45,588 nt of DNA, from sequence record OZ035804.1. One strand, written 5' to 3'. Within the stretch, counting starts at the first letter, position 1. The number at the start of each line of letters is the position of its first letter. The notes under the pieces are model-generated. The model had not been told where the DNA came from and made no database searches. It worked only from the letters and a program-made list of their open reading frames with translations. Both the position numbers and the translations under genes were made by a program. This document shows, in pieces, positions 1-45,588 of the stretch. The stretch is from Vectrevirus PDP21P3.

Positions 1-29
1 TAATAAGTTCAAGATTTGGAGGGAGAAGC

Positions 30-329
30 GTGAGCGTACACAATAAACATGCAGCTACAGAGGATGAGGTTGGCATTCTGCATGGGGCTATTACCAAAAT
101 CTTCAATAAGAAAGCACAGGCAATACTGGACACTATAGAAGAAGACCCTGATGCAGCATTACATTTAGTGTCTGGTAAGGATATTGGTGCGATGTGTAAG
201 TGGGTTCTTGATAACGGCATTACCGCCACACCTGCTGCACAGCAGGAAGAGTCCAAGTTATCTAAGCGCCTCAAGGCTATCCGAGAGGCATCCAGTGGTA
301 AGATAATTCAATTCACTAAGGAGGATTGA
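30..329 (+). CDS. putative terminase small subunit (gp18-like)
   Basis: 99-aa ORF, GTG start 7 nt after GGAGG; lies between holin and terL as in T7 (17.5-18-19); stop overlaps terL ATG. Assignment by synteny only. Confidence 0.5.
   Translation: MSVHNKHAATEDEVGILHGAITKIFNKKAQAILDTIEEDPDAALHLVSGKDIGAMCKWVLDNGITATPAAQQEESKLSKRLKAIREASSGKIIQFTKED
121..143 (+). promoter_or_regulatory. phage RNAP promoter-like site inside terS
   Basis: caaTACTGGACACTATAGAAGAa matches the repeated ATTTACTGGACACTATAGAAGAG consensus of this genome (SP6-like); predicted +1 G at 138. Confidence 0.5.
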
Positions 330-2227
330 TGGCTAAGGCAAGAGAATCACAAGCGGAGGCTCTTGCCAGATGGGAGATGCTACAGGAGTTACAGCAGACC
401 TTTCCTTACACAGCGGAAGGTTTGCTTCTCTTTGCAGATACAGTTATTCATAACTTAATTGCAGGCAACCCTCATCTGATTCGTATGCAGGCTGATATCT
501 TGAAGTTCCTATTTTACGGACACAAGTACCGCCTCATCGAAGCGCCTCGTGGTATCGCTAAGACAACACTATCAGCAATCTATACGGTATTCCGTATTAT
601 TCATGAACCGCATAAGCGTATCATGGTTGTGTCCCAAAACGCCAAGCGAGCAGAGGAAATCGCAGGTTGGGTAGTTAAAATCTTCCGTGGCTTAGACTTT
701 CTTGAGTTTATGCTGCCGGATATCTACGCTGGGGACCGTGCATCCGTTAAGGCGTTTGAGATTCATTACACCCTACGTGGTAGTGATAAGTCTCCTTCTG
801 TATCCTGTTACTCAATCGAAGCAGGTATGCAGGGTGCTCGTGCTGATATTATTCTAGCGGATGACGTAGAGTCGATGCAGAATGCTCGTACGGCAGCGGG
901 CCGTGCCTTGCTTGAGGAACTGACTAAGGAGTTTGAATCTATCAACCAGTTTGGGGATATCATTTACCTTGGTACACCTCAGAACGTAAACTCTATCTAC
1001 AACAACCTACCTGCTCGTGGTTACTCTGTTCGTATCTGGACTGCGCGTTACCCTTCAGTAGAGCAAGAGCAATGTTATGGCGACTTCCTTGCACCTATGA
1101 TTGTTCAAGATATGAAGGACAACCCAGCACTTCGCTCAGGGTACGGGTTGGATGGTAATAGTGGTGCACCTTGTGCCCCTGAAATGTATGATGATGAAGT
1201 CCTGATTGAGAAGGAAATCTCTCAGGGTACTGCTAAGTTCCAGCTTCAGTTCATGCTTAACACTCGCATGATGGATGCTGACAGATACCCATTACGCCTG
1301 AACAATCTAATCTTCACCTCGTTTGGTACAGAGGAAGTCCCTGTGATGCCTACGTGGAGTAATGATTCCATAAACATCATTGGTGATGCACCTAAGTATG
1401 GTAACAAGCCTACGGATTTCATGTACAGACCTGTAGCTCGCCCATACGAATGGGGTGCTGTCTCCCGCAAGATTATGTATATTGACCCTGCGGGTGGTGG
1501 TAAGAACGGAGATGAGACGGGTGTAGCCATCGTATTCCTGCACGGCACATTCATTTATGTGTATCAGTGCTTTGGTGTACCTGGCGGATACCGAGAGTCG
1601 TCCCTGAATCGCATTGTGCAGGCCGCAAAGCAGGCGGGTGTTAAAGAGGTATTCATTGAGAAGAACTTTGGTCATGGCGCGTTTGAGGCGGTAATTAAGC
1701 CGTACTTTGAACGAGAGTGGCCTGTAACTCTGGAAGAGGATTACGCCACCGGACAGAAAGAATTGCGTATCATTGAGACGCTGGAGCCGCTCATGGCAGC
1801 CCATAGGCTTATCTTCAATGCAGAGATGGTGAAGTCAGACTTTGAGTCGGTACAGCACTATCCGCTTGAACTACGCATGTCCTACAGCCTTTTCAATCAA
1901 ATGTCGAACATCACGATTGAGAAGAACAGCCTCCGGCACGATGACCGCTTAGACGCTCTGTATGGCGCTATACGGCAATTAACTTCTCAGATAGACTATG
2001 ATGAGGTTACACGGATTAATCGCCTCAGAGCGCAGGAGATGCGCGATTACATCCATGCTATGAACACACCTCACCTCCGTAGGGCGATGCTCTATGGAGA
2101 TTATGGCACTGAGCGAAGAGTAACCAACACTTCCGTGGCTATGCAGCAAAGAGTGTACGGTCAGAATTACAGGAGTAAATCGGCAAATCGAAATACACTT
2201 TCTGCAAGGATTTCAAGGACTTATTAA
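329..2227 (+). CDS. terminase large subunit (gp19-like)
   Basis: ~632 aa; ATG 4 nt after AAGGAGG; C-terminal nuclease-type motif IDPAGGGKNGDETG; size and position typical of T7-group terL. Confidence 0.9.
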   Translation: MAKARESQAEALARWEMLQELQQTFPYTAEGLLLFADTVIHNLIAGNPHLIRMQADILKFLFYGHKYRLIEAPRGIAKTTLSAIYTVFRIIHEPHKRIMVVSQNAKRAEEIAGWVVKIFRGLDFLEFMLPDIYAGDRASVKAFEIHYTLRGSDKSPSVSCYSIEAGMQGARADIILADDVESMQNARTAAGRALLEELTKEFESINQFGDIIYLGTPQNVNSIYNNLPARGYSVRIWTARYPSVEQEQCYGDFLAPMIVQDMKDNPALRSGYGLDGNSGAPCAPEMYDDEVLIEKEISQGTAKFQLQFMLNTRMMDADRYPLRLNNLIFTSFGTEEVPVMPTWSNDSINIIGDAPKYGNKPTDFMYRPVARPYEWGAVSRKIMYIDPAGGGKNGDETGVAIVFLHGTFIYVYQCFGVPGGYRESSLNRIVQAAKQAGVKEVFIEKNFGHGAFEAVIKPYFEREWPVTLEEDYATGQKELRIIETLEPLMAAHRLIFNAEMVKSDFESVQHYPLELRMSYSLFNQMSNITIEKNSLRHDDRLDALYGAIRQLTSQIDYDEVTRINRLRAQEMRDYIHAMNTPHLRRAMLYGDYGTERRVTNTSVAMQQRVYGQNYRSKSANRNTLSARISRTY

Positions 2228-2248
2228 TTACTGGACACTATAGAAGGA
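2226..2248 (+). promoter_or_regulatory. phage RNAP promoter
   Basis: aatTACTGGACACTATAGAAGGa immediately after terL stop; +1 G at 2243. Confidence 0.6.
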
Positions 2249-2381
2249 AGGCCCAGATAATAAGAGAAATAACAAGGATAATATAGGTTAACCTAGGTTA
2301 TATAGGTATGCCTTAGTATGGGTGTACTCCTGTACACCCTATTCCTTACTTCCTTACTATACTTACATAATAGGAGAGAGA

Positions 2382-2660
2382 ATGTCTAATAGTTATAGTA
2401 CACAACCCCTTACCGGTAAGTCTGCTCGTAAGCAGATACAACCTGTGAGTGAAGCCCTGATGCTTCCTGTAGTTTACGAGGACACTGTTGAGAAGAAAGG
2501 TGATGTTATTAATGATGCCACCAAATCAGGTAAGCAGAAAGGAGCCATGGTGTGTCTTGATACACATGATACACTGGTTATTGCTATCGCAGTTGATGGC
2601 AAAGAAGATTCCAATTGGCTGACCACGTTATTAGCGGTCACGACTATTACCCCAGCTTAA
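2382..2660 (+). CDS. hypothetical small protein, paralog A of tandem pair
   Basis: ATG after tAGGAGAGAG RBS (ORF track starts earlier at 2322 without RBS); shares SGKQKG-MV...IAIA...W..TT...TP-A pattern with the next ORF. Confidence 0.5.
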   Translation: MSNSYSTQPLTGKSARKQIQPVSEALMLPVVYEDTVEKKGDVINDATKSGKQKGAMVCLDTHDTLVIAIAVDGKEDSNWLTTLLAVTTITPA

Positions 2661-2672
2661 GAGGAGAATTAC

Positions 2673-2960
2673 ATGTCTAATTATGGAAACGCAGGTACTG
2701 TTACTGGTCAAGCTTTTCGAGTAAAAACTGTACAAACCACTGCAACGGCAATCCCTTTGCCTATTGTTGCTGAAGCAGACCTTAAGAAGAAAGATCACCC
2801 TATCAACATTAAACACCTATCTGGCAAACAGAAAGGCTCCATGGTTGCTGTAGAGAAAGCAGACAACTCCTTGTACATCGCTATTGCACGTGGTAGTGAA
2901 CCAACTGACCCTTGGGATGCAACCACTATGGAGGAGACACCTGTAACCCCTGTAGCTTAA
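2673..2960 (+). CDS. hypothetical small protein, paralog B of tandem pair
   Basis: 95 aa, RBS gAGGAGaatt ATG; clear sequence similarity to 2382..2660 product. Confidence 0.55.
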   Translation: MSNYGNAGTVTGQAFRVKTVQTTATAIPLPIVAEADLKKKDHPINIKHLSGKQKGSMVAVEKADNSLYIAIARGSEPTDPWDATTMEETPVTPVA

Positions 2961-2981
2961 TTGTAACAGATGAGGTCGGTG

Positions 2982-3326
2982 ATGCTTAATAAATACTTCA
3001 AGCGACGCGAGTTCGCTTGCCGTTGTGGGTGCGGTACATCCACTGTTGATGCTGAGTTATTACAGGTAGTCACAGATGTGCGTGAGCACTTTGGCGTCCC
3101 TGTAGTTATTACTTCTGGACACCGCTGTGCTAAGCACAATGCTAATGTGGAAGGGGCTAAGAACTCCATGCATCTTACTGGAAAGGCTGCTGATATTAAG
3201 GTACAAGGAATTACACCTTACCGTGTATGGTCTTATCTAACAGCACGCTACCCAAATAAATATGGCATTGGGTCTTACCCTAACTTCACCCATATTGATG
3301 TACGGGATGGGTGTGCACGATGGTAG
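2982..3326 (+). CDS. endolysin, zinc peptidase M15-like (VanY/D-Ala-D-Ala carboxypeptidase fold)
   Basis: SGHRCAKHN...GAKNSMHLTGKAADI...FTHIDVRDG matches the H-x-H/D zinc-ligand pattern of M15 peptidases; start chosen at second ATG, 5 nt after GAGG (track start 2970 lacks RBS). Confidence 0.8.
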   Translation: MLNKYFKRREFACRCGCGTSTVDAELLQVVTDVREHFGVPVVITSGHRCAKHNANVEGAKNSMHLTGKAADIKVQGITPYRVWSYLTARYPNKYGIGSYPNFTHIDVRDGCARW

Positions 3327-3434
3327 GTTGTGTTGCATGGTGTGAACGCATGGTTGCTAAGGCTTCAGAGGAAGGTAACTATGAAGATTGGCAGAACTAC
3401 TCGACTTTATTGGCTCAATGGAAAGGGAGGTGCA

Positions 3435-3584
3435 ATGAAAAAGCTGTTTAAGTCTAAGAAGGTTGTAGGTGCATTAGTTGCATTGGCAATTGCTCTTGTT
3501 TCTGTAGGTCTTGGCGTAGACCTAGGTGAAGGTACGGAAGGTTCCGTCACTGACGTGGTATGCCAAGTAATCACCTGTGAATAA
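3435..3584 (+). CDS. T7 gp19.5-like small membrane peptide
   Basis: MKKLFKSKKVVGALVALAIALVSVGLGVDLGEGTEGSVTDVVCQVITCE; C-terminus resembles T7 gp19.5 (…GDLSSLESVVCSILTCSD, from memory); RBS GGGAGG; alternative upstream start at 3381. Confidence 0.45.
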   Translation: MKKLFKSKKVVGALVALAIALVSVGLGVDLGEGTEGSVTDVVCQVITCE

Positions 3585-3798
3585 GGTGCTTGAGGTGGTG
3601 GCAGGTCTTATTGGCCTGCTGCTTGCCGCTAAGAAGAAGAAGGAAGAGAAGGAGGCACAAAGTGAGGCGAATCATGCTAGCGACAACCCTGCTGATTGGT
3701 TCGCTGATCACTTCAGGGTGTCAGACGGCGTTACCAGAGAATCCAAAGGTAAAGCCCCTGAAGCCGACGCTGACGGCAGTTTACGAGGTGGACGATAA
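3577..3798 (+). CDS. putative i-spanin-like membrane protein
   Basis: N-terminal TM segment VVAGLIGLLLAA then charged region; GTG start uncertain (in-frame GTGs at 3577/3586/3595/3598); encloses the start of the o-spanin ORF in another frame. Confidence 0.35.
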   Translation: MNKVLEVVAGLIGLLLAAKKKKEEKEAQSEANHASDNPADWFADHFRVSDGVTRESKGKAPEADADGSLRGGR

Positions 3799-3871
3799 GG
3801 TCTGCTTCAGTAAGCCTGACGCTACAAAATTAGGTCTGTATATTCTCTCGCTAGAACGCGGGTATAATTAA
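3674..3871 (+). CDS. o-spanin (Rz1-like outer-membrane lipoprotein)
   Basis: MLATTLLIGSLITSGC: signal peptide plus lipobox (ITSG-C) followed by proline-rich periplasmic region; RBS GAGG 6 nt upstream; overlaps 3' end of 3577..3798 in a different frame. Confidence 0.5.
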   Translation: MLATTLLIGSLITSGCQTALPENPKVKPLKPTLTAVYEVDDKVCFSKPDATKLGLYILSLERGYN

Positions 3872-3900
3872 TACATAGTTTTATGTATCAGTGTCTTACG

Positions 3901-3923
3901 ATTTACTGGACACTATAGAAGAG
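3901..3923 (+). promoter_or_regulatory. phage RNAP promoter (consensus copy)
   Basis: ATTTACTGGACACTATAGAAGAG, +1 G at 3918, directly upstream of tailspike 1. Confidence 0.7.
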
Positions 3924-4002
3924 ATAAGATAGTGCCGTTCTTTTGAGCGGCCTATTACTAGCCAATCTTCATGGTGAGGGTTGGGAAGTAATAGGAGATA
4001 AA

Positions 4003-5910
4003 ATGGCTAAATTAACCAAACCTAATACTGAAGGAATCTTGCATAAGGAAGACTCTTTGTATGAGTACCTTGATGCGAGAGAGAGTATAGTTTTAACATC
4101 AAAGCCGTTTGGTGCAGTAGGTGATGCTACTACTGATGATACGGAGGTTATAGCTGCTTCACTAAACTCTCAAAAAGCTGTCACAGTCTCAGACGGTGTA
4201 TTCTCTAGCTCTGGTATTAATAGTAATTACTGTAACTTAGACGGTAGAGGTAGCGGGGTGCTAAGTCACCGTTCCAGTACAGGTAACTACTTAGTATTTA
4301 ACAATCTACGTGCAGGTCGCTTAAGTAATATTACGGTAGAGAGTAATAAGGCGACTGATGATACTCAGGGACAGCAGGTATCTCTTGCTGGTGGCAGTGA
4401 TGTTACTGTAAGTGACGTTAACTTCTCAAACGTTAAAGGTACTGGTTTCAGTTTAATAGCATACCCTAATGGTGAGCAACCTAATGGGCTTATGATTAAA
4501 GGCATTCGAGGTAGCTACTCCGGCTATGCTACTAATAAGGCTGCTGGGTGCGTACTTGCTGACTCCTCAGTTAACTCTCTCATAGATAACGTAATTGCTA
4601 AGAGCTATCCTCAGTTCGGAGCTGTAGAGCTGAAAGGTACAGCCAGTTATAACATAGTAAGTAATGTTATAGGGGCAGATTGCCAGCATGTAACTTACAA
4701 TGGCACTGAAGGGCCAATAGCTCCTTCTAATAACCTTATCAAAGGGGTGATGGCTAATAACCCTAAGTATGCAGCGGTTGTTGCAGGAAAAGGAAGTACG
4801 AACTTAATCTCAGACGTGCTCGTAGATTACTCAACTTCTGATGCTAGGCAGGCTCATGGTGTTACCGTAGAAGGGTCTGATAACGTCATAAATAATGTGC
4901 TTATGTCAGGATGTGATGGTACTAACTCTTTAGGACAAGGGCAGACTGCTACAATTGCACGCTTTATAGGTACAGCTACTAACAACTATGCGTCTGTATT
5001 TCCTAGCTACAGTGCTACAGGTGTTATTACTTTCGAATCCGGCTCTACCCGTAACTTCGTAGAGGTAAAGCACCCTGGCAGGAGAAACGACCTTCTCAGT
5101 TCTGCTAGTACTATTGACGGTGCAGCTACTATTGACGGCACTAGTAATAGTAACGTAGTGCACGCACCCGCATTAGGACAGTACATAGGTAGTATGTCAG
5201 GTAGGTTCGAATGGAGGGTTAAGTCCATGTCACTTCCGTCAGGCGTTCTTACCTCGGCTGATAAGTACAGAATGCTTGGGGATGGTGCTGTGTCATTAGC
5301 TGTAGGTGGGGGCACTTCTTCTCAAGTTCGCCTATTTACTTCTGATGGTACCTCTCGTACAGTGTCCCTCACCAACGGTAACGTGCGTCTTTCTACCAGT
5401 AGCACAGGCTATTTGCAGTTAGGTGCTGATGCAATGACCCCAGATAGTACTGATACATACGCATTAGGTTCCGCCAGTAGAGCATGGTCTGGCGGTTTTA
5501 CTCAAGCAGCATTCACTGTTACCTCAGATGCTCGGTGTAAAACAGAACCTCTTACTATCTCAGATGCTTTACTGGATGCTTGGTCTGAAGTTGACTTTGT
5601 GCAGTTTCAGTATTTGGATCGGGTTGAGGAGAAGGGTGCAGACTCAGCGAGATGGCACTTTGGTGTCATCGCTCAGCGAGCTAAGGAGGCTTTCGAACGT
5701 CACGGCATAGATGCACACCGCTATGGCTTCTTGTGCTTCGACAGTTGGGATGATGTATACGAGGAAGATGCCAATGGCTCTCGTAAACTGATTACACCAG
5801 CAGGTTCCCGCTACGGTATTCGTTACGAGGAAGTATTGATATTAGAGGCTGCGTTGATGCGGCGGACTATTAAGCGTATGCAGGAAGCACTAGCTGCCCT
5901 TCCTAAGTAA
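4003..5910 (+). CDS. tailspike 1, pectate-lyase-like beta-helix with C-terminal intramolecular chaperone (S74-like) domain
   Basis: ATG 5 nt after AGGAGA (track start 3943 is a TTG); FGAVGDATTDDTEVI pectate-lyase-type motif; C-terminal ~130 aa with TSDARCK autoproteolysis-type motif as in endosialidase/K5-lyase-type tail proteins. Confidence 0.8.
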   Translation: MAKLTKPNTEGILHKEDSLYEYLDARESIVLTSKPFGAVGDATTDDTEVIAASLNSQKAVTVSDGVFSSSGINSNYCNLDGRGSGVLSHRSSTGNYLVFNNLRAGRLSNITVESNKATDDTQGQQVSLAGGSDVTVSDVNFSNVKGTGFSLIAYPNGEQPNGLMIKGIRGSYSGYATNKAAGCVLADSSVNSLIDNVIAKSYPQFGAVELKGTASYNIVSNVIGADCQHVTYNGTEGPIAPSNNLIKGVMANNPKYAAVVAGKGSTNLISDVLVDYSTSDARQAHGVTVEGSDNVINNVLMSGCDGTNSLGQGQTATIARFIGTATNNYASVFPSYSATGVITFESGSTRNFVEVKHPGRRNDLLSSASTIDGAATIDGTSNSNVVHAPALGQYIGSMSGRFEWRVKSMSLPSGVLTSADKYRMLGDGAVSLAVGGGTSSQVRLFTSDGTSRTVSLTNGNVRLSTSSTGYLQLGADAMTPDSTDTYALGSASRAWSGGFTQAAFTVTSDARCKTEPLTISDALLDAWSEVDFVQFQYLDRVEEKGADSARWHFGVIAQRAKEAFERHGIDAHRYGFLCFDSWDDVYEEDANGSRKLITPAGSRYGIRYEEVLILEAALMRRTIKRMQEALAALPK

Positions 5911-5915
5911 GAAAC

Positions 5916-5940
5916 AGGCAGTGCGTAAGCACTGCTTTTC
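5916..5940 (+). terminator. intrinsic terminator-like hairpin
   Basis: GCAGTGC gtaa GCACTGC perfect 7-bp stem followed by TTTT, 6 nt after tailspike 1 stop. Confidence 0.6.
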
Positions 5941-5995
5941 ACGCAACTTTTCTTAAAGGTTATCATGGTGGTAGCCTTTCAGAAAAGGAGGTTAC

Positions 5996-7792
5996 ATGCT
6001 TCAAAGATTAAGCACTGCCTTGGTGCGGTATAAAAGTAAAATGTCAGGTGCAATAGGTCGTATATTGCAAGAAAGACTAGAAGATACGTTAAATGCAAAA
6101 GACTTTGGTGCAAAATGTAATGGAGTGGATGATGATACAACCCCTCTCAACAATGCAGCAACAGCAGCACGCCTTAAAGGAGTCAAACTCGTAATAACAG
6201 GGTCTTGCCTAACAACTGACACAGTTAACTTTAGAGAGGTACTGCTAGAGGCATCAAGTGCTACGTTTATTATTAAACACGAGGGTGTTGGTGTTATCTT
6301 GGGTGGTAATGCAAGTGTGCACAATAACCCCAAGCAAGAGTTTGGTATGACAGAGAGACTTGTTGGGTCTGCATCTCTAGACGCTCCTGATGTACGTATA
6401 ATTGGTGCCAAGTGCCAACACATTAGCATAGAGAAGTCTGATTACCTTCAGCTATATGCAGATTCAGATGAATCAGTATATGAAAAGGACTACTCTATCG
6501 CGTATTCCACTTTTACCTTAAAGTATGTTAAAACAATCAACATACGCGGGATTAATCGTGGTTGGATTAATGAGAACCAGTTCTTCTTAAATAGAACACA
6601 TTTTGTGACAATACAAGATGGCAATTACTCTCATAACCACAATAAATTCTTTGGTGGCACTATGGAAGAGAAAGGTGCTATAGATATACAGAGAGGTCAT
6701 AATAATCACTTCTTTGGGCTTCGATTCGAAAGAGATGGCTCTAAGCCAGATAGGACACTAGACATCAAGTTTGGTTCTTATACATGGAATAATTCAATTG
6801 AAGCATCGTGGCTCAGCTCTGCTGCATATAGCAACGAACCCTATAACCCAAATAATCTTGTCACTGTTACAGATTTAGGTAGAGGTAATGCTGTACGCCA
6901 TATACAAGAAGATTTAACAGATGAGATCCCTTTGCTTTCACTAAGTGGAAAGGCAGACTACATCTCTAGTACCAACCTAGGTACTGTAAGCCAACCTGTT
7001 GTTATAACTAACTTCCCTAATATATATAATATTAGACACCTAGTATCAAGCAAGTTTTCTGTTGTAAGAAATTTCTACCCTATATGGGAGTCTGGTAATT
7101 TAGAGGTAAGGAATGGAGACTTATTCACATTCTGCTCTGATGTACCTATCTTCCGTATGCGTCTATTTATATTAGATGCGCAAGGTAATGTAATCACTGA
7201 GCAATTAGATGATGATGTATCATTCCCTGGTAGTTCTTGGAATGCACAATTAAGTATGTATACAAATACTACCAATATTGATGTTGCTAAAATACGTGTC
7301 ACTAATAGTTCTCGTATTAAATACATTCGTCTTGTCTTGATGTCTGGTGGTTCATCTCAAGATAGAATCTTTGAATATGCAAGAGTGACTGCAAGATACT
7401 ATAAGTATTCAAGCTCAACACCTCGTAAGAATATGGATGTTGCCTTAACCTCTTGCTCTGCTATGATGCCTTATAAGGGCGATGCAGAGATGCAATATAT
7501 GGGTTACGGTCTGCCTGTTGTTAAGATGGAAGATACGACTAAGAAGGTTAATATAACACGTAATAGGTATTCTGTTATTAATGTGTCTGGTTCTTCTATT
7601 AAGGTAAGGGTTTCAGGTAGTCTTATATCCGCAGATTCTAACGACTTACATCTTGTATATACAGAGGGTTCCGCTAATAAAATTATACCTATTCAGTCTT
7701 TATCGGATGATACTATTACTTTAACTTCTACTGCACCTACTACTATAGTAGCCAATAGCATGGTGGATGTAGTTTGTACAAAGCCGATGTGA
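5996..7792 (+). CDS. tailspike 2 (second receptor-binding/depolymerase-like protein)
   Basis: 598 aa, ATG 4 nt after AAAGGAGG; N-terminal DFGAKCNGVDDDT pectate-lyase-like motif; noticeably AT-rich; no phage promoter of its own. Confidence 0.7.
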   Translation: MLQRLSTALVRYKSKMSGAIGRILQERLEDTLNAKDFGAKCNGVDDDTTPLNNAATAARLKGVKLVITGSCLTTDTVNFREVLLEASSATFIIKHEGVGVILGGNASVHNNPKQEFGMTERLVGSASLDAPDVRIIGAKCQHISIEKSDYLQLYADSDESVYEKDYSIAYSTFTLKYVKTINIRGINRGWINENQFFLNRTHFVTIQDGNYSHNHNKFFGGTMEEKGAIDIQRGHNNHFFGLRFERDGSKPDRTLDIKFGSYTWNNSIEASWLSSAAYSNEPYNPNNLVTVTDLGRGNAVRHIQEDLTDEIPLLSLSGKADYISSTNLGTVSQPVVITNFPNIYNIRHLVSSKFSVVRNFYPIWESGNLEVRNGDLFTFCSDVPIFRMRLFILDAQGNVITEQLDDDVSFPGSSWNAQLSMYTNTTNIDVAKIRVTNSSRIKYIRLVLMSGGSSQDRIFEYARVTARYYKYSSSTPRKNMDVALTSCSAMMPYKGDAEMQYMGYGLPVVKMEDTTKKVNITRNRYSVINVSGSSIKVRVSGSLISADSNDLHLVYTEGSANKIIPIQSLSDDTITLTSTAPTTIVANSMVDVVCTKPM

Positions 7793-7798
7793 GGTAAT

Positions 7799-7948
7799 AT
7801 GCCTTTAATTAAATCAGTTAAGCAAAGTGCTGTACGCCAGAACACAGAAGAACTTATTCAATCAGGACGTGACCCTAAGCAAGCCTATGCGATTGCCAAG
7901 GATGTACAACGTCGTGCTATGAAGAAACCTTCTGCATCTTCTGCGTAA
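7799..7948 (+). CDS. hypothetical small basic protein
   Basis: 49 aa ORF (MPLIKSVKQSAVRQ…), GAGG 4 nt upstream; below the ORF-track length cutoff. Confidence 0.35.
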   Translation: MPLIKSVKQSAVRQNTEELIQSGRDPKQAYAIAKDVQRRAMKKPSASSA

Positions 7949-8018
7949 GCAGGTTAATATCTTAGTATAAACAAGGGCAGACTTAGGTTTGTCCTTAGTG
8001 TATTCCAAAGGAGGTAAC

Positions 8019-8147
8019 ATGCTGAAAGATGGTTGGGTTTCATATGACCCTACAGACCCTAAGAATTGGCTACAGGTTATCGCTATAGCTTGTGCAGGTA
8101 GCCTATTGGCTGCCCTGATGTATTCATTATGGATGTACACAAAGTAA
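8019..8147 (+). CDS. hypothetical small membrane protein
   Basis: 42 aa with C-terminal TM segment (VIAIACAGSLLAALMYSLWMY); strong RBS AAAGGAGG; last ORF before the non-coding terminal region. Confidence 0.4.
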   Translation: MLKDGWVSYDPTDPKNWLQVIAIACAGSLLAALMYSLWMYTK

Positions 8148-8379
8148 CCAAAGTCAAAATTTTGATGTAGGCGTGTGTCAGCTCTCTCGCCCTCGCCCTC
8201 GCCGGGTTGTCCCCATAGGGTGGCCTGAGGGAATCCGTCGAGGACGGGCAGGGCTGATGTACTCCTTGTACTAGCTTAGTAGTACACAAGGGCAGGCCGT
8301 ACTAGTTAGCTGGTACAGCCTAGTCTTTGCTCATGTACTAGCAAGGTGGAACGCTGGAGAACGCCTAGGACGGCCTAGG

Positions 8380-8890
8380 GATGGCTTAGTGGTGGACAAG
8401 GTGATTACCTTAGTGAAGCCTCTTAGTGCATTCCTGAGGCTATTCAGGACCATTCCTGAGCGTTTGACAGGGTGGGCGTGGGTGGGCTATCTGTTCGTTT
8501 GCTCGCTATCGCTCGCTGCACGCCTGTCGTGTACCTTAGGTTATTCCTTGATGGATAGCTTAGGTTAGCCTTAGTGGACTACCTTAGTTAAAGCCTTAGT
8601 GCTTAGCTTAGTATCAGCTTAGTAGTGTACCTTAGTAAGACTTAGTGTCTTCTCTTAGTGATTGCACATGCAAGCATGTAAGATGCCATTAGGTCGCGGT
8701 CGGTAGACCGCTAAAGAAAGAGAATAGTAATAAGATGCAGTAGGAGGAACACCAGAATCCTAGCCGACCTAGCCTATCCTGGCTCTGTATCTATTGCTTT
8801 TCCTTAGTCTCACATGTTAGACAACCTAGGTTTACCTTAGTAGTTGTGACATGTATCACATAAATAATCTATCTTAGTGAAATTTAGTGT
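8380..8890. repeat. array of short CTTAGT(G)/CCTTAGT direct repeats in non-coding region (likely genome-terminus region)
   Basis: about 20 irregularly spaced copies of cttagt read by eye, plus GC-rich mini-repeats just upstream (ctcgccctcgccctcgcc, gtgggcgtgggtgggc); T7-type genomes carry short repeat arrays next to their terminal repeats. Confidence 0.5.
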
Positions 8891-8918
8891 TGACACAGGC
8901 AAAAGCTAGTAGTACATT
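8890..8918 (+). promoter_or_regulatory. host sigma70-type early promoter candidate
   Basis: TTGACA - 17 nt - TACATT; lies at the start of the early region. Confidence 0.4.
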
Positions 8919-8968
8919 ACAGTCATCGGGAGGCAACATAGTCAAACGGTAGGCGACTTAAGTTGCCT

Positions 8969-8982
8969 TGCTCTTTAACAAT
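8969..8982 (+). promoter_or_regulatory. rrn boxA-like antitermination motif, copy 1
   Basis: TGCTCTTTAACAAT, identical over 14 nt to E. coli rrn boxA (TGCTCTTTAACAATTTA, from memory); preceded by an imperfect hairpin. Confidence 0.45.
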
Positions 8983-9023
8983 ATGGCTAGTGTCTTGATA
9001 GGCTAACTATCGAGGTAATTATC

Positions 9024-9155
9024 ATGCGTAACGTCACTATTTACATTGATGGTGTTTATTCTCACACTATGGCAGTTAATAAGGAAGTATCTAATGAGGC
9101 TGTTTTAGATTTACTGCTTAGTCAGGGACTACATGATGTAATTGTAGTGGGGTAA
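9024..9155 (+). CDS. hypothetical early peptide
   Basis: 43 aa ORF with GAGG RBS; not in ORF track (short). Confidence 0.3.
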   Translation: MRNVTIYIDGVYSHTMAVNKEVSNEAVLDLLLSQGLHDVIVVG

Positions 9156-9196
9156 GGTAAGTGCTGGCAATAGCCAGCCTATCAAGACACTGGCTG

Positions 9197-9209
9197 GCTC
9201 TTTAACAAT
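9197..9209 (+). promoter_or_regulatory. rrn boxA-like antitermination motif, copy 2
   Basis: GCTCTTTAACAAT preceded by hairpin GCTGGCaataGCCAGC. Confidence 0.45.
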
Positions 9210-9267
9210 CTGCTTAGTGTAACCTGTGTATGCCGTGGTTAATTACTTATTGAATGAGGAATTAACT

Positions 9268-9366
9268 ATGAATTACGAAAAACTGTATAAAGCCTATTAC
9301 TATAACGCATTAGTGAGAGGAGAAGAGCCTTTGTCTTATGCTGAGTTTGTGGAGGCTTTATCATGA
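9268..9366 (+). CDS. hypothetical early peptide
   Basis: 32 aa, GAGGA RBS 7 nt upstream, stop overlaps next ATG (ATGA). Confidence 0.25.
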   Translation: MNYEKLYKAYYYNALVRGEEPLSYAEFVEALS

Positions 9367-9548
9367 CACTGAATAGCCGTGAACTATCCGTTCTCTTCAC
9401 CTTGTTATGCTATATGATATATAGAAATGAGTCACTCAGTGATGATGAGTTGTCTTTGTATCACCGCTTTCTTAACGATGGTTGGGTGGATACATTAAAC
9501 CAGAAACGTGACTTGATGAAGGAGTTAATTAATGATTCAGTTAACTGA
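9363..9548 (+). CDS. hypothetical early protein
   Basis: 61 aa ORF translationally coupled to neighbours. Confidence 0.4.
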   Translation: MTLNSRELSVLFTLLCYMIYRNESLSDDELSLYHRFLNDGWVDTLNQKRDLMKELINDSVN

Positions 9549-9681
9549 AGACCAATTAAAGCAAATCTTAGTTGATGCGTGGTTTGCTGGTCATGAAACA
9601 TCTCAATACACACCTAACGCTTATGGCGATGCTAACAGATATGCACGTTCTGTATTAAAGGAGGTTAAAGAGGATGCATAA
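9532..9681 (+). CDS. hypothetical early peptide
   Basis: 49 aa, GGAG upstream, overlaps the stop of the previous ORF and the start of the next. Confidence 0.3.
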   Translation: MIQLTEDQLKQILVDAWFAGHETSQYTPNAYGDANRYARSVLKEVKEDA

Positions 9682-9898
9682 ACACGAAATCTTTCTTAAT
9701 TCAGGAAGTGAGGCACTCCGATTACTAGAAGATATGGAACAGGCTGGCGTAGCTGCTGACCTCACAACCTTTCTTCTGGACTATGACAGAGATTATTACC
9801 GCGTTACCTTAGTGACTGAGTATGATAACCCAGTCATCACTGAGTACTTAGGTAGTGAAGATTATGATTACGATGAAGTAATCACAACAAATCTCTAA
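9674..9898 (+). CDS. hypothetical acidic early protein
   Basis: 74 aa, RBS AAGGAGG; strongly acidic Tyr/Asp-rich C-terminus. Confidence 0.45.
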   Translation: MHKHEIFLNSGSEALRLLEDMEQAGVAADLTTFLLDYDRDYYRVTLVTEYDNPVITEYLGSEDYDYDEVITTNL

Positions 9899-9905
9899 AT
9901 AACTG

Positions 9906-9934
9906 TTGACAGCCACGGCATACAAGGTTACATT
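9906..9934 (+). promoter_or_regulatory. host sigma70-type early promoter candidate
   Basis: TTGACA - 17 nt - TACATT, same architecture as the 8890 site, upstream of ocr. Confidence 0.45.
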
Positions 9935-9967
9935 AAGCATCAAGACGGCGACGTCTTTAAACATCCC

Positions 9968-9982
9968 GCTCTTTAACAATTT
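9968..9982 (+). promoter_or_regulatory. rrn boxA-like antitermination motif, copy 3
   Basis: GCTCTTTAACAATTT (15/15 to rrn boxA core), ~35 nt after the 9906 promoter -10; preceded by hairpin GACGgcgaCGTC. Confidence 0.5.
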
Positions 9983-10076
9983 GGATAGGTAGCTTCTTAG
10001 TCGGGATAGGTTAAATCTAGGAGATTCTCTTGAGTCTCCTATAATGTAACCTAACTAACTAAATGAGGATTAAATC

Positions 10077-10409
10077 ATGAAACGTGATGCAAACGCTTAT
10101 TATGAACTTCTGGCTGCAACTGTTGAAGCATTCAACGAGCGCATTAAATACGATGGTATCCGTGAAGGTGATGATTATTCTGATGCACTTCATGAGGTTG
10201 TAGGCGGCAATGTGCCGCACTATTATCATGAAATCTTTACTGTGATGGCTGCAGATGGCATTGATATCGAATTCGACGATGCTGGCTTGATTCCTGACAC
10301 TAAGGACGTAACCAAGATTCTACAGGCTCGCATTTATGAGGCGCTTTATAATGATGTGCCAAATAATAGCAGTGTAGTTTGGTATGAAGACGAAGAAGAG
10401 GAAGAATAA
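10077..10409 (+). CDS. ocr: Ocr-like anti-restriction DNA mimic (T7 gp0.3 homolog)
   Basis: ERIKYDGIREGDDYSDALHEVVGGNVPHYYHEIFTVMAADGIDIEFDDAGLIPDTKDVTKILQARIYE aligns closely with T7 Ocr as remembered; acidic poly-Glu C-terminus. Confidence 0.85.
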   Translation: MKRDANAYYELLAATVEAFNERIKYDGIREGDDYSDALHEVVGGNVPHYYHEIFTVMAADGIDIEFDDAGLIPDTKDVTKILQARIYEALYNDVPNNSSVVWYEDEEEEE

Positions 10410-10411
10410 AG

Positions 10412-10522
10412 ATGGAAAGGCAATATAATTTCATCTTTTCAGATGGTGTAACCCTGAAGTGTTCCCTCCGATTCGCACAGATTCGCGAGGAAGTGCTAGG
10501 TACTACATATAAACTATTTATC
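10412..10522 (+). CDS. hypothetical early peptide
   Basis: 36 aa ORF after ocr; weak support. Confidence 0.25.
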
Positions 10523-10536
10523 TGACACTATAAGAG
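10513..10536 (+). promoter_or_regulatory. degenerate phage-promoter-like site
   Basis: tatCTGACACTATAAGAGAGG resembles the consensus but with two single-base deletions; intergenic, upstream of the 10605 gene. Confidence 0.3.
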
Positions 10537-10604
10537 AGGATTTAACAGGGCGTTACTTGTTAGCGCCCGATTAAGTTTATCTCAATAAACCAAATAGGTG
10601 ACTT

Positions 10605-11489
10605 ATGACTACTGAAAACACCCTCCTGTCTGTTCGTGAAGCTGCAACCGCTGAAATCAAGCAACATTTGGATAATATCGGCACTTCTTACATCAAAGTA
10701 GGTGCTTGTCTGAATGAGTTACGCGGTGACTTTGAAGGTCAAAAAGACTTTTTGGCTTATGTAGAATCAGAATTTGGAATCAAGAAAGCACAATGCTACA
10801 AGTTGATGAGCGTGGCGCGTGTCTTTGAAGGCGATGATCGCTTTAAAGGCGTGGCGATGCGTGTAATGCTGGCACTTGTTCCTTTCGCTGATGAAAATAT
10901 CATCATGGAGAAAGCCGCAGAACTTGCCGCAGCGGGCAAGCTGGACACTAACGCCGTGAACGCCCTGATTGAGCCTAAGAAAGAGCCAAAGTCTGAGACG
11001 GTACAACCCAAGGCTGAGCCTGTAAAACCGCAGGAGAACGCGACTGCGGCCGCAGAATCACAGGAAACGCAAGCGCCGCAGGAAGTGCCGCCAGCAAGTG
11101 AGTCGGATGACGACAAATCAGCACCGTGGGAAGAGGAAAGCAAGCCGGAAGCGCCAAAGGCCGCGCCACTGGACAACACGGCTAACACTGAAAACGCCGC
11201 TATGGCTGGCCTACTGGCACAAATTAAGGCACTGACTGAGCAATTACAGGCAGCTAACGACCGCATCGCCGCCCTAACCAGTGCACGCGAAAGCAAGAAG
11301 GCAGCCGCGCCTATGCTTCCACAGTTTAAATCCTCTTGCTTTTACGCTCGCTTAGGTTTGAGCGCTGAAGAGGCAACGAAGAAAACTGCTGTTAACAAAG
11401 CACGCCGCGAACTGGTTAAACTGGGTTACGGTGAAGGACACGAGGCATGGCCTTTAATCTCTGAGGCAGTAGAAGAATTGACCAAGTAA
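10605..11489 (+). CDS. early protein of unknown function with acidic Pro/Glu/Ala-rich linker
   Basis: 294 aa; structured N- and C-terminal regions separated by a low-complexity segment (…PKKEPKSETVQPKAEPVKPQENATAAAESQETQAPQEVPP…); occupies the position of T7 gene 0.7 but shows no kinase motifs. Confidence 0.6.
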   Translation: MTTENTLLSVREAATAEIKQHLDNIGTSYIKVGACLNELRGDFEGQKDFLAYVESEFGIKKAQCYKLMSVARVFEGDDRFKGVAMRVMLALVPFADENIIMEKAAELAAAGKLDTNAVNALIEPKKEPKSETVQPKAEPVKPQENATAAAESQETQAPQEVPPASESDDDKSAPWEEESKPEAPKAAPLDNTANTENAAMAGLLAQIKALTEQLQAANDRIAALTSARESKKAAAPMLPQFKSSCFYARLGLSAEEATKKTAVNKARRELVKLGYGEGHEAWPLISEAVEELTK

Positions 11490-11552
11490 CCTTATCGGTG
11501 GCATCTTCTTAGGTGTCACCTATTAAGGTTTCTTTAACTGGGAGTACACAAA

Positions 11553-14180
11553 ATGCAGGACTTATACGCTATCCAGCTTCAGCTTGAAGAAGAGATGTTT
11601 AATGGTGGTATCCGTCGCTTTGAAGCAGACCAACAACGCCAGATTGCATCCGGTAATGAATCCGACACGGCATGGAATCGCCGCTTATTGTCTGAGTTAA
11701 TCGCACCGATGGCGGAAGGTATTCAGGCTTATAAGGAAGAGTATGAAGGCAAGCGCGGTCGTGCACCGCGTGCATTGGCTTTCATTAACTGCGTAGAAAA
11801 TGAAGTGGCAGCGTATATCACGATGAAAATCGTAATGGATATGCTTAATAATGATGTGACTTTGCAGGCTATAGCCATGAATGTAGCTGACCGCATAGAA
11901 GACCAAGTGCGCTTCAGCAAGCTGGAAGGACACGCCGCCAAATACTTTGAGAAAGTTAAGAAGTCACTTAAGGCAAGTAAGACTAAATCATATCGCCACG
12001 CGCACAACGTAGCGGTAGTGGCTGAGAAGTCAGTGGCCGACCGTGACGCAGACTTCTCCCGCTGGGAAGCGTGGCCTAAGGATACCTTGCTACAAATCGG
12101 GATGACCTTGCTCGAAATACTGGAGAATAGCGTATTCTTCAACGGGCAGCCTGTTTTCCTCCGCACCTTGCGCACTAACGGCGGCAAGCATGGCGTTTAC
12201 TACTTACAGACTAGCGAACACGTGGGTGAATGGATAACTGCATTTAAAGAGCACGTAGCGCAATTAAGTCCTGCCTATGCGCCTTGCGTTATTCCTCCTC
12301 GTCCGTGGGTTTCTCCGTTTAATGGTGGCTTCCATACCGAGAAGGTGGCGAGTCGTATTCGTCTGGTTAAAGGAAACCGCGAGCACGTCCGCAAGCTGAC
12401 CAAAAAGCAAATGCCAGCGGTTTACAAGGCTGTTAACGCTTTGCAGGCGACTAAGTGGCAGGTTAATAAAGAGGTTTTGCAGGTAGTAGAGGACGTTATC
12501 CGTCTCGACCTTGGTTATGGTGTGCCTTCCTTTAAACCACTCATCGACCGTGAGAACAAGCCAGCTAATCCAGTGCCGTTAGAGTTCCAGCACCTGCGAG
12601 GCCGTGAACTTAAAGAGATGCTAACGCCGGAACAATGGCAAGCCTTCATCAACTGGAAAGGCGAATGTACCAAGCTGTATACCGCTGAAACTAAGCGCGG
12701 CAGCAAGTCGGCGGCAACCGTTCGCATGGTCGGGCAGGCCCGTAAATACAGTCAGTTTGACGCAATATACTTCGTGTATGCACTGGATAGCCGTTCACGC
12801 GTTTATGCGCAATCTAGCACGCTCTCGCCGCAATCAAACGACCTAGGCAAGGCGTTACTGCGTTTCACCGAAGGGCAGCCTCTAAATAGCTCTGAGGCGC
12901 TTAAGTGGTTTTTGGTGAACGGTGCTAATAACTGGGGTTGGGATAAGAAAACTTTCGACGTCCGCACCGCTAACGTGTTAGATGGTGAATTCCAAGACAT
13001 GTGCCGCGATATTGCAGCCGACCCGCTGACTTTTACTCAATGGGTGAATGCTGACTCCCCTTATGGCTTCCTTGCATGGTGCTTTGAATATGCGCGTTAT
13101 CTGGATGCACTGGATGAAGGCACGCAAGACCAATTCATGACGCACCTACCCGTCCATCAAGACGGTAGTTGCTCTGGTATCCAGCACTATAGCGCGATGT
13201 TACGCGATGAAGTAGGTGCGAAAGCAGTAAACCTTAAGCCTTCTGACTCCCCTCAAGATATTTATGGCGCGGTTGCGCAGGTTGTTATCCAGAAGAATTA
13301 CGCTTACATGAATGCAGATGATGCAGAGACGTTCACATCTGGAAGCGTCACACTTACAGGTGCAGAACTGCGTAGCATGGCTAGCGCATGGGATATGATA
13401 GGTATCACTCGCGGATTAACCAAAAAGCCGGTAATGACCTTGCCGTATGGCTCTACCCGCTTAACATGCCGTGAGTCAGTGATTGATTATATTGTTGATT
13501 TGGAAGAAAAAGAGGCACAAAGGGCTATTGCAGAAGGGCGGACGGCTAATCCGGTGCACCCTTTTGATAATGACCGTAAAGATTATTTAACACCGGGCGC
13601 AGCTTATAACTACATGACCGCGTTAATTTGGCCTTCTATCTCTGAGGTTGTTAAAGCACCTATAGTGGCGATGAAAATGATTCGCCAACTCGCACGATTC
13701 GCAGCTAAAAGAAACGAAGGGTTAGAATATCCCTTGCCTACTGGCTTTATCTTGCAACAAAAGATAATGGCTACCGACATGCTACGCGTATCCACTTGCT
13801 TGATGGGTGAAATCAAGATGAGTCTACAGATTGAGACTGATGTAGTGGATGAAACGGCAATGATGGGCGCTGCCGCTCCCAACTTTGTTCACGGGCATGA
13901 TGCTAGTCATCTCATCCTGACTGTATGTGACCTCGTTGATAAGGGCATTACATCCATCGCAGTCATCCATGATTCCTTTGGTACTCATGCAGGCCGTACA
14001 GCAGACCTGCGGGATAGCTTAAGGGCAGAAATGGTGAAGATGTATCAAGGTCGTAATGCCCTGCAAAGCCTGTTAGATGAGCATGAAGAACGCTGGTTAG
14101 TAGACACCGGAATCCAAGTGCCAGAGCAAGGAGAATTTGACCTTAACGAAATCTTAGTATCTGACTATTGCTTCGCATAA
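11553..14180 (+). CDS. single-subunit DNA-directed RNA polymerase (T7/SP6 type)
   Basis: 875 aa (SP6 RNAP is ~874); motifs [18 protein letters not shown]-terminal …CFA; RBS GGGAG. Confidence 0.95.
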
Positions 14181-14250
14181 TATTAATAGGCCATTCCTTA
14201 GGGAGTGGCCTTTTCTTTTACCTACTACCGGTAACATTTCATTAACATAA

Positions 14251-14270
14251 AGTGTCTCACATGTGAGACT
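14251..14270 (+). repeat. conserved palindrome copy a (agtGTCTCACATGTGAGACtta)
   Basis: perfect palindrome between RNAP stop and next promoter. Confidence 0.8.
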
Positions 14271-14271
14271 T

Positions 14272-14294
14272 ATTTACCGGACACTATAGGATAG
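14272..14294 (+). promoter_or_regulatory. phage RNAP promoter
   Basis: ATTTACCGGACACTATAGGATAG; +1 G at 14289 followed by 5' hairpin CCGTCggaGACGG. Confidence 0.7.
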
Positions 14295-14435
14295 CCGTCG
14301 GAGACGGGAAAGAAAGGGAAGATAAAGGATATAAAAGGAAGTAATAGGTATTAAAGGTTATATAGGTTATCTAGGAATACCTATTACCTTCTTCCTTCCT
14401 CTTATTACTACTTAGAGGAAGGGCAGATCTAGGTT

Positions 14436-14451
14436 GTCTCACATGTGAGAC
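14436..14451 (+). repeat. conserved palindrome copy b
   Basis: GTCTCACATGTGAGAC. Confidence 0.8.
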
Positions 14452-14456
14452 TTCGT

Positions 14457-14479
14457 ATTTACCGGACAGTATAGATAAG
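14457..14479 (+). promoter_or_regulatory. phage RNAP promoter variant
   Basis: ATTTACCGGACAGTATAGATAAG (one mismatch in the core, C to G); upstream of gp1.1-like gene. Confidence 0.5.
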
Positions 14480-14504
14480 ACTAACTTACTTTGGAGATTT
14501 AACC

Positions 14505-14633
14505 ATGCGTAACTTTGAGAAGATGACCCGTAAAGCTAACCGTTTTGACATGGAAGAAGGGCAGACGAGAGGCAAGAAGCTGAATAAACCTGTCCGTGAC
14601 CGTGCATCTAAACGCGCTGCGTGGGAGTTCTAA
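14505..14633 (+). CDS. T7 gp1.1-like small basic protein
   Basis: MRNFEKMTRKANRFDMEEGQTRGKKLNKPVRDRASKRAAWEF resembles T7 gene 1.1 product (MRNFEKM… as remembered). Confidence 0.6.
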   Translation: MRNFEKMTRKANRFDMEEGQTRGKKLNKPVRDRASKRAAWEF

Positions 14634-14636
14634 GTT

Positions 14637-14855
14637 ATGGCTAAATATAGAATTAAGACGTGTTTAAATAGTCACGGACAAGAGCAATACATAGTACAAC
14701 GTAAAGTATTAGGTTTAATATGGGTCACGTGTATGGTGCCTATTGGTTATACTGATACAGAGGCTATATTCTGCACCGAAAGGGATGCAAAGAAGTTTAT
14801 CTCGAAGCGCAGAAAAGCTGACTCTTATCAACACAGAATTATTAAGGTGAATTAA
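14637..14855 (+). CDS. hypothetical protein
   Basis: 72 aa; stop overlaps primase/helicase ATG (TAATG). Confidence 0.45.
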   Translation: MAKYRIKTCLNSHGQEQYIVQRKVLGLIWVTCMVPIGYTDTEAIFCTERDAKKFISKRRKADSYQHRIIKVN

Positions 14856-16843
14856 TGGCGATAATCAATAACATCCAATGCCCCGCTTGCGCTAAGAACG
14901 GGCATGATAAGTCCTCTAATCATCTTATGATATTTGATGATGGTGCTGGCTACTGTAACCGTGGTCATTTCCATGATAACGGCAAACCTTACTACCATAA
15001 GCCGGAAGGTGGCATCGAGATAACCGAGTTGCCAATTACTGGCAATATCAAATATACACCTTCTCAATTCAAAGAAATGGAGAAGGAAGGGAAGTTAAGC
15101 GACCCTAAGCTACGCGCCATCGCACTTGGTGGTATGCGTATGAAAGACCGTTGGGAGGTCATGAATGAGCAAGAAAGGGCAGACCAAGAAGCAGAGTGGA
15201 AACTTGATGTTGAATGGTTCCTCACGCTTAAGCGTAAGAACCTTGTTTCCCGACACATTCGCGGCGACATTTGCGCATTGTATGATGTACGTGTCGGACA
15301 CGATGAAGAGGGTAGAGTCTCACGGCATTACTATCCACGCTTCGAAGGTGGAGAGTTAGTAGGTGCTAAGTGTCGTACCTTACCTAAAGATTTTAAGTTT
15401 GGTCACTTAGGTAAGCTCTTTGGTATCCAAGATCTTTTCGGTATGAATACTTTGTCTCACGTGTTAGACAAGGGAAGACGAAAGGATTGCTTACTTATTG
15501 TAGGCGGTGAACTTGATGCACTAGCAGCCCAGCAAATGCTCCTTGATTCTGCCAAAGGTACTAAGTGGGAGGGGCAACCTTATCATGTATGGTCTGTTAA
15601 CAAAGGTGAGTCTTGCCTTGAAGAGATAGTACAGAACCGAGAGCATATCGCCCAATTCAAGAAGATTATTTGGGGCTTTGATGGGGATGAGGTAGGACAG
15701 AAGCAGAACCAACAAGCGGCTCGCCTGTTTCCCGGCAAATCCTACATCCTTGAATACCCTTCTGGTTGCAAAGATGCCAACAAGGCATTGATGGCTGGTA
15801 AAGCCAAAGAATTTGTGGATGCTTGGTTTAATGCAAAGTCATCTGATGAAGTCTTTGGTAGCCAGATTAAATCTATCGCATCTCAAAGAGATAAGCTCAA
15901 GGCTGCACGTCCAGAACAAGGGCTGTCATGGCCTTGGCCTAAGCTAAACAAGGTAACGCTGGGTATCCGTAAGAATCAGCTTATCATTGTAGGTGCAGGC
16001 TCTGGTGTGGGTAAGACTGAGTTTCTCCGTGAAGTAGTTAAGCATCTCATTGAAGAACACGGTGAATCTGTAGGCATCATTTCTACAGAAGACCCGATGG
16101 TCAAAGTGTCCCGTGCTTTTATCGGCAAATGGATTGATAAGCGTATTGAGTTACCACCAACCAACGACCCGAAAGAAGATGGATACCGTGAGGTGTTCGA
16201 CTATACCGAGGAAGAAGCTAACGCCGCCATTGATTATGTAGCCGATACAGGGAAGCTGTTTGTAGCTGACCTAGAAGGTGACTACTCGATGGAGAAGGTA
16301 GAGCAGACCTGCCTTGAGTTTGAGGCTATGGGTATTTCCAATATCATCATTGATAACTTAACGGGGATTAAATTAGATGAGCGTGCTTTTGGTGGGAAGG
16401 TTGGTGCACTTGATGAATGCGTCAAGCGGATTGGTACTATCAAAGACCGACACCCAGTTACTATATTCCTTGTATCACACCTTACACGTCCTCCGGCAAA
16501 CCGTACCCAACACGAAGAAGGTGGCGAGGTTATCCTTTCTGACTTCCGAGGCTCAGGAGCTATCGGATTCTGGGCATCTTACGCCTTGGGGATTGAGCGT
16601 AACACAAGAGCTGAAACGCTTGATGAAAGAACTACCACGTACATTTCATGTGTCAAAGACCGCGACCAAGGAATATTTTCCGGTACTCGTATAATGCTTA
16701 AAGGCGATATTGCTACGGGTCGCTTACGTGAACCAGAGCAAAGATCTCGACCGTTTGATACTGGTGCTCCAAAAGAACAAACTGTACCAGAAGAAGTGGT
16801 TGATAAAGGAGGTTTTATTGCTGACGAAGTTGAAGAGTTTTGA
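14855..16843 (+). CDS. DNA primase/helicase (T7 gp4-like)
   Basis: N-terminal Cys4 zinc ribbon CPACAKNGH…YCNRGH; Walker A GAGSGVGKTEF; Walker B-like IIIDNL; acidic C-terminus ending EEF. Confidence 0.9.
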   Translation: MAIINNIQCPACAKNGHDKSSNHLMIFDDGAGYCNRGHFHDNGKPYYHKPEGGIEITELPITGNIKYTPSQFKEMEKEGKLSDPKLRAIALGGMRMKDRWEVMNEQERADQEAEWKLDVEWFLTLKRKNLVSRHIRGDICALYDVRVGHDEEGRVSRHYYPRFEGGELVGAKCRTLPKDFKFGHLGKLFGIQDLFGMNTLSHVLDKGRRKDCLLIVGGELDALAAQQMLLDSAKGTKWEGQPYHVWSVNKGESCLEEIVQNREHIAQFKKIIWGFDGDEVGQKQNQQAARLFPGKSYILEYPSGCKDANKALMAGKAKEFVDAWFNAKSSDEVFGSQIKSIASQRDKLKAARPEQGLSWPWPKLNKVTLGIRKNQLIIVGAGSGVGKTEFLREVVKHLIEEHGESVGIISTEDPMVKVSRAFIGKWIDKRIELPPTNDPKEDGYREVFDYTEEEANAAIDYVADTGKLFVADLEGDYSMEKVEQTCLEFEAMGISNIIIDNLTGIKLDERAFGGKVGALDECVKRIGTIKDRHPVTIFLVSHLTRPPANRTQHEEGGEVILSDFRGSGAIGFWASYALGIERNTRAETLDERTTTYISCVKDRDQGIFSGTRIMLKGDIATGRLREPEQRSRPFDTGAPKEQTVPEEVVDKGGFIADEVEEF

Positions 16844-17306
16844 GGCCGCAGGTTATACCATCAAGGAAGATGGTACTATCCTTAACCCTAAAGGTGTAAT
16901 ACGCAAGCCCACGTCTTTAGGAAAGAAAGTAAAGTATTTATATGTAACTTGGAAACATCAAGGTCGAACAGTAACAGAACTTGTACACCGACTGGTTGCT
17001 TGTAAGTACATACCCAACCCACATGGTTTACCAGAAGTTCATCATAAAGACTTTAATCCTCTTAATTGTCATAAAGATAATCTTGAATGGACAGATGGGA
17101 AAACCAATTGTGAGTACAGCTATTCACGAGTAGAGACTGCACTTGCACGAAAGGCTACTTTGCTGTCACCTGATGGAATTAAACATGATGTGTTTAATGT
17201 TCGTAAGTTCTGCCGTGAACATAGCCTCAATCCACCTAGCATATTTGAAGTGCTTAGTGGTAAGCGTAAATCACACAAAGGATGGACTATTTACCGGACA
17301 CTATAG
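16818..17306 (+). CDS. HNH homing endonuclease
   Basis: HRLVACKYIPNPHGLPEVHHKDFNPLNCHKDNLEW = HNH motif; probable TTG start 5 nt after AAGGAGG (track ORF 16710 extends upstream into helicase in another frame); stop lies inside the 17289 promoter. Confidence 0.65.
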   Translation: MLTKLKSFEAAGYTIKEDGTILNPKGVIRKPTSLGKKVKYLYVTWKHQGRTVTELVHRLVACKYIPNPHGLPEVHHKDFNPLNCHKDNLEWTDGKTNCEYSYSRVETALARKATLLSPDGIKHDVFNVRKFCREHSLNPPSIFEVLSGKRKSHKGWTIYRTL

Positions 17307-17311
17307 AAGAG
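17289..17311 (+). promoter_or_regulatory. phage RNAP promoter
   Basis: ATTTACCGGACACTATAGAAGAG; +1 G at 17306. Confidence 0.7.
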
Positions 17312-17340
17312 ACAACCTTTGACGATGAACAGGAGTTTTA

Positions 17341-17502
17341 ATGGAAATTATTAAACCAGTATTGAATATCGGTATTGAAATCCTATTCATGCTTGTGATC
17401 GCAGATTATGCTGCACGATATGGATTCAAGAAAGCTGTGAAACTTATCGTTGCATCTGGTTTTATGATGTCAATGTTCTTTATTGTAACACGCCTTATCT
17501 AG
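17341..17502 (+). CDS. hypothetical small membrane protein
   Basis: 53 aa, AGGAG 5 nt upstream; hydrophobic segments. Confidence 0.35.
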   Translation: MEIIKPVLNIGIEILFMLVIADYAARYGFKKAVKLIVASGFMMSMFFIVTRLI

Positions 17503-17515
17503 TGTATTTATCAGG

Positions 17516-17539
17516 GCTTGTCTCACATGTGAGACAGGC
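17516..17539 (+). repeat. conserved palindrome copy c (gcTTGTCTCACATGTGAGACAggc)
   Basis: 18-bp perfect core plus pairing flanks. Confidence 0.8.
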
Positions 17540-17574
17540 TCTTATTAAGTACATTAAATAACTGGAGATTGATT

Positions 17575-18297
17575 ATGTATAAATTAGTATTGAATGTAGG
17601 TGATTATGTTCGTAACATCAATGAAGCCTCACGTCGTTATCGTTGCCGTGGTGTAGTGGATCATGTAAGTGAGAACATGTACCATGTAGAATATGATGAT
17701 GGTATTAAGGCTTCTTATCACAAGAAAACCGCACATAAATATCTTGAAAAGATTGTAGAGGTAAACAATCAATGTAAGTGCATACATGATGAGGTTTGCG
17801 ATAAGTGTGCACGTCAGGTAGTTAAAGCCTTTACCTTTGCTCAACGTTATGGTTCTATGTATGGTGCTGGTCACAAGACCATTGCAGAAGCAGCTTGGAA
17901 GACATTGCAGTTTGAGCGTTCAAATGGACGACGCACCACACTTAAGAAAGAGCGCCGCAATGTAATCACTGGTAAGACTCAAAGTGAGATGGTTAAGTTA
18001 TGTGGTACTGCATTAGGCGTGTCACAGTTTAATACCCGTGCTCTAGGTAAATCTACAGGTCAAGCTATGGTGAAGATTGGCGAAGCTATGATGCACCCGA
18101 ATGTACCTGTGCGAATCGTGGATGTTGACCATGCAATCACAGAGCATGGTACACCACGCCGTGTAGCTAACAATCATTTTGCCGACACTATAGAAGACAT
18201 TATCCGTAAGCAAGAGTTGAAAGGTCTTCACATCTTGAATGGTGAAGAATTATTGTACCTCCCTATCGTTACTGAAGAAACCTACGTGAATATCTAA
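17575..18297 (+). CDS. hypothetical protein
   Basis: 240 aa ORF, ATG after CTGGAG; contains an internal promoter-like sequence at 18176..18198. Confidence 0.55.
   Translation: MYKLVLNVGDYVRNINEASRRYRCRGVVDHVSENMYHVEYDDGIKASYHKKTAHKYLEKIVEVNNQCKCIHDEVCDKCARQVVKAFTFAQRYGSMYGAGHKTIAEAAWKTLQFERSNGRRTTLKKERRNVITGKTQSEMVKLCGTALGVSQFNTRALGKSTGQAMVKIGEAMMHPNVPVRIVDVDHAITEHGTPRRVANNHFADTIEDIIRKQELKGLHILNGEELLYLPIVTEETYVNI
18176..18198 (+). promoter_or_regulatory. weak phage-promoter-like site inside CDS
   Basis: ATTTTGCCGACACTATAGAAGAC: downstream half matches consensus, three mismatches in the -13 to -10 region. Confidence 0.3.
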
Positions 18298-18307
18298 GGA
18301 GTTAATC

Positions 18308-18535
18308 ATGACTAAAGTATTAATCTATAAAGCATACAATGAAAAGTGTAAACGCTATGCAGTTGTAGCGCCTAATGGGGTTAAACCTCTTGGTACAACA
18401 AAATGTACAGCACTTCAGCTTGCTAAAATGAAAGCTGAAAACCAAATGCAGTATGCTGGCTCATGGACAGAGGCAGAGTTTCGTAAGGTAGTTGATGGTG
18501 TTGTTGGTAGTTTTATGGTGAAACATGCAGAATAA
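18308..18535 (+). CDS. hypothetical protein
   Basis: 75 aa, RBS AAGGAG. Confidence 0.4.
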   Translation: MTKVLIYKAYNEKCKRYAVVAPNGVKPLGTTKCTALQLAKMKAENQMQYAGSWTEAEFRKVVDGVVGSFMVKHAE

Positions 18536-18734
18536 ACATAGCCTTAAAATGTTCAATGGTCATGAAGACCTGCAAGCACAAATCACCAACCAAGCCTTCC
18601 TGTTTGCACAATTAACTATGGCTGAAGCAAAGAAGAATAGCCTGACGCGTGAACAGGTTATTAAGGAGGCAACTTGGGAGCCACACCAAGGTAAATACAT
18701 GGGCAATAAATTAACTGTAACACGCAGTCGATAA
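18525..18734 (+). CDS. hypothetical protein
   Basis: 69 aa ORF overlapping previous stop. Confidence 0.35.
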   Translation: MQNKHSLKMFNGHEDLQAQITNQAFLFAQLTMAEAKKNSLTREQVIKEATWEPHQGKYMGNKLTVTRSR

Positions 18735-18740
18735 GTCAAG

Positions 18741-18764
18741 GGTTGTCTCACGTGTGAGACAGCC
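18741..18764 (+). repeat. conserved palindrome copy d (ggTTGTCTCACGTGTGAGACAgcc)
   Basis: central CG instead of AT; otherwise identical. Confidence 0.8.
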
Positions 18765-18885
18765 TTTCATCATATTGATTGGAGGTGCATTATGCCACGT
18801 GATTATGATTCTGATTGGGACTACTTTGACTCAATGAATCCAAAACCCGAACGTTCAGATGATTACTACGAAACAGAGGCAATGT

Positions 18886-21396
18886 ATGAAAACTATTGAT
18901 TGGAAGAAGGAAGCAGAAGGGCGAATCCTAGTGATGGATGCGGAAGCTAAAGGTCTGCTTGATGCTATCCGCTATGGTCATCGTGAAGATGTACACATCA
19001 TTTGCTGCATGGATTTGCTTACTACAGAGGAGTTCTTATTCTTTGACCCATATGAGATGCGTGACCCTGAAGCAAGAGAACACCTGAAGGAATGGGAAGG
19101 ACATCAAGATGGAACCTTGGTTGACGGTGTTAACTTCCTGAAGCATTGTGAAGCTATTGTGTCACAGAACTTCCTAGGGTATGACGGCCTTCTCTTTGAG
19201 AAAGCATTCCCTGATATTTGGAAAGGCTTTAACTATACCGAGAAGCGCGGCAAGGGCAGACTCCGTGCTGACCTGTGTCCTATCCGTGTTGTCGACACAC
19301 TGGTAATGAGTCGCCTGTTAAACCCCGACAGACGTCTTCCTCCGCAAGCTTATGCCAAGGGCATGGGTAACGTTGCCCCTCATTCAATTGAGGCGCACGG
19401 CATCCGTATAGGCCGCTATAAGCCGGAGAATGAGGACTGGTCTAAGCTAACTGACCACATGGTTCATCGTGTACGTGAGGACGTGGCGATTGGTCGTGAC
19501 CTGTTCCTGTGGTTGTACAATGGGGAATGGATGGAGCACAAACGCCGTGGCGTGAACAAACGCACTGGCCTAGGTATTGAGACAGCCTTCCACATGGAAT
19601 CCATTGTGGCGCTGGAGATGAGCCGTCAGGCCGAACGCGGATTCCGTCTGGATATCGACAAGGCCTTAGCTCGATGCGAAGAACTGGACGCCAAGATTGA
19701 TGAGACAGTCGCAGCGTTCCGTCCGCATATGCCTATGCGTATCAAGTCTAAACCTTTTAAACCGGAAGAGAAGAATGAAACCTGCCAAAAAGCAAATGAG
19801 TATGGACGAAGCAACAACATCAACGTGGTTCTCGACCCCTCACACTTTCTACATGCAGAACGCCGTGGAGATAGGAAAACTGTTTGGGCTGTCACCACTA
19901 AGTCTGGTGACTGGAGTGCTTCTGTCAAGAAAGATTTCCCTCACCTTAGAGGAAACCGTAATGATACGCCAAGCATCAAGTGGATTGGCGCTTATAGTCC
20001 AGTCACGTTTGAAGAGATTCCCTTGGGAAACCGTGACACCGTTAAGCAAGTGCTCTACGACTATGGCTGGAAAGGTGTGGAGTTCAACGACACCGAGCAA
20101 GCCTATCTTGATGAAAATGGTGTCCTACCTAAGCCTTGGAGTGGTAAGATAAATGAAAAGTCCCTTACTTTATGGCAGGAAAGAGCCGCACGTGAAGGTA
20201 AAACAGTCCCTGATTGGTGCTTGGGTATCGCTGCATGGTACATACTCGTATCCCGTCGTGGTCAGATCCTCAACCGTGGTGACGTTGAAGCCTTCAACGA
20301 GAAAGGAACGTGGCCCTCGCAGGCTGGTGTACGAAAGTGTCGTGGCCTTGTACCTGTAGCCTTTAACAAGGAGCTAGGAATCAATGCGCAGCAATACTAC
20401 GAAAGGTATGGATGTTGGCCTACGTCTGACAAAGATGATGGAGAGTGGCGTGTGCCAGGCAATGCTGTTACTATTGGTACTAATACGTTTCGTATGCGTC
20501 ATCGTAACATTGTTAATATTCCTTCCCGTGGGTTGTATCCTCTACGTGATTTATTCATAGCTAGCAAAGGTAAAATGATACTCGGATGTGATGGCGCGGG
20601 TCTTGAGCTTCGCATCTTAGCCCATTTCATGGGTGATCCTGAGTATATTGATATTGTCTTGAATGGCGATATTCACTCACACAACCAAGCGAAGGCTGGA
20701 TTGCCCTTACGTGACACTGCGAAAACATTTATCTACGCTTTTCTCTACGGGTCTGGCATACCAAACCTTGCCGCTGTATGTGGCATGACTGAAGCACAGA
20801 TGAAAGAGTGTGTCGCTCGCTTTGAAGTAGAGCTACCTCACTTAGCTAAGCTTAAGGAGGGAGTGGAATCTGCTGCTTCACAATTTGGGTACATGCACGC
20901 TGTAGATGGGCGCTGGGGTCGTGTACGTGTTAGTAATGGTGAGATTAAGATTCACACCTGTCTTAATGTACTCCTCCAGATGACCGGTTCTCTCACTATG
21001 AAGTACTCAAAAGTGAAAGCACTAGCTACCATGCGTAAAGAGGGCGTGGCTCTTGATGCTAATGGTAATCCTGCTATGCTTGTCGACTATCACGATGAGT
21101 GGCAGATGGAGGTGCCTGAAGACGAAGTGTTAGAAATTCGCTACTCTATTCCTTCCTCTGAATGGAAAGAAGAAGAGAAAAGGCAGTATCGAGACTCAGA
21201 AGGACGTATGTGGTCTGCACCTAAGATTGTGGAAGGCAACCCTAAAGAGGATGAGGAGATCACTGTACGTCGTCGTTATCATCGTGCTGGTGAGATCCTA
21301 GCTGAATCTATTACATGGGCTGGAGAATATCTCAAGTTACGCATTCGAATGGATGGGGAATATATGCTTGGGTATTCATGGGCTGAAACACACTGA
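18886..21396 (+). CDS. DNA polymerase (family A, T7 gp5-like)
   Basis: ATG after GAGG (track start 18859 is upstream of first ATG); motifs DGAGLELR and RDTAKTFIYAFLYGSG match T7 DNAP motifs A/B as remembered. Confidence 0.9.
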   Translation: MKTIDWKKEAEGRILVMDAEAKGLLDAIRYGHREDVHIICCMDLLTTEEFLFFDPYEMRDPEAREHLKEWEGHQDGTLVDGVNFLKHCEAIVSQNFLGYDGLLFEKAFPDIWKGFNYTEKRGKGRLRADLCPIRVVDTLVMSRLLNPDRRLPPQAYAKGMGNVAPHSIEAHGIRIGRYKPENEDWSKLTDHMVHRVREDVAIGRDLFLWLYNGEWMEHKRRGVNKRTGLGIETAFHMESIVALEMSRQAERGFRLDIDKALARCEELDAKIDETVAAFRPHMPMRIKSKPFKPEEKNETCQKANEYGRSNNINVVLDPSHFLHAERRGDRKTVWAVTTKSGDWSASVKKDFPHLRGNRNDTPSIKWIGAYSPVTFEEIPLGNRDTVKQVLYDYGWKGVEFNDTEQAYLDENGVLPKPWSGKINEKSLTLWQERAAREGKTVPDWCLGIAAWYILVSRRGQILNRGDVEAFNEKGTWPSQAGVRKCRGLVPVAFNKELGINAQQYYERYGCWPTSDKDDGEWRVPGNAVTIGTNTFRMRHRNIVNIPSRGLYPLRDLFIASKGKMILGCDGAGLELRILAHFMGDPEYIDIVLNGDIHSHNQAKAGLPLRDTAKTFIYAFLYGSGIPNLAAVCGMTEAQMKECVARFEVELPHLAKLKEGVESAASQFGYMHAVDGRWGRVRVSNGEIKIHTCLNVLLQMTGSLTMKYSKVKALATMRKEGVALDANGNPAMLVDYHDEWQMEVPEDEVLEIRYSIPSSEWKEEEKRQYRDSEGRMWSAPKIVEGNPKEDEEITVRRRYHRAGEILAESITWAGEYLKLRIRMDGEYMLGYSWAETH

Positions 21397-21455
21397 GTTA
21401 TACTCAAGGTCACTTATGAGTGGCCTTTATGAATAACTTAACTGGAGGAAATATA

Positions 21456-22013
21456 ATGAATGAACTGAACACTAAGATGCTCAAGAAAGTTTATAATCTT
21501 GTATATAGTATCACGGGTCTACAATTCTACCCTGTAGGCGGTGCGGTTCGTGACACCCTGTACGGAGTAACACCTAAAGACTATGATATGGTGTTGCCTG
21601 TAGGGTCTATGGCAGATTTTCAGGCGCACGAAATCATGGAAAATATCTCTGAAGAGATGGCAATTATGGGATTTAGTACCAAACTCTACCAATCATACGG
21701 TATCAATTTAGGTTATGAAATCAACCCTACCTCTTTTCAGGCTATGTTCCTTAGCTGCATGAAAGTGCAGATGCGTAATTGCCAACTTGATTTGCTTCTT
21801 TCTAAGTCTGAAACCATCCAAGATCATGTACGTAAGCACGATTGCAATATGAATATGGTGTGGTTCGATGGTAAAGATATCAAGTGGGAGCACGGCGGTG
21901 TTACTCCTTTCGTTCCTGTGTTAGAGTTCAACCCTGACGTATGTGATCGTCGCATTGCTTACATGGACAAGAAGCGCCATGAACTTATCCGTCACAAATT
22001 AATGCATCTTTGA
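21456..22013 (+). CDS. minimal nucleotidyltransferase, CCA-adding enzyme/poly(A) polymerase head-domain-like
   Basis: FYPVGGAVRDTLYGVTPKDYDMV matches the GGxVRD…D-x-D signature of the tRNA nucleotidyltransferase/poly(A) polymerase family; only ~185 aa; ATG 7 nt after GGAGG. Confidence 0.6.
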   Translation: MNELNTKMLKKVYNLVYSITGLQFYPVGGAVRDTLYGVTPKDYDMVLPVGSMADFQAHEIMENISEEMAIMGFSTKLYQSYGINLGYEINPTSFQAMFLSCMKVQMRNCQLDLLLSKSETIQDHVRKHDCNMNMVWFDGKDIKWEHGGVTPFVPVLEFNPDVCDRRIAYMDKKRHELIRHKLMHL

Positions 22014-22035
22014 TTTACCGGACACTATAGAAGGA
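22013..22035 (+). promoter_or_regulatory. phage RNAP promoter
   Basis: ATTTACCGGACACTATAGAAGGA; +1 G at 22030. Confidence 0.7.
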
Positions 22036-22099
22036 AGTCCTAGGTAATCTAGGTTTATAAGGTAGTGTAGGTAATTAAGTAAATATAGGAGATATAAAT

Positions 22100-22477
22100 A
22101 TGTCTATGGTAACTACTCTGGTATTCGTGGCTCAATACTTTCGTGGTCTGGCTAATAAGTTCAAGTCCAAGGCTATCAAAGCTATTGAGTCTCGCATCGA
22201 GGCAGTACAGGCAGAGCAAGTTAAAGTTGAAGAACATCGTAGTTCTCAAATGATTGACTGCCATAACCGCTACTATGCATCTCGTGATGACCTTAATGCA
22301 CGCCAAGTCAAAGAGGTTGAAGAGATGCTGGCACGTCACCAGCAAGAGCGCGACAGTCTGAAAGCTGAATTTGAAGAGAACAAGGCATCCATCGCCCTTG
22401 TACATCAAGCCGCATCTGACAGCCTGAAGAAAGAGATTGTTATGCTGGAAATTGAGTTAGACAACCTGACCAAATAA
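22100..22477 (+). CDS. hypothetical coiled-coil protein
   Basis: 125 aa, charged heptad-like sequence. Confidence 0.5.
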   Translation: MSMVTTLVFVAQYFRGLANKFKSKAIKAIESRIEAVQAEQVKVEEHRSSQMIDCHNRYYASRDDLNARQVKEVEEMLARHQQERDSLKAEFEENKASIALVHQAASDSLKKEIVMLEIELDNLTK

Positions 22478-22498
22478 TTACTGGACACTATAGAACAA
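22476..22498 (+). promoter_or_regulatory. phage RNAP promoter
   Basis: aaTTACTGGACACTATAGAACAA; +1 G at 22493, followed by hairpin and the shared TGATTGTGTAGTG leader motif. Confidence 0.65.
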
Positions 22499-22554
22499 TA
22501 GGTCGGCTTAGTTCGGCCTATGATTGTGTAGTGTAACAATAGGAGACTAAATAA

Positions 22555-23361
22555 ATGGCACGTGGTGATTTTGATTTTGGTGCTCAGGTTACTAAAGCTG
22601 AAGGTAAGGTTTTTAAGAACCCTGAAGTTGGTGATCATGAAGCAGTAATCTCTGGCATCATTCATGTGGGTTCCTTCCAAGATATCTTTAAGAAAGGTAA
22701 TACCACTGAAGTTAAGAAGCCAGCAAACTTTGTTCTTGTTAAGATTGTACTGATGGGTGACGATGACAAGAACGAAGATGATTCTCGCATGGAACAATGG
22801 ATGGCTGTGCCTCTGAAGTCTGGTGATAAGGCAACACTAACTAAGTTCCTGAATGCAGTTGACCCTAAAGAATTGCTGGGTGGCTTCGATGATTTTATCG
22901 GTGAATGTCTGACTGCAACTATGGTTGGCTCTGGCGACAAGAATGATGATGGTACTTTCAAGTATGTTAACTGGAAAGGCTTTGGTGGTATGCCGGATAA
23001 GCTGAAGAAACTTGTCATTGCTCAGGTTGAAGAAGAGGGTCTGTCTATGACAGGTCATATTACCTTCGACAAGCTGACCAAAGAAATCCTTGATGATATT
23101 CCTGCTAACTTGGTGCGTCAATACTTCCTGAACGAGACGCCTCGTGGCAAGAACCTGTCTGTTGCTGGCTCTCACGTAGAAGCAATCATCAAAGCTGCTC
23201 GTGAAGAAGACCCAGAGTGGAAGAAAGCTAAGAAGAAAGATGAAGAGGATGCCACTCCAGCTAATCGTAGATCTCTGGATACCGGCGAGTCTGTTCCACA
23301 GGAAGTACCTGAAGCGGAGGACAACCCTGCACCTGAAATGGATGAAGACGCGGAATACTAA
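22555..23361 (+). CDS. putative ssDNA-binding protein (gp2.5-like) with acidic C-terminal tail
   Basis: 268 aa; C-terminus …EAEDNPAPEMDEDAEY (acidic tail with terminal aromatic residue, as in T7 gp2.5); functional assignment is inference. Confidence 0.5.
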   Translation: MARGDFDFGAQVTKAEGKVFKNPEVGDHEAVISGIIHVGSFQDIFKKGNTTEVKKPANFVLVKIVLMGDDDKNEDDSRMEQWMAVPLKSGDKATLTKFLNAVDPKELLGGFDDFIGECLTATMVGSGDKNDDGTFKYVNWKGFGGMPDKLKKLVIAQVEEEGLSMTGHITFDKLTKEILDDIPANLVRQYFLNETPRGKNLSVAGSHVEAIIKAAREEDPEWKKAKKKDEEDATPANRRSLDTGESVPQEVPEAEDNPAPEMDEDAEY

Positions 23362-23370
23362 GGAGGGCGG

Positions 23371-23589
23371 ATGAAAGTACAAATTGTAACTCTGCATTGC
23401 AAGAAAGGCATCACCACGCTTGGCGGTGGCACTTTCCACTCCTTCTCCGAAGGAGATACATACTCTGACCTGCACTACATCTGGCGCGATGGGCAGCACG
23501 TGGTGAACTACAGCGACCCAGCTACGGGGAAACGCCACGGCGTATCGCTTCCGGCGCATGACATTGCTCAGGTGAACACAGTTTTATAA
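23371..23589 (+). CDS. hypothetical protein
   Basis: 72 aa, RBS AAGGAGGG. Confidence 0.45.
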   Translation: MKVQIVTLHCKKGITTLGGGTFHSFSEGDTYSDLHYIWRDGQHVVNYSDPATGKRHGVSLPAHDIAQVNTVL

Positions 23590-23590
23590 A

Positions 23591-23606
23591 GTCTCACGTG
23601 TGAGAC
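23591..23606 (+). repeat. conserved palindrome copy e
   Basis: GTCTCACGTGTGAGAC. Confidence 0.8.
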
Positions 23607-23621
23607 AAATCGGTGTCCGGT

Positions 23622-23644
23622 ATTTACTGGACACTATAGAAGAG
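23622..23644 (+). promoter_or_regulatory. phage RNAP promoter (consensus copy)
   Basis: ATTTACTGGACACTATAGAAGAG; +1 G at 23639. Confidence 0.7.
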
Positions 23645-23694
23645 AAGAATTTTAATCGGCGATAATGCCATAACCAACAAAAGGAGAATTTAAT

Positions 23695-24066
23695 ATGTTC
23701 AAGATTGAAACTATCGTAAACCGTGTTGTTAAAGGTGCTGCTCTGGTATCCGTTGAGTCTTTCATTATCGTCGATGAAGCTGATCAACTGGTAGCTGGTA
23801 CTAAAGCTTACGATACCCGTGAAGAAGCTCAGGCTAAGATTGACAGCATGGGTAACTTCGCTGCTGGTCTGGAGTTCGCTCGTGCTTGCTTCCCTGAGCA
23901 GGCTGACAAAGCACAGATTGGTAAGGCTAATATCGTAGCTGAATATCTGGATTGGGTTGCTGCTGGTAAACCAGTGAAAGAAGTTAAGGCTGCTGAAGAA
24001 GCTGAAGCTCCAGCAGAAGAAGTAGCTGCACCGGAAACTCCGGTAAGCGAAGAGGAAGAATTTTGA
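23695..24066 (+). CDS. probably highly expressed small protein with acidic C-terminal tail ending in Phe
   Basis: 123 aa; strong RBS AAAAGGAGA; codon choice (GGT, CGT, GCT, CTG, AAA) resembles the capsid gene; own promoter upstream and Tphi-like terminator downstream; C-terminus …APETPVSEEEEF. Confidence 0.7.
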   Translation: MFKIETIVNRVVKGAALVSVESFIIVDEADQLVAGTKAYDTREEAQAKIDSMGNFAAGLEFARACFPEQADKAQIGKANIVAEYLDWVAAGKPVKEVKAAEEAEAPAEEVAAPETPVSEEEEF

Positions 24067-24123
24067 TAATAGCAGGTGTTGCCTCTGTTAGTCCTGGTTG
24101 ACTATCACGCTCACCTCATCTAA

Positions 24124-24158
24124 TGCCCTGTCTGCCTTAGTGTAGGCAGGGTCTTTTG
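24124..24158 (+). terminator. phage Tphi-like terminator hairpin
   Basis: GC-rich hairpin (CTGCC…GGCAG/CCCTG…CAGGG) followed by TCTTTTG; sequence-similar to the element after the capsid gene. Confidence 0.5.
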
Positions 24159-24183
24159 CGTAATAGTTATTGGAGAATGAATT

Positions 24184-24471
24184 ATGCCGACTATTGAATC
24201 TCGTTTGTACTTGGAGACATTACACTATTATAGCCAGCTACACATGTCTGGTATAATGCGTGTTAAGGTTCTTCTAGATGGTGAAGTGTTTCACATAGAA
24301 GAAATCAATGTGGCGATGCAGCCTTACAGAAGACCTGTTGATGTACTCCTTGATATCCTGAAGGAGTGGACATGCAACTCGAAGAATACTTGCGAACAAC
24401 CCTTGCTGTTGACGAAGAAAGTCCTAGTGGCCTCGTGTGGAAAGTTAGGGCAGCGAGAAGAGTTCGTGTAG
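24184..24471 (+). CDS. hypothetical protein
   Basis: 95 aa ORF; its last ~100 nt overlap the HNH-AP2 gene in another frame. Confidence 0.35.
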   Translation: MPTIESRLYLETLHYYSQLHMSGIMRVKVLLDGEVFHIEEINVAMQPYRRPVDVLLDILKEWTCNSKNTCEQPLLLTKKVLVASCGKLGQREEFV

Positions 24472-24842
24472 GTCAGCCAGCACTTGCTTGCTTAAAACCA
24501 GATGGCTACTACCAAAGTACCGTCATGGGTAAGAAGCTGTACGCTCACCGCGTAGTGTTCTTCTTGACGCATGGGTACTGGCCTGTCAATGTGGATCACC
24601 TCGATGGTAATCGTCAGAACAACAAGCCGTATAACCTAGCAGATGTGGATGCAGCAGAGAATGCAGAGAATCGTATGCACTTCGGTTGCTATCTGACTAA
24701 GCAAGGTTGGCGTGTTCGTATCCAAGTTAAAGGTATTAGGAGAGATATTGGCACTTACCCTACCAAGGAAGAGGCCATATCTGCCTATACCAAGGCAAAG
24801 CTAGAACTTCACCACTCTCCACGTTATAAGGAGGTGGTATGA
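24372..24842 (+). CDS. HNH endonuclease with AP2-like DNA-binding domain
   Basis: HRVVFFLTHGYWPVNVDHLDGNRQNN (HNH motif) plus GWRVRIQVKGIRRDIGTYPTKEEAISAY (AP2-type); ATG 5 nt after AAGGAG. Confidence 0.7.
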   Translation: MQLEEYLRTTLAVDEESPSGLVWKVRAARRVRVGQPALACLKPDGYYQSTVMGKKLYAHRVVFFLTHGYWPVNVDHLDGNRQNNKPYNLADVDAAENAENRMHFGCYLTKQGWRVRIQVKGIRRDIGTYPTKEEAISAYTKAKLELHHSPRYKEVV

Positions 24843-25867
24843 GTAGGCCTTTATTTAACTTTGGTGCAGAAGTTTCTGAAGATAACAACCTGATAGTGTG
24901 GCCAACTGAAGGTAATAGAATCGCTTTAATAGATGCTGATATGCTACCTTATATTGTAGGGTACACAATCAGTGACATGACTTATGTACGAGCCACAACT
25001 CGTGTTAAGTCAGGACAAGTCCCATCAATCAAAGATACACCTGAGTGTAAGCAAGCATGTGACCGTGTGAACTCCTTGCTTAACTCTTGGGTGTATGCAG
25101 CAGAGTGCGATGCAGCTAAGTTATTCATGACGAAATCAGAAGCTAACTTCCGTGTTCGCCTAGCATTCACCAAGCCTTACAAAGGTCAACGTAAGACTGA
25201 GAAGCCTCCATTCTTCTATGAATTGCGAGAGCATCTCTTAGAGGTTCATGGTGCAATCTTGGCAGATGGAGAAGAAGCGGATGACCTCATGAGCATCACA
25301 CAATGGGATAGCCACCGCCGCTTCCAGCAAGATACAGGTAACGAGTTCCCTATCGGTAGTCCAGAGCATAAAGCATTCTCTGACACTTGCATCGTTTCCT
25401 TGGATAAGGATTTGATGATTGTTCCCGGTTGGCATCTACAGCCGGGAGGTGAGAAGAAATGGGTAGAGCCTATGGGTTGGCTTGAGCTACGCCGCAAGGC
25501 TAATGGTCAAGTGAAAGACCTTAAAGGTGCTGGCCTCATGTTCCATTATGCACAGATGATTATCGGTGATGATATTGATAATTACGCTGGCATACCCGGA
25601 CGTGGTGCTAAATACGCCTATGATCTTCTCAAAGATTGTAAGACAGAGAAAGAGTTGTACATGGCAGTGCTTGGTGCATATAAGGCTAAGTTCGGACATG
25701 GACAAGTTAAGATTAAGAATTACCGAGGTGGTTATCGTATCGGCAAGGCTTTTGACCTGATGCTTGAATGTGGTCGCCTAGCACACATGGCAAGATTCAA
25801 GGGTGATATATGGCGAGCCGATAAGAACCCAATCTTGTGGGGAGATGACGATGGATGGATGCATTGA
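24839..25867 (+). CDS. 5'-3' exonuclease (T7 gp6-like)
   Basis: EEADDLMSITQW, VSLDKDLMIVPG and IGDDIDNYAGIPGRG correspond to T7 gp6 motifs as remembered. Confidence 0.85.
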   Translation: MSRPLFNFGAEVSEDNNLIVWPTEGNRIALIDADMLPYIVGYTISDMTYVRATTRVKSGQVPSIKDTPECKQACDRVNSLLNSWVYAAECDAAKLFMTKSEANFRVRLAFTKPYKGQRKTEKPPFFYELREHLLEVHGAILADGEEADDLMSITQWDSHRRFQQDTGNEFPIGSPEHKAFSDTCIVSLDKDLMIVPGWHLQPGGEKKWVEPMGWLELRRKANGQVKDLKGAGLMFHYAQMIIGDDIDNYAGIPGRGAKYAYDLLKDCKTEKELYMAVLGAYKAKFGHGQVKIKNYRGGYRIGKAFDLMLECGRLAHMARFKGDIWRADKNPILWGDDDGWMH

Positions 25868-26288
25868 CCATGGGTGTAAGGGTTATGGTATAGGTTATGC
25901 TACTTCCTATTATAAAGGCCGTGACGGTAAGAAGAAGTTTACCACTAAACACAGAGTAGTATACTGTAAACACCATAACATTCACCCTGAAGATTTGCCT
26001 AAAGATATTGTTATTAGGCACAAATGTGATAATGCACGTTGTATTAATCCTTTACACTTAGAGTCTGGTACACATCGAGATAACATGAAAGATATGGCTG
26101 TCCGTGGTAGAGCCTACAAAGGTGGAATGCCGGGAGAAAAGAATGGCAGATGTGTGCTTTCTGATTTACAAGTAGCAGAGTTACGAGCCTTACGTGCTAA
26201 AGGGTTTACTTGTAAAGCTCTAGCTGAACGGTATGGCATAGGTATTACTCAAGTATCTAGACTAGCAAGAGGAGAGCAACGTGCGTAA
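25851..26288 (+). CDS. HNH endonuclease with C-terminal HTH
   Basis: HRVVYCKHH…RHKCDNARCINPLHLESGTHRDN (HNH) and C-terminal helix-turn-helix-like ALAERYGIGITQVSRLARG; start overlaps exonuclease 3' end. Confidence 0.7.
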   Translation: MDGCIDHGCKGYGIGYATSYYKGRDGKKKFTTKHRVVYCKHHNIHPEDLPKDIVIRHKCDNARCINPLHLESGTHRDNMKDMAVRGRAYKGGMPGEKNGRCVLSDLQVAELRALRAKGFTCKALAERYGIGITQVSRLARGEQRA

Positions 26289-26691
26289 GATGAAGCAATC
26301 TGAACTTGGTGAAGTTCGGGATATACTTTGTGAAAGACAAGGTTGGCGTTGCCCTATTTGTGGAGGTCATTTAAAACTTATCTCTAAAGCGAATAGAGTC
26401 GTTGACCATTCACACGATAATGTAGGTGCAGTCCGTGGTGTATTATGCCGTGGGTGCAATGGAGGTATCGGCAAGATAGAAGCGTATGCACAGTCGTATT
26501 GTAAGGCTGGCAATAATACGCTTGAGGTTATCAAAGTTCTACGTAATCTTGCGGACTACTTAGAACTCCATCGCACACCACAGACAGAGTGGATTTATTA
26601 CAAACATCAAACGGAGGCAGAGAAGCGCGAGGCTAAGAACCGTAAGGCACGCCTTGCTTATGCAAGAAAGAAGGAGGTTAAAGTTGGGTAA
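26281..26691 (+). CDS. endonuclease VII-like Holliday junction resolvase
   Basis: CPICGGHL…VVDHSHDN…RGVLCRGCNGGIG matches the T4 endo VII family pattern; GTG start 7 nt after AGGAG (alternative ATG at 26290). Confidence 0.7.
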   Translation: MRKMKQSELGEVRDILCERQGWRCPICGGHLKLISKANRVVDHSHDNVGAVRGVLCRGCNGGIGKIEAYAQSYCKAGNNTLEVIKVLRNLADYLELHRTPQTEWIYYKHQTEAEKREAKNRKARLAYARKKEVKVG

Positions 26692-27691
26692 GCTTCGCAG
26701 CTTGTACAAAGACTCCGAGGTGCTTGATGCAATCGAGCAAGCTACCGACGAGAAAGGTAATGTTAACTATAATGAGATGGCGAAGATTCTATCTAGCCAC
26801 CCTGTGGGTAAGAAGATCACCCGTCAACTTGCTCGCTATTGGCATGGTCAATTCAAGAAGACCAAGAAGAATGGTGATTACTACCAGACTCTTCTGCAAG
26901 AGGATAAGCGTATCAAAGAAGAGCGTAAGCTCAGGACTCCTGACCGCTACGAGGATTTGGCTATTGTACCATTGCCTGACTCGCCTCATCGAAGTGTACT
27001 GGTAATCCCTGATACTCATGCACCTTATGAGCACCCCGATACCTTAGAGTTCCTTGCAGCAGTGGCAGCACGTTATCGACCAGACACAGTGGTACATCTT
27101 GGAGATGAGGCAGATAAACATGCCCTGTCATTCCATGATTCGGATCCAAATTTGGACAGTGCTGGCATGGAGTTAGAGAAAGCTCGTGTCTTCATGCACA
27201 AGTTGCACAAGATGTTTCCTGTGATGCGCCTGTGTCACTCTAATCACGGCTCTATGCACTTCCGTAAGGCAAGCGCCAAGGGTATTCCAGTGCAATATCT
27301 TCGTACCTACCGAGAAGTCTTCTTCCCGCAGGGAGGTGGCGACCAGTGGGATTGGCAGCATACGCATGTACTTGAGTTGCCGAATGGCGAACAGGTGGCA
27401 TTCAAGCATCAACCTGCTGGCTCTGTCCTAGCAGATGCAGCGCATGAGCGTATGAATCTTGTGTGTGGTCACTTGCATGGTAAGATGTCTGTGGAGTACG
27501 CACGTAATACACATGAACAGTATTGGGCTATGCAGGGTGGCTGCTTAATTGATGAGTCATCCCGTGCATTTGCCTATGGGCGTGAGTCTAAATACAAGCC
27601 AGCATTAGGTTGTGTGGTGATTCTAGATGGTGTGCCGCACATTGTCCCGATGCAGACCAATAGTGACAATCGCTGGATTGGTAAGATTTAG
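26684..27691 (+). CDS. calcineurin-like metallophosphoesterase
   Basis: VIPDTHAP…HLGDEADKHA…SNHGS…GHLHG = metallophosphoesterase motifs I-V; probable TTG start 6 nt after AAGGAGG (track start 26654 lacks RBS). Confidence 0.65.
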   Translation: MGKLRSLYKDSEVLDAIEQATDEKGNVNYNEMAKILSSHPVGKKITRQLARYWHGQFKKTKKNGDYYQTLLQEDKRIKEERKLRTPDRYEDLAIVPLPDSPHRSVLVIPDTHAPYEHPDTLEFLAAVAARYRPDTVVHLGDEADKHALSFHDSDPNLDSAGMELEKARVFMHKLHKMFPVMRLCHSNHGSMHFRKASAKGIPVQYLRTYREVFFPQGGGDQWDWQHTHVLELPNGEQVAFKHQPAGSVLADAAHERMNLVCGHLHGKMSVEYARNTHEQYWAMQGGCLIDESSRAFAYGRESKYKPALGCVVILDGVPHIVPMQTNSDNRWIGKI

Positions 27692-27708
27692 TTGACACTA
27701 TAGAACAA
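27686..27708 (+). promoter_or_regulatory. phage RNAP promoter (SP6-like variant)
   Basis: ATTTAGTTGACACTATAGAACAA, one mismatch from canonical SP6 promoter core as remembered; followed by hairpin and TGATTGTGTAGTG motif. Confidence 0.55.
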
Positions 27709-27759
27709 AGGGCAGGTACTAGCTTGCCCTTGATTGTGTAGTGAATGGAGGAATTAATT

Positions 27760-28230
27760 ATGTCAAAGATTGATATTGGCGAATACGTCGTACGCCGTGC
27801 AGCTTACCGAGATGCCAACTGGAATAAACTGTGTGAAAGCTTAAACAAGAAACCAGATGAGGTATTCAAAGTATCCCGTGCAGAACCTAATTATAACTCT
27901 ATCATGTTAGAAGGTGTGGAGAAGCGCGAATGGTATGCACCTTACTTCAAGGTTGTTGACTCATTGCAAGGTGAAGATCCTGACACGTTGGACAACAATA
28001 TGGTTACTAAACCCAAACACTACGAGTTCTTCGATGGCGTAGAAGCAATCACTATCATTGCCCGCAGCATGACTGAGAAGCAATTCGCTGGGTACTGCAT
28101 GGGTAATGCTTTGAAGTATCGTCTGCGTGCAGGTAAGAAGTTCAATACTGAAGAAGACCTGAAGAAAGCAGACTACTACAAAGAATTATTCCATAAGCAT
28201 CGTCACGAATGTATTGATGAGGATATTTAA
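27760..28230 (+). CDS. conserved phage protein of unknown function
   Basis: 156 aa; ATG after GGAGGA; pattern KPKHYEFF…GNALKYRLRAGKK…ADYY resembles a widespread phage DUF (unverified, from memory). Confidence 0.55.
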   Translation: MSKIDIGEYVVRRAAYRDANWNKLCESLNKKPDEVFKVSRAEPNYNSIMLEGVEKREWYAPYFKVVDSLQGEDPDTLDNNMVTKPKHYEFFDGVEAITIIARSMTEKQFAGYCMGNALKYRLRAGKKFNTEEDLKKADYYKELFHKHRHECIDEDI

Positions 28231-28231
28231 T

Positions 28232-28405
28232 ATGGAAGGTAAGTTGTATAAAGGGTACTTTGGTAACTTATATAAGATAAGTGCTCGCGGTTTTGTATTA
28301 GTATCTTATGATGAAGGTGCAATGTGGCACTTAAGTTCCTATGGTTCTGACTTAGCATTCTTTAAAGATGCAATATACTCTGGTGCTGTGAGGGTAGTGG
28401 AATGA
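28232..28405 (+). CDS. hypothetical protein
   Basis: 57 aa from ATG after GAGGA; stop overlaps ligase start. Confidence 0.35.
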   Translation: MEGKLYKGYFGNLYKISARGFVLVSYDEGAMWHLSSYGSDLAFFKDAIYSGAVRVVE

Positions 28406-29349
28406 ACATCTTCCAATTTCTAGGTCTTCCAGAAGACCACCGCAATCACCCATTCATGCTAGTGAAGCATCGCGGTGAAGTTCCTGAGAAGAAACTTACT
28501 TTTCCATGTTATGCACAGGTAAAACGAGATGGTATCTTTTCTGCTGTTGTTGTTCGCACTGATGGTTTCGTTGGCATTTTTGGTCGCACTGGTAAGAAAT
28601 TGGCAAACACTGAAGGACTCGAACAAGCCTTTGCTACCTTTCCGGTTGGCATTTATCTTGGTGAGCTTCAGTCTATGGCCATTGATATCTACCTTGAGGC
28701 AATCTCTGGGGTTGTGAACCCCAATCGCACTGAGCCACTTGATTTCATAGGCCAGCAGATTAAAGACAACCTGTATATCGACTTCTTCGATATGTTAACT
28801 ATTAAGGCATTCCATGATGGATTCACTGATGTTTCTTATCTCAAACGTTACGATGCTTTACATCGCCGCATCGGCGCTCATCTTAGCGGGTACAACGCTA
28901 TCCTTCCTATTACTCCTTGCCATAATGAGCGAGAAGTTGAAGCGTTTGCGCAAGAGCAAATAGATGCAGGCCGAGAGGGTGCTGTGTTTAAACTTGACGT
29001 GGAGTATGAAAGTGGGCACAAGGGCTATCGTCAAACGAAGATCGTTCGTATGGTATCTTACGACCTCACCTGTATTGGGTGGGAGGAAGGAAAAGGTAAG
29101 TATAAAGGTAAAGTAGCTAACCTCATTTTCAAATGGAAAGGAGGCAAGTCTGTTAAGGCTATGCTGGGTCGTGGCTGGTCACATGAGGATGCAGCCCAAA
29201 TGTATCACGATATTAAGCACGGTGGCGAACTGAACGTCATTGGGAAGATCTTCGCTGTCAAGGCGTTGCAGGAATCTAGCAAGGGAGTCCTGAGACTTCC
29301 CAAGGTTTCTGAATTACGCCACGATAAGGAGGTTCCTGATGTTTATTGA
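28402..29349 (+). CDS. ATP-dependent DNA ligase (T7 gp1.3-like)
   Basis: adenylation motif I AQVKRDG (KxDG), EGAVFK motif; size 315 aa. Confidence 0.8.
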   Translation: MNIFQFLGLPEDHRNHPFMLVKHRGEVPEKKLTFPCYAQVKRDGIFSAVVVRTDGFVGIFGRTGKKLANTEGLEQAFATFPVGIYLGELQSMAIDIYLEAISGVVNPNRTEPLDFIGQQIKDNLYIDFFDMLTIKAFHDGFTDVSYLKRYDALHRRIGAHLSGYNAILPITPCHNEREVEAFAQEQIDAGREGAVFKLDVEYESGHKGYRQTKIVRMVSYDLTCIGWEEGKGKYKGKVANLIFKWKGGKSVKAMLGRGWSHEDAAQMYHDIKHGGELNVIGKIFAVKALQESSKGVLRLPKVSELRHDKEVPDVY

Positions 29350-29464
29350 TTTGAACGAAAAACAGCTTGAATTGTTAATAGAAGCCATTGAGCAATACTA
29401 TTACATGTGTGGCTATCAGTCAGAAGAATTAGACTCCTTATATTCACAACTAAAAGGAGGTTAA
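29339..29464 (+). CDS. hypothetical peptide
   Basis: 41 aa ORF overlapping ligase stop; weak. Confidence 0.25.
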   Translation: MFIDLNEKQLELLIEAIEQYYYMCGYQSEELDSLYSQLKGG

Positions 29465-29466
29465 TT

Positions 29467-29664
29467 ATGTCTTTTGATTCTATGAAGGCAACTCGTGCTG
29501 TTGAGGTAGCAGAGGCCATCTTCGAAACTCTATCCTGTGGCATGGAAGTGCCATATACTTTACTGGCTGATGCAGAAGAACTTGGTCTTTCTGTAGAAGC
29601 TATCCAAGAGAAGGTTGAGGAATTATATGGCACAGACGAAGAAGAAACCGACGATTTCATTTGA
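29467..29664 (+). CDS. hypothetical acidic protein
   Basis: 65 aa, ATG after AAAGGAGG (track start 29407 is upstream). Confidence 0.4.
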   Translation: MSFDSMKATRAVEVAEAIFETLSCGMEVPYTLLADAEELGLSVEAIQEKVEELYGTDEEETDDFI

Positions 29665-29797
29665 AGGGATGGAGATGCTTGAGATGATTCTCAAGCCTTC
29701 TTCTCCTAAGGTGACTAAGACTCATGAAGAGTTAATCGTTGATGAAGTTAAGCGTTACATCATGGATTGTGTCAGAGCACAACTGGTGGTCCAATGA
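29627..29797 (+). CDS. hypothetical protein
   Basis: 56 aa from ATG after GAGG; overlaps neighbours. Confidence 0.3.
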   Translation: MAQTKKKPTISFEGMEMLEMILKPSSPKVTKTHEELIVDEVKRYIMDCVRAQLVVQ

Positions 29798-30255
29798 TAC
29801 GTCCAGCTTCCTTCCTAGATATTCCTGAGATTATAAACCTTGGGAATAAATATGTGGAAGAGGAAGTCAAGGTAGTAGCCCATCACTCAGCCTCATGGAA
29901 TGCAGAACAAAGCGCACATAATCTTTGCGCATCTCTTAGTAGAGAAGATTTATTCCTATGGGTAGCTGTGGATGAAGGGCAGATTGTAGGATTCCTGTGG
30001 GCTGGCTATCACGAGTTAGCCCCTTGGACGCCTGTAAGAGTTGCCTCTGACATTCTCTTTTACATTATACCAGAGAAACGAGGGACACTACTCGGTATGC
30101 GTCTCATTAAGGCTCTTAAACAATGGGCCAATGAAAGTGAATGCTCTGAGGTTCGTCTATCTATCGCCTCTGGTATTAACGAAGAACGTGTCGGACGTAT
30201 GTATAAGCTACTTGGCTTTGAACCGTTTGGCACTGTGTATAACCTGAAGTTCTAA
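29794..30255 (+). CDS. GNAT-family N-acetyltransferase
   Basis: 153 aa; QIVGFLWAGY…RGTLLGMRLIKALKQWA region fits the acetyl-CoA binding motif (R/Q-x-x-G-x-G/A) of GNAT enzymes. Confidence 0.65.
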   Translation: MIRPASFLDIPEIINLGNKYVEEEVKVVAHHSASWNAEQSAHNLCASLSREDLFLWVAVDEGQIVGFLWAGYHELAPWTPVRVASDILFYIIPEKRGTLLGMRLIKALKQWANESECSEVRLSIASGINEERVGRMYKLLGFEPFGTVYNLKF

Positions 30256-30264
30256 GGAGATAAC

Positions 30265-30474
30265 ATGGGTGTTGTAAAGAAAGCATTTAAGGCTATCGGT
30301 CTTGCTCAAGATGCACCACGTATCGAAGCTAAAGTACCAGCGCAGCAGCTTGAGCGTAAGCCTGAGACTGAAGCTGAAGATATTCAGATTGGTGCAGGCG
30401 GTGATGATGCGACTGCATCTGCAAAAGGTAAGCGTGGCCTTGTCCGTCCGGTAGCTTCTAGCTTGAAGGTGTAA
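30265..30474 (+). CDS. hypothetical small protein (possibly gp6.7-like virion protein)
   Basis: 69 aa, RBS AAGGAGA, immediately upstream of portal. Confidence 0.4.
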   Translation: MGVVKKAFKAIGLAQDAPRIEAKVPAQQLERKPETEAEDIQIGAGGDDATASAKGKRGLVRPVASSLKV

Positions 30475-30475
30475 T

Positions 30476-32026
30476 ATGAAACAGAGCGCAGATTTGGAGT
30501 ATGGAGGTAAGCGGTCTAAGATACCTAAGCTATGGGAGAAATTCTCCACTAAACGTAGCTCTTTCCTTGATAGGGCGAAGCATTACTCCAAATTAACCTT
30601 GCCCTATCTGATGAATGACAAAGGTGATAACGAGACTTCGCAGAATGGATGGCAAGGTGTAGGTGCTCAGGCAACTAACCACCTAGCCAACAAGCTAGCG
30701 CAAGTGCTATTCCCTGCACAGCGCTCCTTCTTCCGTGTAGACTTAACTGCACAAGGTGAGAAGGTTCTTAATCAGCGTGGCCTGAAGAAGACAGAGCTAG
30801 CTACTATCTTCGCTCAAGTGGAAACACGGGCAATGAAAGAGTTAGAGCAACGTCAATTCCGGCCTGCTGTAGTGGAAGCATTCAAGCATCTTATTGTTGC
30901 TGGTAGCTGTATGCTATACAAGCCGAGCAAAGGTGCAATCAGTGCTATCCCAATGCATCACTATGTAGTTAACCGTGATACCAATGGCGACCTGTTAGAC
31001 ATTATCTTACTGCAAGAGAAAGCCTTACGCACCTTTGACCCAGCCACACGTGCTGTAGTTGAGGTAGGCTTGAAAGGTAAGAAATGCAAGGAAGATGACA
31101 GCATTAAGCTGTACACACATGCTAAGTATCTTGGTGATGGTTTTTGGGAACTCAAGCAATCTGCTGATGATATCCCTGTTGGTGAGGTAAGTAAAATCAA
31201 ATCAGAAAAGTTACCATTTATCCCACTGACTTGGAAGCGAAGCTATGGTGAAGATTGGGGTCGTCCTTTAGCAGAGGATTACTCTGGTGATTTATTCGTT
31301 ATCCAATTCTTATCTGAAGCGGTTGCCCGTGGTGCTGCATTGATGGCAGATATCAAGTACCTGATTCGTCCAGGTGCTCAAACTGATGTTGACCATTTTG
31401 TTAACTCTGGCACTGGTGAGGTTGTCACTGGTGTAGAAGAAGATATCCATATTGTACAGTTAGGTAAGTATGCAGACCTCACACCTATTAGCGCAGTTCT
31501 AGAGGTGTACACTCGCCGTATCGGTGTCGTATTCATGATGGAGACGATGACACGCCGTGATGCAGAACGTGTTACTGCTGTAGAAATCCAGCGAGATGCG
31601 TTAGAGATTGAGCAGAACATGGGCGGTGTATATTCCCTCTTTGCTACTACTATGCAATCGCCAGTAGCGATGTGGGGTTTGCTGGAGGCAGGTGATTCAT
31701 TCACAAGTGACCTAGTTGACCCTGTGATTATCACAGGCATTGAAGCATTAGGGCGCATGGCTGAACTTGATAAGCTGGCAAACTTTGCTCAGTATATGTC
31801 ATTGCCACTCCAGTGGCCTGAACCTGTCCTAGCTGCTGTGAAATGGCCTGACTATATGGATTGGGTACGTGGTCAAATCTCTGCTGAACTGCCATTCCTT
31901 AAATCGGCTGAAGAGATGGAACAAGAACAGGAAGCACAAATGCAAGCACAGCAAGCACAGATGCTTGAAGAAGGTGTGGCTAAGGCCGTGCCGGGTGTAA
32001 TTCAACAAGAACTTAAGGAGGCGTAA
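30476..32026 (+). CDS. portal (head-to-tail connector) protein
   Basis: 516 aa, located directly upstream of scaffold and capsid genes as in T7 gene 8. Confidence 0.85.
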   Translation: MKQSADLEYGGKRSKIPKLWEKFSTKRSSFLDRAKHYSKLTLPYLMNDKGDNETSQNGWQGVGAQATNHLANKLAQVLFPAQRSFFRVDLTAQGEKVLNQRGLKKTELATIFAQVETRAMKELEQRQFRPAVVEAFKHLIVAGSCMLYKPSKGAISAIPMHHYVVNRDTNGDLLDIILLQEKALRTFDPATRAVVEVGLKGKKCKEDDSIKLYTHAKYLGDGFWELKQSADDIPVGEVSKIKSEKLPFIPLTWKRSYGEDWGRPLAEDYSGDLFVIQFLSEAVARGAALMADIKYLIRPGAQTDVDHFVNSGTGEVVTGVEEDIHIVQLGKYADLTPISAVLEVYTRRIGVVFMMETMTRRDAERVTAVEIQRDALEIEQNMGGVYSLFATTMQSPVAMWGLLEAGDSFTSDLVDPVIITGIEALGRMAELDKLANFAQYMSLPLQWPEPVLAAVKWPDYMDWVRGQISAELPFLKSAEEMEQEQEAQMQAQQAQMLEEGVAKAVPGVIQQELKEA

Positions 32027-32946
32027 TGTCTTTCTCATTTAATGAACCGTCAACCACTCACCCTACTGCTGAAGAGAATCCGGCAGAAACCAAGGAGGTA
32101 ACAACTAATGCTGCTACTACTGATGTTCCTGCTGACGCTGGCACTGATGTACAAGATGACAATTCTGGTGCACAACCTATTGAAGACGCCGGAGGAGAAG
32201 CTTCTGGACAGCCTTCAGAAGAAGGAGACAATGGCGGAGAGAATGGTGAATCTAAGCCAGATGATACCGCGACCGACACCGAGGAAGTGCAATACTTCTT
32301 CGGAGAGCATGAAGTAACAGTAGACATCCCACAGGATGTAACTGATAGTCTTAAAGAGAAAGGCATTGATGCTAAGCAGGTTGCCAAGGAACTCTATGCC
32401 AAAGATGGCAAGTTTGAACTGTCCGATGCAACCAAGCAGAAGCTATATGATGCCTTTGGCAAGTTTGCAGTAGATGCCTACCTGTCTGGCCTTAAGGCAC
32501 AGAATGAAGCTTTCTTCCTGAAGGAAGCTAACGCAGCTAAGGAACTGGAAGCAGCTAACACTCAGCGCTTCTCTGATGTTTCTAAGGAAGTTGGTGGCGA
32601 AGAAGGCTGGTCCCGTCTTGAGGCATGGGCGCTTGAAGCGCTGTCCGATGATGAACTAACGGCATTCAATGCGGTGATGGAATCTGGCAACCAGTACCTC
32701 CAGCAGTACGCTGTGCGTGAACTGGAGAGCCGCCGTAAGGCTGCACAAGGTGATGACAAGCCAAACCTGATTGAACCCTCTGCACCTGCTGCTGCATCTG
32801 AAGATAACGGCCCTCTCTCGCGTGAGCAATACCTGCGTGAGATGATGACCCTTAGCTCTCGCTTCGGCACAGACAAGAAAGCTGCTGCTGAGTATCAGGC
32901 TAAACTAGATGCTCGCCGCCGCGCTGGTATGGCTCGCGGATTATAA
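32026..32946 (+). CDS. capsid assembly scaffolding protein
   Basis: 306 aa, acidic, helical low-complexity sequence between portal and capsid. Confidence 0.7.
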   Translation: MSFSFNEPSTTHPTAEENPAETKEVTTNAATTDVPADAGTDVQDDNSGAQPIEDAGGEASGQPSEEGDNGGENGESKPDDTATDTEEVQYFFGEHEVTVDIPQDVTDSLKEKGIDAKQVAKELYAKDGKFELSDATKQKLYDAFGKFAVDAYLSGLKAQNEAFFLKEANAAKELEAANTQRFSDVSKEVGGEEGWSRLEAWALEALSDDELTAFNAVMESGNQYLQQYAVRELESRRKAAQGDDKPNLIEPSAPAAASEDNGPLSREQYLREMMTLSSRFGTDKKAAAEYQAKLDARRRAGMARGL

Positions 32947-32951
32947 TCAGT

Positions 32952-32974
32952 ATTTACTGGACACTATAGAAGGG
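32952..32974 (+). promoter_or_regulatory. phage RNAP promoter (capsid promoter)
   Basis: ATTTACTGGACACTATAGAAGGG; +1 G at 32969 followed by 5' hairpin GGGAGAaatgTCTCCC. Confidence 0.75.
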
Positions 32975-33022
32975 AGAAATGTCTCCCTAAATTATCAATT
33001 TGATTTATAAGGAGGTTTATTA

Positions 33023-34228
33023 ATGTCTACGCCGAATAACCTGACCAACGTTGCAGTCTCCGCTTCCGGTGAGGTAGACAGCCTGCTCATTGAGAAATTC
33101 AATGGTAAGGTAAATGAGCAGTACCTGAAAGGTGAGAACATCATGTCCTACTTTGATGTTCAGACTGTTACTGGTACTAACACTGTAAGCAACAAATACT
33201 TGGGTGAAACCGAGTTGCAGGTTCTGGCGCCGGGTCAGTCTCCGGCTGCAACCTCCACTCAGGCAGATAAAAACCAGTTGGTAATTGATGCCACCGTTAT
33301 CGCTCGTAACACTGTTGCTCACCTACATGACGTACAGGGTGACATTGATAGCCTGAAGCCTAAGCTGGCAACCAACCAAGCTAAGCAACTGAAGCGTATG
33401 GAAGATGAAATGCTGATTCAGCAGATGCTGCTGGGCGGTATTGCTAACACTCAGGCTAAGCGTACCAATCCGCGTGTGAAAGGTCATGGCTTCTCTGTTA
33501 ACGTCGAAGTAAACGAAGGTGAAGCACTGGTTAACCCACAGTATGTAATGGCGGCGGTAGAGTTCGCTCTGGAACAGCAGCTTGAGCAGGAAGTTGACAT
33601 CTCCGATGTAGCCATCCTGATGCCGTGGCGCTATTTCAACGTACTGCGTGATGCGGATCGTATCGTTGACAAGAGCTACACCATTAGCCAGTCTGGTGCA
33701 ACCATTCATGGCTTCGTACTGTCTTCCTACAACTGTCCAGTTATCCCATCTAACCGATTCCCGAAATTTGCTCAAGGTCAGAAGCATCACCTGTTGTCTA
33801 ACGAAGACAACGGCTACCGCTATGACCCTGTTGCAGAAATGAACGGCGCGATTGCTGTACTGTTCACTGCCGATGCACTGTTGGTGGGACGCTCCATTGA
33901 TGTTACTGGCGATATCTTCTATGAGAAGAAAGAGAAGACCTACTACATCGACACCTTTATGTCTGAGGGTGCAATCCCTGATCGTTGGGAAGCAGTTTCT
34001 GTTGTGACCACTAAGCGTAATGTCACCACTGGTGCTGCTGACAGTACCGCTGCTGCACAGCATACTCAGGTTCTGAACCGTGCACAGCGCAAAGCTGTAT
34101 ACGTCAAGAATGCTGCTCCGGCAGGTGATGCCGCTGCTGCTACTCTTTCTGCTGAAGACTTGGTTGCTGCTGTCCGTGCTGTAATGGCAAATGACATTAA
34201 GCCGACTGCAATGAAACCTACTGAGTAA
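33023..34228 (+). CDS. major capsid protein
   Basis: 401 aa; own promoter, strong RBS AAGGAGG, highly biased codon usage, followed by terminator. Confidence 0.85.
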   Translation: MSTPNNLTNVAVSASGEVDSLLIEKFNGKVNEQYLKGENIMSYFDVQTVTGTNTVSNKYLGETELQVLAPGQSPAATSTQADKNQLVIDATVIARNTVAHLHDVQGDIDSLKPKLATNQAKQLKRMEDEMLIQQMLLGGIANTQAKRTNPRVKGHGFSVNVEVNEGEALVNPQYVMAAVEFALEQQLEQEVDISDVAILMPWRYFNVLRDADRIVDKSYTISQSGATIHGFVLSSYNCPVIPSNRFPKFAQGQKHHLLSNEDNGYRYDPVAEMNGAIAVLFTADALLVGRSIDVTGDIFYEKKEKTYYIDTFMSEGAIPDRWEAVSVVTTKRNVTTGAADSTAAAQHTQVLNRAQRKAVYVKNAAPAGDAAAATLSAEDLVAAVRAVMANDIKPTAMKPTE

Positions 34229-34234
34229 TACCTA

Positions 34235-34269
34235 TGCCCTATCTACCCTGCGTAGGTAGGGTTCTTTTT
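34235..34269 (+). terminator. phage Tphi-like terminator after capsid gene
   Basis: GC-rich hairpin (CTACC…GGTAG) followed by TTCTTTTTG. Confidence 0.55.
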
Positions 34270-34282
34270 GTTAGGAGGGTTC

Positions 34283-35020
34283 ATGCCTGTAATTAGACAA
34301 ACCAGTAAAGTAGGACATATGATGGAAGATGTGGCCTTCCAGATTATTGATAGTAAGCTGGAAGCGGTAAACTTGTGTATGCGAGCTATTGGTCGTGAGG
34401 GTGTGGATTCTCTCGACTCAGGTGACTTGGACGCAGAAGACGCAAGCAAGATGATTGACATCGTATCCCAGAGGTTCCAGTACAACAAAGGAGGTGGCTG
34501 GTGGTTCAATCGTGAACCAAACTGGCAGATTGCACCTGATACCAATGGTGAAGTCAACTTACCTAACAACTGCCTAGCAGTATTGCAGTGTTACGCTTTG
34601 GGCGAGAAGAAAGTACCAATGACTATGCGAGCAGGTAAGCTCTACTCTACATGGAGTCATACCTTTGATATGCGTAAGCATGTGAATGCTAATGGTATGA
34701 TTCGTCTTACCTTACTCACCTTACTTCCATATGAGCATCTACCTACAAGTGTAATGCAGGCTATTGCCTATCAAGCTGCTGTAGAGTTTATTGTGTCTAA
34801 GGATGCAGATCAGACTAAGTTAGCCACTGCACAGCAGATTGCCACTCAGCTTCTTATGGATGTGCAATCAGAACAAATGTCACAAAAACGATTGAATATG
34901 CTTGTGCATAATCCTACGCAGCGTCAGTTCGGTATTATGGCGGGTGGTTCTCAGAATGTACCTGCTTACTCTCATTCACCATATGATAGTTGGACCCTTC
35001 GTCCGTGGGAGGATCGGTAA
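34283..35020 (+). CDS. tail tubular protein A (gp11-like)
   Basis: ATG after AGGAGGG; N-terminal region resembles T7 gp11; synteny. Confidence 0.8.
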   Translation: MPVIRQTSKVGHMMEDVAFQIIDSKLEAVNLCMRAIGREGVDSLDSGDLDAEDASKMIDIVSQRFQYNKGGGWWFNREPNWQIAPDTNGEVNLPNNCLAVLQCYALGEKKVPMTMRAGKLYSTWSHTFDMRKHVNANGMIRLTLLTLLPYEHLPTSVMQAIAYQAAVEFIVSKDADQTKLATAQQIATQLLMDVQSEQMSQKRLNMLVHNPTQRQFGIMAGGSQNVPAYSHSPYDSWTLRPWEDR

Positions 35021-37425
35021 TGGAAGTACAAGGTTCATTAGGGCGGCAAATACAAGGGATTAGCCAGCAACCTCCAGCAGTACGCCTTGATGGTCAATGC
35101 ACGACTATGGTGAACATGGTTCCCGATGTAGTGAATGGGACTCAATCCCGCATGGGTACAACTCACATTGCTAAGCTCTTGGATGAAGGTACAGATAATA
35201 TGGCAACGCACCATTATCGCAGGGGCGAGGGGGATGAAGAGTATTTCTTCACCTTAAAGAAAGGGCAAGTGCCAGAGATATTTGATAAGCATGGACGTAA
35301 GTGCAATGTCGTCTCTCAAGATGCACCTATGACCTACCTTTCTGAAGTTGTCAGCCCTAGGGAAGATGTGCAATTCATGACTATAGCTGATGTTACTTTT
35401 ATGCTTAACCGTAGGAAAGTGGTTAAAGCTAGTAATAGGAAGTCACCTAAAGTTGGAGATAAAGCCATTGTGTTTTGTGCATACGGTCAATATGGTACAT
35501 CTTATTCTATCGTAATTAATGGAACTACAGCTGCTAGTTTTAAAACACCAGATGGTGGAAGTGCAGAACATGTTGAACAAATCCGAACGGAGCGTATCGC
35601 TTCTGAATTGTACTCCAAGTTACAGCAATGGAGTGGTGTAGGCGACTATGAGATACAAAGAGATGGTACGAGTATATTTATAGAGAGACGCGATGGTACA
35701 AGTTTCACAGTAACAACTACCGATGGTGCAAAAGGTAAGGATTTAGTGGCTATCAAGAATAAAGTTAGCTCTACTGACCTACTCCCTTCTCGTGCGCCTG
35801 CTGGTTATAAAGTACAAGTATGGCCCACTGGCAGCAAACCGGAGTCTCGTTACTGGCTGCAAGCTGAGCCTAAAGAGGGAAACCTTGTGTCTTGGAAAGA
35901 AACAATAGCTGCTGATGTATTACTTGGGTTTGATAAAGACACCATGCCTTACATTATTGAACGTACAGGTATTATTGACGGCATAGCTCAATTCACGATA
36001 AGACAAGGTGATTGGGAAGATCGTAAAGTAGGAGATGACTTGACTAACCCTATGCCCTCTTTTATTGATGAGGAAGTGCCCCAGACAATAGGTGGGATGT
36101 TCATGGTGCAGAACCGCCTGTGCTTTACAGCAGGTGAAGCGGTTATTGCTTCTCGTACATCATACTTCTTCGATTTCTTTCGTTATACGGTTATCTCTGC
36201 ATTGGCAACTGACCCATTTGATATTTTCTCAGATGCGAGTGAAGTCTACCAGCTAAAACATGCAGTGACCTTAGATGGCGCTACCGTGTTGTTCTCTGAT
36301 AAGTCACAATTCATTTTGCCGGGAGATAAACCGCTAGAGAAATCCAACGCCCTACTCAAGCCTGTCACAACATTTGAAGTCAACAATAAAGTTAAACCAG
36401 TGGCTACTGGTGAGTCTGTAATGTTTGCTACGAATGACGGTGCTTACTCTGGTGTCCGAGAGTTCTATACAGACTCTTATAGTGACACTAAGAAGGCACA
36501 AGCAATCACAAGTCATGTGAATAAACTTATCGAAGGTAACATTACCAACATGGCAGCAAGTACCAATGTCAACCGATTGCTTGTCACCACAGATAAATAT
36601 CGTAACATAATTTACTGCTACGATTGGTTATGGCAAGGCACAGATCGTGTACAATCAGCATGGCATGTATGGGAGTGGCCTATGGGTACAAAGGTGCGCG
36701 GTATGTTTTACTCTGGTGAATTACTTTATCTACTCCTTGAGCGAGGTGGTGGTGGCGTCTATCTGGAGAAGATGGACATGGGGGATGCACTAACCTATGG
36801 TTTGAAGGACCGCATCCGAATGGATAGGCAAGCAGAGTTGATCTTCAAGCATTTTAAAGCAGAAGATGAGTGGATATCTGAACCGCTTCCTTGGACTCCT
36901 ACTAACCCAGAACTTTTGGATTGCATCTTAATAGAAGGGTGGGATGCATATATTGGAGGTTCTTTCCTATTCAAATATAACCCCAGTGATAATACCTTGT
37001 CTACAACCTTTGATATGTATGATGCTAACCACGTAAAAGCGAAGGTTATTGTTGGGCAGATTTACCCTCAAGAGTTTGAACCTACACCTGTAGTTATCAG
37101 AGACAGGCAAGACCGTGTATCTTATATTGATGTACCTGTTGTGGGATTAGTTCACCTGAATCTTGATATGTACCCTGATTTCTCCGTGGAGGTTAAGAAT
37201 GTGAAGAGTGGTAAAGTACGCAAGGTGCTAGCGTCAAACCGTATAGGTGGTGCTCTCAACAATACAGTAGGTTATGTTGAACCAAGAGAGGGTGTCTTCA
37301 GATTCCCACTGAGGGCTAAGAGTACGGATGCTGTTTATCGTATTATTGTAGAATCACCTCACACATTCCAGCTCCGCGATATTGAGTGGGAAGGGAGCTA
37401 CAATCCAACCAAAAGGAGGGTCTAA
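35020..37425 (+). CDS. tail tubular protein B (gp12-like)
   Basis: starts MEVQGSLGRQIQGISQQP (T7 gp12 has GISQQP near N-terminus); ~801 aa. Confidence 0.85.
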   Translation: MEVQGSLGRQIQGISQQPPAVRLDGQCTTMVNMVPDVVNGTQSRMGTTHIAKLLDEGTDNMATHHYRRGEGDEEYFFTLKKGQVPEIFDKHGRKCNVVSQDAPMTYLSEVVSPREDVQFMTIADVTFMLNRRKVVKASNRKSPKVGDKAIVFCAYGQYGTSYSIVINGTTAASFKTPDGGSAEHVEQIRTERIASELYSKLQQWSGVGDYEIQRDGTSIFIERRDGTSFTVTTTDGAKGKDLVAIKNKVSSTDLLPSRAPAGYKVQVWPTGSKPESRYWLQAEPKEGNLVSWKETIAADVLLGFDKDTMPYIIERTGIIDGIAQFTIRQGDWEDRKVGDDLTNPMPSFIDEEVPQTIGGMFMVQNRLCFTAGEAVIASRTSYFFDFFRYTVISALATDPFDIFSDASEVYQLKHAVTLDGATVLFSDKSQFILPGDKPLEKSNALLKPVTTFEVNNKVKPVATGESVMFATNDGAYSGVREFYTDSYSDTKKAQAITSHVNKLIEGNITNMAASTNVNRLLVTTDKYRNIIYCYDWLWQGTDRVQSAWHVWEWPMGTKVRGMFYSGELLYLLLERGGGGVYLEKMDMGDALTYGLKDRIRMDRQAELIFKHFKAEDEWISEPLPWTPTNPELLDCILIEGWDAYIGGSFLFKYNPSDNTLSTTFDMYDANHVKAKVIVGQIYPQEFEPTPVVIRDRQDRVSYIDVPVVGLVHLNLDMYPDFSVEVKNVKSGKVRKVLASNRIGGALNNTVGYVEPREGVFRFPLRAKSTDAVYRIIVESPHTFQLRDIEWEGSYNPTKRRV

Positions 37426-38147
37426 TGGCTATAGGTTCTGCCGTTATGGCTGGTATGTCTTCTATTGGTAGTATGTTTGCAGGCAGCGGTGCAGCAGCCG
37501 CTGCTGGAGGTGCTGCCGCAGGTGGCGGAGGCTTGCTAGGTTCTCTAGGTGGCTTCCTAGGCGGCTCTACTGCTGGCTTCTCTAATGCTGGGCTTCTTGG
37601 TGCTGGCCTTCAAGGTTTAGGCTTGATTGGTGATCTCTTTGGTGGAAGTGATGAAGCCAAGGCAATGAAGAAAGCACAAGAAGAACAGTGGCGGCAGCAA
37701 CTTATTGCTACACAAGAAGCATACAAAACAGTAGCAGATGCAGAGCGTTCTGCTGCTAAACAATATCATGCAGATGCAATAAGCAATCAGGCTTCACTAC
37801 TACAGCAGCGAGCACAGGTTGCATTACTAGCAGGTGCTACTGGTACTGGTGGTAACTCTGTATCTTCTATGCTGAATGACTTAGCAGCAGAGGGCGGGAG
37901 GAACCAGAGTACAATTATTGATAACTATGAGAATCAGAAGATTAACTTCACCAATCAGCTTAAGTCTATCCAGCGAGGTGGACAGATGCAGATGCGTGAG
38001 TTTAAGAAGCCTTCTGCCGTAAGTACCTTGGTGCAAGGTATTCCAAGTCTGGCTTCTGCTTATGTAACTGGTAGCAAGTCGGGCATGGCTTTAGGTAAAG
38101 CTCTAACGGATTCTCGTACATATTCATCTGGAACAAGAGGTATTTAA
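37425..38147 (+). CDS. internal virion protein A
   Basis: ATG after AAGGAGGG; Gly/Ala-rich N-terminal half; first of three genes after the tail tube genes. Confidence 0.6.
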   Translation: MAIGSAVMAGMSSIGSMFAGSGAAAAAGGAAAGGGGLLGSLGGFLGGSTAGFSNAGLLGAGLQGLGLIGDLFGGSDEAKAMKKAQEEQWRQQLIATQEAYKTVADAERSAAKQYHADAISNQASLLQQRAQVALLAGATGTGGNSVSSMLNDLAAEGGRNQSTIIDNYENQKINFTNQLKSIQRGGQMQMREFKKPSAVSTLVQGIPSLASAYVTGSKSGMALGKALTDSRTYSSGTRGI

Positions 38148-41095
38148 TGGCAATTGAGCGACAAGCAGTACAAGGCCTGCCACAAGTGCAGGCCACTTCT
38201 CCTAATGTCATGACCTTTGCACCTCAGCAAGTTGGAGGTGTGGAGGCTGGCGTAGCTTCTACCTCCGGTAGTCGATTTATCGAAGACCTTATTCGAGCAG
38301 CCAGTAGTGTAGCTGATGTTACCACGGGTATCCTTAATCAGAAGATTGAGGAGGATAAGGTTGTTCAAATGGAACGGGCATATAATGGATTAATGCCTTC
38401 TGAGGATGCAACTCGTGGTGGCGCTCGTGCTAACATGCTTGTCAAAGCTCAACTGCTAGCTAATGATGAAGCAGCACGAATGAAAGACATGGCTACTCGT
38501 TTCCAAGGAACAGATGACGAGTGGACACAACTCATGGTTGACTCTCGTAATGAGATGCAGAATAAACTGTTCCAGCAATACCCTGAGTTGCAAGGTGACA
38601 AAGATACTATGCGTATGGTCACTAATGTCTTCCAAGAACAGCAGCCTCAGATTTGGGCTACACGAACCCAGCATAAACTTGACCGCGAACAAGCAGACCG
38701 TGAGGATACCTTTGACGGGCGAGTGGCTTCTACTTGGGATTCTAGTATTGACCCCGAAGCTTCTGGTTATGCCCTACAGGAGCGAATCCGCGAGGGATTT
38801 ACTCAAGGACTATTACCTGAGCAGATGCATAAGAAGCTGGTAGAGCGAGCTATTTCACTTGCTCAGGGTGGTGATATTAGCATGGCTGAAGCCTTGAAGT
38901 ACGTGAAGGACGATAAGGGTGTTTCTGTCTATGCTAAGAATCCGCAGCTTATCACAGCTATCACTAATGGTAATGCAGTTTGGGCTAGGAATAATGTTGC
39001 TGATGTGACTCGCATGTCTTTTGAAGTCAAAGAGTCCTATCTTGCAGGTGACTTGACGGATGAAGAATTACTGGAGCGAGCACAGCACATTAATAGCCTG
39101 ACAGGAAACTCTGTCTTCTCTAATCCAGAACTAGAAGCACTGATGCGCCAACGAGCTAAGCAGAATGCAGAGCTAGGTGCAATGCAGGATATGCGACGTG
39201 AACTTTACTCTGATCGCATGACTGGCTTCCAAGGTAAGACAGATAAAGAGAAGAAAGCCTACATTGATGTTATCAAACAGGATAGCCAACTATATGCAGA
39301 CCAGCAAATCAAACAACGTGGCTTGGACCCTTACAGTCAAGAGGCTGAAGCTATTCGTGGTGCAGTGGAAGTGCAGCGCCTGCAATTCATGAACTCCAAA
39401 GGCTTAGTGGATGACACCTTTGAGTCTCGTATCAAAGCCATGGAGTCTATGCTATCACCTGAGCACTTCGCTAAAGGAGAACCACAGGAGTTAATGACTA
39501 TTCGTCAGTTGTGGGAACAGTTACCAGAAGAAAGCCGAGGTGTCTTTGGTGATACGGTGAATGGCTATATGGATAACTACAACACTGCATTACAAATGGG
39601 AGAGACGCCCTTGCAGGCTGCAAGGTTTGCCCGTGAAGCACAGCAGAAATTCTCTCGTACTGAGAAGGAAACCAAGAAGTTCAACTCAGCTATTGGAGAT
39701 GCACTGGATGAGGTATCGGGTGCTGGCTGGTTTGATGGTAAAACCGAAGTGTCTGACTTAGGTAAAGCTATTGCAGAAGAAGAGTTACGAGCTAAGGCCA
39801 ATATGCTGTGGTCTAGCGGTATGCGTAACATGGATTCCATCAAGAAGGCTTTAATTACTTGGGGCAATAAACGCTACACTCAGTCAGAGGATGCAAAGAC
39901 TTCCGGTGGTTATTTCATTAAAGGTGATTACACTTCTGCATCTGACATGCTTATGTCTGTTGGGAAAGGTGTAAACCCTACCGATGTACCTCTGGCGCTT
40001 GGTAGGTATGTAGAAACACAAATGCCAGAATTGAAGAAGGAACTTCAAGAGTGGGAAACTAAGGATGATGTATACATTGATTACAATGAACAGAAAGGTA
40101 CTTTCGTGATTCGTGCTGGTGCAGCAGGTCGCCCTCTTTCTGGAGTAATCCCTGTCACTTCTTTAGATACCACTTCACTGCTAGACTCTGCCTATCAGAA
40201 GAAAGTAGAAGAACGAGATAAAGGTGAATATGTTCACCCATATCGTACAGATATCGGTGCACAAGAACCCATGCCAGCTAAGCCAACTGCCAAGGATATT
40301 GGTAAATTTGGACTAGCTAATTTCCTCATGTCTTCTGCCTTTGCTTCTGGTGAGAATCTACCTTCTAACTTCGAGATTAACTATAGAGGCAATATGCAAC
40401 AATTCTATGACAAGCTAGCTATGGATGAGAATGGCGATAAGCTGGGCTTCAACAAAGCCACAGGAACCTTCACACCGTACAAAGATGCACATGGCGAGTC
40501 GGTAGGCTACGGTCACTTCCTTACGGAAGAAGAAAAGAGAAATGGGTACATTAAGATTGGCGACGAACTGGTTCCGTATCGCGGCTCTATGTCTCAGCTC
40601 ACTGAGAGTAAGGCCCGTGCTCTTATGGAACAAGATGCCAAGAAGCATGTACCTCCAACTCGTGATTGGAAAATCCCATTCGACCAGATGCATCCGGCAC
40701 AGCAGCGCGGTTTAATGGATTTAACCTATAACTTAGGTAAAGGTGGAATCCAGAATGCACCGCGTGCTCTTGCTGCATTCAAGGCAGGTAAGCTTACAGA
40801 AGGCTTTATCGAAATGCTGGGTACTGCATCCAGTGAAGGTAAGCGTATTCCTGGTTTACTGAAGCGACGCGCTGAGGCTTACAATATGGCATCTGCCGGT
40901 GGTGTACCTAAGATTACCGAAGTAGAGACTCGTGAAGATGGGTCTATGTGGGTTAAGTTCGGCGGACCTATGCCAGCAGGTTCTGTATCTGCATGGACTC
41001 ATAAACGTATTGGCGCTGATGGCTGGTATCAGGTTTATGAGGCTGCACCTACCAAGTTAGCTAAAGGCTCTAAGGTAGGTAAAGTTAAGTTGTAG
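38147..41095 (+). CDS. internal virion protein B with C-terminal lysozyme-like domain
   Basis: 982 aa; C-terminal region contains GYGHFLTEEE…MDLTYNLG reminiscent of T4/lambda-type lysozyme core. Confidence 0.75.
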   Translation: MAIERQAVQGLPQVQATSPNVMTFAPQQVGGVEAGVASTSGSRFIEDLIRAASSVADVTTGILNQKIEEDKVVQMERAYNGLMPSEDATRGGARANMLVKAQLLANDEAARMKDMATRFQGTDDEWTQLMVDSRNEMQNKLFQQYPELQGDKDTMRMVTNVFQEQQPQIWATRTQHKLDREQADREDTFDGRVASTWDSSIDPEASGYALQERIREGFTQGLLPEQMHKKLVERAISLAQGGDISMAEALKYVKDDKGVSVYAKNPQLITAITNGNAVWARNNVADVTRMSFEVKESYLAGDLTDEELLERAQHINSLTGNSVFSNPELEALMRQRAKQNAELGAMQDMRRELYSDRMTGFQGKTDKEKKAYIDVIKQDSQLYADQQIKQRGLDPYSQEAEAIRGAVEVQRLQFMNSKGLVDDTFESRIKAMESMLSPEHFAKGEPQELMTIRQLWEQLPEESRGVFGDTVNGYMDNYNTALQMGETPLQAARFAREAQQKFSRTEKETKKFNSAIGDALDEVSGAGWFDGKTEVSDLGKAIAEEELRAKANMLWSSGMRNMDSIKKALITWGNKRYTQSEDAKTSGGYFIKGDYTSASDMLMSVGKGVNPTDVPLALGRYVETQMPELKKELQEWETKDDVYIDYNEQKGTFVIRAGAAGRPLSGVIPVTSLDTTSLLDSAYQKKVEERDKGEYVHPYRTDIGAQEPMPAKPTAKDIGKFGLANFLMSSAFASGENLPSNFEINYRGNMQQFYDKLAMDENGDKLGFNKATGTFTPYKDAHGESVGYGHFLTEEEKRNGYIKIGDELVPYRGSMSQLTESKARALMEQDAKKHVPPTRDWKIPFDQMHPAQQRGLMDLTYNLGKGGIQNAPRALAAFKAGKLTEGFIEMLGTASSEGKRIPGLLKRRAEAYNMASAGGVPKITEVETREDGSMWVKFGGPMPAGSVSAWTHKRIGADGWYQVYEAAPTKLAKGSKVGKVKL

Positions 41096-41108
41096 TACCT
41101 AACTCAAG

Positions 41109-41132
41109 GCTTGTCTCACATGTGAGACAGGT
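41109..41132 (+). repeat. conserved palindrome copy f (gcTTGTCTCACATGTGAGACAggt)
   Basis: between internal virion protein genes B and C. Confidence 0.8.
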
Positions 41133-41159
41133 CTTTATGATAGGCACTATGGAGGAACT

Positions 41160-44100
41160 ATGGAACAAGATATTAATACTAATTGGGCTGGTTATGTCCA
41201 GTCTACTCCTGAGCCGTTTTCTATTGAGGCGGCTCCGGTATCGGCTCCTACAATACGCCAGCGTAATGAGCTACAAGAGCAAGTCCTTGAAGCTAAAGCA
41301 GACGCGGATATCGTAGGTGCTGTAGGTGCTGCCTTCCAGAATGAGTGGTTGGCATTCGGAGGTAAGAGATGGTATGACCGTGCCACTGCTGACTTCACAC
41401 CTCAACCTGACTTTGAAATCCAACCAGAGCAACGTGAAGCTCTTCGCTTCAAATACGGAACGGATATGATGCAGACAATCACTGAGGGTGTTAGGTCCGA
41501 GGATGAATTAAACTTCCGTATTCAGAACGCTGATGAAGACCTTGAGCGTAATAAACGTATTGCGCAGGCTGGCTGGGCTGGCTCTGTGGCAACGATTGGC
41601 GCTGCTGTGCTTGACCCAGTGGGTTGGGTTGCCTCTATCCCAACTGGCGGTGCAGCCAAAGTCGGCCTCGTAGGTCGTGCCGTGCGTGGCGCTATCGCCG
41701 CTGGCGTGAGCAATGCCGCTATTGAATCCGTGTTAGTACAAGGCGACATGACTCGTGATTTAGATGACATTATGGTAGCACTAGGCTCCGGTATGGCTAT
41801 GGGTGGCGTTATTGGCGCTGTAGCGCGTGGTAGGGCCACTAAGCTCAGTGAGCAAGGGGATGACAGGGCTGCGAGCGTTGTGCGAAGTGCAGACGCAGGT
41901 GATCAGTATGTCCGTGCTGTTGCTGATGACAGTATAGGTGCGATGCGTGTTAAGGGTGAAGAGGTACTCACTGAGGGCGCATTTGATATATCTAGTAAAG
42001 GTGAAGACTTGCTGAAAACATTGCAGAGGGAAGGGAACACTATTGACATGACCCCTCGCCGCTGGGCCGGAACTCTGTCTGCCCTTGGTACTGTCGTACA
42101 TTCCTCTCAGGATGCAAGTGTACGCGGTCTTGGTGCTCGCCTGTTTGAGTCCCCGCAAGGCTTAGGTGCACAGAAGGCATCGGCTAGTCTCATGCAGAAT
42201 ACTAACTTGAACCGTCTGAAATCTGCTGATATGAATCGTTTCAACGATGGGTTCGATTTATGGCTCAAAGAGAATAATATCAACCCGGTTGCAGGTCATA
42301 CCAACTCTCACTATGTGCAGCAATATAATGAGAAGGTATGGGAAGCTGTACGCATCGGTATGGATGAGTCTACGCCTAAGTCTATCCGTATGGCAGCAGA
42401 GGGGCAGCAAGCTATGTATCGTGAAGCATTAGCATTACGTCAACGCTCTGGTGAAGCTGGGTTTGAAAAGGTTAAAGCAGATGATAAGTACATGCCTGAT
42501 ATTTTTGACAGTATGAAGGCTCGTCGTCAATTCGGTATGCACGATAAAGAGGACATCATTGAGCTATTCTCTCGTGCCTACCAGAATGGTTCTCGTAAGG
42601 TTCCAAAGGAAGTGGCTGATGATATTGCACGTGCACAAGTAAACCGTGTTGTGGATGCCACTCTGACAGGACGTATGAGTTTCGAAAAGGCTATGTCTGG
42701 TCAGACTAAGGCAGAATATGAAGCAATAATGCGCAAGGCAGGCTTCAGTGATGAAGAAATTGAAAAGATGGTAGAAGCTCTGGATAATAAAGAAACCAGA
42801 GATAATATCTCTAACCGAGCTAAGATGAGTTTAGGCTTAGATGTTACTCAAGAGTACAATGGCATTCGTATGCGTGACTTTATGAATACTAACGTGGAAG
42901 AGTTAACAGATAACTACATGAAGGAAGCGGCAGGTGGTGCTGCCTTGGCTCGTCAAGGTTTCTCTACCTATCAGGCTGCACTTAGTGCAATTGACCTTGT
43001 AGAGCGAAATGCACGAAATGCAGCTAAAGATACAAAAGCACACGCACAATTTGAAGCGGAGTCGGCTAAGATCCGTCAATCAGAGCCTGATTACAAGAAG
43101 GCACAAGAGAAGATTGAAGAGTTAAAGAAGCGACTTAAATTGAAAGAGAAAGATGAAGCAGCAGGTCTGGCTATTGATGAAGAAATCCGTCAGATGCGAG
43201 AGGGGCTTCGCTTGATTATGGGTAAATCTATCGATTCAAACCCACAAGATTTGTCTACTAAAATGCTGCGTCGTGGGCGTGACATTACAGGTGTACTTCG
43301 CTTAGGTCAGATGGGCTTCGCACAGCTAGGTGAACTTGCTAACTTCATGGGTGAGTTTGGTATTGCTGCCACCACTATGGCTTTAGGTAAGCAATTCCGC
43401 TTCACCTCTAAGGCGTTGCGTAATGGCGATGGCTTCTTTCGAGATAAGAATTTAGCTGAGGTTGAGCGAATGGTAGGTTACATTGGTGAAGACAACTGGC
43501 TGACAACTAAGGGTGCGCGTCCCGATGAGTTTGGTGATGTAACCACAGTGCGAGGTATGATGGCCCATTTTGACCAGTCCATGAACTCTATACGACGTGC
43601 TCAGACAAACCTATCCCTCTTCCGCATGGCACAGGGTTCTCTGGAGCGAATGACCAATAGGCAAATAGCTTTGTCTTTCATTGACCACCTTGAAGGCAAG
43701 AAGATTATTCCTCAGAAGAAACTGGAGGAACTTGGTCTTACTCAGGAGTTCATGACTAACCTACAGAAGCACTATGATGCTAACTCTAAAGGTTCTGGCT
43801 TGCTTGGCTTTGATACAATGCCTTATGCCATGGGTGAAACTTTAGCTAATGCTATTCGTCGTAAGTCAGGTCTAATTATCCAACGTAACTTCATTGGTGA
43901 TGAAGGTATCTGGATGAACAAAGCACTAGGTAAGACATTTGCACAGCTTAAGTCATTCTCTCTTGTATCTGGTGAGAAGCAATTTGGTCGAGGGATTCGC
44001 CACGATAAAATTGGTCTTGCTAAGAAGACAGCTTATGGTTTTGCTTTGGGTTCAATAGTGTATGCGGCAAAAGCCTATGTGAACTCTATTGGTCGAGAAG

Positions 44101-44468
44101 ATCAAGATGAATATTTGGAAGAGAAGTTATCGCCTAAAGGGTTGGCCTTTGGTGCAATGGGTATGATGAGTACAACTGCTGTATTTAGTCTAGGTGGAGA
44201 TTTCTTAGGTGGCCTAGGTGTTCTACCTTCTGAGTTAGTACAATCCCGTTATGAGGCTGGCTTTCAGACTAAGGGTTTGATAGACCAAATACCACTAGTA
44301 GGTGTTGGTCAAGATGCATATCGTTTAGCAGATTCTATAACTAAATACGCAGAGGGTGATACAGAAGGTGTAGATGTGGCACGTAGGGCTTTACGCTTAG
44401 TGCCTCTAGCTAATGTAATAGGAATCCAGAACGCATTGCGTTATGGCTTAGATGAACTGGAGGATTAA
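41160..44468 (+). CDS. internal virion protein C (ejectosome large protein, gp16-like)
   Basis: 1102 aa, position after IVP-B, RBS GGAGG. Confidence 0.7.
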   Translation: MEQDINTNWAGYVQSTPEPFSIEAAPVSAPTIRQRNELQEQVLEAKADADIVGAVGAAFQNEWLAFGGKRWYDRATADFTPQPDFEIQPEQREALRFKYGTDMMQTITEGVRSEDELNFRIQNADEDLERNKRIAQAGWAGSVATIGAAVLDPVGWVASIPTGGAAKVGLVGRAVRGAIAAGVSNAAIESVLVQGDMTRDLDDIMVALGSGMAMGGVIGAVARGRATKLSEQGDDRAASVVRSADAGDQYVRAVADDSIGAMRVKGEEVLTEGAFDISSKGEDLLKTLQREGNTIDMTPRRWAGTLSALGTVVHSSQDASVRGLGARLFESPQGLGAQKASASLMQNTNLNRLKSADMNRFNDGFDLWLKENNINPVAGHTNSHYVQQYNEKVWEAVRIGMDESTPKSIRMAAEGQQAMYREALALRQRSGEAGFEKVKADDKYMPDIFDSMKARRQFGMHDKEDIIELFSRAYQNGSRKVPKEVADDIARAQVNRVVDATLTGRMSFEKAMSGQTKAEYEAIMRKAGFSDEEIEKMVEALDNKETRDNISNRAKMSLGLDVTQEYNGIRMRDFMNTNVEELTDNYMKEAAGGAALARQGFSTYQAALSAIDLVERNARNAAKDTKAHAQFEAESAKIRQSEPDYKKAQEKIEELKKRLKLKEKDEAAGLAIDEEIRQMREGLRLIMGKSIDSNPQDLSTKMLRRGRDITGVLRLGQMGFAQLGELANFMGEFGIAATTMALGKQFRFTSKALRNGDGFFRDKNLAEVERMVGYIGEDNWLTTKGARPDEFGDVTTVRGMMAHFDQSMNSIRRAQTNLSLFRMAQGSLERMTNRQIALSFIDHLEGKKIIPQKKLEELGLTQEFMTNLQKHYDANSKGSGLLGFDTMPYAMGETLANAIRRKSGLIIQRNFIGDEGIWMNKALGKTFAQLKSFSLVSGEKQFGRGIRHDKIGLAKKTAYGFALGSIVYAAKAYVNSIGREDQDEYLEEKLSPKGLAFGAMGMMSTTAVFSLGGDFLGGLGVLPSELVQSRYEAGFQTKGLIDQIPLVGVGQDAYRLADSITKYAEGDTEGVDVARRALRLVPLANVIGIQNALRYGLDELED

Positions 44469-45430
44469 TGAGTTATACTTTCACAGAACATATAGCCAAC
44501 GGTACGCAAGTAACCTATCCCTTTAGCTTTGCTGGTAGGGATAAAGGTTATCTTCGTGCCTCAGATGTGATAGTGGAGTCTCTTCAAGGTAACACTTGGA
44601 TTGAGGTTACATCTGGCTGGCAACTAACTGGCACGCACCAGATTACTTTTGATGTAGCACCAGTTGCAGGTTTGAAGTTCCGTATTAGAAGGGAAGTACA
44701 AAAGGAGTATCCATACGCTGAGTTTGACCGTGGTGTTACCTTGGATATGAAGTCTTTAAATGGTTCTTTCATTCATATACTGGAGATTACACAGGAGTTA
44801 CTTGACGGGTTTTATCCAGAAGGATACTTCATTAAACAGAATGTAAGCTGGGGCGGCAATAAGATTACTGATTTGGCTGATGGCACAAATCCGGGAGATG
44901 CAGTAAATAAAGGGCAGCTTGATGCCATCGACAAGAAGCATACAGATTGGAACGCCAAACAGGACATTGAGATTGCTGGCCTTAAGGCTGGTATGACTTC
45001 TGGTATTGCGCACAGAACTGTTCCTTGGTACACGATAGCCCAAGGTGGTGAGATTTCCGTAAAACCACCTTATGAATTTCAAGATGCACTAGTTTTCCTT
45101 AATGGGGTGTTGCAGCACCAAATTGTAGGCGCATACTCTATAAGCAACAACACTATCACTTTCGCAGAGCCGCTTGTGGCTGGTACAGAGGTGTATGTGC
45201 TGATTGGTAGTCGTGTGGCTACATCTGAACCTAATATTCAGTTAGAGTTGAACTTTGACTTAGTAGAAGGCCAACAAGTAGTACAGATTGGCTCTGCATT
45301 TAAGTACATTGAGGTCTACCTTGATGGATTATTACAACCTAAACTTGCTTATCAGGTAGACGGTGACATTGTTACTTTCTCAGAGGGAGTGCCAGAATGC
45401 CGGATGACTGCTAAGATTATCACAGCATAA
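44468..45430 (+). CDS. tail fibre-like adaptor protein (gp17 N-terminal-domain-like)
   Basis: TQVTYPFSFAGRDKGYLRASDVIV and ITDLADGTNPGDAVNKGQLDA resemble the T7 gp17 N-terminal tail-attachment region; only 320 aa with no long fibre shaft. Confidence 0.7.
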   Translation: MSYTFTEHIANGTQVTYPFSFAGRDKGYLRASDVIVESLQGNTWIEVTSGWQLTGTHQITFDVAPVAGLKFRIRREVQKEYPYAEFDRGVTLDMKSLNGSFIHILEITQELLDGFYPEGYFIKQNVSWGGNKITDLADGTNPGDAVNKGQLDAIDKKHTDWNAKQDIEIAGLKAGMTSGIAHRTVPWYTIAQGGEISVKPPYEFQDALVFLNGVLQHQIVGAYSISNNTITFAEPLVAGTEVYVLIGSRVATSEPNIQLELNFDLVEGQQVVQIGSAFKYIEVYLDGLLQPKLAYQVDGDIVTFSEGVPECRMTAKIITA

Positions 45431-45439
45431 GGAGGTAGG

Positions 45440-45588
45440 ATGATTAACTCCGAACTGGTAGATAGTGGTGTGAAGCTTGCGCCACCTGCACTCGTATCAG
45501 GTGGGTACTTCCTCGGTATCAGTTGGGATAATTGGGTGTTAATAGCAACATTCATTTATACCGTGTTGCAAATTGGGGACTGGTTTTA
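45440..45588 (+). CDS. class II holin (T7 gp17.5-like), 5' partial at window end
   Basis: RBS AAGGAGG; LGISWDNWVLIATFIYTVLQIGDWF resembles T7 holin (…GLSLNEWFYVAAIAYTVVQIGAKV…, from memory); reading frame continues at positions 1..46 if the record is circular. Confidence 0.6.
   Translation, partial: MINSELVDSGVKLAPPALVSGGYFLGISWDNWVLIATFIYTVLQIGDWF

Follow-up and report, generated by a model that had tools for sequence, protein, structure and literature searches.

Vectrevirus PDP21P3 carries, at positions 21456..22013 (+ strand), a gene for a minimal class II-type nucleotidyltransferase (NTase). [quoted passage not shown] The window, meaning the whole stretch of DNA analysed, is 45,588 bp long, matches OZ035769.1 at 100% identity and is the complete genome of an SP6/K1-5-like phage of the Molineuxvirinae, within the Autographiviridae.

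The coding sequence, stop codon included, runs from an ATG at 21456 to a TGA at 22011-22013 and specifies 185 amino acids. A Shine-Dalgarno sequence, GGAGGA (21444..21449, + strand), can be read 6 nt upstream of this ATG. There are two alternative in-frame starts (GTG at 21420 and ATG at 21429), but the start at 21456 is favoured because the homologues begin at the equivalent methionine. Comparison with the NTase gene of the Klebsiella phage KpnP_VR702 gave a dS of 0.21 and a dN of 0.027, corresponding to a dN/dS of 0.13. With this ratio and the Shine-Dalgarno sequence, the product of about 185 residues put forward by an earlier, sequence-only reading is that of a genuine protein-coding gene under purifying selection.

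The relationship to class II enzymes emerges from profile searches, alignments and a structural model. Only one Pfam family, PolyA_pol (PF01743), was reported for the NTase, at 22.7 bits against a gathering score of 23.0 and covering motif A alone; the relatives P0013, with 25.2 bits, and P0016, with 26.1 bits (profile positions 3-116 of 126), exceed the threshold. For the close homologues P0002 and P0003 (74-77% identity), a precomputed annotation lists PF26128.2, a family missing from the local Pfam scan of both. The NTase matches PHROG 1614, 'nucleotidyltransferase', over residues 19-174 (E 4.1e-40). When solved structures were searched with the single sequence, the matches were marginal (E 0.02); a profile built from 74 diverse homologues, reaching down to ~20% identity, retrieved class II CCA-adding enzymes at 5e-9. 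The same profile aligned with residues 2-150 of E. coli Cca at 95% probability (hhalign), the C-terminal helix of the NTase being placed on Cca residues 135-150. Profile hits to nucleotidyltransferase families, on which the sequence-only reading had staked its assignment, are thus present, and its description of a protein without body and tail domains agrees with both the length of 185 residues and the extent of the Cca alignment. The AlphaFold2 model (mean pLDDT 88.5) has the head-domain fold of the class II superfamily and comprises the head, an extra helix (residues 54-70), a low-confidence loop (residues 81-93) and a basic C-terminal helix. The latter (residues 164-184; 21945..22010, + strand) appears to be a remnant of the first neck helix; R166 is conserved in 96% of the homologues, M170 and K173 are also conserved, and residues 160-185 have a pI of 9.6.

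Conservation across the 74 homologues is highest at the predicted active site. Motif A, G28-G29-A-V-R32-D33...K41-D42-Y-D44 (21537..21587, + strand), contains two catalytic carboxylates and aligns with the GGAVRD...D.D of solved CCA-adding enzymes, in keeping with the GGAVRD...DYD head-domain signature noticed earlier. G28, G29, D42 and D44 are invariant (74/74), and R32 and D33 are found in 95% and 97% of the homologues. D112 (21789..21791, + strand), which lies in a beta-strand of the model formed by residues 110-116 and is kept in 70/74 (95%), is presumably the third catalytic carboxylate, by analogy with a head domain that carries three carboxylates (PMC3925840). The three carboxylates are therefore conserved at 95-100%, as the sequence-only reading had also demanded for its assignment, and R32, D33, Y81, D112, D129, N133, and R166 at 93-97%. 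This conservation, along with the dN/dS of 0.13, suggests that the NTase is probably catalytically active.

The residues that would confer specificity follow a different pattern. In class II enzymes, the neck provides a base-reading Asp and Arg, whereas the body and tail grip tRNA by its acceptor and T-arms (PMC3925840). When CCA repair was selected for in vivo, neither the Asp nor the Arg of the EDxxR motif could be substituted (PMC11784652). In the PDP21P3 NTase, EDxxR or [ED]D..R is absent in any register, and only R166 is kept on the equivalent helix. Motif B is degenerate: the stretch H128-D129-C-N131-M-N133 (21837..21854, + strand) is the counterpart of RRD-x-T-x-N and aligns with the RRDFTINA of solved CCA-adding enzymes and E. 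coli Cca. PDP21P3 reads K-H-D-C-N-M-N against a family consensus of x-F-D-C-N-x-N, such that the Asp and the Asn are retained; D129 and N133 are each kept in 95% of the 74 homologues, and F or H occupies position 128 in 93% of them. Within the short family, only 6 of 74 members have an RRD tripeptide at any position and 2 of 74 have EDxxR, compared with 66/67 for each motif in a control set of 67 full-length viral homologues (CCA-like ORFs >300 aa from IMG/VR viral contigs). Genes of this full-length type made up the majority of the IMG/VR loci retrieved. With RRD and EDxxR lost and the body and tail missing, a canonical measuring or templating of CCA would not be available to the protein, and the earlier suggestion that it re-adds 3' CCA to tRNA is, in its canonical form, unlikely.

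Model-based comparisons lead in the same direction. The NCBIfam CCA equivalog models scored 17-26 bits against cut-offs of 451-624, and these sub-threshold matches were confined to motif A. A bona fide CCA-adding enzyme was rejected on the grounds that EDxxR, RRD-x-T-x-N, and the full neck, body and tail are all missing. PcnB, poly(A) polymerase I, was also rejected, since TIGR01942 and NF008634 gave 26.1 bits against 305.65 and 17.4 bits against 702, respectively, and EDxxR is not found. Compared with class II tRNA nucleotidyltransferases and poly(A) polymerase I (1MIV, 3H37, 4WBY, 3WFO, 3AQL), which are ~350-470 aa long, the 185-residue NTase has its neck reduced to one helix, and its extra helix and long low-confidence loop lie between catalytic strands. 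A stand-alone CCA head-domain protein has been solved (NP_344798.1, PDB 2LA3, 191 aa), but it is a much weaker structural match to the NTase than are the full-length class II enzymes.

The short family is large. At 50% identity and E <= 1e-3, an exhaustive profile search yielded 211 representatives; 150 of these were listed, and the majority of them are 160-230 aa long. The short architecture, a head plus one basic helix in about 170-200 aa, is thus the rule of the family. Some members, among them P0107 (397 aa), P0095 (259 aa) and P0140 (278 aa), are extended at the N or C terminus by 70-200 aa without any Pfam match, and these additions could be substrate-targeting domains. By tblastn, 181 of 50,697 phage records contain the NTase; in a sample of 60 spread over the ranking, genomes measure ~39-53 kb and the taxonomy lines that were read name Autographiviridae. 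The hosts of the tblastn hits include Pectobacterium (57), Klebsiella (50), Vibrio (24), Proteus (15) and Aeromonas (11), among others. A structure search of viral proteins added relatives of the same size from Pseudomonas phage LKD16, Pantoea phage LIMEzero, Ralstonia phage phiAp1, Acinetobacter phage fBenAci002 and Caulobacter phages. No copy matched in 5,426 complete E. coli genomes or in 72,556 plasmids. The 185,579 species-representative genomes yielded no close relative: a profile scan of them returned only housekeeping CCA/PAP genes (23-31% identity) or bare motif A, and the short family had no chromosomal copy among them. The short family was found only in virulent T7-type phages. CCA-enzyme-like modules were also seen in a quite different setting, within giant proteins. 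Many IMG/VR contigs contain ORFs >1300 aa with such a domain, and ORFs of ~1350-1720 aa occur at the viral loci L070, L073, L075, L076, L088, L090, L108, and L118. Further cases are P0090 (1347 aa) and P0083 (1455 aa), the latter consisting of four complete tandem CCA-adding-enzyme-like repeats, each with GGCVRD...DID. We know of no described function for such tandem tRNA-nucleotidyltransferase arrays.

A second feature of the family is its position. The NTase gene lies beside the DNA polymerase gene, or one gene from it, in every genome examined. It is directly downstream of the polymerase in Molineuxvirinae and in Drulisvirus SU503, where stop and start codons overlap, directly upstream and overlapping in Pektosvirus PP81, and one gene away in Maculvirus; at close IMG/VR loci, the polymerase is upstream in 7/7 and directly so in 6. 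In PP81 (L005), another tRNA-related function, at 6242-6511, is clustered at the polymerase. PDP21P3 follows the common arrangement: as the sequence-only reading had remarked, the NTase adjoins the DNA polymerase gene (845 aa; 18859..21396, + strand), which ends 60 nt before the NTase start. That reading had also placed the gene outside the canonical T7 set, and it is indeed absent from T7 and SP6 themselves.

Relatives of the NTase have already been annotated as 'nucleotidyltransferase' or 'tRNA nucleotidyltransferase' in many records. A putative CCA-nucleotidyltransferase was described as an accessory gene that recurs among Autographiviridae, present in 37/46 Pectobacterium Autographiviridae compared with 60 of >500 others, with evidence for its horizontal transfer and with its role left open (Evseev et al. 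2020; PMC7693777). Far from being an oddity, the gene is therefore widespread, annotated and previously discussed, and its presence here is unsurprising. PHROG 1614, which includes KpnP_VR702 gp17, Pm5460 gp17, PP81 gp28, SU503 gp20 and the LKD16 protein, is the same family, with the same length, the same place beside the DNA polymerase and no essential difference; the PDP21P3 NTase adds one more member, from an E. coli phage of Vectrevirus, most genomes of which do not have the gene. No experimental characterization of any short-family member was found in the literature. The systematic lack of CCA-enzyme specificity motifs, deduced from the alignments, is the new point of the present analysis, together with the range limited to virulent T7-type phages, the proximity to the polymerase and the swappable cassette described below.

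The transcriptional context can be read from SP6-type promoters. The core GACACTATAGAAG has 13 + strand matches in the PDP21P3 genome compared with 1.4 expected by chance; eight are exact (129, 2234, 3909, 17297, 18184, 22021, 23630, and 32960) and five are near matches. These 13 matches provide a transcription map of the genome. One core lies at 22021..22033 (+ strand), 8 nt past the NTase stop, and is conserved in SP6 and KpnP_VR702. The nearest promoters upstream of the polymerase are at 17297 and 18184, and the genome-wide match placed no core between polymerase and NTase; the NTase is therefore the last gene of the polymerase transcription unit. A hairpin with leader (21394..21440, + strand) lies between the polymerase stop and the NTase start (RNA fold -17.5 kcal/mol, z -2.76) and may serve in RNA processing or as a pause site. 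It is conserved in SP6, where it stands upstream of an unrelated small gene, gp16. Alignment shows that the leader and the promoter at 22021 form the left and right boundaries of a slot that holds gp16 in SP6 and the NTase in PDP21P3. Copies of at least 90% identity were present in 8 of 181 phage records, whereas the flanking DNA is common to 86 records, which indicates that most Vectrevirus genomes, and SP6, are without the gene. The NTase proteins of PDP21P3, from E. coli, and KpnP_VR702, from Klebsiella, are 94% identical, and the cassette and its short flanks share ~90% DNA identity; such identity between phages of the two hosts points to horizontal exchange. From these comparisons, the NTase is a swappable accessory cassette.

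Other genes of the region were also surveyed. ORFs at 16710-17306 and 24366-24842, in the replication region, have strong PHROG matches to HNH endonucleases (Pfam HNH_3) and are probably homing endonucleases. Downstream of the NTase, the ORF at 22100-22477 matches PHROG 7450, 'polysaccharide chain length determinant protein' (E 4e-70), an annotation that looks doubtful as the sole Pfam match is weak and coiled-coil-like. The neighbouring genes scanned encode HNH endonucleases or belong to families without a known function; none is an end-healing phosphoesterase or ligase partner, and there are no tRNA genes in the PDP21P3 genome.

What the NTase does can be proposed from its residues, its model and its context. 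The reading we prefer, to which we would give an even chance, is that of an active template-independent nucleotidyltransferase that adds one or a few nucleotides onto an RNA 3' end with a non-canonical choice of nucleotide. D42, D44, and D112 would bind two metal ions, and the nucleoside triphosphate would be held between the head and the C-terminal helix with its conserved R166. A nucleotide would then be joined, template-free, to the terminal 3'-OH of a nucleic acid. The likeliest acceptor is an RNA whose helical stem ends in a short 3' overhang, as at the acceptor end of tRNA. One or few nucleotides would be added, with a specificity different from, or relaxed relative to, that for CCA. In the Aquifex CC-adding enzyme, Phe83 and Phe85 form a stacking platform for the acceptor helix (PMC3925840), and the conserved Y78 and Y81 may, by analogy, take over this stacking role. 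The NTase would be made together with DNA polymerase from the middle transcription unit and, being dispensable and horizontally exchanged, would presumably be useful on some hosts only, for example in RNA 3'-end maintenance or repair. Against such RNA 3'-end addition stand the missing RNA-binding body and tail domains and the marginal Pfam head score. Given the loss of RRD and EDxxR, the acceptor may alternatively be DNA, a protein or a small molecule, and the steady adjacency to the polymerase could be a pointer to a DNA-related role.

Several other functions have to be weighed against this proposal. A counter-defence role is conceivable; the NTase would then be a genuine CCA- or A-adding repair enzyme that restores tRNA 3' ends lost or blocked through host immune nucleases, such as Cas12a3 or HEPN RNases, or through exonucleases. 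The closest characterized relatives are tRNA nucleotidyltransferases, cleavage of tRNA tails is a proven immune strategy (PMC12851939), Y78 and Y81 could mimic the Aquifex platform, and the enrichment by host genus across unrelated subfamilies (PMC7693777), along with cassette exchange, suggests host-specific selection. However, the irreplaceable EDxxR residues and RRD are absent, nothing remains of the domains that grip tRNA, the CCA equivalog scores are far below their cut-offs, and the neighbourhood offers no end-healing partner. In many tRNAs the discriminator base, too, is lost to Cas12a3 (PMC12851939), a damage beyond CCA addition alone. Moreover, the E. coli host already has a full Cca enzyme, which both weakens the case for repair and means that simple redundancy does not explain why the NTase is kept; on balance, genuine CCA repair appears unlikely. 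Also rather unlikely, by a shade more, is a repurposed class II NTase, neither tRNA repair enzyme nor poly(A) polymerase, with a new donor or acceptor and tied to the T7-type replication and transcription machinery; it might be a terminal transferase that uses dNTPs or modifies primer ends together with the adjacent DNA polymerase, or a dedicated answer to tRNA-tail immunity. A replication-linked enzyme, working with DNA polymerase or primase-helicase, for example to extend DNA or primer 3' ends or to make or maintain RNA primer ends, would fit a polymerase that is directly adjacent in three subfamilies, whether up- or downstream and sometimes overlapping, one gene off in Maculvirus, and upstream at all seven close metagenomic loci. 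The RRD motif contributes to discrimination of the ribose 2'-OH, and its loss would fit the use of dNTPs. According to PMC11506809, which summarizes Zhu et al. 2012, T7 replication can use host tRNA as a substitute primer. Yet T7-type gene order is colinear and compact, which makes adjacency and overlap weak evidence, the slot is a general accessory site that in SP6 holds an unrelated small gene, and most T7-type phages replicate without the NTase. We also know of no class II nucleotidyltransferase that acts on DNA, and a replication-linked function is quite unlikely.

The remaining explanations are less probable still. Poly(A) or oligo-tailing of host or phage transcripts, for decay or stabilization and thereby for host shut-off or nucleotide recycling, would suit an unspecific RNA 3'-end enzyme without tRNA-binding domains and with a basic C-terminal helix, but poly(A) polymerase depends on EDxxR for ATP selection (PMC2532741), the pcnB models are missed by a wide distance, and indiscriminate tails would destabilize the phage mRNAs too; we regard tailing as improbable. 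Small phage NTases of the MNT-like type (BCP1, Av05) make competitor cyclic dinucleotides that blunt TIR-STING, a proposed counter-defence (bioRxiv 10.1101/2022.06.09.495361), and they share with the NTase the polymerase-beta superfamily, whose fold is also common to CD-NTases and OAS. A nucleotide signal or competitor ligand that disturbs cyclic-nucleotide immunity is nevertheless very improbable here, as the MNT-like enzymes form a different clade with a GS-x-AY[GAN]T-x4-SDxD site, in contrast to GGAVRD-x8-DYD (GGxVRD...DxD) in the NTase, and a PADLOC scan gave no match. The MNT-like cyclic-dinucleotide class was rejected because the NTase reads VGGAVRDTLYGVTPKDYD and has neither this site nor NP-x-h2[DE]; the NTase also lacks the cGAS/DncV-like fold and profile of CBASS-type CD-NTase cyclases, and the DUF1814-type toxin and adjacent antitoxin of MenT/AbiEii systems. 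A MenT/AbiEii-like toxin, or a catalytically dead decoy blocking host tRNAs or host Cca, is barely credible: the PADLOC result applies here as well, the neighbours in the window are DNA polymerase and a promoter and no conserved partner gene exists, the motifs are class II rather than DUF1814, and the catalytic residues are conserved, which argues against a dead decoy. The earlier idea of a minimal-nucleotidyltransferase toxin/antitoxin module fails on the same PADLOC and partner-gene results and on the absence of GS...SDxD.

With 181 of 50,697 records and 211 representatives, the NTase family is among the most widespread function-unassigned accessory enzymes of T7-type phages. Cas12a3 cleaves tRNA 3' CCA tails as a form of immunity, and viral counter-measures were stated to be unknown by the authors (PMC12851939), which makes the repair of RNA 3' ends a topical question. 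Knowledge of the substrate of the NTase would reveal how much of the class II scaffold template-independent polymerization needs, and whether infecting phages repair or edit the 3' ends of RNA.

Follow-up and report, generated by a model that had tools for sequence, protein, structure and literature searches.

The 13-mer shared by two leaders of Vectrevirus PDP21P3, a K1E/SP6-like phage, is part of an RNA element that is most likely a compact relative of the RNase III mRNA-cutting sites of phage T7, a variant of a known device rather than a new type of regulator. The window analysed here (45,588 nt) is the whole genome of this phage. Rather than a free linear motif, the 13-mer forms the 3' side of an extended hairpin, with the promoter core plus GAACAA on the 5' side; folding, conservation and covariation show that this hairpin, with its promoter-derived 5' strand, is a real RNA structure. 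By analogy with T7, we infer that RNase III cleaves it, with a probability of roughly 0.6. The sequence-only reading that flagged the pair had proposed a cis-regulatory leader element, such as a translational operator or a protein or sRNA site. What stands of this proposal is a conserved cis-acting RNA element common to both leaders and kept by relatives; the operator and the protein or sRNA site gained no specific support, and the anatomy is better explained by an RNase III-type processing site.

The layout of SP6 promoters, with CACTATA upstream of +1, is well established. The window contains 19 matches to SP6-type promoters for 5.05 expected, and an alignment of 12-13 of these sites places CACTATA at -7 to -1 and the start of the RNA at GAACAA, so that the earlier statement that the transcripts begin with CACTATAGAACA was wrong. 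Both flagged sites (22476-22493 and 27686-27703) carry the conserved -17 to +1 sequence, ATTTAnnnGACACTATA followed by G, which is repeated genome-wide on the coding strand. The features of the two leaders are as follows.

22476..22492, + strand: SP6-type phage RNA polymerase promoter (-17 to -1) of the gene 16 homologue; AATTACTGGACACTATA followed by GAACAA aligns with about 12 other promoters of the window
22521..22533, + strand: flagged 13-mer in the gene 16 leader (folding, sequence comparison)
22541..22557, + strand: Shine-Dalgarno sequence AGGAG (22541-45) and ATG (22555-57) of the K1E gene 16 homologue (sequence)
27686..27702, + strand: SP6-type promoter (-17 to -1) of the nucleotide kinase gene, the K1E gene 23 homologue (promoter alignment)
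27731..27743, + strand: second copy of the 13-mer, in the gene 23 leader, with the same roles as the first (folding, sequence comparison)
27747..27762, + strand: Shine-Dalgarno sequence GGAGG (27747-51) and ATG (27760-62) of the nucleotide kinase gene (sequence)

The +1 of the gene 16 promoter is G22493, and the promoter overlaps the TAA stop codon (22475-22477) of the upstream gene 15 homologue; the +1 of the kinase promoter is G27703, and the TAG stop codon (27689-91) of a metallophosphoesterase gene lies inside that promoter. None of genes 19-22 has its own promoter, and the sole terminator-like site is at 24125-24152, so read-through RNA must exist. Hairpins close to the 5' end are also found behind several other promoters of the window, e.g. 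GGGAGAaaugUCUCCC at 32969 and CCGUCggaGACGG at 14289. The ribosome binding site and ATG previously assigned to each leader are both present. The gene 16 homologue encodes a 268-aa product (phrog_862) with an acidic C-terminal tail; it was from this tail alone that the gene at 22555 had been called SSB-like, a label that finds no support in Pfam, PDB or NCBIfam, where the product matches no RNA- or DNA-binding family.

The 13-mer TGATTGTGTAGTG is indeed exact at 22521-22533 and 27731-27743, and no further copy occurs in the window at up to 2 mismatches. When this genome is shuffled, some 20 exact 13-mer pairs are expected, so such a pair would be unremarkable by itself. Both copies, however, begin at +29 from the +1 G (22493 and 27703). 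When leaders are compared in register from +1, the flagged promoter pair gives a run of 13 identities and all other pairs among the 13 promoters give at most 6. The remarkable feature is this in-register identity at a common offset from +1, not exactness. Coincidence, or neutral paralogy in which a duplicated leader retained a functionless 13-mer, could appeal to the number of pairs that chance alone provides at this genome size, but it is effectively refuted by the shared register, by conservation of the element in phages of seven host genera (about 109 records), by strong covariation and by a frequency of 0.005 instances per shuffled genome.

The hairpin that had been described before each 13-mer is real, and it is the upper part of a longer structure:

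22485..22534, + strand: extended hairpin of the gene 16 leader, complete only in read-through RNA (folding, covariation)
27696..27743, + strand: extended hairpin of the gene 23 leader, in read-through RNA (folding)

In the gene 16 leader, the lower stem pairs 22485-22492 (ACACUAUA) with 22527-22534 (UGUAGUGU); above it, G22493 stands opposite G22526, AA 22494-95 pairs with UU 22524-25, and CA 22496-97 and GA 22522-23 form a 2x2 loop below a 9-bp upper stem (22498-22506 with 22513-22521) closed by the loop 22507-22512. The gene 23 leader has the same architecture, with CACUAUA (27696-27702) paired with UGUAGUG (27737-27743), G27703 opposite G27736, AA 27704-05 paired with UU 27734-35, CA 27706-07 opposite GA 27732-33, and a 10-bp upper stem (27708-27717 with 27722-27731) around the loop 27718-27721. 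The predicted free energies are -23.6 kcal/mol (z -4.54) and -26.5 kcal/mol (z -5.71), respectively, each reached by 0/200 shuffles. Both hairpins thus comprise a lower stem of 7-8 bp, the G.G mismatch, AA:UU, the CA/GA loop and an upper stem of 9-10 bp, i.e. 19-20 pairs or about 22 bp-equivalents, close to two helical turns. They fold only when upstream sequence is included, RNA from +1 giving the inner hairpin only. Within the 13-mer, the U is the closing base of the upper stem, GA forms the 3' half of the internal loop, UU is paired with AA, the next G faces the +1 G as a mismatch, and UGUAGUG is paired with CACUAUA of the promoter, one of these pairs being G.U. The two copies are identical because part of the 13-mer complements the invariant promoter core and the rest (UGAUUGU) is the invariant internal-loop module.

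Other roles for these leaders were considered and rejected. An intrinsic (class I) terminator is not indicated at either hairpin, since no U-run follows (the next sequences are UAACAAUAGG and AAUGGAGG) and the terminator listing is empty there. A divergent minus-strand promoter was discarded on account of a -17 to -8 region that is not promoter-like, and sequestration of the ribosome binding site by the 13-mer in promoter-initiated RNA is unsupported (z -1.2 and -2.6). Rfam 15 returned no relevant match, whether for the whole window at the gathering threshold or for 21900-27900 at E<=1, and the GenBank records of SP6, K1E, BigMira and phiEa100 annotate only CDS at these places.

The same class of hairpin occurs elsewhere in the genome. 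A custom scan for the architecture found 3 instances on the + strand and 0 on the - strand, the third being the following.

10534..10583, + strand: hairpin of the form AA-CA-GGGCGUUA..UAGCGCCC-GA-UU, whose lower stem is not promoter sequence (fold, scan)

It lies entirely 3' of a promoter +1 (10533) and upstream of the gene at 10605, and an orthologue with compensatory changes is present in a related contig (L024). These two hairpins and one in the early region of phage BigMira (1669-1721) keep the GAACA/GAUUG or AACA/GAUU module on different yet complementary lower stems, which argues that the lower stem is structural. The presence of the module at 10534-10583 and in BigMira also does away with the suggestion that it privately co-regulates the genes at 22555 (gene 16 homologue) and 27760 (kinase). 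The gene 15 leader (+1 at 22030) was rejected as a member of the class, with only 5-7 bp of promoter-core pairing, large loops and no AACA/GAUU module.

Among relatives, the 13-mer had been proposed for a search of equivalent leaders, and the element is retained there. The 41 unique GAACAA promoter sites gathered without conditioning on the 13-mer include 36 in which the promoter core pairs with a downstream arm; this arm abuts the inner hairpin every time, although the latter ranges from about 20 to about 70 nt. One alignment (A1) has 94.7% of its cells paired, compared with 31-46% when the partners are slid, and 5 pairs with compensatory changes; another (A3), with 40 distinct sequences from Escherichia, Salmonella, Klebsiella and Proteus phages, has 94.2% paired and 13 compensatory pairs, and 0/500 shuffles match the observed values on any measure. 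The architecture recurs on the coding strand only, and in two copies the lower stem consists of sequence other than the promoter. In Proteus phages, the arms read UGUGGUG or UAUGGUG and pairing is preserved only through G.U. The constraint on the distal stem is not strict, since several natural variants (TATCGTG, TAAAGTG and TATACTG) each break one lower-stem pair. The GAACA/GAUUG module is confined to Vectrevirus, Zindervirus and Acadevirus and is absent from T7 and from Erwinia phage phiEa100.

A feature acting at the DNA level could also be imagined, either an inverted repeat or cruciform that affects promoter use or replication, or a mobile promoter-stem-loop cassette whose 3' arm is the relic of an inverted duplication. 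The element is a near-palindrome that contains the promoter; in some contigs (L028, L040 and L091) the gene 16 leader bears a gene 23-type inner stem, which suggests cassette exchange, and in Klebsiella phage K1-ULIP33 the cassette sits before an inserted HNH endonuclease gene. Such an explanation is nevertheless very unlikely. The pairing relies heavily on G.U, which becomes a mismatched A.C on the opposite strand and is weak in DNA; the + strand RNA fold is the more stable in 21/21 cases, and a covariance model of the SP6-like element (R2) scores 75.9 bits on the + strand vs 17.2 bits on the - strand. In addition, all instances lie on the coding strand, the minus-strand "half promoter" is devoid of the -17 to -8 specificity region, and the conservation in three genera, accompanied by compensatory changes, points to selection at the RNA level.

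Published descriptions of RNase III substrates include a length of two helical turns, an internal loop and a 3' hairpin that acts protectively (PMC1540722). In the flagged leaders, an interrupted helix of about two turns exists on the transcribed strand only with the promoter core included, and the internal loop between the stems, a trait that limits cuts to one strand, is the invariant CA/GA 2x2 loop plus G.G, which is smaller than the T7 loops. The proximal-box rule asks for G-C at position 1, A-U or U-A at 2, A-U at 3 and no G-C at 4 (PMC1540722). In a register set by analogy with R1.1, the gene 23 leader matches this optimum (G27710-C27729, A27709-U27730, A27708-U27731, and A27707 opposite G27732), and the gene 16 leader reads G-C, A-U, U-A and A-U, with U-A at position 3 instead of the preferred A-U. 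From cut to loop, where at least 11 bp are called for, the gene 23 leader has 10 bp plus the mismatch pair (11), and the upper stem of the gene 16 leader is 9 bp. The distal-box pairs count against the RNase III reading, as they differ from the UA/UG optimum (G.U, G-C and U.G near the loop in the gene 23 leader).

The T7 motif AAGG(U/G)C...G(G/C)CCUUUAU/GAUU compares with AAGGGC...GCCCUU GAUUG and UAGGUC...GGCCUAU GAUUG in the window. GenBank records of T7 list promoters and not R sites; the cleavage coordinates used here are those that Dunn & Studier reportedly gave in 1983, and their one check is that they fall consistently 2-3 nt 3' of the upper stems. A covariance model that had T7 R0.3, R0.5, R1, R1.1, R1.3 and R4.7 as its sole input finds the gene 23 leader as best match in a 6-kb region with filters off (13.9 bits, E 0.15) and does not report the gene 16 leader, compared with 27-47 bits for canonical sites in the same genome. 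Two of the latter are:

21394..21444, + strand: predicted canonical T7-like RNase III site, ACUCAAGGUC...GGCCUUUAUGAAUAAC, directly 3' of the DNA polymerase stop codon (T7 model, 46.8 bits, E 2.5e-8)
41093..41152, + strand: second predicted canonical T7-like RNase III site, AACUCAAGGCUUG...CAGGUCUUUAUGAUAGG, before a 1102-aa gene at 41160 (T7 model, 27 bits, E 0.0025)

Canonical sites of this type, at 27-47 bits, are found in this genome and in relatives, and their matches to the T7 model predict that this phage uses RNase III-type sites. When T7 was searched in turn with the R2 model, no T7 site was matched. In the searchable literature, we found no cleavage data for any SP6-like phage and no account of RNase III sites, or of the motif itself, in these phages; the original SP6 and K1-5 genome papers lay outside the search, so that an earlier description is possible.

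The invariance of UGAUUGU and GAACAA across genera, unpaired G.G, C.A and A.G included, would suit a specific protein-binding motif equally well, and to that extent counts against RNase III. A sequence-specific RNA-binding protein, from the phage or the host, could act on the GAACA/GAUUG loop to repress or activate translation of the next gene, with gene 6, gene 16 and gene 23 as a small regulon; this is a refined version of the operator proposed by the sequence-only reading. Besides the invariant bases, the position of the element, 5-12 nt upstream of a Shine-Dalgarno sequence in every instance, speaks for such an operator, and the weak score against the T7 model leaves room for another partner. 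We consider it unlikely, given that there is no candidate protein, the gene 16 product included, that canonical RNase III sites take equivalent positions before ribosome binding sites in the same genomes, and that the element does not sequester the ribosome binding site in promoter-initiated RNA. Moreover, SP6 gene 6 and BigMira gene 10 are preceded at the orthologous position by a different long interrupted hairpin, which suggests that structure and not a sequence motif is recognized. It is also quite unlikely that the GAACA/GAUUG hairpin, rather than being an RNase III site, is what a dedicated RNA-binding factor recognizes, whether this factor is encoded by the phage or is a dsRNA-binding protein of the host. 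Such a putative factor could tell read-through from promoter-initiated RNA, because the promoter-derived lower stem exists only in the former, and would act as a post-transcriptional switch on gene 6, on the homologue of gene 16 (a putative SSB) and on the gene for the nucleotide kinase.

Each flagged leader is thus a dual-use sequence. As DNA, GACACTATA followed by GAACAA serves as SP6-type promoter and initially transcribed sequence; in RNA from polymerases started upstream, CACUAUAGAACAA forms the 5' strand of the hairpin and the 13-mer its 3' strand. Under the RNase III reading, the host enzyme would cut this read-through polycistronic RNA inside UGAUUG, about 25-32 nt before the start codon, with a predicted 3'-strand cut near 22523/22524-22524/22525 (+/-2 nt) in the gene 16 leader and near 27734/27735 in the gene 23 leader. 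The gene 15 or gene 22 message would retain the hairpin at its 3' end, as a possible protection against 3' exonucleases, and the downstream message would be freed with a short unstructured leader. Locally initiated RNA is devoid of the CACUAUA strand; it retains the upper hairpin alone, close to its triphosphate 5' end, and would probably be cut poorly if at all. Transcripts of the two kinds would then differ in ends and fates, as at T7 phi6.5/R6.5 and phi13/R13.

The hairpins might instead be passive and never cut, the upper one protecting the 5' end of promoter-initiated mRNA and the full one acting in read-through RNA as a 3' exonuclease barrier or cistron insulator. Promoter-initiated RNA has a single unpaired 5' nucleotide once AA:UU is formed, and other promoters of the window (32969, 14289) also precede 5'-proximal hairpins, like the T7 phi10 leader. 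This explanation has a small chance of being right: it does not account for the invariant loop bases, for the GAUU 3' flank and its likeness to the flank of T7 cleavage sites, or for a helix of about two interrupted turns instead of a simple strong stem, and a 3' barrier that comes with neither cleavage nor a terminator cannot create a 3' end, as no U-run follows.

The SP6/K1E group includes widely used therapy candidates and is the source of SP6 polymerase. If RNase III processing is confirmed, one short sequence would be read twice, as a DNA promoter and as half of an RNA processing hairpin, and this double constraint would explain both the unusual GAACAA start instead of GAAGRG and a leader motif frozen across phage genera. 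The T7 model, in which RNase III shapes polycistronic mRNAs, would then also hold for this group, and a second, compact class of candidate RNase III sites would be defined. In practice, an SP6-type promoter that starts with GAACAA would introduce a processing or structure signal wherever transcription already arrives from upstream. No new field would be opened, T7 having already supplied the concept.

Several known systems invite comparison. In phage T4, the RegA and gp32 targets are translational operators, and PeSL are promoter-stem-loop cassettes. As in T4, a short cis element is common to several phage leaders and a promoter plus stem-loop is repeated as a cassette; however, the element here is a helix with an internal loop, unlike an AU-rich linear operator that covers the start codon, it has no known binding protein, and there is no evidence of gene shuffling beyond hints of inner-stem exchange between the two leaders. 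Stabilizer hairpins at the 5' end are known on phage and bacterial mRNAs (T7 phi10 leader, ompA-type), and promoter-initiated RNA likewise has a stable hairpin close to its triphosphate 5' end. Such hairpins are not known to need conserved loop bases or promoter complementarity, unlike the flagged elements.

The early-type T7 sites R0.3, R0.5, R1.1, R1.3 and R4.7 share with the flagged elements a hairpin of about two turns, a variable lower stem and a position before the ribosome binding site, an upper stem that starts A-U, A-U, G-C, G-C (AAGGNC/GNCCUU) and a 3' flank ending in U GAUU. Their true homologues in this genome are those at 21394 and 41093. The T7 sites differ from the flagged leaders in their internal loop, about 4 nt (ACUC) opposite about 5 nt (UAUGA) in T7 and 2x2 (CA/GA) plus G.G here, and the flagged leaders, at 13.9 bits or below threshold, have their own invariant GAACA/GAUUG module. 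T7 also offers a precedent for a promoter within a hairpin (PMC6938266). At R6.5/phi6.5 and R13/phi13 (also R3.8/phi3.8), where the RNase III site and a late promoter overlap, cleavage is experimentally established, whereas here it is predicted; the whole 23-nt T7 promoter is apical, between arms of other sequence, whereas here the lower stem takes its 5' strand from the promoter core itself (-7 to +4), and the GC-rich upper hairpin is separate and falls wholly within the transcribed leader. In both cases, a phage-polymerase promoter is embedded in a long hairpin of a polycistronic transcript, the complete hairpin exists only in RNA arriving from upstream, and the cut, known in T7 and predicted here, falls a few to about 30 nt past the local start and shortly before the next ribosome binding site.

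Over the 7 kb queried, the genome shares about 92-95% identity with K1E-like Escherichia phages (Molineuxvirinae, SP6 group). A scan of the window found about 12-13 plus-strand sites with GACACTATAG, each preceded by ATTTAnnn, and these sites are SP6-type phage RNA polymerase promoters. The sequence-only reading was right to place promoters at 22476 and 27686, which are positions -17 of two of them, but it had both transcripts start at CACTATAGAACA. Since SP6-type transcripts begin at the G that follows TATA, CACTATA is promoter -7 to -1, and both RNAs begin with GAACAA (22493 and 27703). Three phage promoters (+1 at 2243, 14289, and 22030) have WAGGTW repeats (TAGGTTAACCTAGGTTATATAGGTA and the like) clustered a short way downstream (2284-2303, 14345-14363, and 22041-22068), which may be origin or binding-site repeats; in Proteus phage BigMira (6753) and in other contigs, arrays of this kind come after the post-polymerase promoter. 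Downstream of the capsid-gene promoter, a hairpin from +4, GGGAGAaatgTCTCCC (32969-32990), parallels the 5' stem-loop in the leader of T7 phi10.

The first of the two leaders precedes the homologue of K1E gene 16 (22555-23361, 268 aa, phrog_862), a gene of unknown function, and the second precedes the gene 23 nucleotide kinase. The gene 16 product had been called SSB-like; its C-terminal tail is acidic and closes with an aromatic residue (..PEMDEDAEY), as is characteristic of single-strand DNA-binding proteins of the T7 gp2.5 type, and the SSB assignment finds no supporting match in Pfam, PDB, or NCBIfam. Both leaders carry the reported 13-mer exactly (22521-22533 and 27731-27743), its first base at +29 each time, and the window holds no further copy even with 2 mismatches; folding also bears out the hairpins ahead of it, of 9 and 10 bp. 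Coincidence was considered as the source of the shared leader. Exact repeats of 13 nt are not rare in themselves, with about 20 pairs per shuffled genome. In register from the promoter, the run of identity is 13 for this promoter pair versus at most 6 in every other pair, and the observation is far from chance.

In the promoter alignment of the window, genes 19-22 lack promoters, and gene 15 transcripts continue directly into the gene 16 promoter. A strong terminator-like hairpin after gene 18 (GCCCTGTCTGCC..GGCAGGGT, then CTTTTG; 24125-24152) is the sole terminator-like site that the scan found between the promoter at 23639 and 27703. Read-through RNA must therefore exist, and RNA begun at an earlier promoter was mimicked by adding 17 nt of upstream sequence before folding. 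Both regions then form a single long interrupted hairpin, in which CACUAUA/UGUAGUG is followed by the +1 G facing a G, AA/UU, a CA/GA 2x2 loop, and an inner hairpin of 9-10 bp. The folding energies are -23.6 and -26.5 kcal/mol (z -4.5 and -5.7; equal folding in 0 of 200 shuffles). Folded from +1, the leaders form the small hairpin alone, and the 13-mer is essentially unpaired. The extended hairpin thus has the promoter core and the initially transcribed GAACAA as its 5' strand and the 13-mer as its 3' strand. This pairing explains the identity of the 13-mer between leaders that differ in their inner hairpins. The proposal of a shared cis-regulatory leader was right in spirit but wrong in taking the 13-mer for a linear motif. 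No Rfam family matches. A terminator function is excluded, as no U-run follows the hairpins.

Conservation was examined by scanning IMG/VR with GACACTATAGAACAA, a pattern free of the 13-mer, and by adding loci from K1E, SP6, BigMira, and phiEa100 (Erwinia), as well as leaders of Klebsiella and Proteus phages. In minimum-energy folds, the promoter core is paired with the downstream arm at 36 of 41 unique GAACAA promoter sites. Inner hairpins differ in sequence from site to site, and in size they range from about 20 nt up to a branched insert of 55-70 nt, SP6 having a long branched insert at both leaders; whatever the insert size, (C)CU(A)UGAUUGUAUAGUG follows it immediately in all cases. The check proposed with the sequence-only reading, a search of equivalent leaders in relatives, thus favours a conserved element. 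TGATTGT is invariant among these leaders; for the remainder of the arm the consensus is ATAGTG, which is exactly complementary to CACTAT. The window arm has a G at one consensus position, which makes a U.G pair, and the Proteus phage arms (UGUGGUG or UAUGGUG) keep all seven pairs solely via G.U wobble. The gene 23 leader occurs in about 109 records of phages whose hosts are Escherichia, Salmonella, Klebsiella, Proteus, Pectobacterium, Citrobacter, and Raoultella. The gene 16 leaders of K1E (2320-2440) and SP6 (13112-13215) carry about 90 additional nt between the 13-mer and the RBS, with a terminator-like hairpin, CCCGATACCGTATCGGGCTTTCT, inside; this insert is missing from the window.

Among 21 short-form leaders, 94.7% of pair cells hold standard pairs, versus 31-46% after partners were shifted by 1-3 columns, and five pairs show changes on both sides. 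A model built from these leaders (R2) gave 55 matches in 43 SP6-like loci; the 40 distinct sequences have 94.2% of cells paired and double changes at 13 of 19 pairs, in an alignment that is model-fitted and hence biased toward the structure, and 0 of 500 shuffles reached the observed value on any measure. The promoter strand of the lower stem cannot covary. Lower stems that lack promoter sequence do covary, namely those of BigMira 1669-1721, of a third hairpin in the window, and of the orthologue of the latter in a relative's contig (L024). The third hairpin was found by a custom scan requiring AACA, an adjoining inner stem of at least 6 bp, GATT, and an outer stem of at least 6 bp:

10534-10583, + strand, third AA-CA/GA-UU hairpin

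The scan found 3 sites on the plus strand of the window, against 0.005 per shuffled genome, and none on its minus strand; SP6 and BigMira have 2 each, and T7 and phiEa100 none. The third hairpin lies entirely downstream of an atypical promoter (+1 at 10533, start AGAGAG), ahead of a 294-aa gene at 10605 and upstream of the RNA polymerase gene; at the orthologous place, SP6 (2366-2413) and BigMira (3034-3081) have a different long interrupted hairpin. The BigMira GAACA/GAUUG copy at 1669-1721 (GAUAGGUUA-G-AA-CA-stem-GA-UU-G-UAACUUAUC) is situated in the early region with no phage promoter adjoining it, and its lower stem differs in sequence and is still complementary, which shows that the module does not depend on the promoter.

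In Klebsiella phage K1-ULIP33 (150-365), the promoter-hairpin cassette stands ahead of an inserted HNH homing endonuclease gene, and several contigs (L028, L040, L091) have a gene 23-type inner stem in the gene 16 leader; both arrangements hint at recombination between or at cassettes. A DNA-level palindrome or a mobile cassette was among the explanations considered. In all 21 cases compared, the plus-strand RNA folds more stably than the complementary strand (means -20.6 versus -13.1 kcal/mol), and the GAACA/GAUUG hairpin belongs to the coding strand as an RNA element.

Substrates of E. coli RNase III span about two helical turns, with internal loops that limit cuts to one strand, and their proximal box consists of G-C, A-U or U-A, A-U, and then a non-GC pair (PMC1540722). 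The hairpins of the gene 16 and gene 23 leaders have the length and loop of such substrates in their read-through form only, and their distal box mismatches. Their upper stems start with A-U, A-U, G-C, G-C, the same order as in T7 R1.1. T7 sites were aligned at cleavage coordinates attributed to Dunn and Studier (1983), and each presumed cut falls 2-3 nt beyond an upper stem, as expected. The T7 sites so aligned read ..CUCAAGG(U/G)C..G(G/C)CCUUUAU↓GAUU.. (arrow, presumed cut), and their window counterparts ..AACAAAGGGC..GCCCUU GAUUG.. and ..AACAAUAGGUC..GGCCUAU GAUUG... A covariance model built exclusively from six T7 sites predicted two further elements:

21394-21444, + strand, predicted canonical T7-like RNase III site (46.8 bits)
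41093-41152, + strand, predicted canonical T7-like RNase III site (27 bits)

Both read ACUCAAGG...CUUUAUGA, with orthologous matches in SP6 (12224, 30550), K1E, BigMira (30688, 2753), and phiEa100 (33363); this phage group therefore carries near-identical T7 RNase III site sequences, which are annotated in none of the GenBank records inspected. Canonical sites and leader hairpins alike lie immediately upstream of a Shine-Dalgarno sequence. Between the first canonical site and the gene 15 promoter is an inserted ORF (21420-22013, probable start ATG 21456), missing in K1E; its match to the nucleotidyltransferase head domain PolyA_pol is weak and falls below the cut-off (22.5 bits versus 23; E 1.6e-4).

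The T7 model scored the gene 23 leader at 13.9 bits (E 0.15), as the top match of its 6-kb region and in the correct register, and did not report the gene 16 leader; searching T7 with R2 found no T7 site. The internal loops of T7 sites are also much larger, and the invariant loop bases could equally indicate a protein-binding motif, as in a protein operator, which was weighed as an alternative. Because of these differences and the distal-box mismatch, the leader hairpins are treated as a distinct compact class. A passive stabiliser hairpin was considered too; RNase III cleavage is the most likely candidate function. The cut would fall within UGAUUG, near 22523-22525 and 27734/27735 (±2 nt), if placed as in R1.1. 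The published minimum cut-to-loop distance for RNase III is 11 bp, and promoter-initiated RNA, with its 10-bp stem, would presumably escape the enzyme.

Phages of Vectrevirus, Zindervirus, and Acadevirus conserve this element, and its best description is a candidate RNase III processing hairpin with an embedded promoter, T7-like yet compact. In T7 itself, the promoters phi6.5 and phi13 are enclosed in the R6.5 and R13 hairpins, and at R3.8/phi3.8 and R6.5/phi6.5 transcription starts a short distance upstream of the cut (PMC6938266).

Follow-up and report, generated by a model that had tools for sequence, protein, structure and literature searches.

How many proteins take part in the tail-docking network of an SP6-type replisome, and what are they? 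T7 has the textbook minimal replisome, in which coordination is achieved by two acidic, Phe-terminated tails that dock on the DNA polymerase. The window analyzed here is the whole 45,588-nucleotide sequence of Vectrevirus PDP21P3 (OZ035804.1), a member of the K1E/K1-5/SP6 group, which contains phages in wide use in therapy and biotechnology. A first-pass annotation claimed acidic, aromatic-ended tails for three of its proteins: the primase/helicase, a 268-aa protein (gp16 of K1E and K1-5; gp18 of SP6), and a 123-aa protein (gp18 of K1E; gp20 of SP6). The K1E names are used below.

14855..16843, + strand: primase/helicase, analogue of T7 gp4 (Pfam DnaB_C, 1.8e-14, and Toprim_2; tip …FIADEVEEF)
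22555..23361, + strand: gp16, 268 aa, probable phage SSB judging from its modeled fold
23695..24066, + strand: gp18, 123 aa (beta-hairpin, residues 3 to 26; three helices, 42 to 89; Ala/Glu/Pro-rich disordered linker; tip V-S-E-E-E-E-F)

Acidic, aromatic-ended C termini

All three C termini are as claimed (GGFIADEVEEF in the primase/helicase, PEMDEDAEY in gp16, and PVSEEEEF in gp18), and the motif is exclusive to them: a scan of the 45 proteins with a strict rule (last residue F, Y, or W; at least three D or E in the preceding six; no K or R in the last seven) returned exactly these 3. Internal 7-mers match the rule at a rate of 0.22%, equivalent to 0.10 expected among 45 proteins (binomial P of ∼1.4e-4). 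When the early and middle proteins of T7 were scanned with a similar rule that accepted the aromatic residue anywhere in the last three positions, only gp2.5 (…DGDF) and gp4 (…DTDF) were found. Acidic C termini as such are common in PDP21P3, e.g., in a 65-aa protein encoded after the ligase (…EEETDDFI) and in the Ocr-like protein listed here.

10077-10409: Ocr-like protein, small and acidic (C terminus …EDEEEEE)

Two candidates for a fourth tail-bearer were rejected, the exonuclease (…GDDDGWMH) because its Trp is not kept at the end and the 65-aa protein because its aromatic end is not kept at all.

Like T7 gp4, the primase/helicase is a Toprim and DnaB_C enzyme with an acidic C terminus and a final Phe, matching the tip of its cognate SSB candidate. 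Unlike T7 gp4 (…SNDTDF), it has the tip consensus (D/E)-x-(E/Q)-E-F/Y, preceded at a distance of ∼7 positions by a hydrophobic residue, and, unlike T7 with its two tail-bearers, the SP6/K1E-type phage has a third tail-bearing protein. A C-terminal acidic run followed by F or Y is found in helicase homologues of 28 distinct lineages. In PDP21P3, an HNH insertion has changed the final ∼15 helicase codons, and the protein nevertheless ends in DEVEEF.

Conservation among homologs had been set beforehand as a test that could refute the claim, and the tails proved to be both conserved, across Molineuxvirinae and Colwellvirinae, and co-varying. Full-length gp16-like proteins have an aromatic residue within the last 4 residues in 97/97 cases and at least three acidic residues within the last 8 in 94/97. 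All 120 close relatives of gp18 among the matches listed end in S(E/A)EEEF or a one-residue variant, and at 24 to 60% identity most relatives end in (E/D)x(F/Y), with a hypervariable linker. Co-variation was followed in 51 loci, which comprise 38 distinct tail triples, 28 of them with all three tails. Tyr ends all three tips in one lineage (L032-34, in which gp16 is 58% identical) and, independently, in Aeromonas phage MJG. In the Pseudomonas group, two lineages (L048 and L050) have one or two residues beyond the aromatic residue in all three tips, and another (L003) has extra residues in gp16 and gp18 only. Helicase and gp18 have a common terminal state in 25 of the 28 complete triples, whereas the co-variation of the helicase tip with that of gp16 is looser (15/28), phylogeny being ignored in both counts. 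Remote lineages differ: the gp18-like protein has no tail in L039 and no aromatic residue in the tail in L044, DEEF is followed by 7 further residues in L041, and L042 has no such protein. The gp18 tail is therefore not indispensable. The sequence comparisons support the assignment of the helicase-primase, gp16, and gp18 tips to one conserved motif class, like that of T7 gp4 and gp2.5.

gp16 as a probable SSB

The SSB role is assigned here, with moderate confidence, to gp16, which is probably the missing SSB of the phage and is predicted from its model to bind ssDNA. Structure prediction, the check that had been proposed for an OB fold, returned one: an OB-fold core (residues ∼26 to 144; beta1-3, helix, beta4-5) is followed by a helical subdomain (148 to 230) and a disordered acidic tail. 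The best match of the model among solved structures is the DNA-binding OB protein PrgE, and its neighbors in BFVD include DUF669 proteins. Fold neighbors of gp16 are found in LUZ24-like phages, several other podophage groups, and Xp10, and they suggest a large, under-annotated SSB superfamily awaiting a name.

22476..22496, + strand: phage RNAP promoter ahead of the gp16 gene (2 mismatches to consensus)
23245..23358, + strand: disordered acidic tail of gp16, residues ∼231 to 268 (pLDDT of <60, net charge of ∼−10, conserved; tip M-D-E-D-A-E-Y)

gp16 is the sole SSB candidate in the PDP21P3 genome. None of the ∼215 genomes of the SP6/K1E group has an SSB annotation, and gp16 is labeled “hypothetical” everywhere. 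Pfam searches returned no family for gp16 at an E value of ≤0.1 and none, including DUF669, for 42 family members at an E value of ≤1. Neither gp16 nor gp18 matched a bacterial SSB family in Pfam or NCBIfam, and scans of both proteins and all alignment members against Pfam, NCBIfam, and PHROG found no functional family; the sole near-match was that of gp16 to NCBIfam rep_init_NGO0469, which was subthreshold (19 bits versus a cutoff of 75). Sequence-profile searches of the PDB with the gp16 and gp18 alignments returned no match. In hhalign comparisons of the gp16 family, no homology to T7 gp2.5 was detected (probability of about 0.1% [0.08%]), and the probability for N4 SSB was 0.5% with the single sequence and 0.2% with a 13-sequence N4 SSB alignment. 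A full-text literature search found nothing relevant on an SSB of the SP6 group or on the function of gp16, gp18, or gp20, and no relevant transcriptome or proteome of SP6-group phages; the genome papers (Dobbins 2004 and Scholl 2004) were outside its scope.

The resemblance to T7 gp2.5 (232 aa) is one of organization. Like gp2.5, gp16 is a monomer-size, predicted OB-fold protein with its own phage promoter, belongs to the replication module of a phage of the Autographiviridae, and has a long disordered acidic tail with an aromatic end (…EADEDGDF in gp2.5 and …EMDEDAEY in gp16). Unlike gp2.5, to which it has no detectable sequence relationship, it has the extra helical subdomain and a tip that is mostly Tyr ended in Vectrevirus and Zindervirus. 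DUF669 proteins have been proposed as acidic-tailed SSBs in phages without known SSBs (PMC4889955). PDP21P3 is likewise a phage with no known SSB. PrgE (pCF10), DUF669, and N4 SSB represent a group of divergent OB-fold DNA-binding proteins of phage type; the tail of N4 SSB, unlike that of gp16, is basic (…SLFGKK).

gp18 and its transcription unit

The AF2 model of gp18 is confident (core pLDDT of ∼90) and consists of a beta-hairpin and three helices with no OB fold; it has no meaningful structural match. The core is acidic (net charge of −3, pI of 4.9), and the N-terminal domain has a conserved surface (K37, K77-A78-N79, W87, and G91). In hhalign comparison of the gp16 and gp18 families (probability of ≤0.5%), only the last 10 residues align, so that the cores are unrelated; the same result rules out gp18 as a truncated SSB paralogue. 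The features around the gp18 gene are as follows.

23371..23589, + strand: gp17, 72 aa, encoded between the gp16 and gp18 genes (phrog_5791, a family without annotated function)
23591..23606, + strand: palindrome GTCTCACGTGTGAGAC, just upstream of the gp18 promoter (one of 8 genome copies)
23622..23642, + strand: perfect-consensus phage promoter ATTTACTGGACACTATAGAAG, dedicated to the gp18 gene (21/21, 0 mismatches)
23681..23686, + strand: Shine-Dalgarno sequence AAGGAG, 8 nt before the gp18 ATG
23980..24063, + strand: disordered linker and acidic-Phe tip of gp18, residues 96 to 123 (net charge of −10; conserved tip)
24125..24158, + strand: intrinsic terminator (hairpin at 24125-24152 with an 11-bp stem and a 6-nt loop, then CTTTTG)

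gp17 is conserved between the two tail-bearing genes and present in most related loci, and the terminator closes the transcription units that start at both 22476 and 23622. Positions 22476 to 24158 may be read as a nested, terminator-closed unit in the replication module, with the order promoter, gp16, gp17, consensus promoter, gp18, and terminator. The synteny of the gp16 and gp18 genes is conserved, and their distributions are near-identical (215 versus 212 phage records and matching genus counts).

The first-pass annotation had regarded the 123-aa protein as probably abundant, and most of the signals that it named hold. The promoter of the gene is one of only three exact 21-nt consensus promoters in the genome, the others lying ahead of the genes for the tailspike (3901) and the capsid (32952). 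Codon usage is indeed capsid-like: in codon adaptation across the 45 genes, gp18 ranks first, above the capsid gene, and it ranks first or second in four divergent genomes, those of E. coli, Salmonella, Vibrio, and Pseudomonas phages. The terminator nearly duplicates that of the capsid gene (34236-34262) and lies within a 112-nt fold (−38 kcal/mol, z = −3.1), and the orthologous gp18 gene is followed by a GC-rich hairpin and a U-run in 7 genomes. The “very strong” ribosome binding site was an overstatement; the Shine-Dalgarno sequence is good, but it is equaled or surpassed by those of many PDP21P3 genes. All of the hallmarks of very high expression that a sequence can show are nevertheless present, and gp18 looks to be made in capsid-like amounts. 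It would then be the most strongly expressed nonstructural protein, and it has the same co-evolving tip as the helicase and the SSB candidate.

Like T7 gp5.5, an abundant class II protein whose gene lies between those of the polymerase and the exonuclease, gp18 is small, apparently highly expressed, and similar in map position, its gene lying at the position of the T7 gp5.5/5.7/5.9 cluster, before the exonuclease gene. Unlike gp18, T7 gp5.5 ends in …VREVF and has no acidic tail, and the gp18 gene, unlike that of gp5.5, has its own consensus promoter and terminator. Comparison of the gp18 family with gp5.5 by hhalign detected no homology (probability of 0.1%).

Candidate receptors and the role of gp18

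We favor a joint reading, to which we give about an even chance, in which gp16 is the SSB, gp18 is not, the three tips share one docking receptor, and gp18 is a third, abundant ligand. What the sequences show is the motif with its conservation and co-variation, the predicted folds, and the expression signals; from these, we infer ssDNA binding by gp16, which receptor is used, and the role of gp18. gp16 would be a functional analogue of T7 gp2.5 drawn from an unrelated, unannotated family with an OB fold and a helical subdomain, and would end in a disordered acidic tail of ∼40 residues whose tip reads hydrophobic-D-x-x-x-E-Y/F. gp18 would be a small acidic alpha/beta domain that presents the same tip on a flexible Ala/Glu/Pro linker. 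The tips would constitute one short linear docking motif that needs a C-terminal aromatic residue and fits one phage-encoded receptor site, most likely, by analogy with T7, on the DNA polymerase; the second candidate is the DNA-binding groove of gp16 itself.

18859..21396, + strand: family A DNA polymerase, candidate tail receptor by analogy with T7 (Pfam DNA_pol_A, 1.5e-21)

In T7, the gp2.5 tail anchors on a basic patch of the polymerase, and PDB 6P7E contains a DTDF peptide that mimics the gp4 tail (PMC12339929). In the palm and fingers, the PDP21P3 polymerase shares 32% identity with T7 gp5. The T7 docking site is not transferable, because most of the front basic patch (K587/K589/R590/R591) lies within a gap of the pairwise BLASTP alignment and the patch is not conserved in PDP21P3, and the T7 thioredoxin-binding region does not align; conserved K/R clusters are present in the PDP21P3 polymerase and are candidate sites. 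By analogy, gp18 most likely shares its phage-encoded receptor, probably this polymerase, with the other two tail-bearers and would serve as an adaptor or a competitor; the first-pass annotation had suggested a third polymerase-binding factor or a mimic competing for the docking site.

The shared docking motif and capsid-like amounts would thus make gp18 the third, abundant ligand of the replisome tail-docking network. It might act there as an adaptor, coupling a partner of its N-terminal domain to the polymerase, or as a modulator that tunes helicase/SSB/polymerase exchange by mass action. Either role is favored over that of an inert decoy because the N-terminal domain has a conserved surface of its own. 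Against the joint reading, a same-site ligand in excess of helicase and SSB could block replication unless it were of low affinity or regulated. If gp18 does bind the polymerase or the SSB groove, SP6-group phages would have a regulatory layer absent from T7, and its tip would offer a simple peptide handle with which to dissect or inhibit replication in the clade. A bolder proposition, which we consider possible but doubtful, is that gp18 represents a new class of replisome component (small, abundant, non-DNA-binding, and docked solely via the C-terminal peptide that helicase and SSB also use), which would regulate their exchange with the polymerase by mass action or tether the polymerase to a target of its conserved N-terminal domain. 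The tail network of the SP6/Colwellvirinae replisome would then have three ligands instead of two, and gp16 would found a new, widespread, so far unannotated family of OB-fold SSBs among podophages.

The groove of gp16 as the shared receptor is unlikely in our view, yet it has the best claim among the alternatives. gp18 would be an abundant chaperone or regulator of the SSB, its tip occupying the groove in trans, keeping the SSB off dsDNA and RNA and controlling loading and release. The T7 gp2.5 tail and ssDNA reportedly compete for one binding surface (Marintcheva et al. 2008, listed among the references of PMC10359462). Acidic tails also stabilize gp2.5 dimers (PMC10359462). The terminator-closed unit and near-identical distributions of genes 16 and 18 fit this arrangement, as does the apparent excess of gp18 over the SSB, which a stoichiometric partner needs. 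However, the SSB has a tail of its own, which would make gp18 partly redundant, and the helicase tail tracks the gp18 tail most tightly (25/28) and the SSB tail less so (15/28).

The joint reading must also be weighed against a host-directed function of gp18. The C-terminal tip of bacterial SSB (…DDDIPF) is a hub motif that docks partner proteins, and gp18 resembles bacterial SSB in having a folded domain, a disordered linker, and an acidic tip with a terminal Phe. In large excess, it might titrate SSB-interacting nucleases, helicases, restart proteins, or a defense sensor, as a takeover or anti-defense decoy, but we rate this as distinctly improbable. A small acidic protein that is apparently very abundant and whose acidic tail ends in a Phe with its carboxylate free would suit such a decoy, and the genome encodes other small acidic host-directed proteins, e.g., the Ocr-like protein. 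T7 gp2.5 reportedly remains functional when its tail is exchanged with that of E. coli SSB, and the two motif classes can therefore cross-react. Unlike bacterial SSB, however, gp18 has no OB domain, its tip has no I-P-F signature, and the tip changes with those of the phage helicase and SSB (F to Y and added residues). The SSB tip of the gammaproteobacterial hosts is, as far as is known, almost without variation, and the joint change of the phage tips therefore indicates a co-evolving phage partner.

Of similarly low probability is the explanation that the tails have no shared partner and are generic acidic disordered ends (serving solubility, auto-inhibition, or charge balance) that are aromatic ended by chance, with gp18 abundant in an unrelated role, e.g., nucleoid or transcription modulation like T7 gp5.5. 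The frequency of acidic C termini in the genome, the map position of gp18, and the remote gp18 relatives without the tip are compatible with this explanation. It accounts poorly for the confinement of the strict motif to exactly three proteins (P of ∼1e-4), for terminal aromatic residues that are kept at 24 to 40% identity while linkers diverge freely, and for tips that change together in separate lineages; moreover, gp18 has no similarity to gp5.5, and in the 65-aa protein the aromatic end of the acidic tail is not kept. Finally, the suggestion of the first-pass annotation that the 123-aa protein is the true SSB, for which its apparent abundance, gp2.5-like acidic Phe-terminated tail, and location in the replication module might speak, is very improbable, given that its confident model is not an OB fold, its core is acidic, and the gene for a predicted OB-fold protein bearing the same tail lies 330 bp upstream.

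Three acidic, aromatic-capped C-termini

The window is 100% identical to record OZ035769 (Vectrevirus PDP21P3), an unannotated member of the K1E/K1-5/SP6 group, and its record is circularly permuted. The 268-aa protein (gp16; ORF 22555-23361) is the counterpart of K1E/K1-5 gene 16 and SP6 gp18, and the 123-aa protein (gp18; ORF 23695-24066) is that of K1E gene 18 and SP6 gp20. In essentially all of the ~215 carrier phage records both genes are labeled “hypothetical protein” (one record has “HNH homing endonuclease” for the 268-aa gene and one has “unknown function” for the 123-aa gene), and both PHROGs are of unknown function.

Landmark genes of the window
11553-14180, RNA polymerase gene
14855-16843, primase/helicase gene
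18859-21396, DNA polymerase gene
24839-25867, exonuclease gene
33023-34228, capsid gene

The C-termini described in the first-pass annotation were recovered for the primase/helicase (…FIADEVEEF), the 268-aa protein (…PEMDEDAEY), and the 123-aa protein (…PVSEEEEF). Only these 3 of the 45 proteins match a strict tail rule (F, Y, or W at the very end, ≥3 acidic among the six residues before it, and the final seven free of basic residues); the rate at which the pattern occurs within these proteins predicts 0.10 matches (P ~1.4e-4). Under a similar rule permitting the aromatic residue anywhere in the last three residues, gp2.5 (…EDGDF) and gp4 (…NDTDF) alone passed among T7 early and middle proteins, so that T7 has two tail-bearers, in contrast to three in the K1E/K1-5/SP6 clade.

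Compared with K1-5-type genomes, an insert of ~550 bp (~16736-17288) takes the place of the helicase gene 3' end and carries an HNH endonuclease ORF (16710-17306; weak Pfam HNH_3 match) that overlaps the primase/helicase 3' end. The last ~15 helicase codons are rewritten by the insert (…VVDKGGFIADEVEEF in place of …DTIEETNFDEESEF), but the acidic-Phe end is kept (…DEVEEF), which makes the insert a natural experiment on tip retention.

Elsewhere, the Ocr-like anti-restriction protein (10077-10409, phrog_2568) has an acidic C-terminus without a terminal aromatic residue (…YEDEEEEE). A very acidic 65-aa protein of unknown function encoded after the ligase gene (29467-29664; phrog_5860; end …ELYGTDEEETDDFI) was rejected as a tail-bearer: its relatives keep an ELYG motif and the acidic end, not a near-terminal aromatic residue.

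Conservation and concerted change of the tips

Tail conservation among homologues held for both families. In the 268-aa family, an aromatic residue lies within the last four positions in 97 of 97 full-length relatives, down to ~32% identity, 94 of the 97 have ≥3 acidic residues in the last eight, and a hydrophobic residue (M or L) is usual seven residues upstream. Each of the 120 close relatives listed for the 123-aa protein ends in S(E/A)EEEF or a one-residue variant, and family representatives at 24 to 60% identity end mostly in (E/D)-x-F/Y; the Ala/Glu/Pro linker of this family is hypervariable in sequence and length. When the two family profiles are compared, no more than the final 10 residues align, so the tip they have in common is a short linear motif and their cores are unrelated.

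The three orthologues were located with HMMs in 51 related loci (six annotated Molineuxvirinae/Colwellvirinae genomes, 44 IMG/VR loci, and the window). Helicase and gp18 have an identical terminal state in 25 of 28 distinct complete tail triples. Tyr is terminal in all three tips of one lineage (L032-34; …EESEY, …EGAEY, …EAEEY) and, independently, in those of Aeromonas phage MJG (…EGASY, …EEATY, …EDAAY), while all three extend 1 or 2 residues past the aromatic residue in L048 and L050 of the Pseudomonas group (…TFD, …VFE, …AFEG). In phage Achelous (L003) of this group, residues past the aromatic are found in the gp16 and gp18 tips only, and the helicase ends in Tyr. Permutation P-values for tip co-variation ignore phylogeny and are indicative only. 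At least three separate concerted changes are difficult to account for unless the tips have one co-evolving receptor in common.

The SP6 primase/helicase (L004, 6472-8457) ends in …ENTQEFNG, two residues past Phe. In close relatives (L018 and L019) the end is …DNTQEF, and the SP6 SSB and gp20 tips are without the two-residue extension.

Cores and expression signals of the 268-aa and 123-aa proteins

Structure prediction had been proposed as a check for an OB-fold in both proteins, and OB topology is present in the AlphaFold2 model of the 268-aa protein (42-sequence alignment; mean pLDDT 79.5, with values near 90 or higher over most of the core), with strands 26-66 and 80-86, helix 94-102, and strands 118-144, followed by a helical subdomain (148-230) and a disordered tail. 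Foldseek comparison with predicted viral structures gave 77 matches at E ≤ 1e-3, including unannotated proteins of LUZ24-like phages, Xp10, and other phages, other podophages (Ralstonia, Acinetobacter, Shewanella, and Colwellia hosts), and DUF669 proteins. DUF669 was connected to N4 SSB by Kazlauskas et al., and its members bear acidic tails and belong to viruses that encode no known SSBs (PMC4889955). No Pfam or NCBIfam family was found for the 268-aa family, nor any sequence similarity to T7 gp2.5, N4 SSB, or the N4 SSB family profile, and it stands alone at this level. SSB annotation was found neither among the other replication-module proteins scanned nor among the proteins of the re-annotated SP6 RefSeq record. 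The 268-aa gene is preceded by a phage promoter of its own (22476), and four divergent genomes place it 3rd, 3rd, 4th, and 8th by capsid-referenced codon adaptation. The 268-aa protein is probably the SSB of the clade, although DNA binding itself is something we infer.

Directly upstream, a 125-aa protein (22100-22477) is labeled “polysaccharide chain length determinant protein” by PHROGs and RefSeq; it looks like a coiled coil, and the label is possibly an artefact of annotation. Its gene has a near-consensus promoter at 22013 and high codon adaptation.

The suggestion that the 123-aa protein could be the true SSB did not survive. Its AlphaFold2 model (26 diverse sequences; mean pLDDT 82, core ~90) consists of a beta-hairpin (3-26), three helices (42-89), and a tail disordered from about residue 95, and neither its fold nor its sequence has a meaningful match in the PDB. 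Net charge is −3 for the acidic core, with a further −10 from the tail, so the protein is not an SSB. Within the core, K37, A45, G58, K77-A78-N79, A82, W87, and G91 are conserved, which points to an N-domain that does more than carry a tail. Remote short forms of the family (78 to 100 aa) occupy the same position in more distant lineages, and most keep the acidic-Phe end (…APADEDF, …SEEAETF). However, one has no tail (L039, 2373-2609), one ends in …EEEEGDEE without an aromatic residue (L044, 9827-10090), and one has DEEF followed by 7 extra residues (L041, 10034-10336), which suggests that the tail is an accessory coupling device rather than the whole function. In L042, a 123-aa-type gene is missing and the exonuclease gene directly follows the SSB-like gene.

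Most of the expression signals proposed for the 123-aa gene were borne out. Its promoter is an exact copy of the 21-nt phage consensus, which occurs ten times in the genome at ≤3 mismatches and otherwise exactly only before the tailspike and capsid genes. Two measures of codon usage (E. coli optimal-codon fraction, 0.79; capsid-referenced adaptation, 0.86) both put it at the top of the 45 genes and ahead of the capsid gene, and in SP6, Vibrio phage phi-A318, and Pseudomonas phage Achelous the orthologous gene comes 1st or 2nd. The “very strong” RBS (AAGGAG, 8-nt spacing) is a good one, but it does not stand out among those of the genome. The terminator (24125-24158) has a GC-rich hairpin of 11 bp and then CUUUUG, and it is almost identical in design to the one after the capsid gene (GCCCTGTCTGCC…GGCAGGGT CTTTTG versus GCCCTATCTACC…GGTAGGGT TCTTTTTG at 34236-34270), and a comparable hairpin and U-run follow the orthologue in SP6, Era103, phi-A318, Achelous, CB5A, and MJG. 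Transcripts from the 22476 promoter would also end at 24125-24158, so that genes 16, 17, and 18 would form one nested unit.

The 72-aa gp17 (23371-23589), a protein of no known function, is encoded between the two tail-bearing genes and co-transcribed with the putative SSB gene; most of the clade keeps it (at ~91 aa in Colwellvirinae). A 16-nt palindrome, GTCTCAC(A/G)TGTGAGAC, is present in 8 copies in the window (0 expected), mostly intergenic and in at least two cases (14254 and 23591) directly upstream of a phage promoter; they may serve as processing hairpins of the RNase III type or as pause sites.

Copies of the 16-nt palindrome in the window
8807, 14254, 14436, 15454, 17520, 18745, 23591, 41113

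A proposed shared docking site and its alternatives

The acidic tails of T7 gp2.5 and gp4 interact with the polymerase, that of gp2.5 is anchored on a basic patch, and PDB 6P7E holds a DTDF peptide that mimics the gp4 tail (PMC12339929, PMC10359462). On the basis of this analogy and the concerted tip changes, we infer a single phage-encoded binding site for all three tips, with the DNA polymerase as its most likely location. gp18 would then occupy this site too, as a third and abundant ligand in the role of an adaptor or modulator. The literature searched gives no function for either protein and no mention of the triple tail; the original SP6 and K1-5/SP6 papers may carry an early remark on an acidic-tailed candidate SSB.

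The polymerase of this phage differs from T7 gp5, with only 32% identity over palm and fingers and no alignment to the thioredoxin-binding region; in the pairwise alignment, K587, K589, and R590 of T7 gp5 fall in a gap and R591 is replaced by Gly. Conserved basic clusters lie elsewhere in the enzyme, and their placement needs a complex model.

The main rival places the receptor in the SSB groove, with gp18 as an SSB chaperone; by the title of a 2008 study by Marintcheva et al., the T7 gp2.5 tail and ssDNA reportedly compete for the groove of gp2.5 itself. It is less likely that gp18 mimics the host SSB tip, because the phage tips co-vary among themselves and are without the I-P-F signature. 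How specific the tips are, how well they are conserved, and how they co-vary all contradict a reading in which the three tails have no partner in common.

Follow-up and report, generated by a model that had tools for sequence, protein, structure and literature searches.

Small acetyltransferases of the GNAT superfamily have been described from podophages in two settings. The first is Gp28 (Rac) of phage LUZ19, a GNAT whose gene separates that of the phage RNA polymerase from the first structural gene. Expression of Rac leads to cleavage of the linker of the host RNA polymerase alpha subunit by host proteases (PMC7552054). Mutations in the acetyl-CoA pocket abolish the effect of Rac, and alpha cleavage is restricted to Phikmvvirus: LKA1, whose GNAT is encoded at the corresponding position, shows no cleavage (PMC7552054).

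The second setting is the gene position known as the IVP-A slot, held in T7 by gene 13. IVP-A is needed for morphogenesis but does not remain in the virion, and Epsilon15 and P22 possess standard homologues of it (PMC4819975). Hardies et al. described, for phiRIO-1-like phages, a non-structural gene of the acetyltransferase family in this slot (their Fig. 7 includes SIO1) and reported that T7 IVP-A (gp13) also matches acetyltransferases by HHpred (PMC4819975). Similarly, Bischoff et al. equated the GNAT of cobaviruses with T7 gp13 (PMC6775973). In the virion proteome of phiPsa17, both gp13 and a GNAT encoded in the gene 7 slot went undetected (PMC4517105).

The window analyzed here is a 45,588-nt stretch of DNA from Vectrevirus PDP21P3 (OZ035804.1), the complete genome of a phage of the K1E/K1-5/SP6 type (Autographiviridae, Molineuxvirinae) and not of T7 proper. 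Over positions 29000 to 31000, megablast gave ~97% identity to phage VEc3 and ~94% to K1E; relative to these records, the window is circularly permuted by ~9.5 kb. The gene of interest runs from an ATG at 29794 to a TAA at 30253-30255. The program-made ORF list had the frame begin at an in-frame TTG at 29767, yet all homologues begin with MIR, and we therefore place the start at 29794. A GGTGG is found 4 nt 5′ of this ATG, which itself overlaps the stop codon of the upstream 56-aa ORF (ATGA).

The encoded protein matches Pfam PF00583 (Acetyltransf_1) with 37.5 bits against a cut-off of 20.7 (E=3.3e-9), is also above threshold for PF13508, and hits the PHROG 1249 "acetyltransferase" profile with E=2.4e-52. 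An AlphaFold2 model using 22 homologues is confident (pLDDT 88.5, pTM 0.85) and displays the classical order b1-a1-a2-b2-b3-b4-a3-b5-a4-b6-b7. The ORF is a real gene with a GNAT fold, and the preliminary description, which had proposed a 153-aa GNAT-fold protein encoded just upstream of the structural module, was right on both counts, as the gene is followed by one for a gp7.3-like protein and then by the portal gene (Table 1).

Table 1. Features around the GNAT gene of PDP21P3, with positions in the window.
Feature	Position	Strand	Remarks
SP6-type phage RNA polymerase promoter, atttagttGACACTATAGAAC	27683..27706 (match 27694)	+	nearest upstream of GNAT gene
Small conserved ORF, K1E gp25-like, 65 aa	29467..29664	+	phrog_5860, E=4e-39; no Pfam match; annotated in K1E
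Small conserved ORF, K1E gp26-like, 56 aa	29627..29797	+	phrog_6507, E=2e-37
GNAT-fold acetyltransferase, single-domain, 153 aa	29794..30255	+	ortholog of K1E gp27 and of SP6 153-aa ORF
T7 gp7.3-like protein, K1E gp28, 69 aa	30265..30474	+	phrog_1320 (T7 gp7.3 family), E=1.9e-11
Portal (head-tail connector), first large structural gene	30476..32026	+	K1E/VEc3 annotation
Scaffolding protein	32026..32946	+	K1E/VEc3 ortholog annotation
Phage promoter before major capsid gene	32952..32972	+	
Major capsid protein	33023..34228	+	followed by terminator-like hairpin, 34236-34262
Tail tubular protein B	34990..37425	+	stop overlaps start of next gene (TAATG)
Internal virion protein B (T7 gp14 family)	37425..38147	+	Pfam PF24072 (T7_gp14), E=1.2e-32

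Gene order at this position extends well beyond PDP21P3. In 44 out of 44 related viral contigs from IMG/VR, the portal gene starts 220-316 nt 3′ of the GNAT gene, and in 39 of these 44 loci tblastn detected a gp7.3-like gene between the two. The gap contains a small ORF in all loci extracted, and the ORFs missed by tblastn have the same C-terminal motif as the others. Likewise, the Colwellvirinae phages Alpheus and Vp670 show the identical gene order. Since the next ORF belongs to the gp7.3 family, the GNAT gene occupies the slot of T7 gene 7. In T7 itself, gp7.3 is a virion protein that is needed for adsorption (PMC3276506) and ejected at infection (PMC4517105).

For transcription, a promoter pattern search returned 21 matches as compared with 4.5 expected, and 12 good sites on the + strand, all of the SP6 type, share a flanking consensus with GACACTATAGAAG as their core. 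There was no phage-promoter match between 27694 and the GNAT gene, and the next promoter, at 32960, lies before the capsid gene. Given the lack of a promoter match in this interval, the GNAT gene is probably co-transcribed with the ligase gene upstream and, as part of late expression, with the genes for portal and scaffold that follow it. A terminator scan found only one strong terminator-like hairpin, that after the capsid gene. A weaker one on the + strand (29677-29696, CTTCTTCTCC), with 8 pairs and a poor T-tract, is located within the gp26-like ORF, with the GNAT start following ~100 nt downstream.

Searching with the GNAT protein by tblastn, we obtained matches in 245 phage records. The 60 matches listed all come from records of 35-49 kb, which are podophages wherever classified, and their hosts include Escherichia, Salmonella (SP6), Klebsiella, Proteus, Erwinia, Vibrio, Aeromonas, Pseudomonas syringae and Marinomonas, among others. 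At ≥60% identity, ~136 phage records have the GNAT gene as compared with 146 that have the portal gene (~93%), making the former near-universal in the K1E/SP6 clade; the portal tblastn as such returned 2367 Autographiviridae-type portals. Pairwise dN/dS of the GNAT gene is 0.025-0.055 for relatives with unsaturated dS, and its sequence divergence keeps pace with that of the portal. It is a core gene under strong purifying selection.

The family is also large. Against 1.84 billion cluster representatives, an exhaustive profile search matched 12,580 sequences at E≤1e-3, of which 3,553 were at E≤1e-10. Among the 150 best, almost every sequence has a length of ~150 aa, and the three tested all belong to PHROG 1249. 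Fusions among the metagenomic relatives are tandem GNAT-GNAT proteins only, with no informative partner domain. A scan of 185,579 prokaryotic species (one genome each) with a narrow motif recovered no cellular member of the family.

The gene is already known and annotated in databases. K1E gp27, the 153-aa ORF of SP6 (Gp28 in AAP48767 numbering) and VEc3 gp33 are its orthologs in PHROG 1249, with 76-98% identity, equal length and shared neighbors, and without any substantive difference. RefSeq labels the K1E and VEc3 orthologs "acetyltransferase," which is annotation only, and a Salmonella phage paper entered the SP6 ortholog as "Unknown." We found no experiment or functional study on any family member, SP6-like phages included, in the searchable literature.

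To see which residues the family retains, we aligned 149 members whose identity to the query has a median of 29%. Conservation is strongest at R3, D9, E23, G66, A84, D86, Y90, P93, R96 and G97, together with L104, W111, A112, G127, R132, Y137, G141 and G146; position 137 is Y in 110 and F in 20 of the 149 members. GNATs generally hold the pyrophosphate of acetyl-CoA in a loop after strand 4, Q/R-x-x-G-x-G/A, binding it via backbone amides. In this family, the loop from strand 4 to helix 3 reads R96-G97-T98-L99-L100-G101, with R96 near-invariant and A or G at position 101, and R96-G97...A/G101 is the predicted CoA pyrophosphate loop. The central G of the textbook motif is replaced, a change compatible with CoA binding through backbone amides. 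In many GNATs, a general base on strand 4 works with a general acid on helix 4; by analogy with the superfamily, the candidates for these catalytic roles are D86 (strand 4) and Y137 (helix 4). In addition, the conserved acidic residues D9, E23 and D86 suggest a cationic amine as acceptor. Overall, these features make acetyltransferase activity of the protein probable.

As to what might be acetylated, the same three acidic residues would suit a small-molecule acetyltransferase, one that neutralizes polyamines or an aminoglycoside or amino-acid-analogue compound and so conditions the cell for replication or DNA packaging. The best neighbors in sequence and structure include the polyamine acetyltransferase DpA, SSAT, thialysine acetyltransferases, phosphinothricin/ArsN and AAC(6′), and working spermidine acetyltransferases are encoded by diverse phages (PMC9992855). 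However, the family cut-offs are missed, with 25.7 bits against 170 for ArsN1a and 24.7 against 140 for AAC(6′) group E, and we consider this function quite unlikely. More generally, the curated NCBIfam cut-offs for GNATs were all missed by a wide margin, sequence and profile searches of the PDB returned generic small GNATs at 20-36 bits, and identity to cellular small GNATs (DpA, SSAT/thialysine, phosphinothricin/ArsN, Naa60/Ard1, RimI) is 12-25%. An assignment to RimI/RimJ/RimL was rejected, TIGR01575 (rimI) giving 21 bits against a cut-off of 86.4.

The preliminary description had thought of toxins of the TacT/AtaT type, which would acetylate aminoacyl-tRNA and halt host translation. What the PDP21P3 protein has in common with these is only its size (~150-175 aa) and the GNAT fold. 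Neither a TacT/AtaT-type nor a Rim-type identity was supported by profile and structure comparison, scores being far below cut-offs. A TacT/AtaT/KacT assignment was rejected on two grounds. One is the neighborhood, in which the upstream ORFs encode no RHH/DUF1778 antitoxin and the downstream gene is gp7.3-like; for the gp26-like ORF in particular, we found no RHH or DUF1778 domain, its Pfam matches being weak and sub-threshold. The other is that no specific similarity to solved toxins is seen in sequence or structure. Besides, a translation blocker co-expressed with structural genes would presumably defeat itself. The suggested connection with a tRNA-nucleotidyltransferase-like gene found no corroboration either, as the larger uncharacterized ORFs that we scanned contain no such Pfam or PHROG domain. 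A tRNA-directed toxin is hardly credible here; the mechanism first put forward is probably wrong, and its toxin and translation story should be dropped.

Anti-defense genes are usually early, variable and host-specific, whereas this GNAT gene is late, syntenic and conserved in phages of Escherichia, Vibrio, Pseudomonas, Marinomonas, Nostoc and roseobacters. We therefore rate it as very improbable that the protein acetylates a host immune protein in the way that the anti-CRISPR AcrVA5 acts on Cas12a, even though GNAT anti-defense proteins exist (cited in PMC7552054). All three of these functions, on a small molecule, on tRNA or against host immunity, fit the context poorly.

Relatives with a better fit come from the IVP-A slot. 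The GNATs of Lentibacter phage ICBM2 and Roseophage SIO1 (both Zobellviridae) and of Acinetobacter phage TPWB-05 score 78-121 bits against our family HMMs, and BLASTP aligns the SIO1 protein over its full length with 28% identity (E=8e-17). By comparison, no solved GNAT scores above 36 bits with A2, the smaller family HMM and the only one used in the PDB comparison. Judged by these matches, which for SIO1-like phages amount to 82-121 bits, the IVP-A-slot acetyltransferase of SIO1-like phages is of the same sequence family as the PDP21P3 GNAT. In SIO1, ICBM2 and TPWB-05, tail tubular B precedes the gene and internal virion protein B follows it, which is the slot of T7 gene 13. The acetyltransferases of SIO1, cobaviruses and TPWB-05 are likewise ~150 aa long, non-structural and encoded within the assembly block, but their genes lie between tubular B and IVP-B whereas the PDP21P3 gene lies upstream of the portal. 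In PDP21P3, the IVP-A slot is empty since the tubular B and gp14-like genes overlap, and the GNAT gene is located 4.7 kb upstream of this pair, outside the gp13 slot. The simplest reading is that K1E/SP6-like phages carry their IVP-A-type GNAT before gp7.3 and portal instead of before IVP-B.

The comparison with T7 gp13 itself is less direct. Like the PDP21P3 protein, gp13 is small, non-structural and encoded in the assembly block, and PDP21P3 has no gene in the gp13 slot. On the other hand, gp13 lacks the R-G CoA loop that the K1E/SP6 GNAT family keeps, and the genomic slots differ. A Pfam search gave no match of the GNAT protein to PF11090 (T7 gp13), and hhalign of the GNAT family against a six-member gp13 profile was not significant (E=0.002-0.005, probability 7-13%), with the two co-linear over 120 columns. 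Neither the Rac family nor solved GNATs in the PDB were matched significantly by the gp13 profile, so that the acetyltransferase fold of gp13 rests on the literature. For P22 gp14, no GNAT link was found.

The main rival to an assembly role is a host-directed acetyltransferase in the manner of Rac, which would acetylate host proteins late in infection and thereby shut down host functions. Rac (~157 aa, PHROG 3986) is of similar size and holds the identical slot, with LUZ19 showing the order small ORF, GNAT, small virion protein, portal and then scaffold. Relatives of Rac are encoded at this position in further members of the Krylovirinae, in Ghunavirus phages (e.g., KNP) and in Pantoea phage LIMEzero. 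Moreover, two members of the PDP21P3 GNAT family, in Nostoc phage NMeng1 and Rhizobium phage RHEph15 (55-105 bits to the family HMMs), are encoded in a phiKMV-type order of RNAP, small ORF, GNAT, small ORFs and portal. A phmmer search of the PDP21P3 genome, a method of low sensitivity, found no homolog of T7 gp2, gp0.7 or gp5.7 or of LUZ19 gp25.1, leaving the shut-off of host RNA polymerase unaccounted for, a gap that a Rac-like enzyme would close.

The likeness to Rac, however, is at the level of the superfamily only. Although hhalign aligned the Rac and GNAT families with a probability of 95-96% (E ~1e-8, 83-125 columns), this is what any two GNAT families give. The GNAT protein had no match to phrog_3986 (Rac) at E≤0.01, and BLASTP against Rac returned nothing. 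With the GNAT-family HMM, Rac relatives score ≤15 bits while solved cellular GNATs reach up to 36; with the Rac-family HMM, the GNAT protein obtains 23 bits as compared with 33 for a thialysine acetyltransferase. Rac in turn scores 21 bits against phrog_1249, which does not exceed its 23 bits against the generic Pfam GNAT model. Homolog searches with Rac and with the Alpheus GNAT gave few sequences, and searches for related loci with Rac or T7 gp7 found close relatives only. Orthology with Rac was rejected as unsupported by sequence, the cross-family HMM scores being below those to cellular GNATs. Rac thus represents a separate sequence family, and the PDP21P3 protein lies outside it: Rac is its analogue by position and may be anciently related. 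The phenotype of Rac, specific to Phikmvvirus, is not general even within the Krylovirinae, and Rac is without effect in P. putida. A role in host takeover, which the preliminary description had also mentioned, is possible by analogy with LUZ19 Rac, but we see a Rac-like shutdown of host functions as unlikely.

Our best reading, tentative and with a little less weight behind it than against it, is that the GNAT protein is a factor in the assembly of ejected virion proteins, itself non-structural and probably active as an enzyme. It would be a small soluble, acetyl-CoA-binding enzyme absent from the virion and made late on the portal/scaffold transcript of the phage polymerase, representing the K1E/SP6 group in a very large podophage GNAT family that is always encoded inside the particle-assembly block. 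As such, it would be this lineage's counterpart of podovirus IVP-A (T7 gp13), with an IVP-A-type role in assembling ejected or internal virion proteins into the infectious particle. In PDP21P3, candidate clients would be the adjoining gp7.3-like protein and the gp14/15/16-like core. The enzyme would act by acetyl transfer onto a phage protein, at the N-terminus or a lysine, and not by chaperone action alone. Acetyl transfer is suggested because the family keeps the R-G of the CoA loop, the acidic residue on strand 4 and the tyrosine on helix 4; an assembly role by itself would leave the conservation of the catalytic site unexplained, which is why we propose a phage protein as acetyl acceptor.

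Such an assembly factor would explain the fixed place of the gene among assembly genes, in two slots and two phage families, its probable late co-transcription, the absence of a gp13 gene, and its core status across phages of E. coli, Vibrio, Nostoc and roseobacter hosts. We infer the assembly role, the catalysis and the target, whereas the fold, the family, the conservation, the gene order and the transcription context are observed; the gene neighborhood constitutes circumstantial evidence for the assembly role. Against an assembly factor speaks the gene 7 slot, which in LUZ19 holds Rac, whose host-directed effect was demonstrated by experiment (PMC7552054). Whatever probability the named explanations leave over belongs to something else.

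A broader scenario would make acetyl transfer a step of podophage assembly, in which particles would become infectious only when an ejected or internal virion protein is acetylated, and could place one ancestral assembly-linked GNAT behind T7 gp13, T7 gp7, Rac and the K1E/SP6 GNAT. The ancestral gene would have switched between two positions within the structural module, and in the case of Rac it would have been co-opted against host RNA polymerase. We give this scenario perhaps the same modest credit as a Rac-like function, that is, we think it improbable without being far-fetched.

What sets the GNAT family apart from T7 gp13 is an acetyl-CoA site that looks intact, and the easily engineered phages K1E, K1-5 and SP6 all have a member of the family. 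These three phages are therefore a convenient place for testing protein acetylation in podophage assembly against a widespread Rac-like shut-off. As such phages are used against K1-capsulated E. coli, the dispensability of the GNAT gene also matters for engineering.

With regard to the neighboring gp7.3-like protein, its N-terminus reads M and then G, S or A in every lineage. This is compatible with N-terminal acetylation, but such a start is too common to count as evidence.

A final observation concerns T7, whose gene set had been said to lack an equivalent of the GNAT gene. The phage is a K1E/SP6-like Vectrevirus, in which the gene is core, so that the preliminary description was wrong about the kind of phage. 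Its claim on the T7 gene set is also shaky: T7 gp13 has been reported as acetyltransferase-like (PMC4819975), and the same slot in T7 is filled by gene 7, a distant relation of Rac. The product of T7 gene 7, the gene immediately preceding 7.3, is the "host range" protein (PHROG 2746). It shows no Pfam GNAT signal and no CoA loop, and while it is related to the Rac family, a relation to the K1E/SP6 GNAT family is not detectable. Rac-family proteins match phrog_2746, the T7 gene 7 family, with E down to 3e-8. In alignments of gp7 with Rac (E=1.4e-4, 101 columns), the invariant residues D, H, G, P, A and H coincide. T7 gene 7 may thus be a degenerate relative of Rac, which weakens the claim that T7 has nothing at the position of the GNAT gene.

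Rac, the LUZ19 protein whose expression leads to cleavage of the alpha subunit of host RNA polymerase, belongs to a GNAT family with which the 'host range' protein gp7 of T7 (phrog_2746) seems to share a distant relationship, gp7 being possibly a degenerate member of the kin. The kinship is suggested by sequence comparison, in which relatives of Rac matched phrog_2746 with E-values down to 3e-8, while alignments of the gp7 family with the Rac family reached E=1.4e-4 over 101 columns, with invariant residues in common. Some metagenomic relatives of the GNAT (P0065, P0066, P0074, and P0080; 318-385 aa) carry two GNAT domains in tandem, and no partner domain other than GNAT was seen in these four proteins.

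The gp7.3-like proteins encoded 3′ of the GNAT (window 30265-30474; loci L004, L005, L014, and L017-L062 of other phages and viral contigs) have a C-terminal motif in common, GKRxL(V/R)RP...GLxV, and in all lineages the residue after their initial M is G, S, or A. Farther along, in the window segment 34990-38147, the stop codon of tail tubular protein B overlaps the start codon of the gp14-family internal virion protein in the sequence TAATG (37423-37427). The overlap leaves no gene in the slot of T7 gp13 (IVP-A) in this genome.

Known inhibitors of host RNA polymerase include T7 gp2, gp0.7, and gp5.7 as well as LUZ19 gp25.1. A phmmer search of the whole window returned no homologue of any of these four, albeit with low sensitivity, as the same test missed the gp7.3-like ORF that the PHROG profile detects. 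The window carries an Ocr-type DNA-mimic anti-restriction gene, as T7 does with its gene 0.3.

The preliminary description had named a tRNA-nucleotidyltransferase-like gene which, together with the GNAT, was taken as a speculative hint of phage manipulation of translation components. A Pfam and PHROG scan of a subset of the ORFs, drawn from the larger uncharacterised ones, yielded no such signal; the 294-aa ORF upstream of the RNA polymerase gene had no Pfam match. The two paralogous phrog_2725 ORFs, placed in tandem between terminase and endolysin, bear the label 'acetyl-CoA acetyltransferase', for which we found no Pfam support in either ORF and which looks inherited and unreliable here.

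Compared with the K1E and VEc3 records, the window shows a circular permutation with an offset of about 9.5 kb, which puts its start in the small terminase/homing-endonuclease (HNH) region. Twelve SP6-type phage promoters, all on the plus strand, carry ATTTAC(T/C)G upstream of the core; when weaker matches are included, the number of sites rises to 21, versus 4.5 expected by chance.

Coordinates of features in the window and in the T7 (L018) and LUZ19 (L002) loci
Feature	Position	Strand	Annotation
SP6-type promoters	window 129, 2234, 3909, 10524, 14280, 17297, 18184, 22021, 22484, 23630, 27694, 32960	+	core GACACTATAGAAG
Large terminase (VEc3 gp47)	window 326-2227		mapped by offset to VEc3
Small ORF, 112 aa	window 2322-2657	+	phrog_2725; paralogous to 2673-2957
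Small ORF, 95 aa	window 2673-2957	+	phrog_2725; paralogous to 2322-2657
Ocr-type gene	window 10077-10409	+	PF08684, E=4e-32
294-aa ORF	window 10605-11486	+	phrog_4571 (unknown function)
T7 gene 7	L018:2131-2529		phrog_2746
LUZ19 Rac	L002:7535-8005		GNAT family
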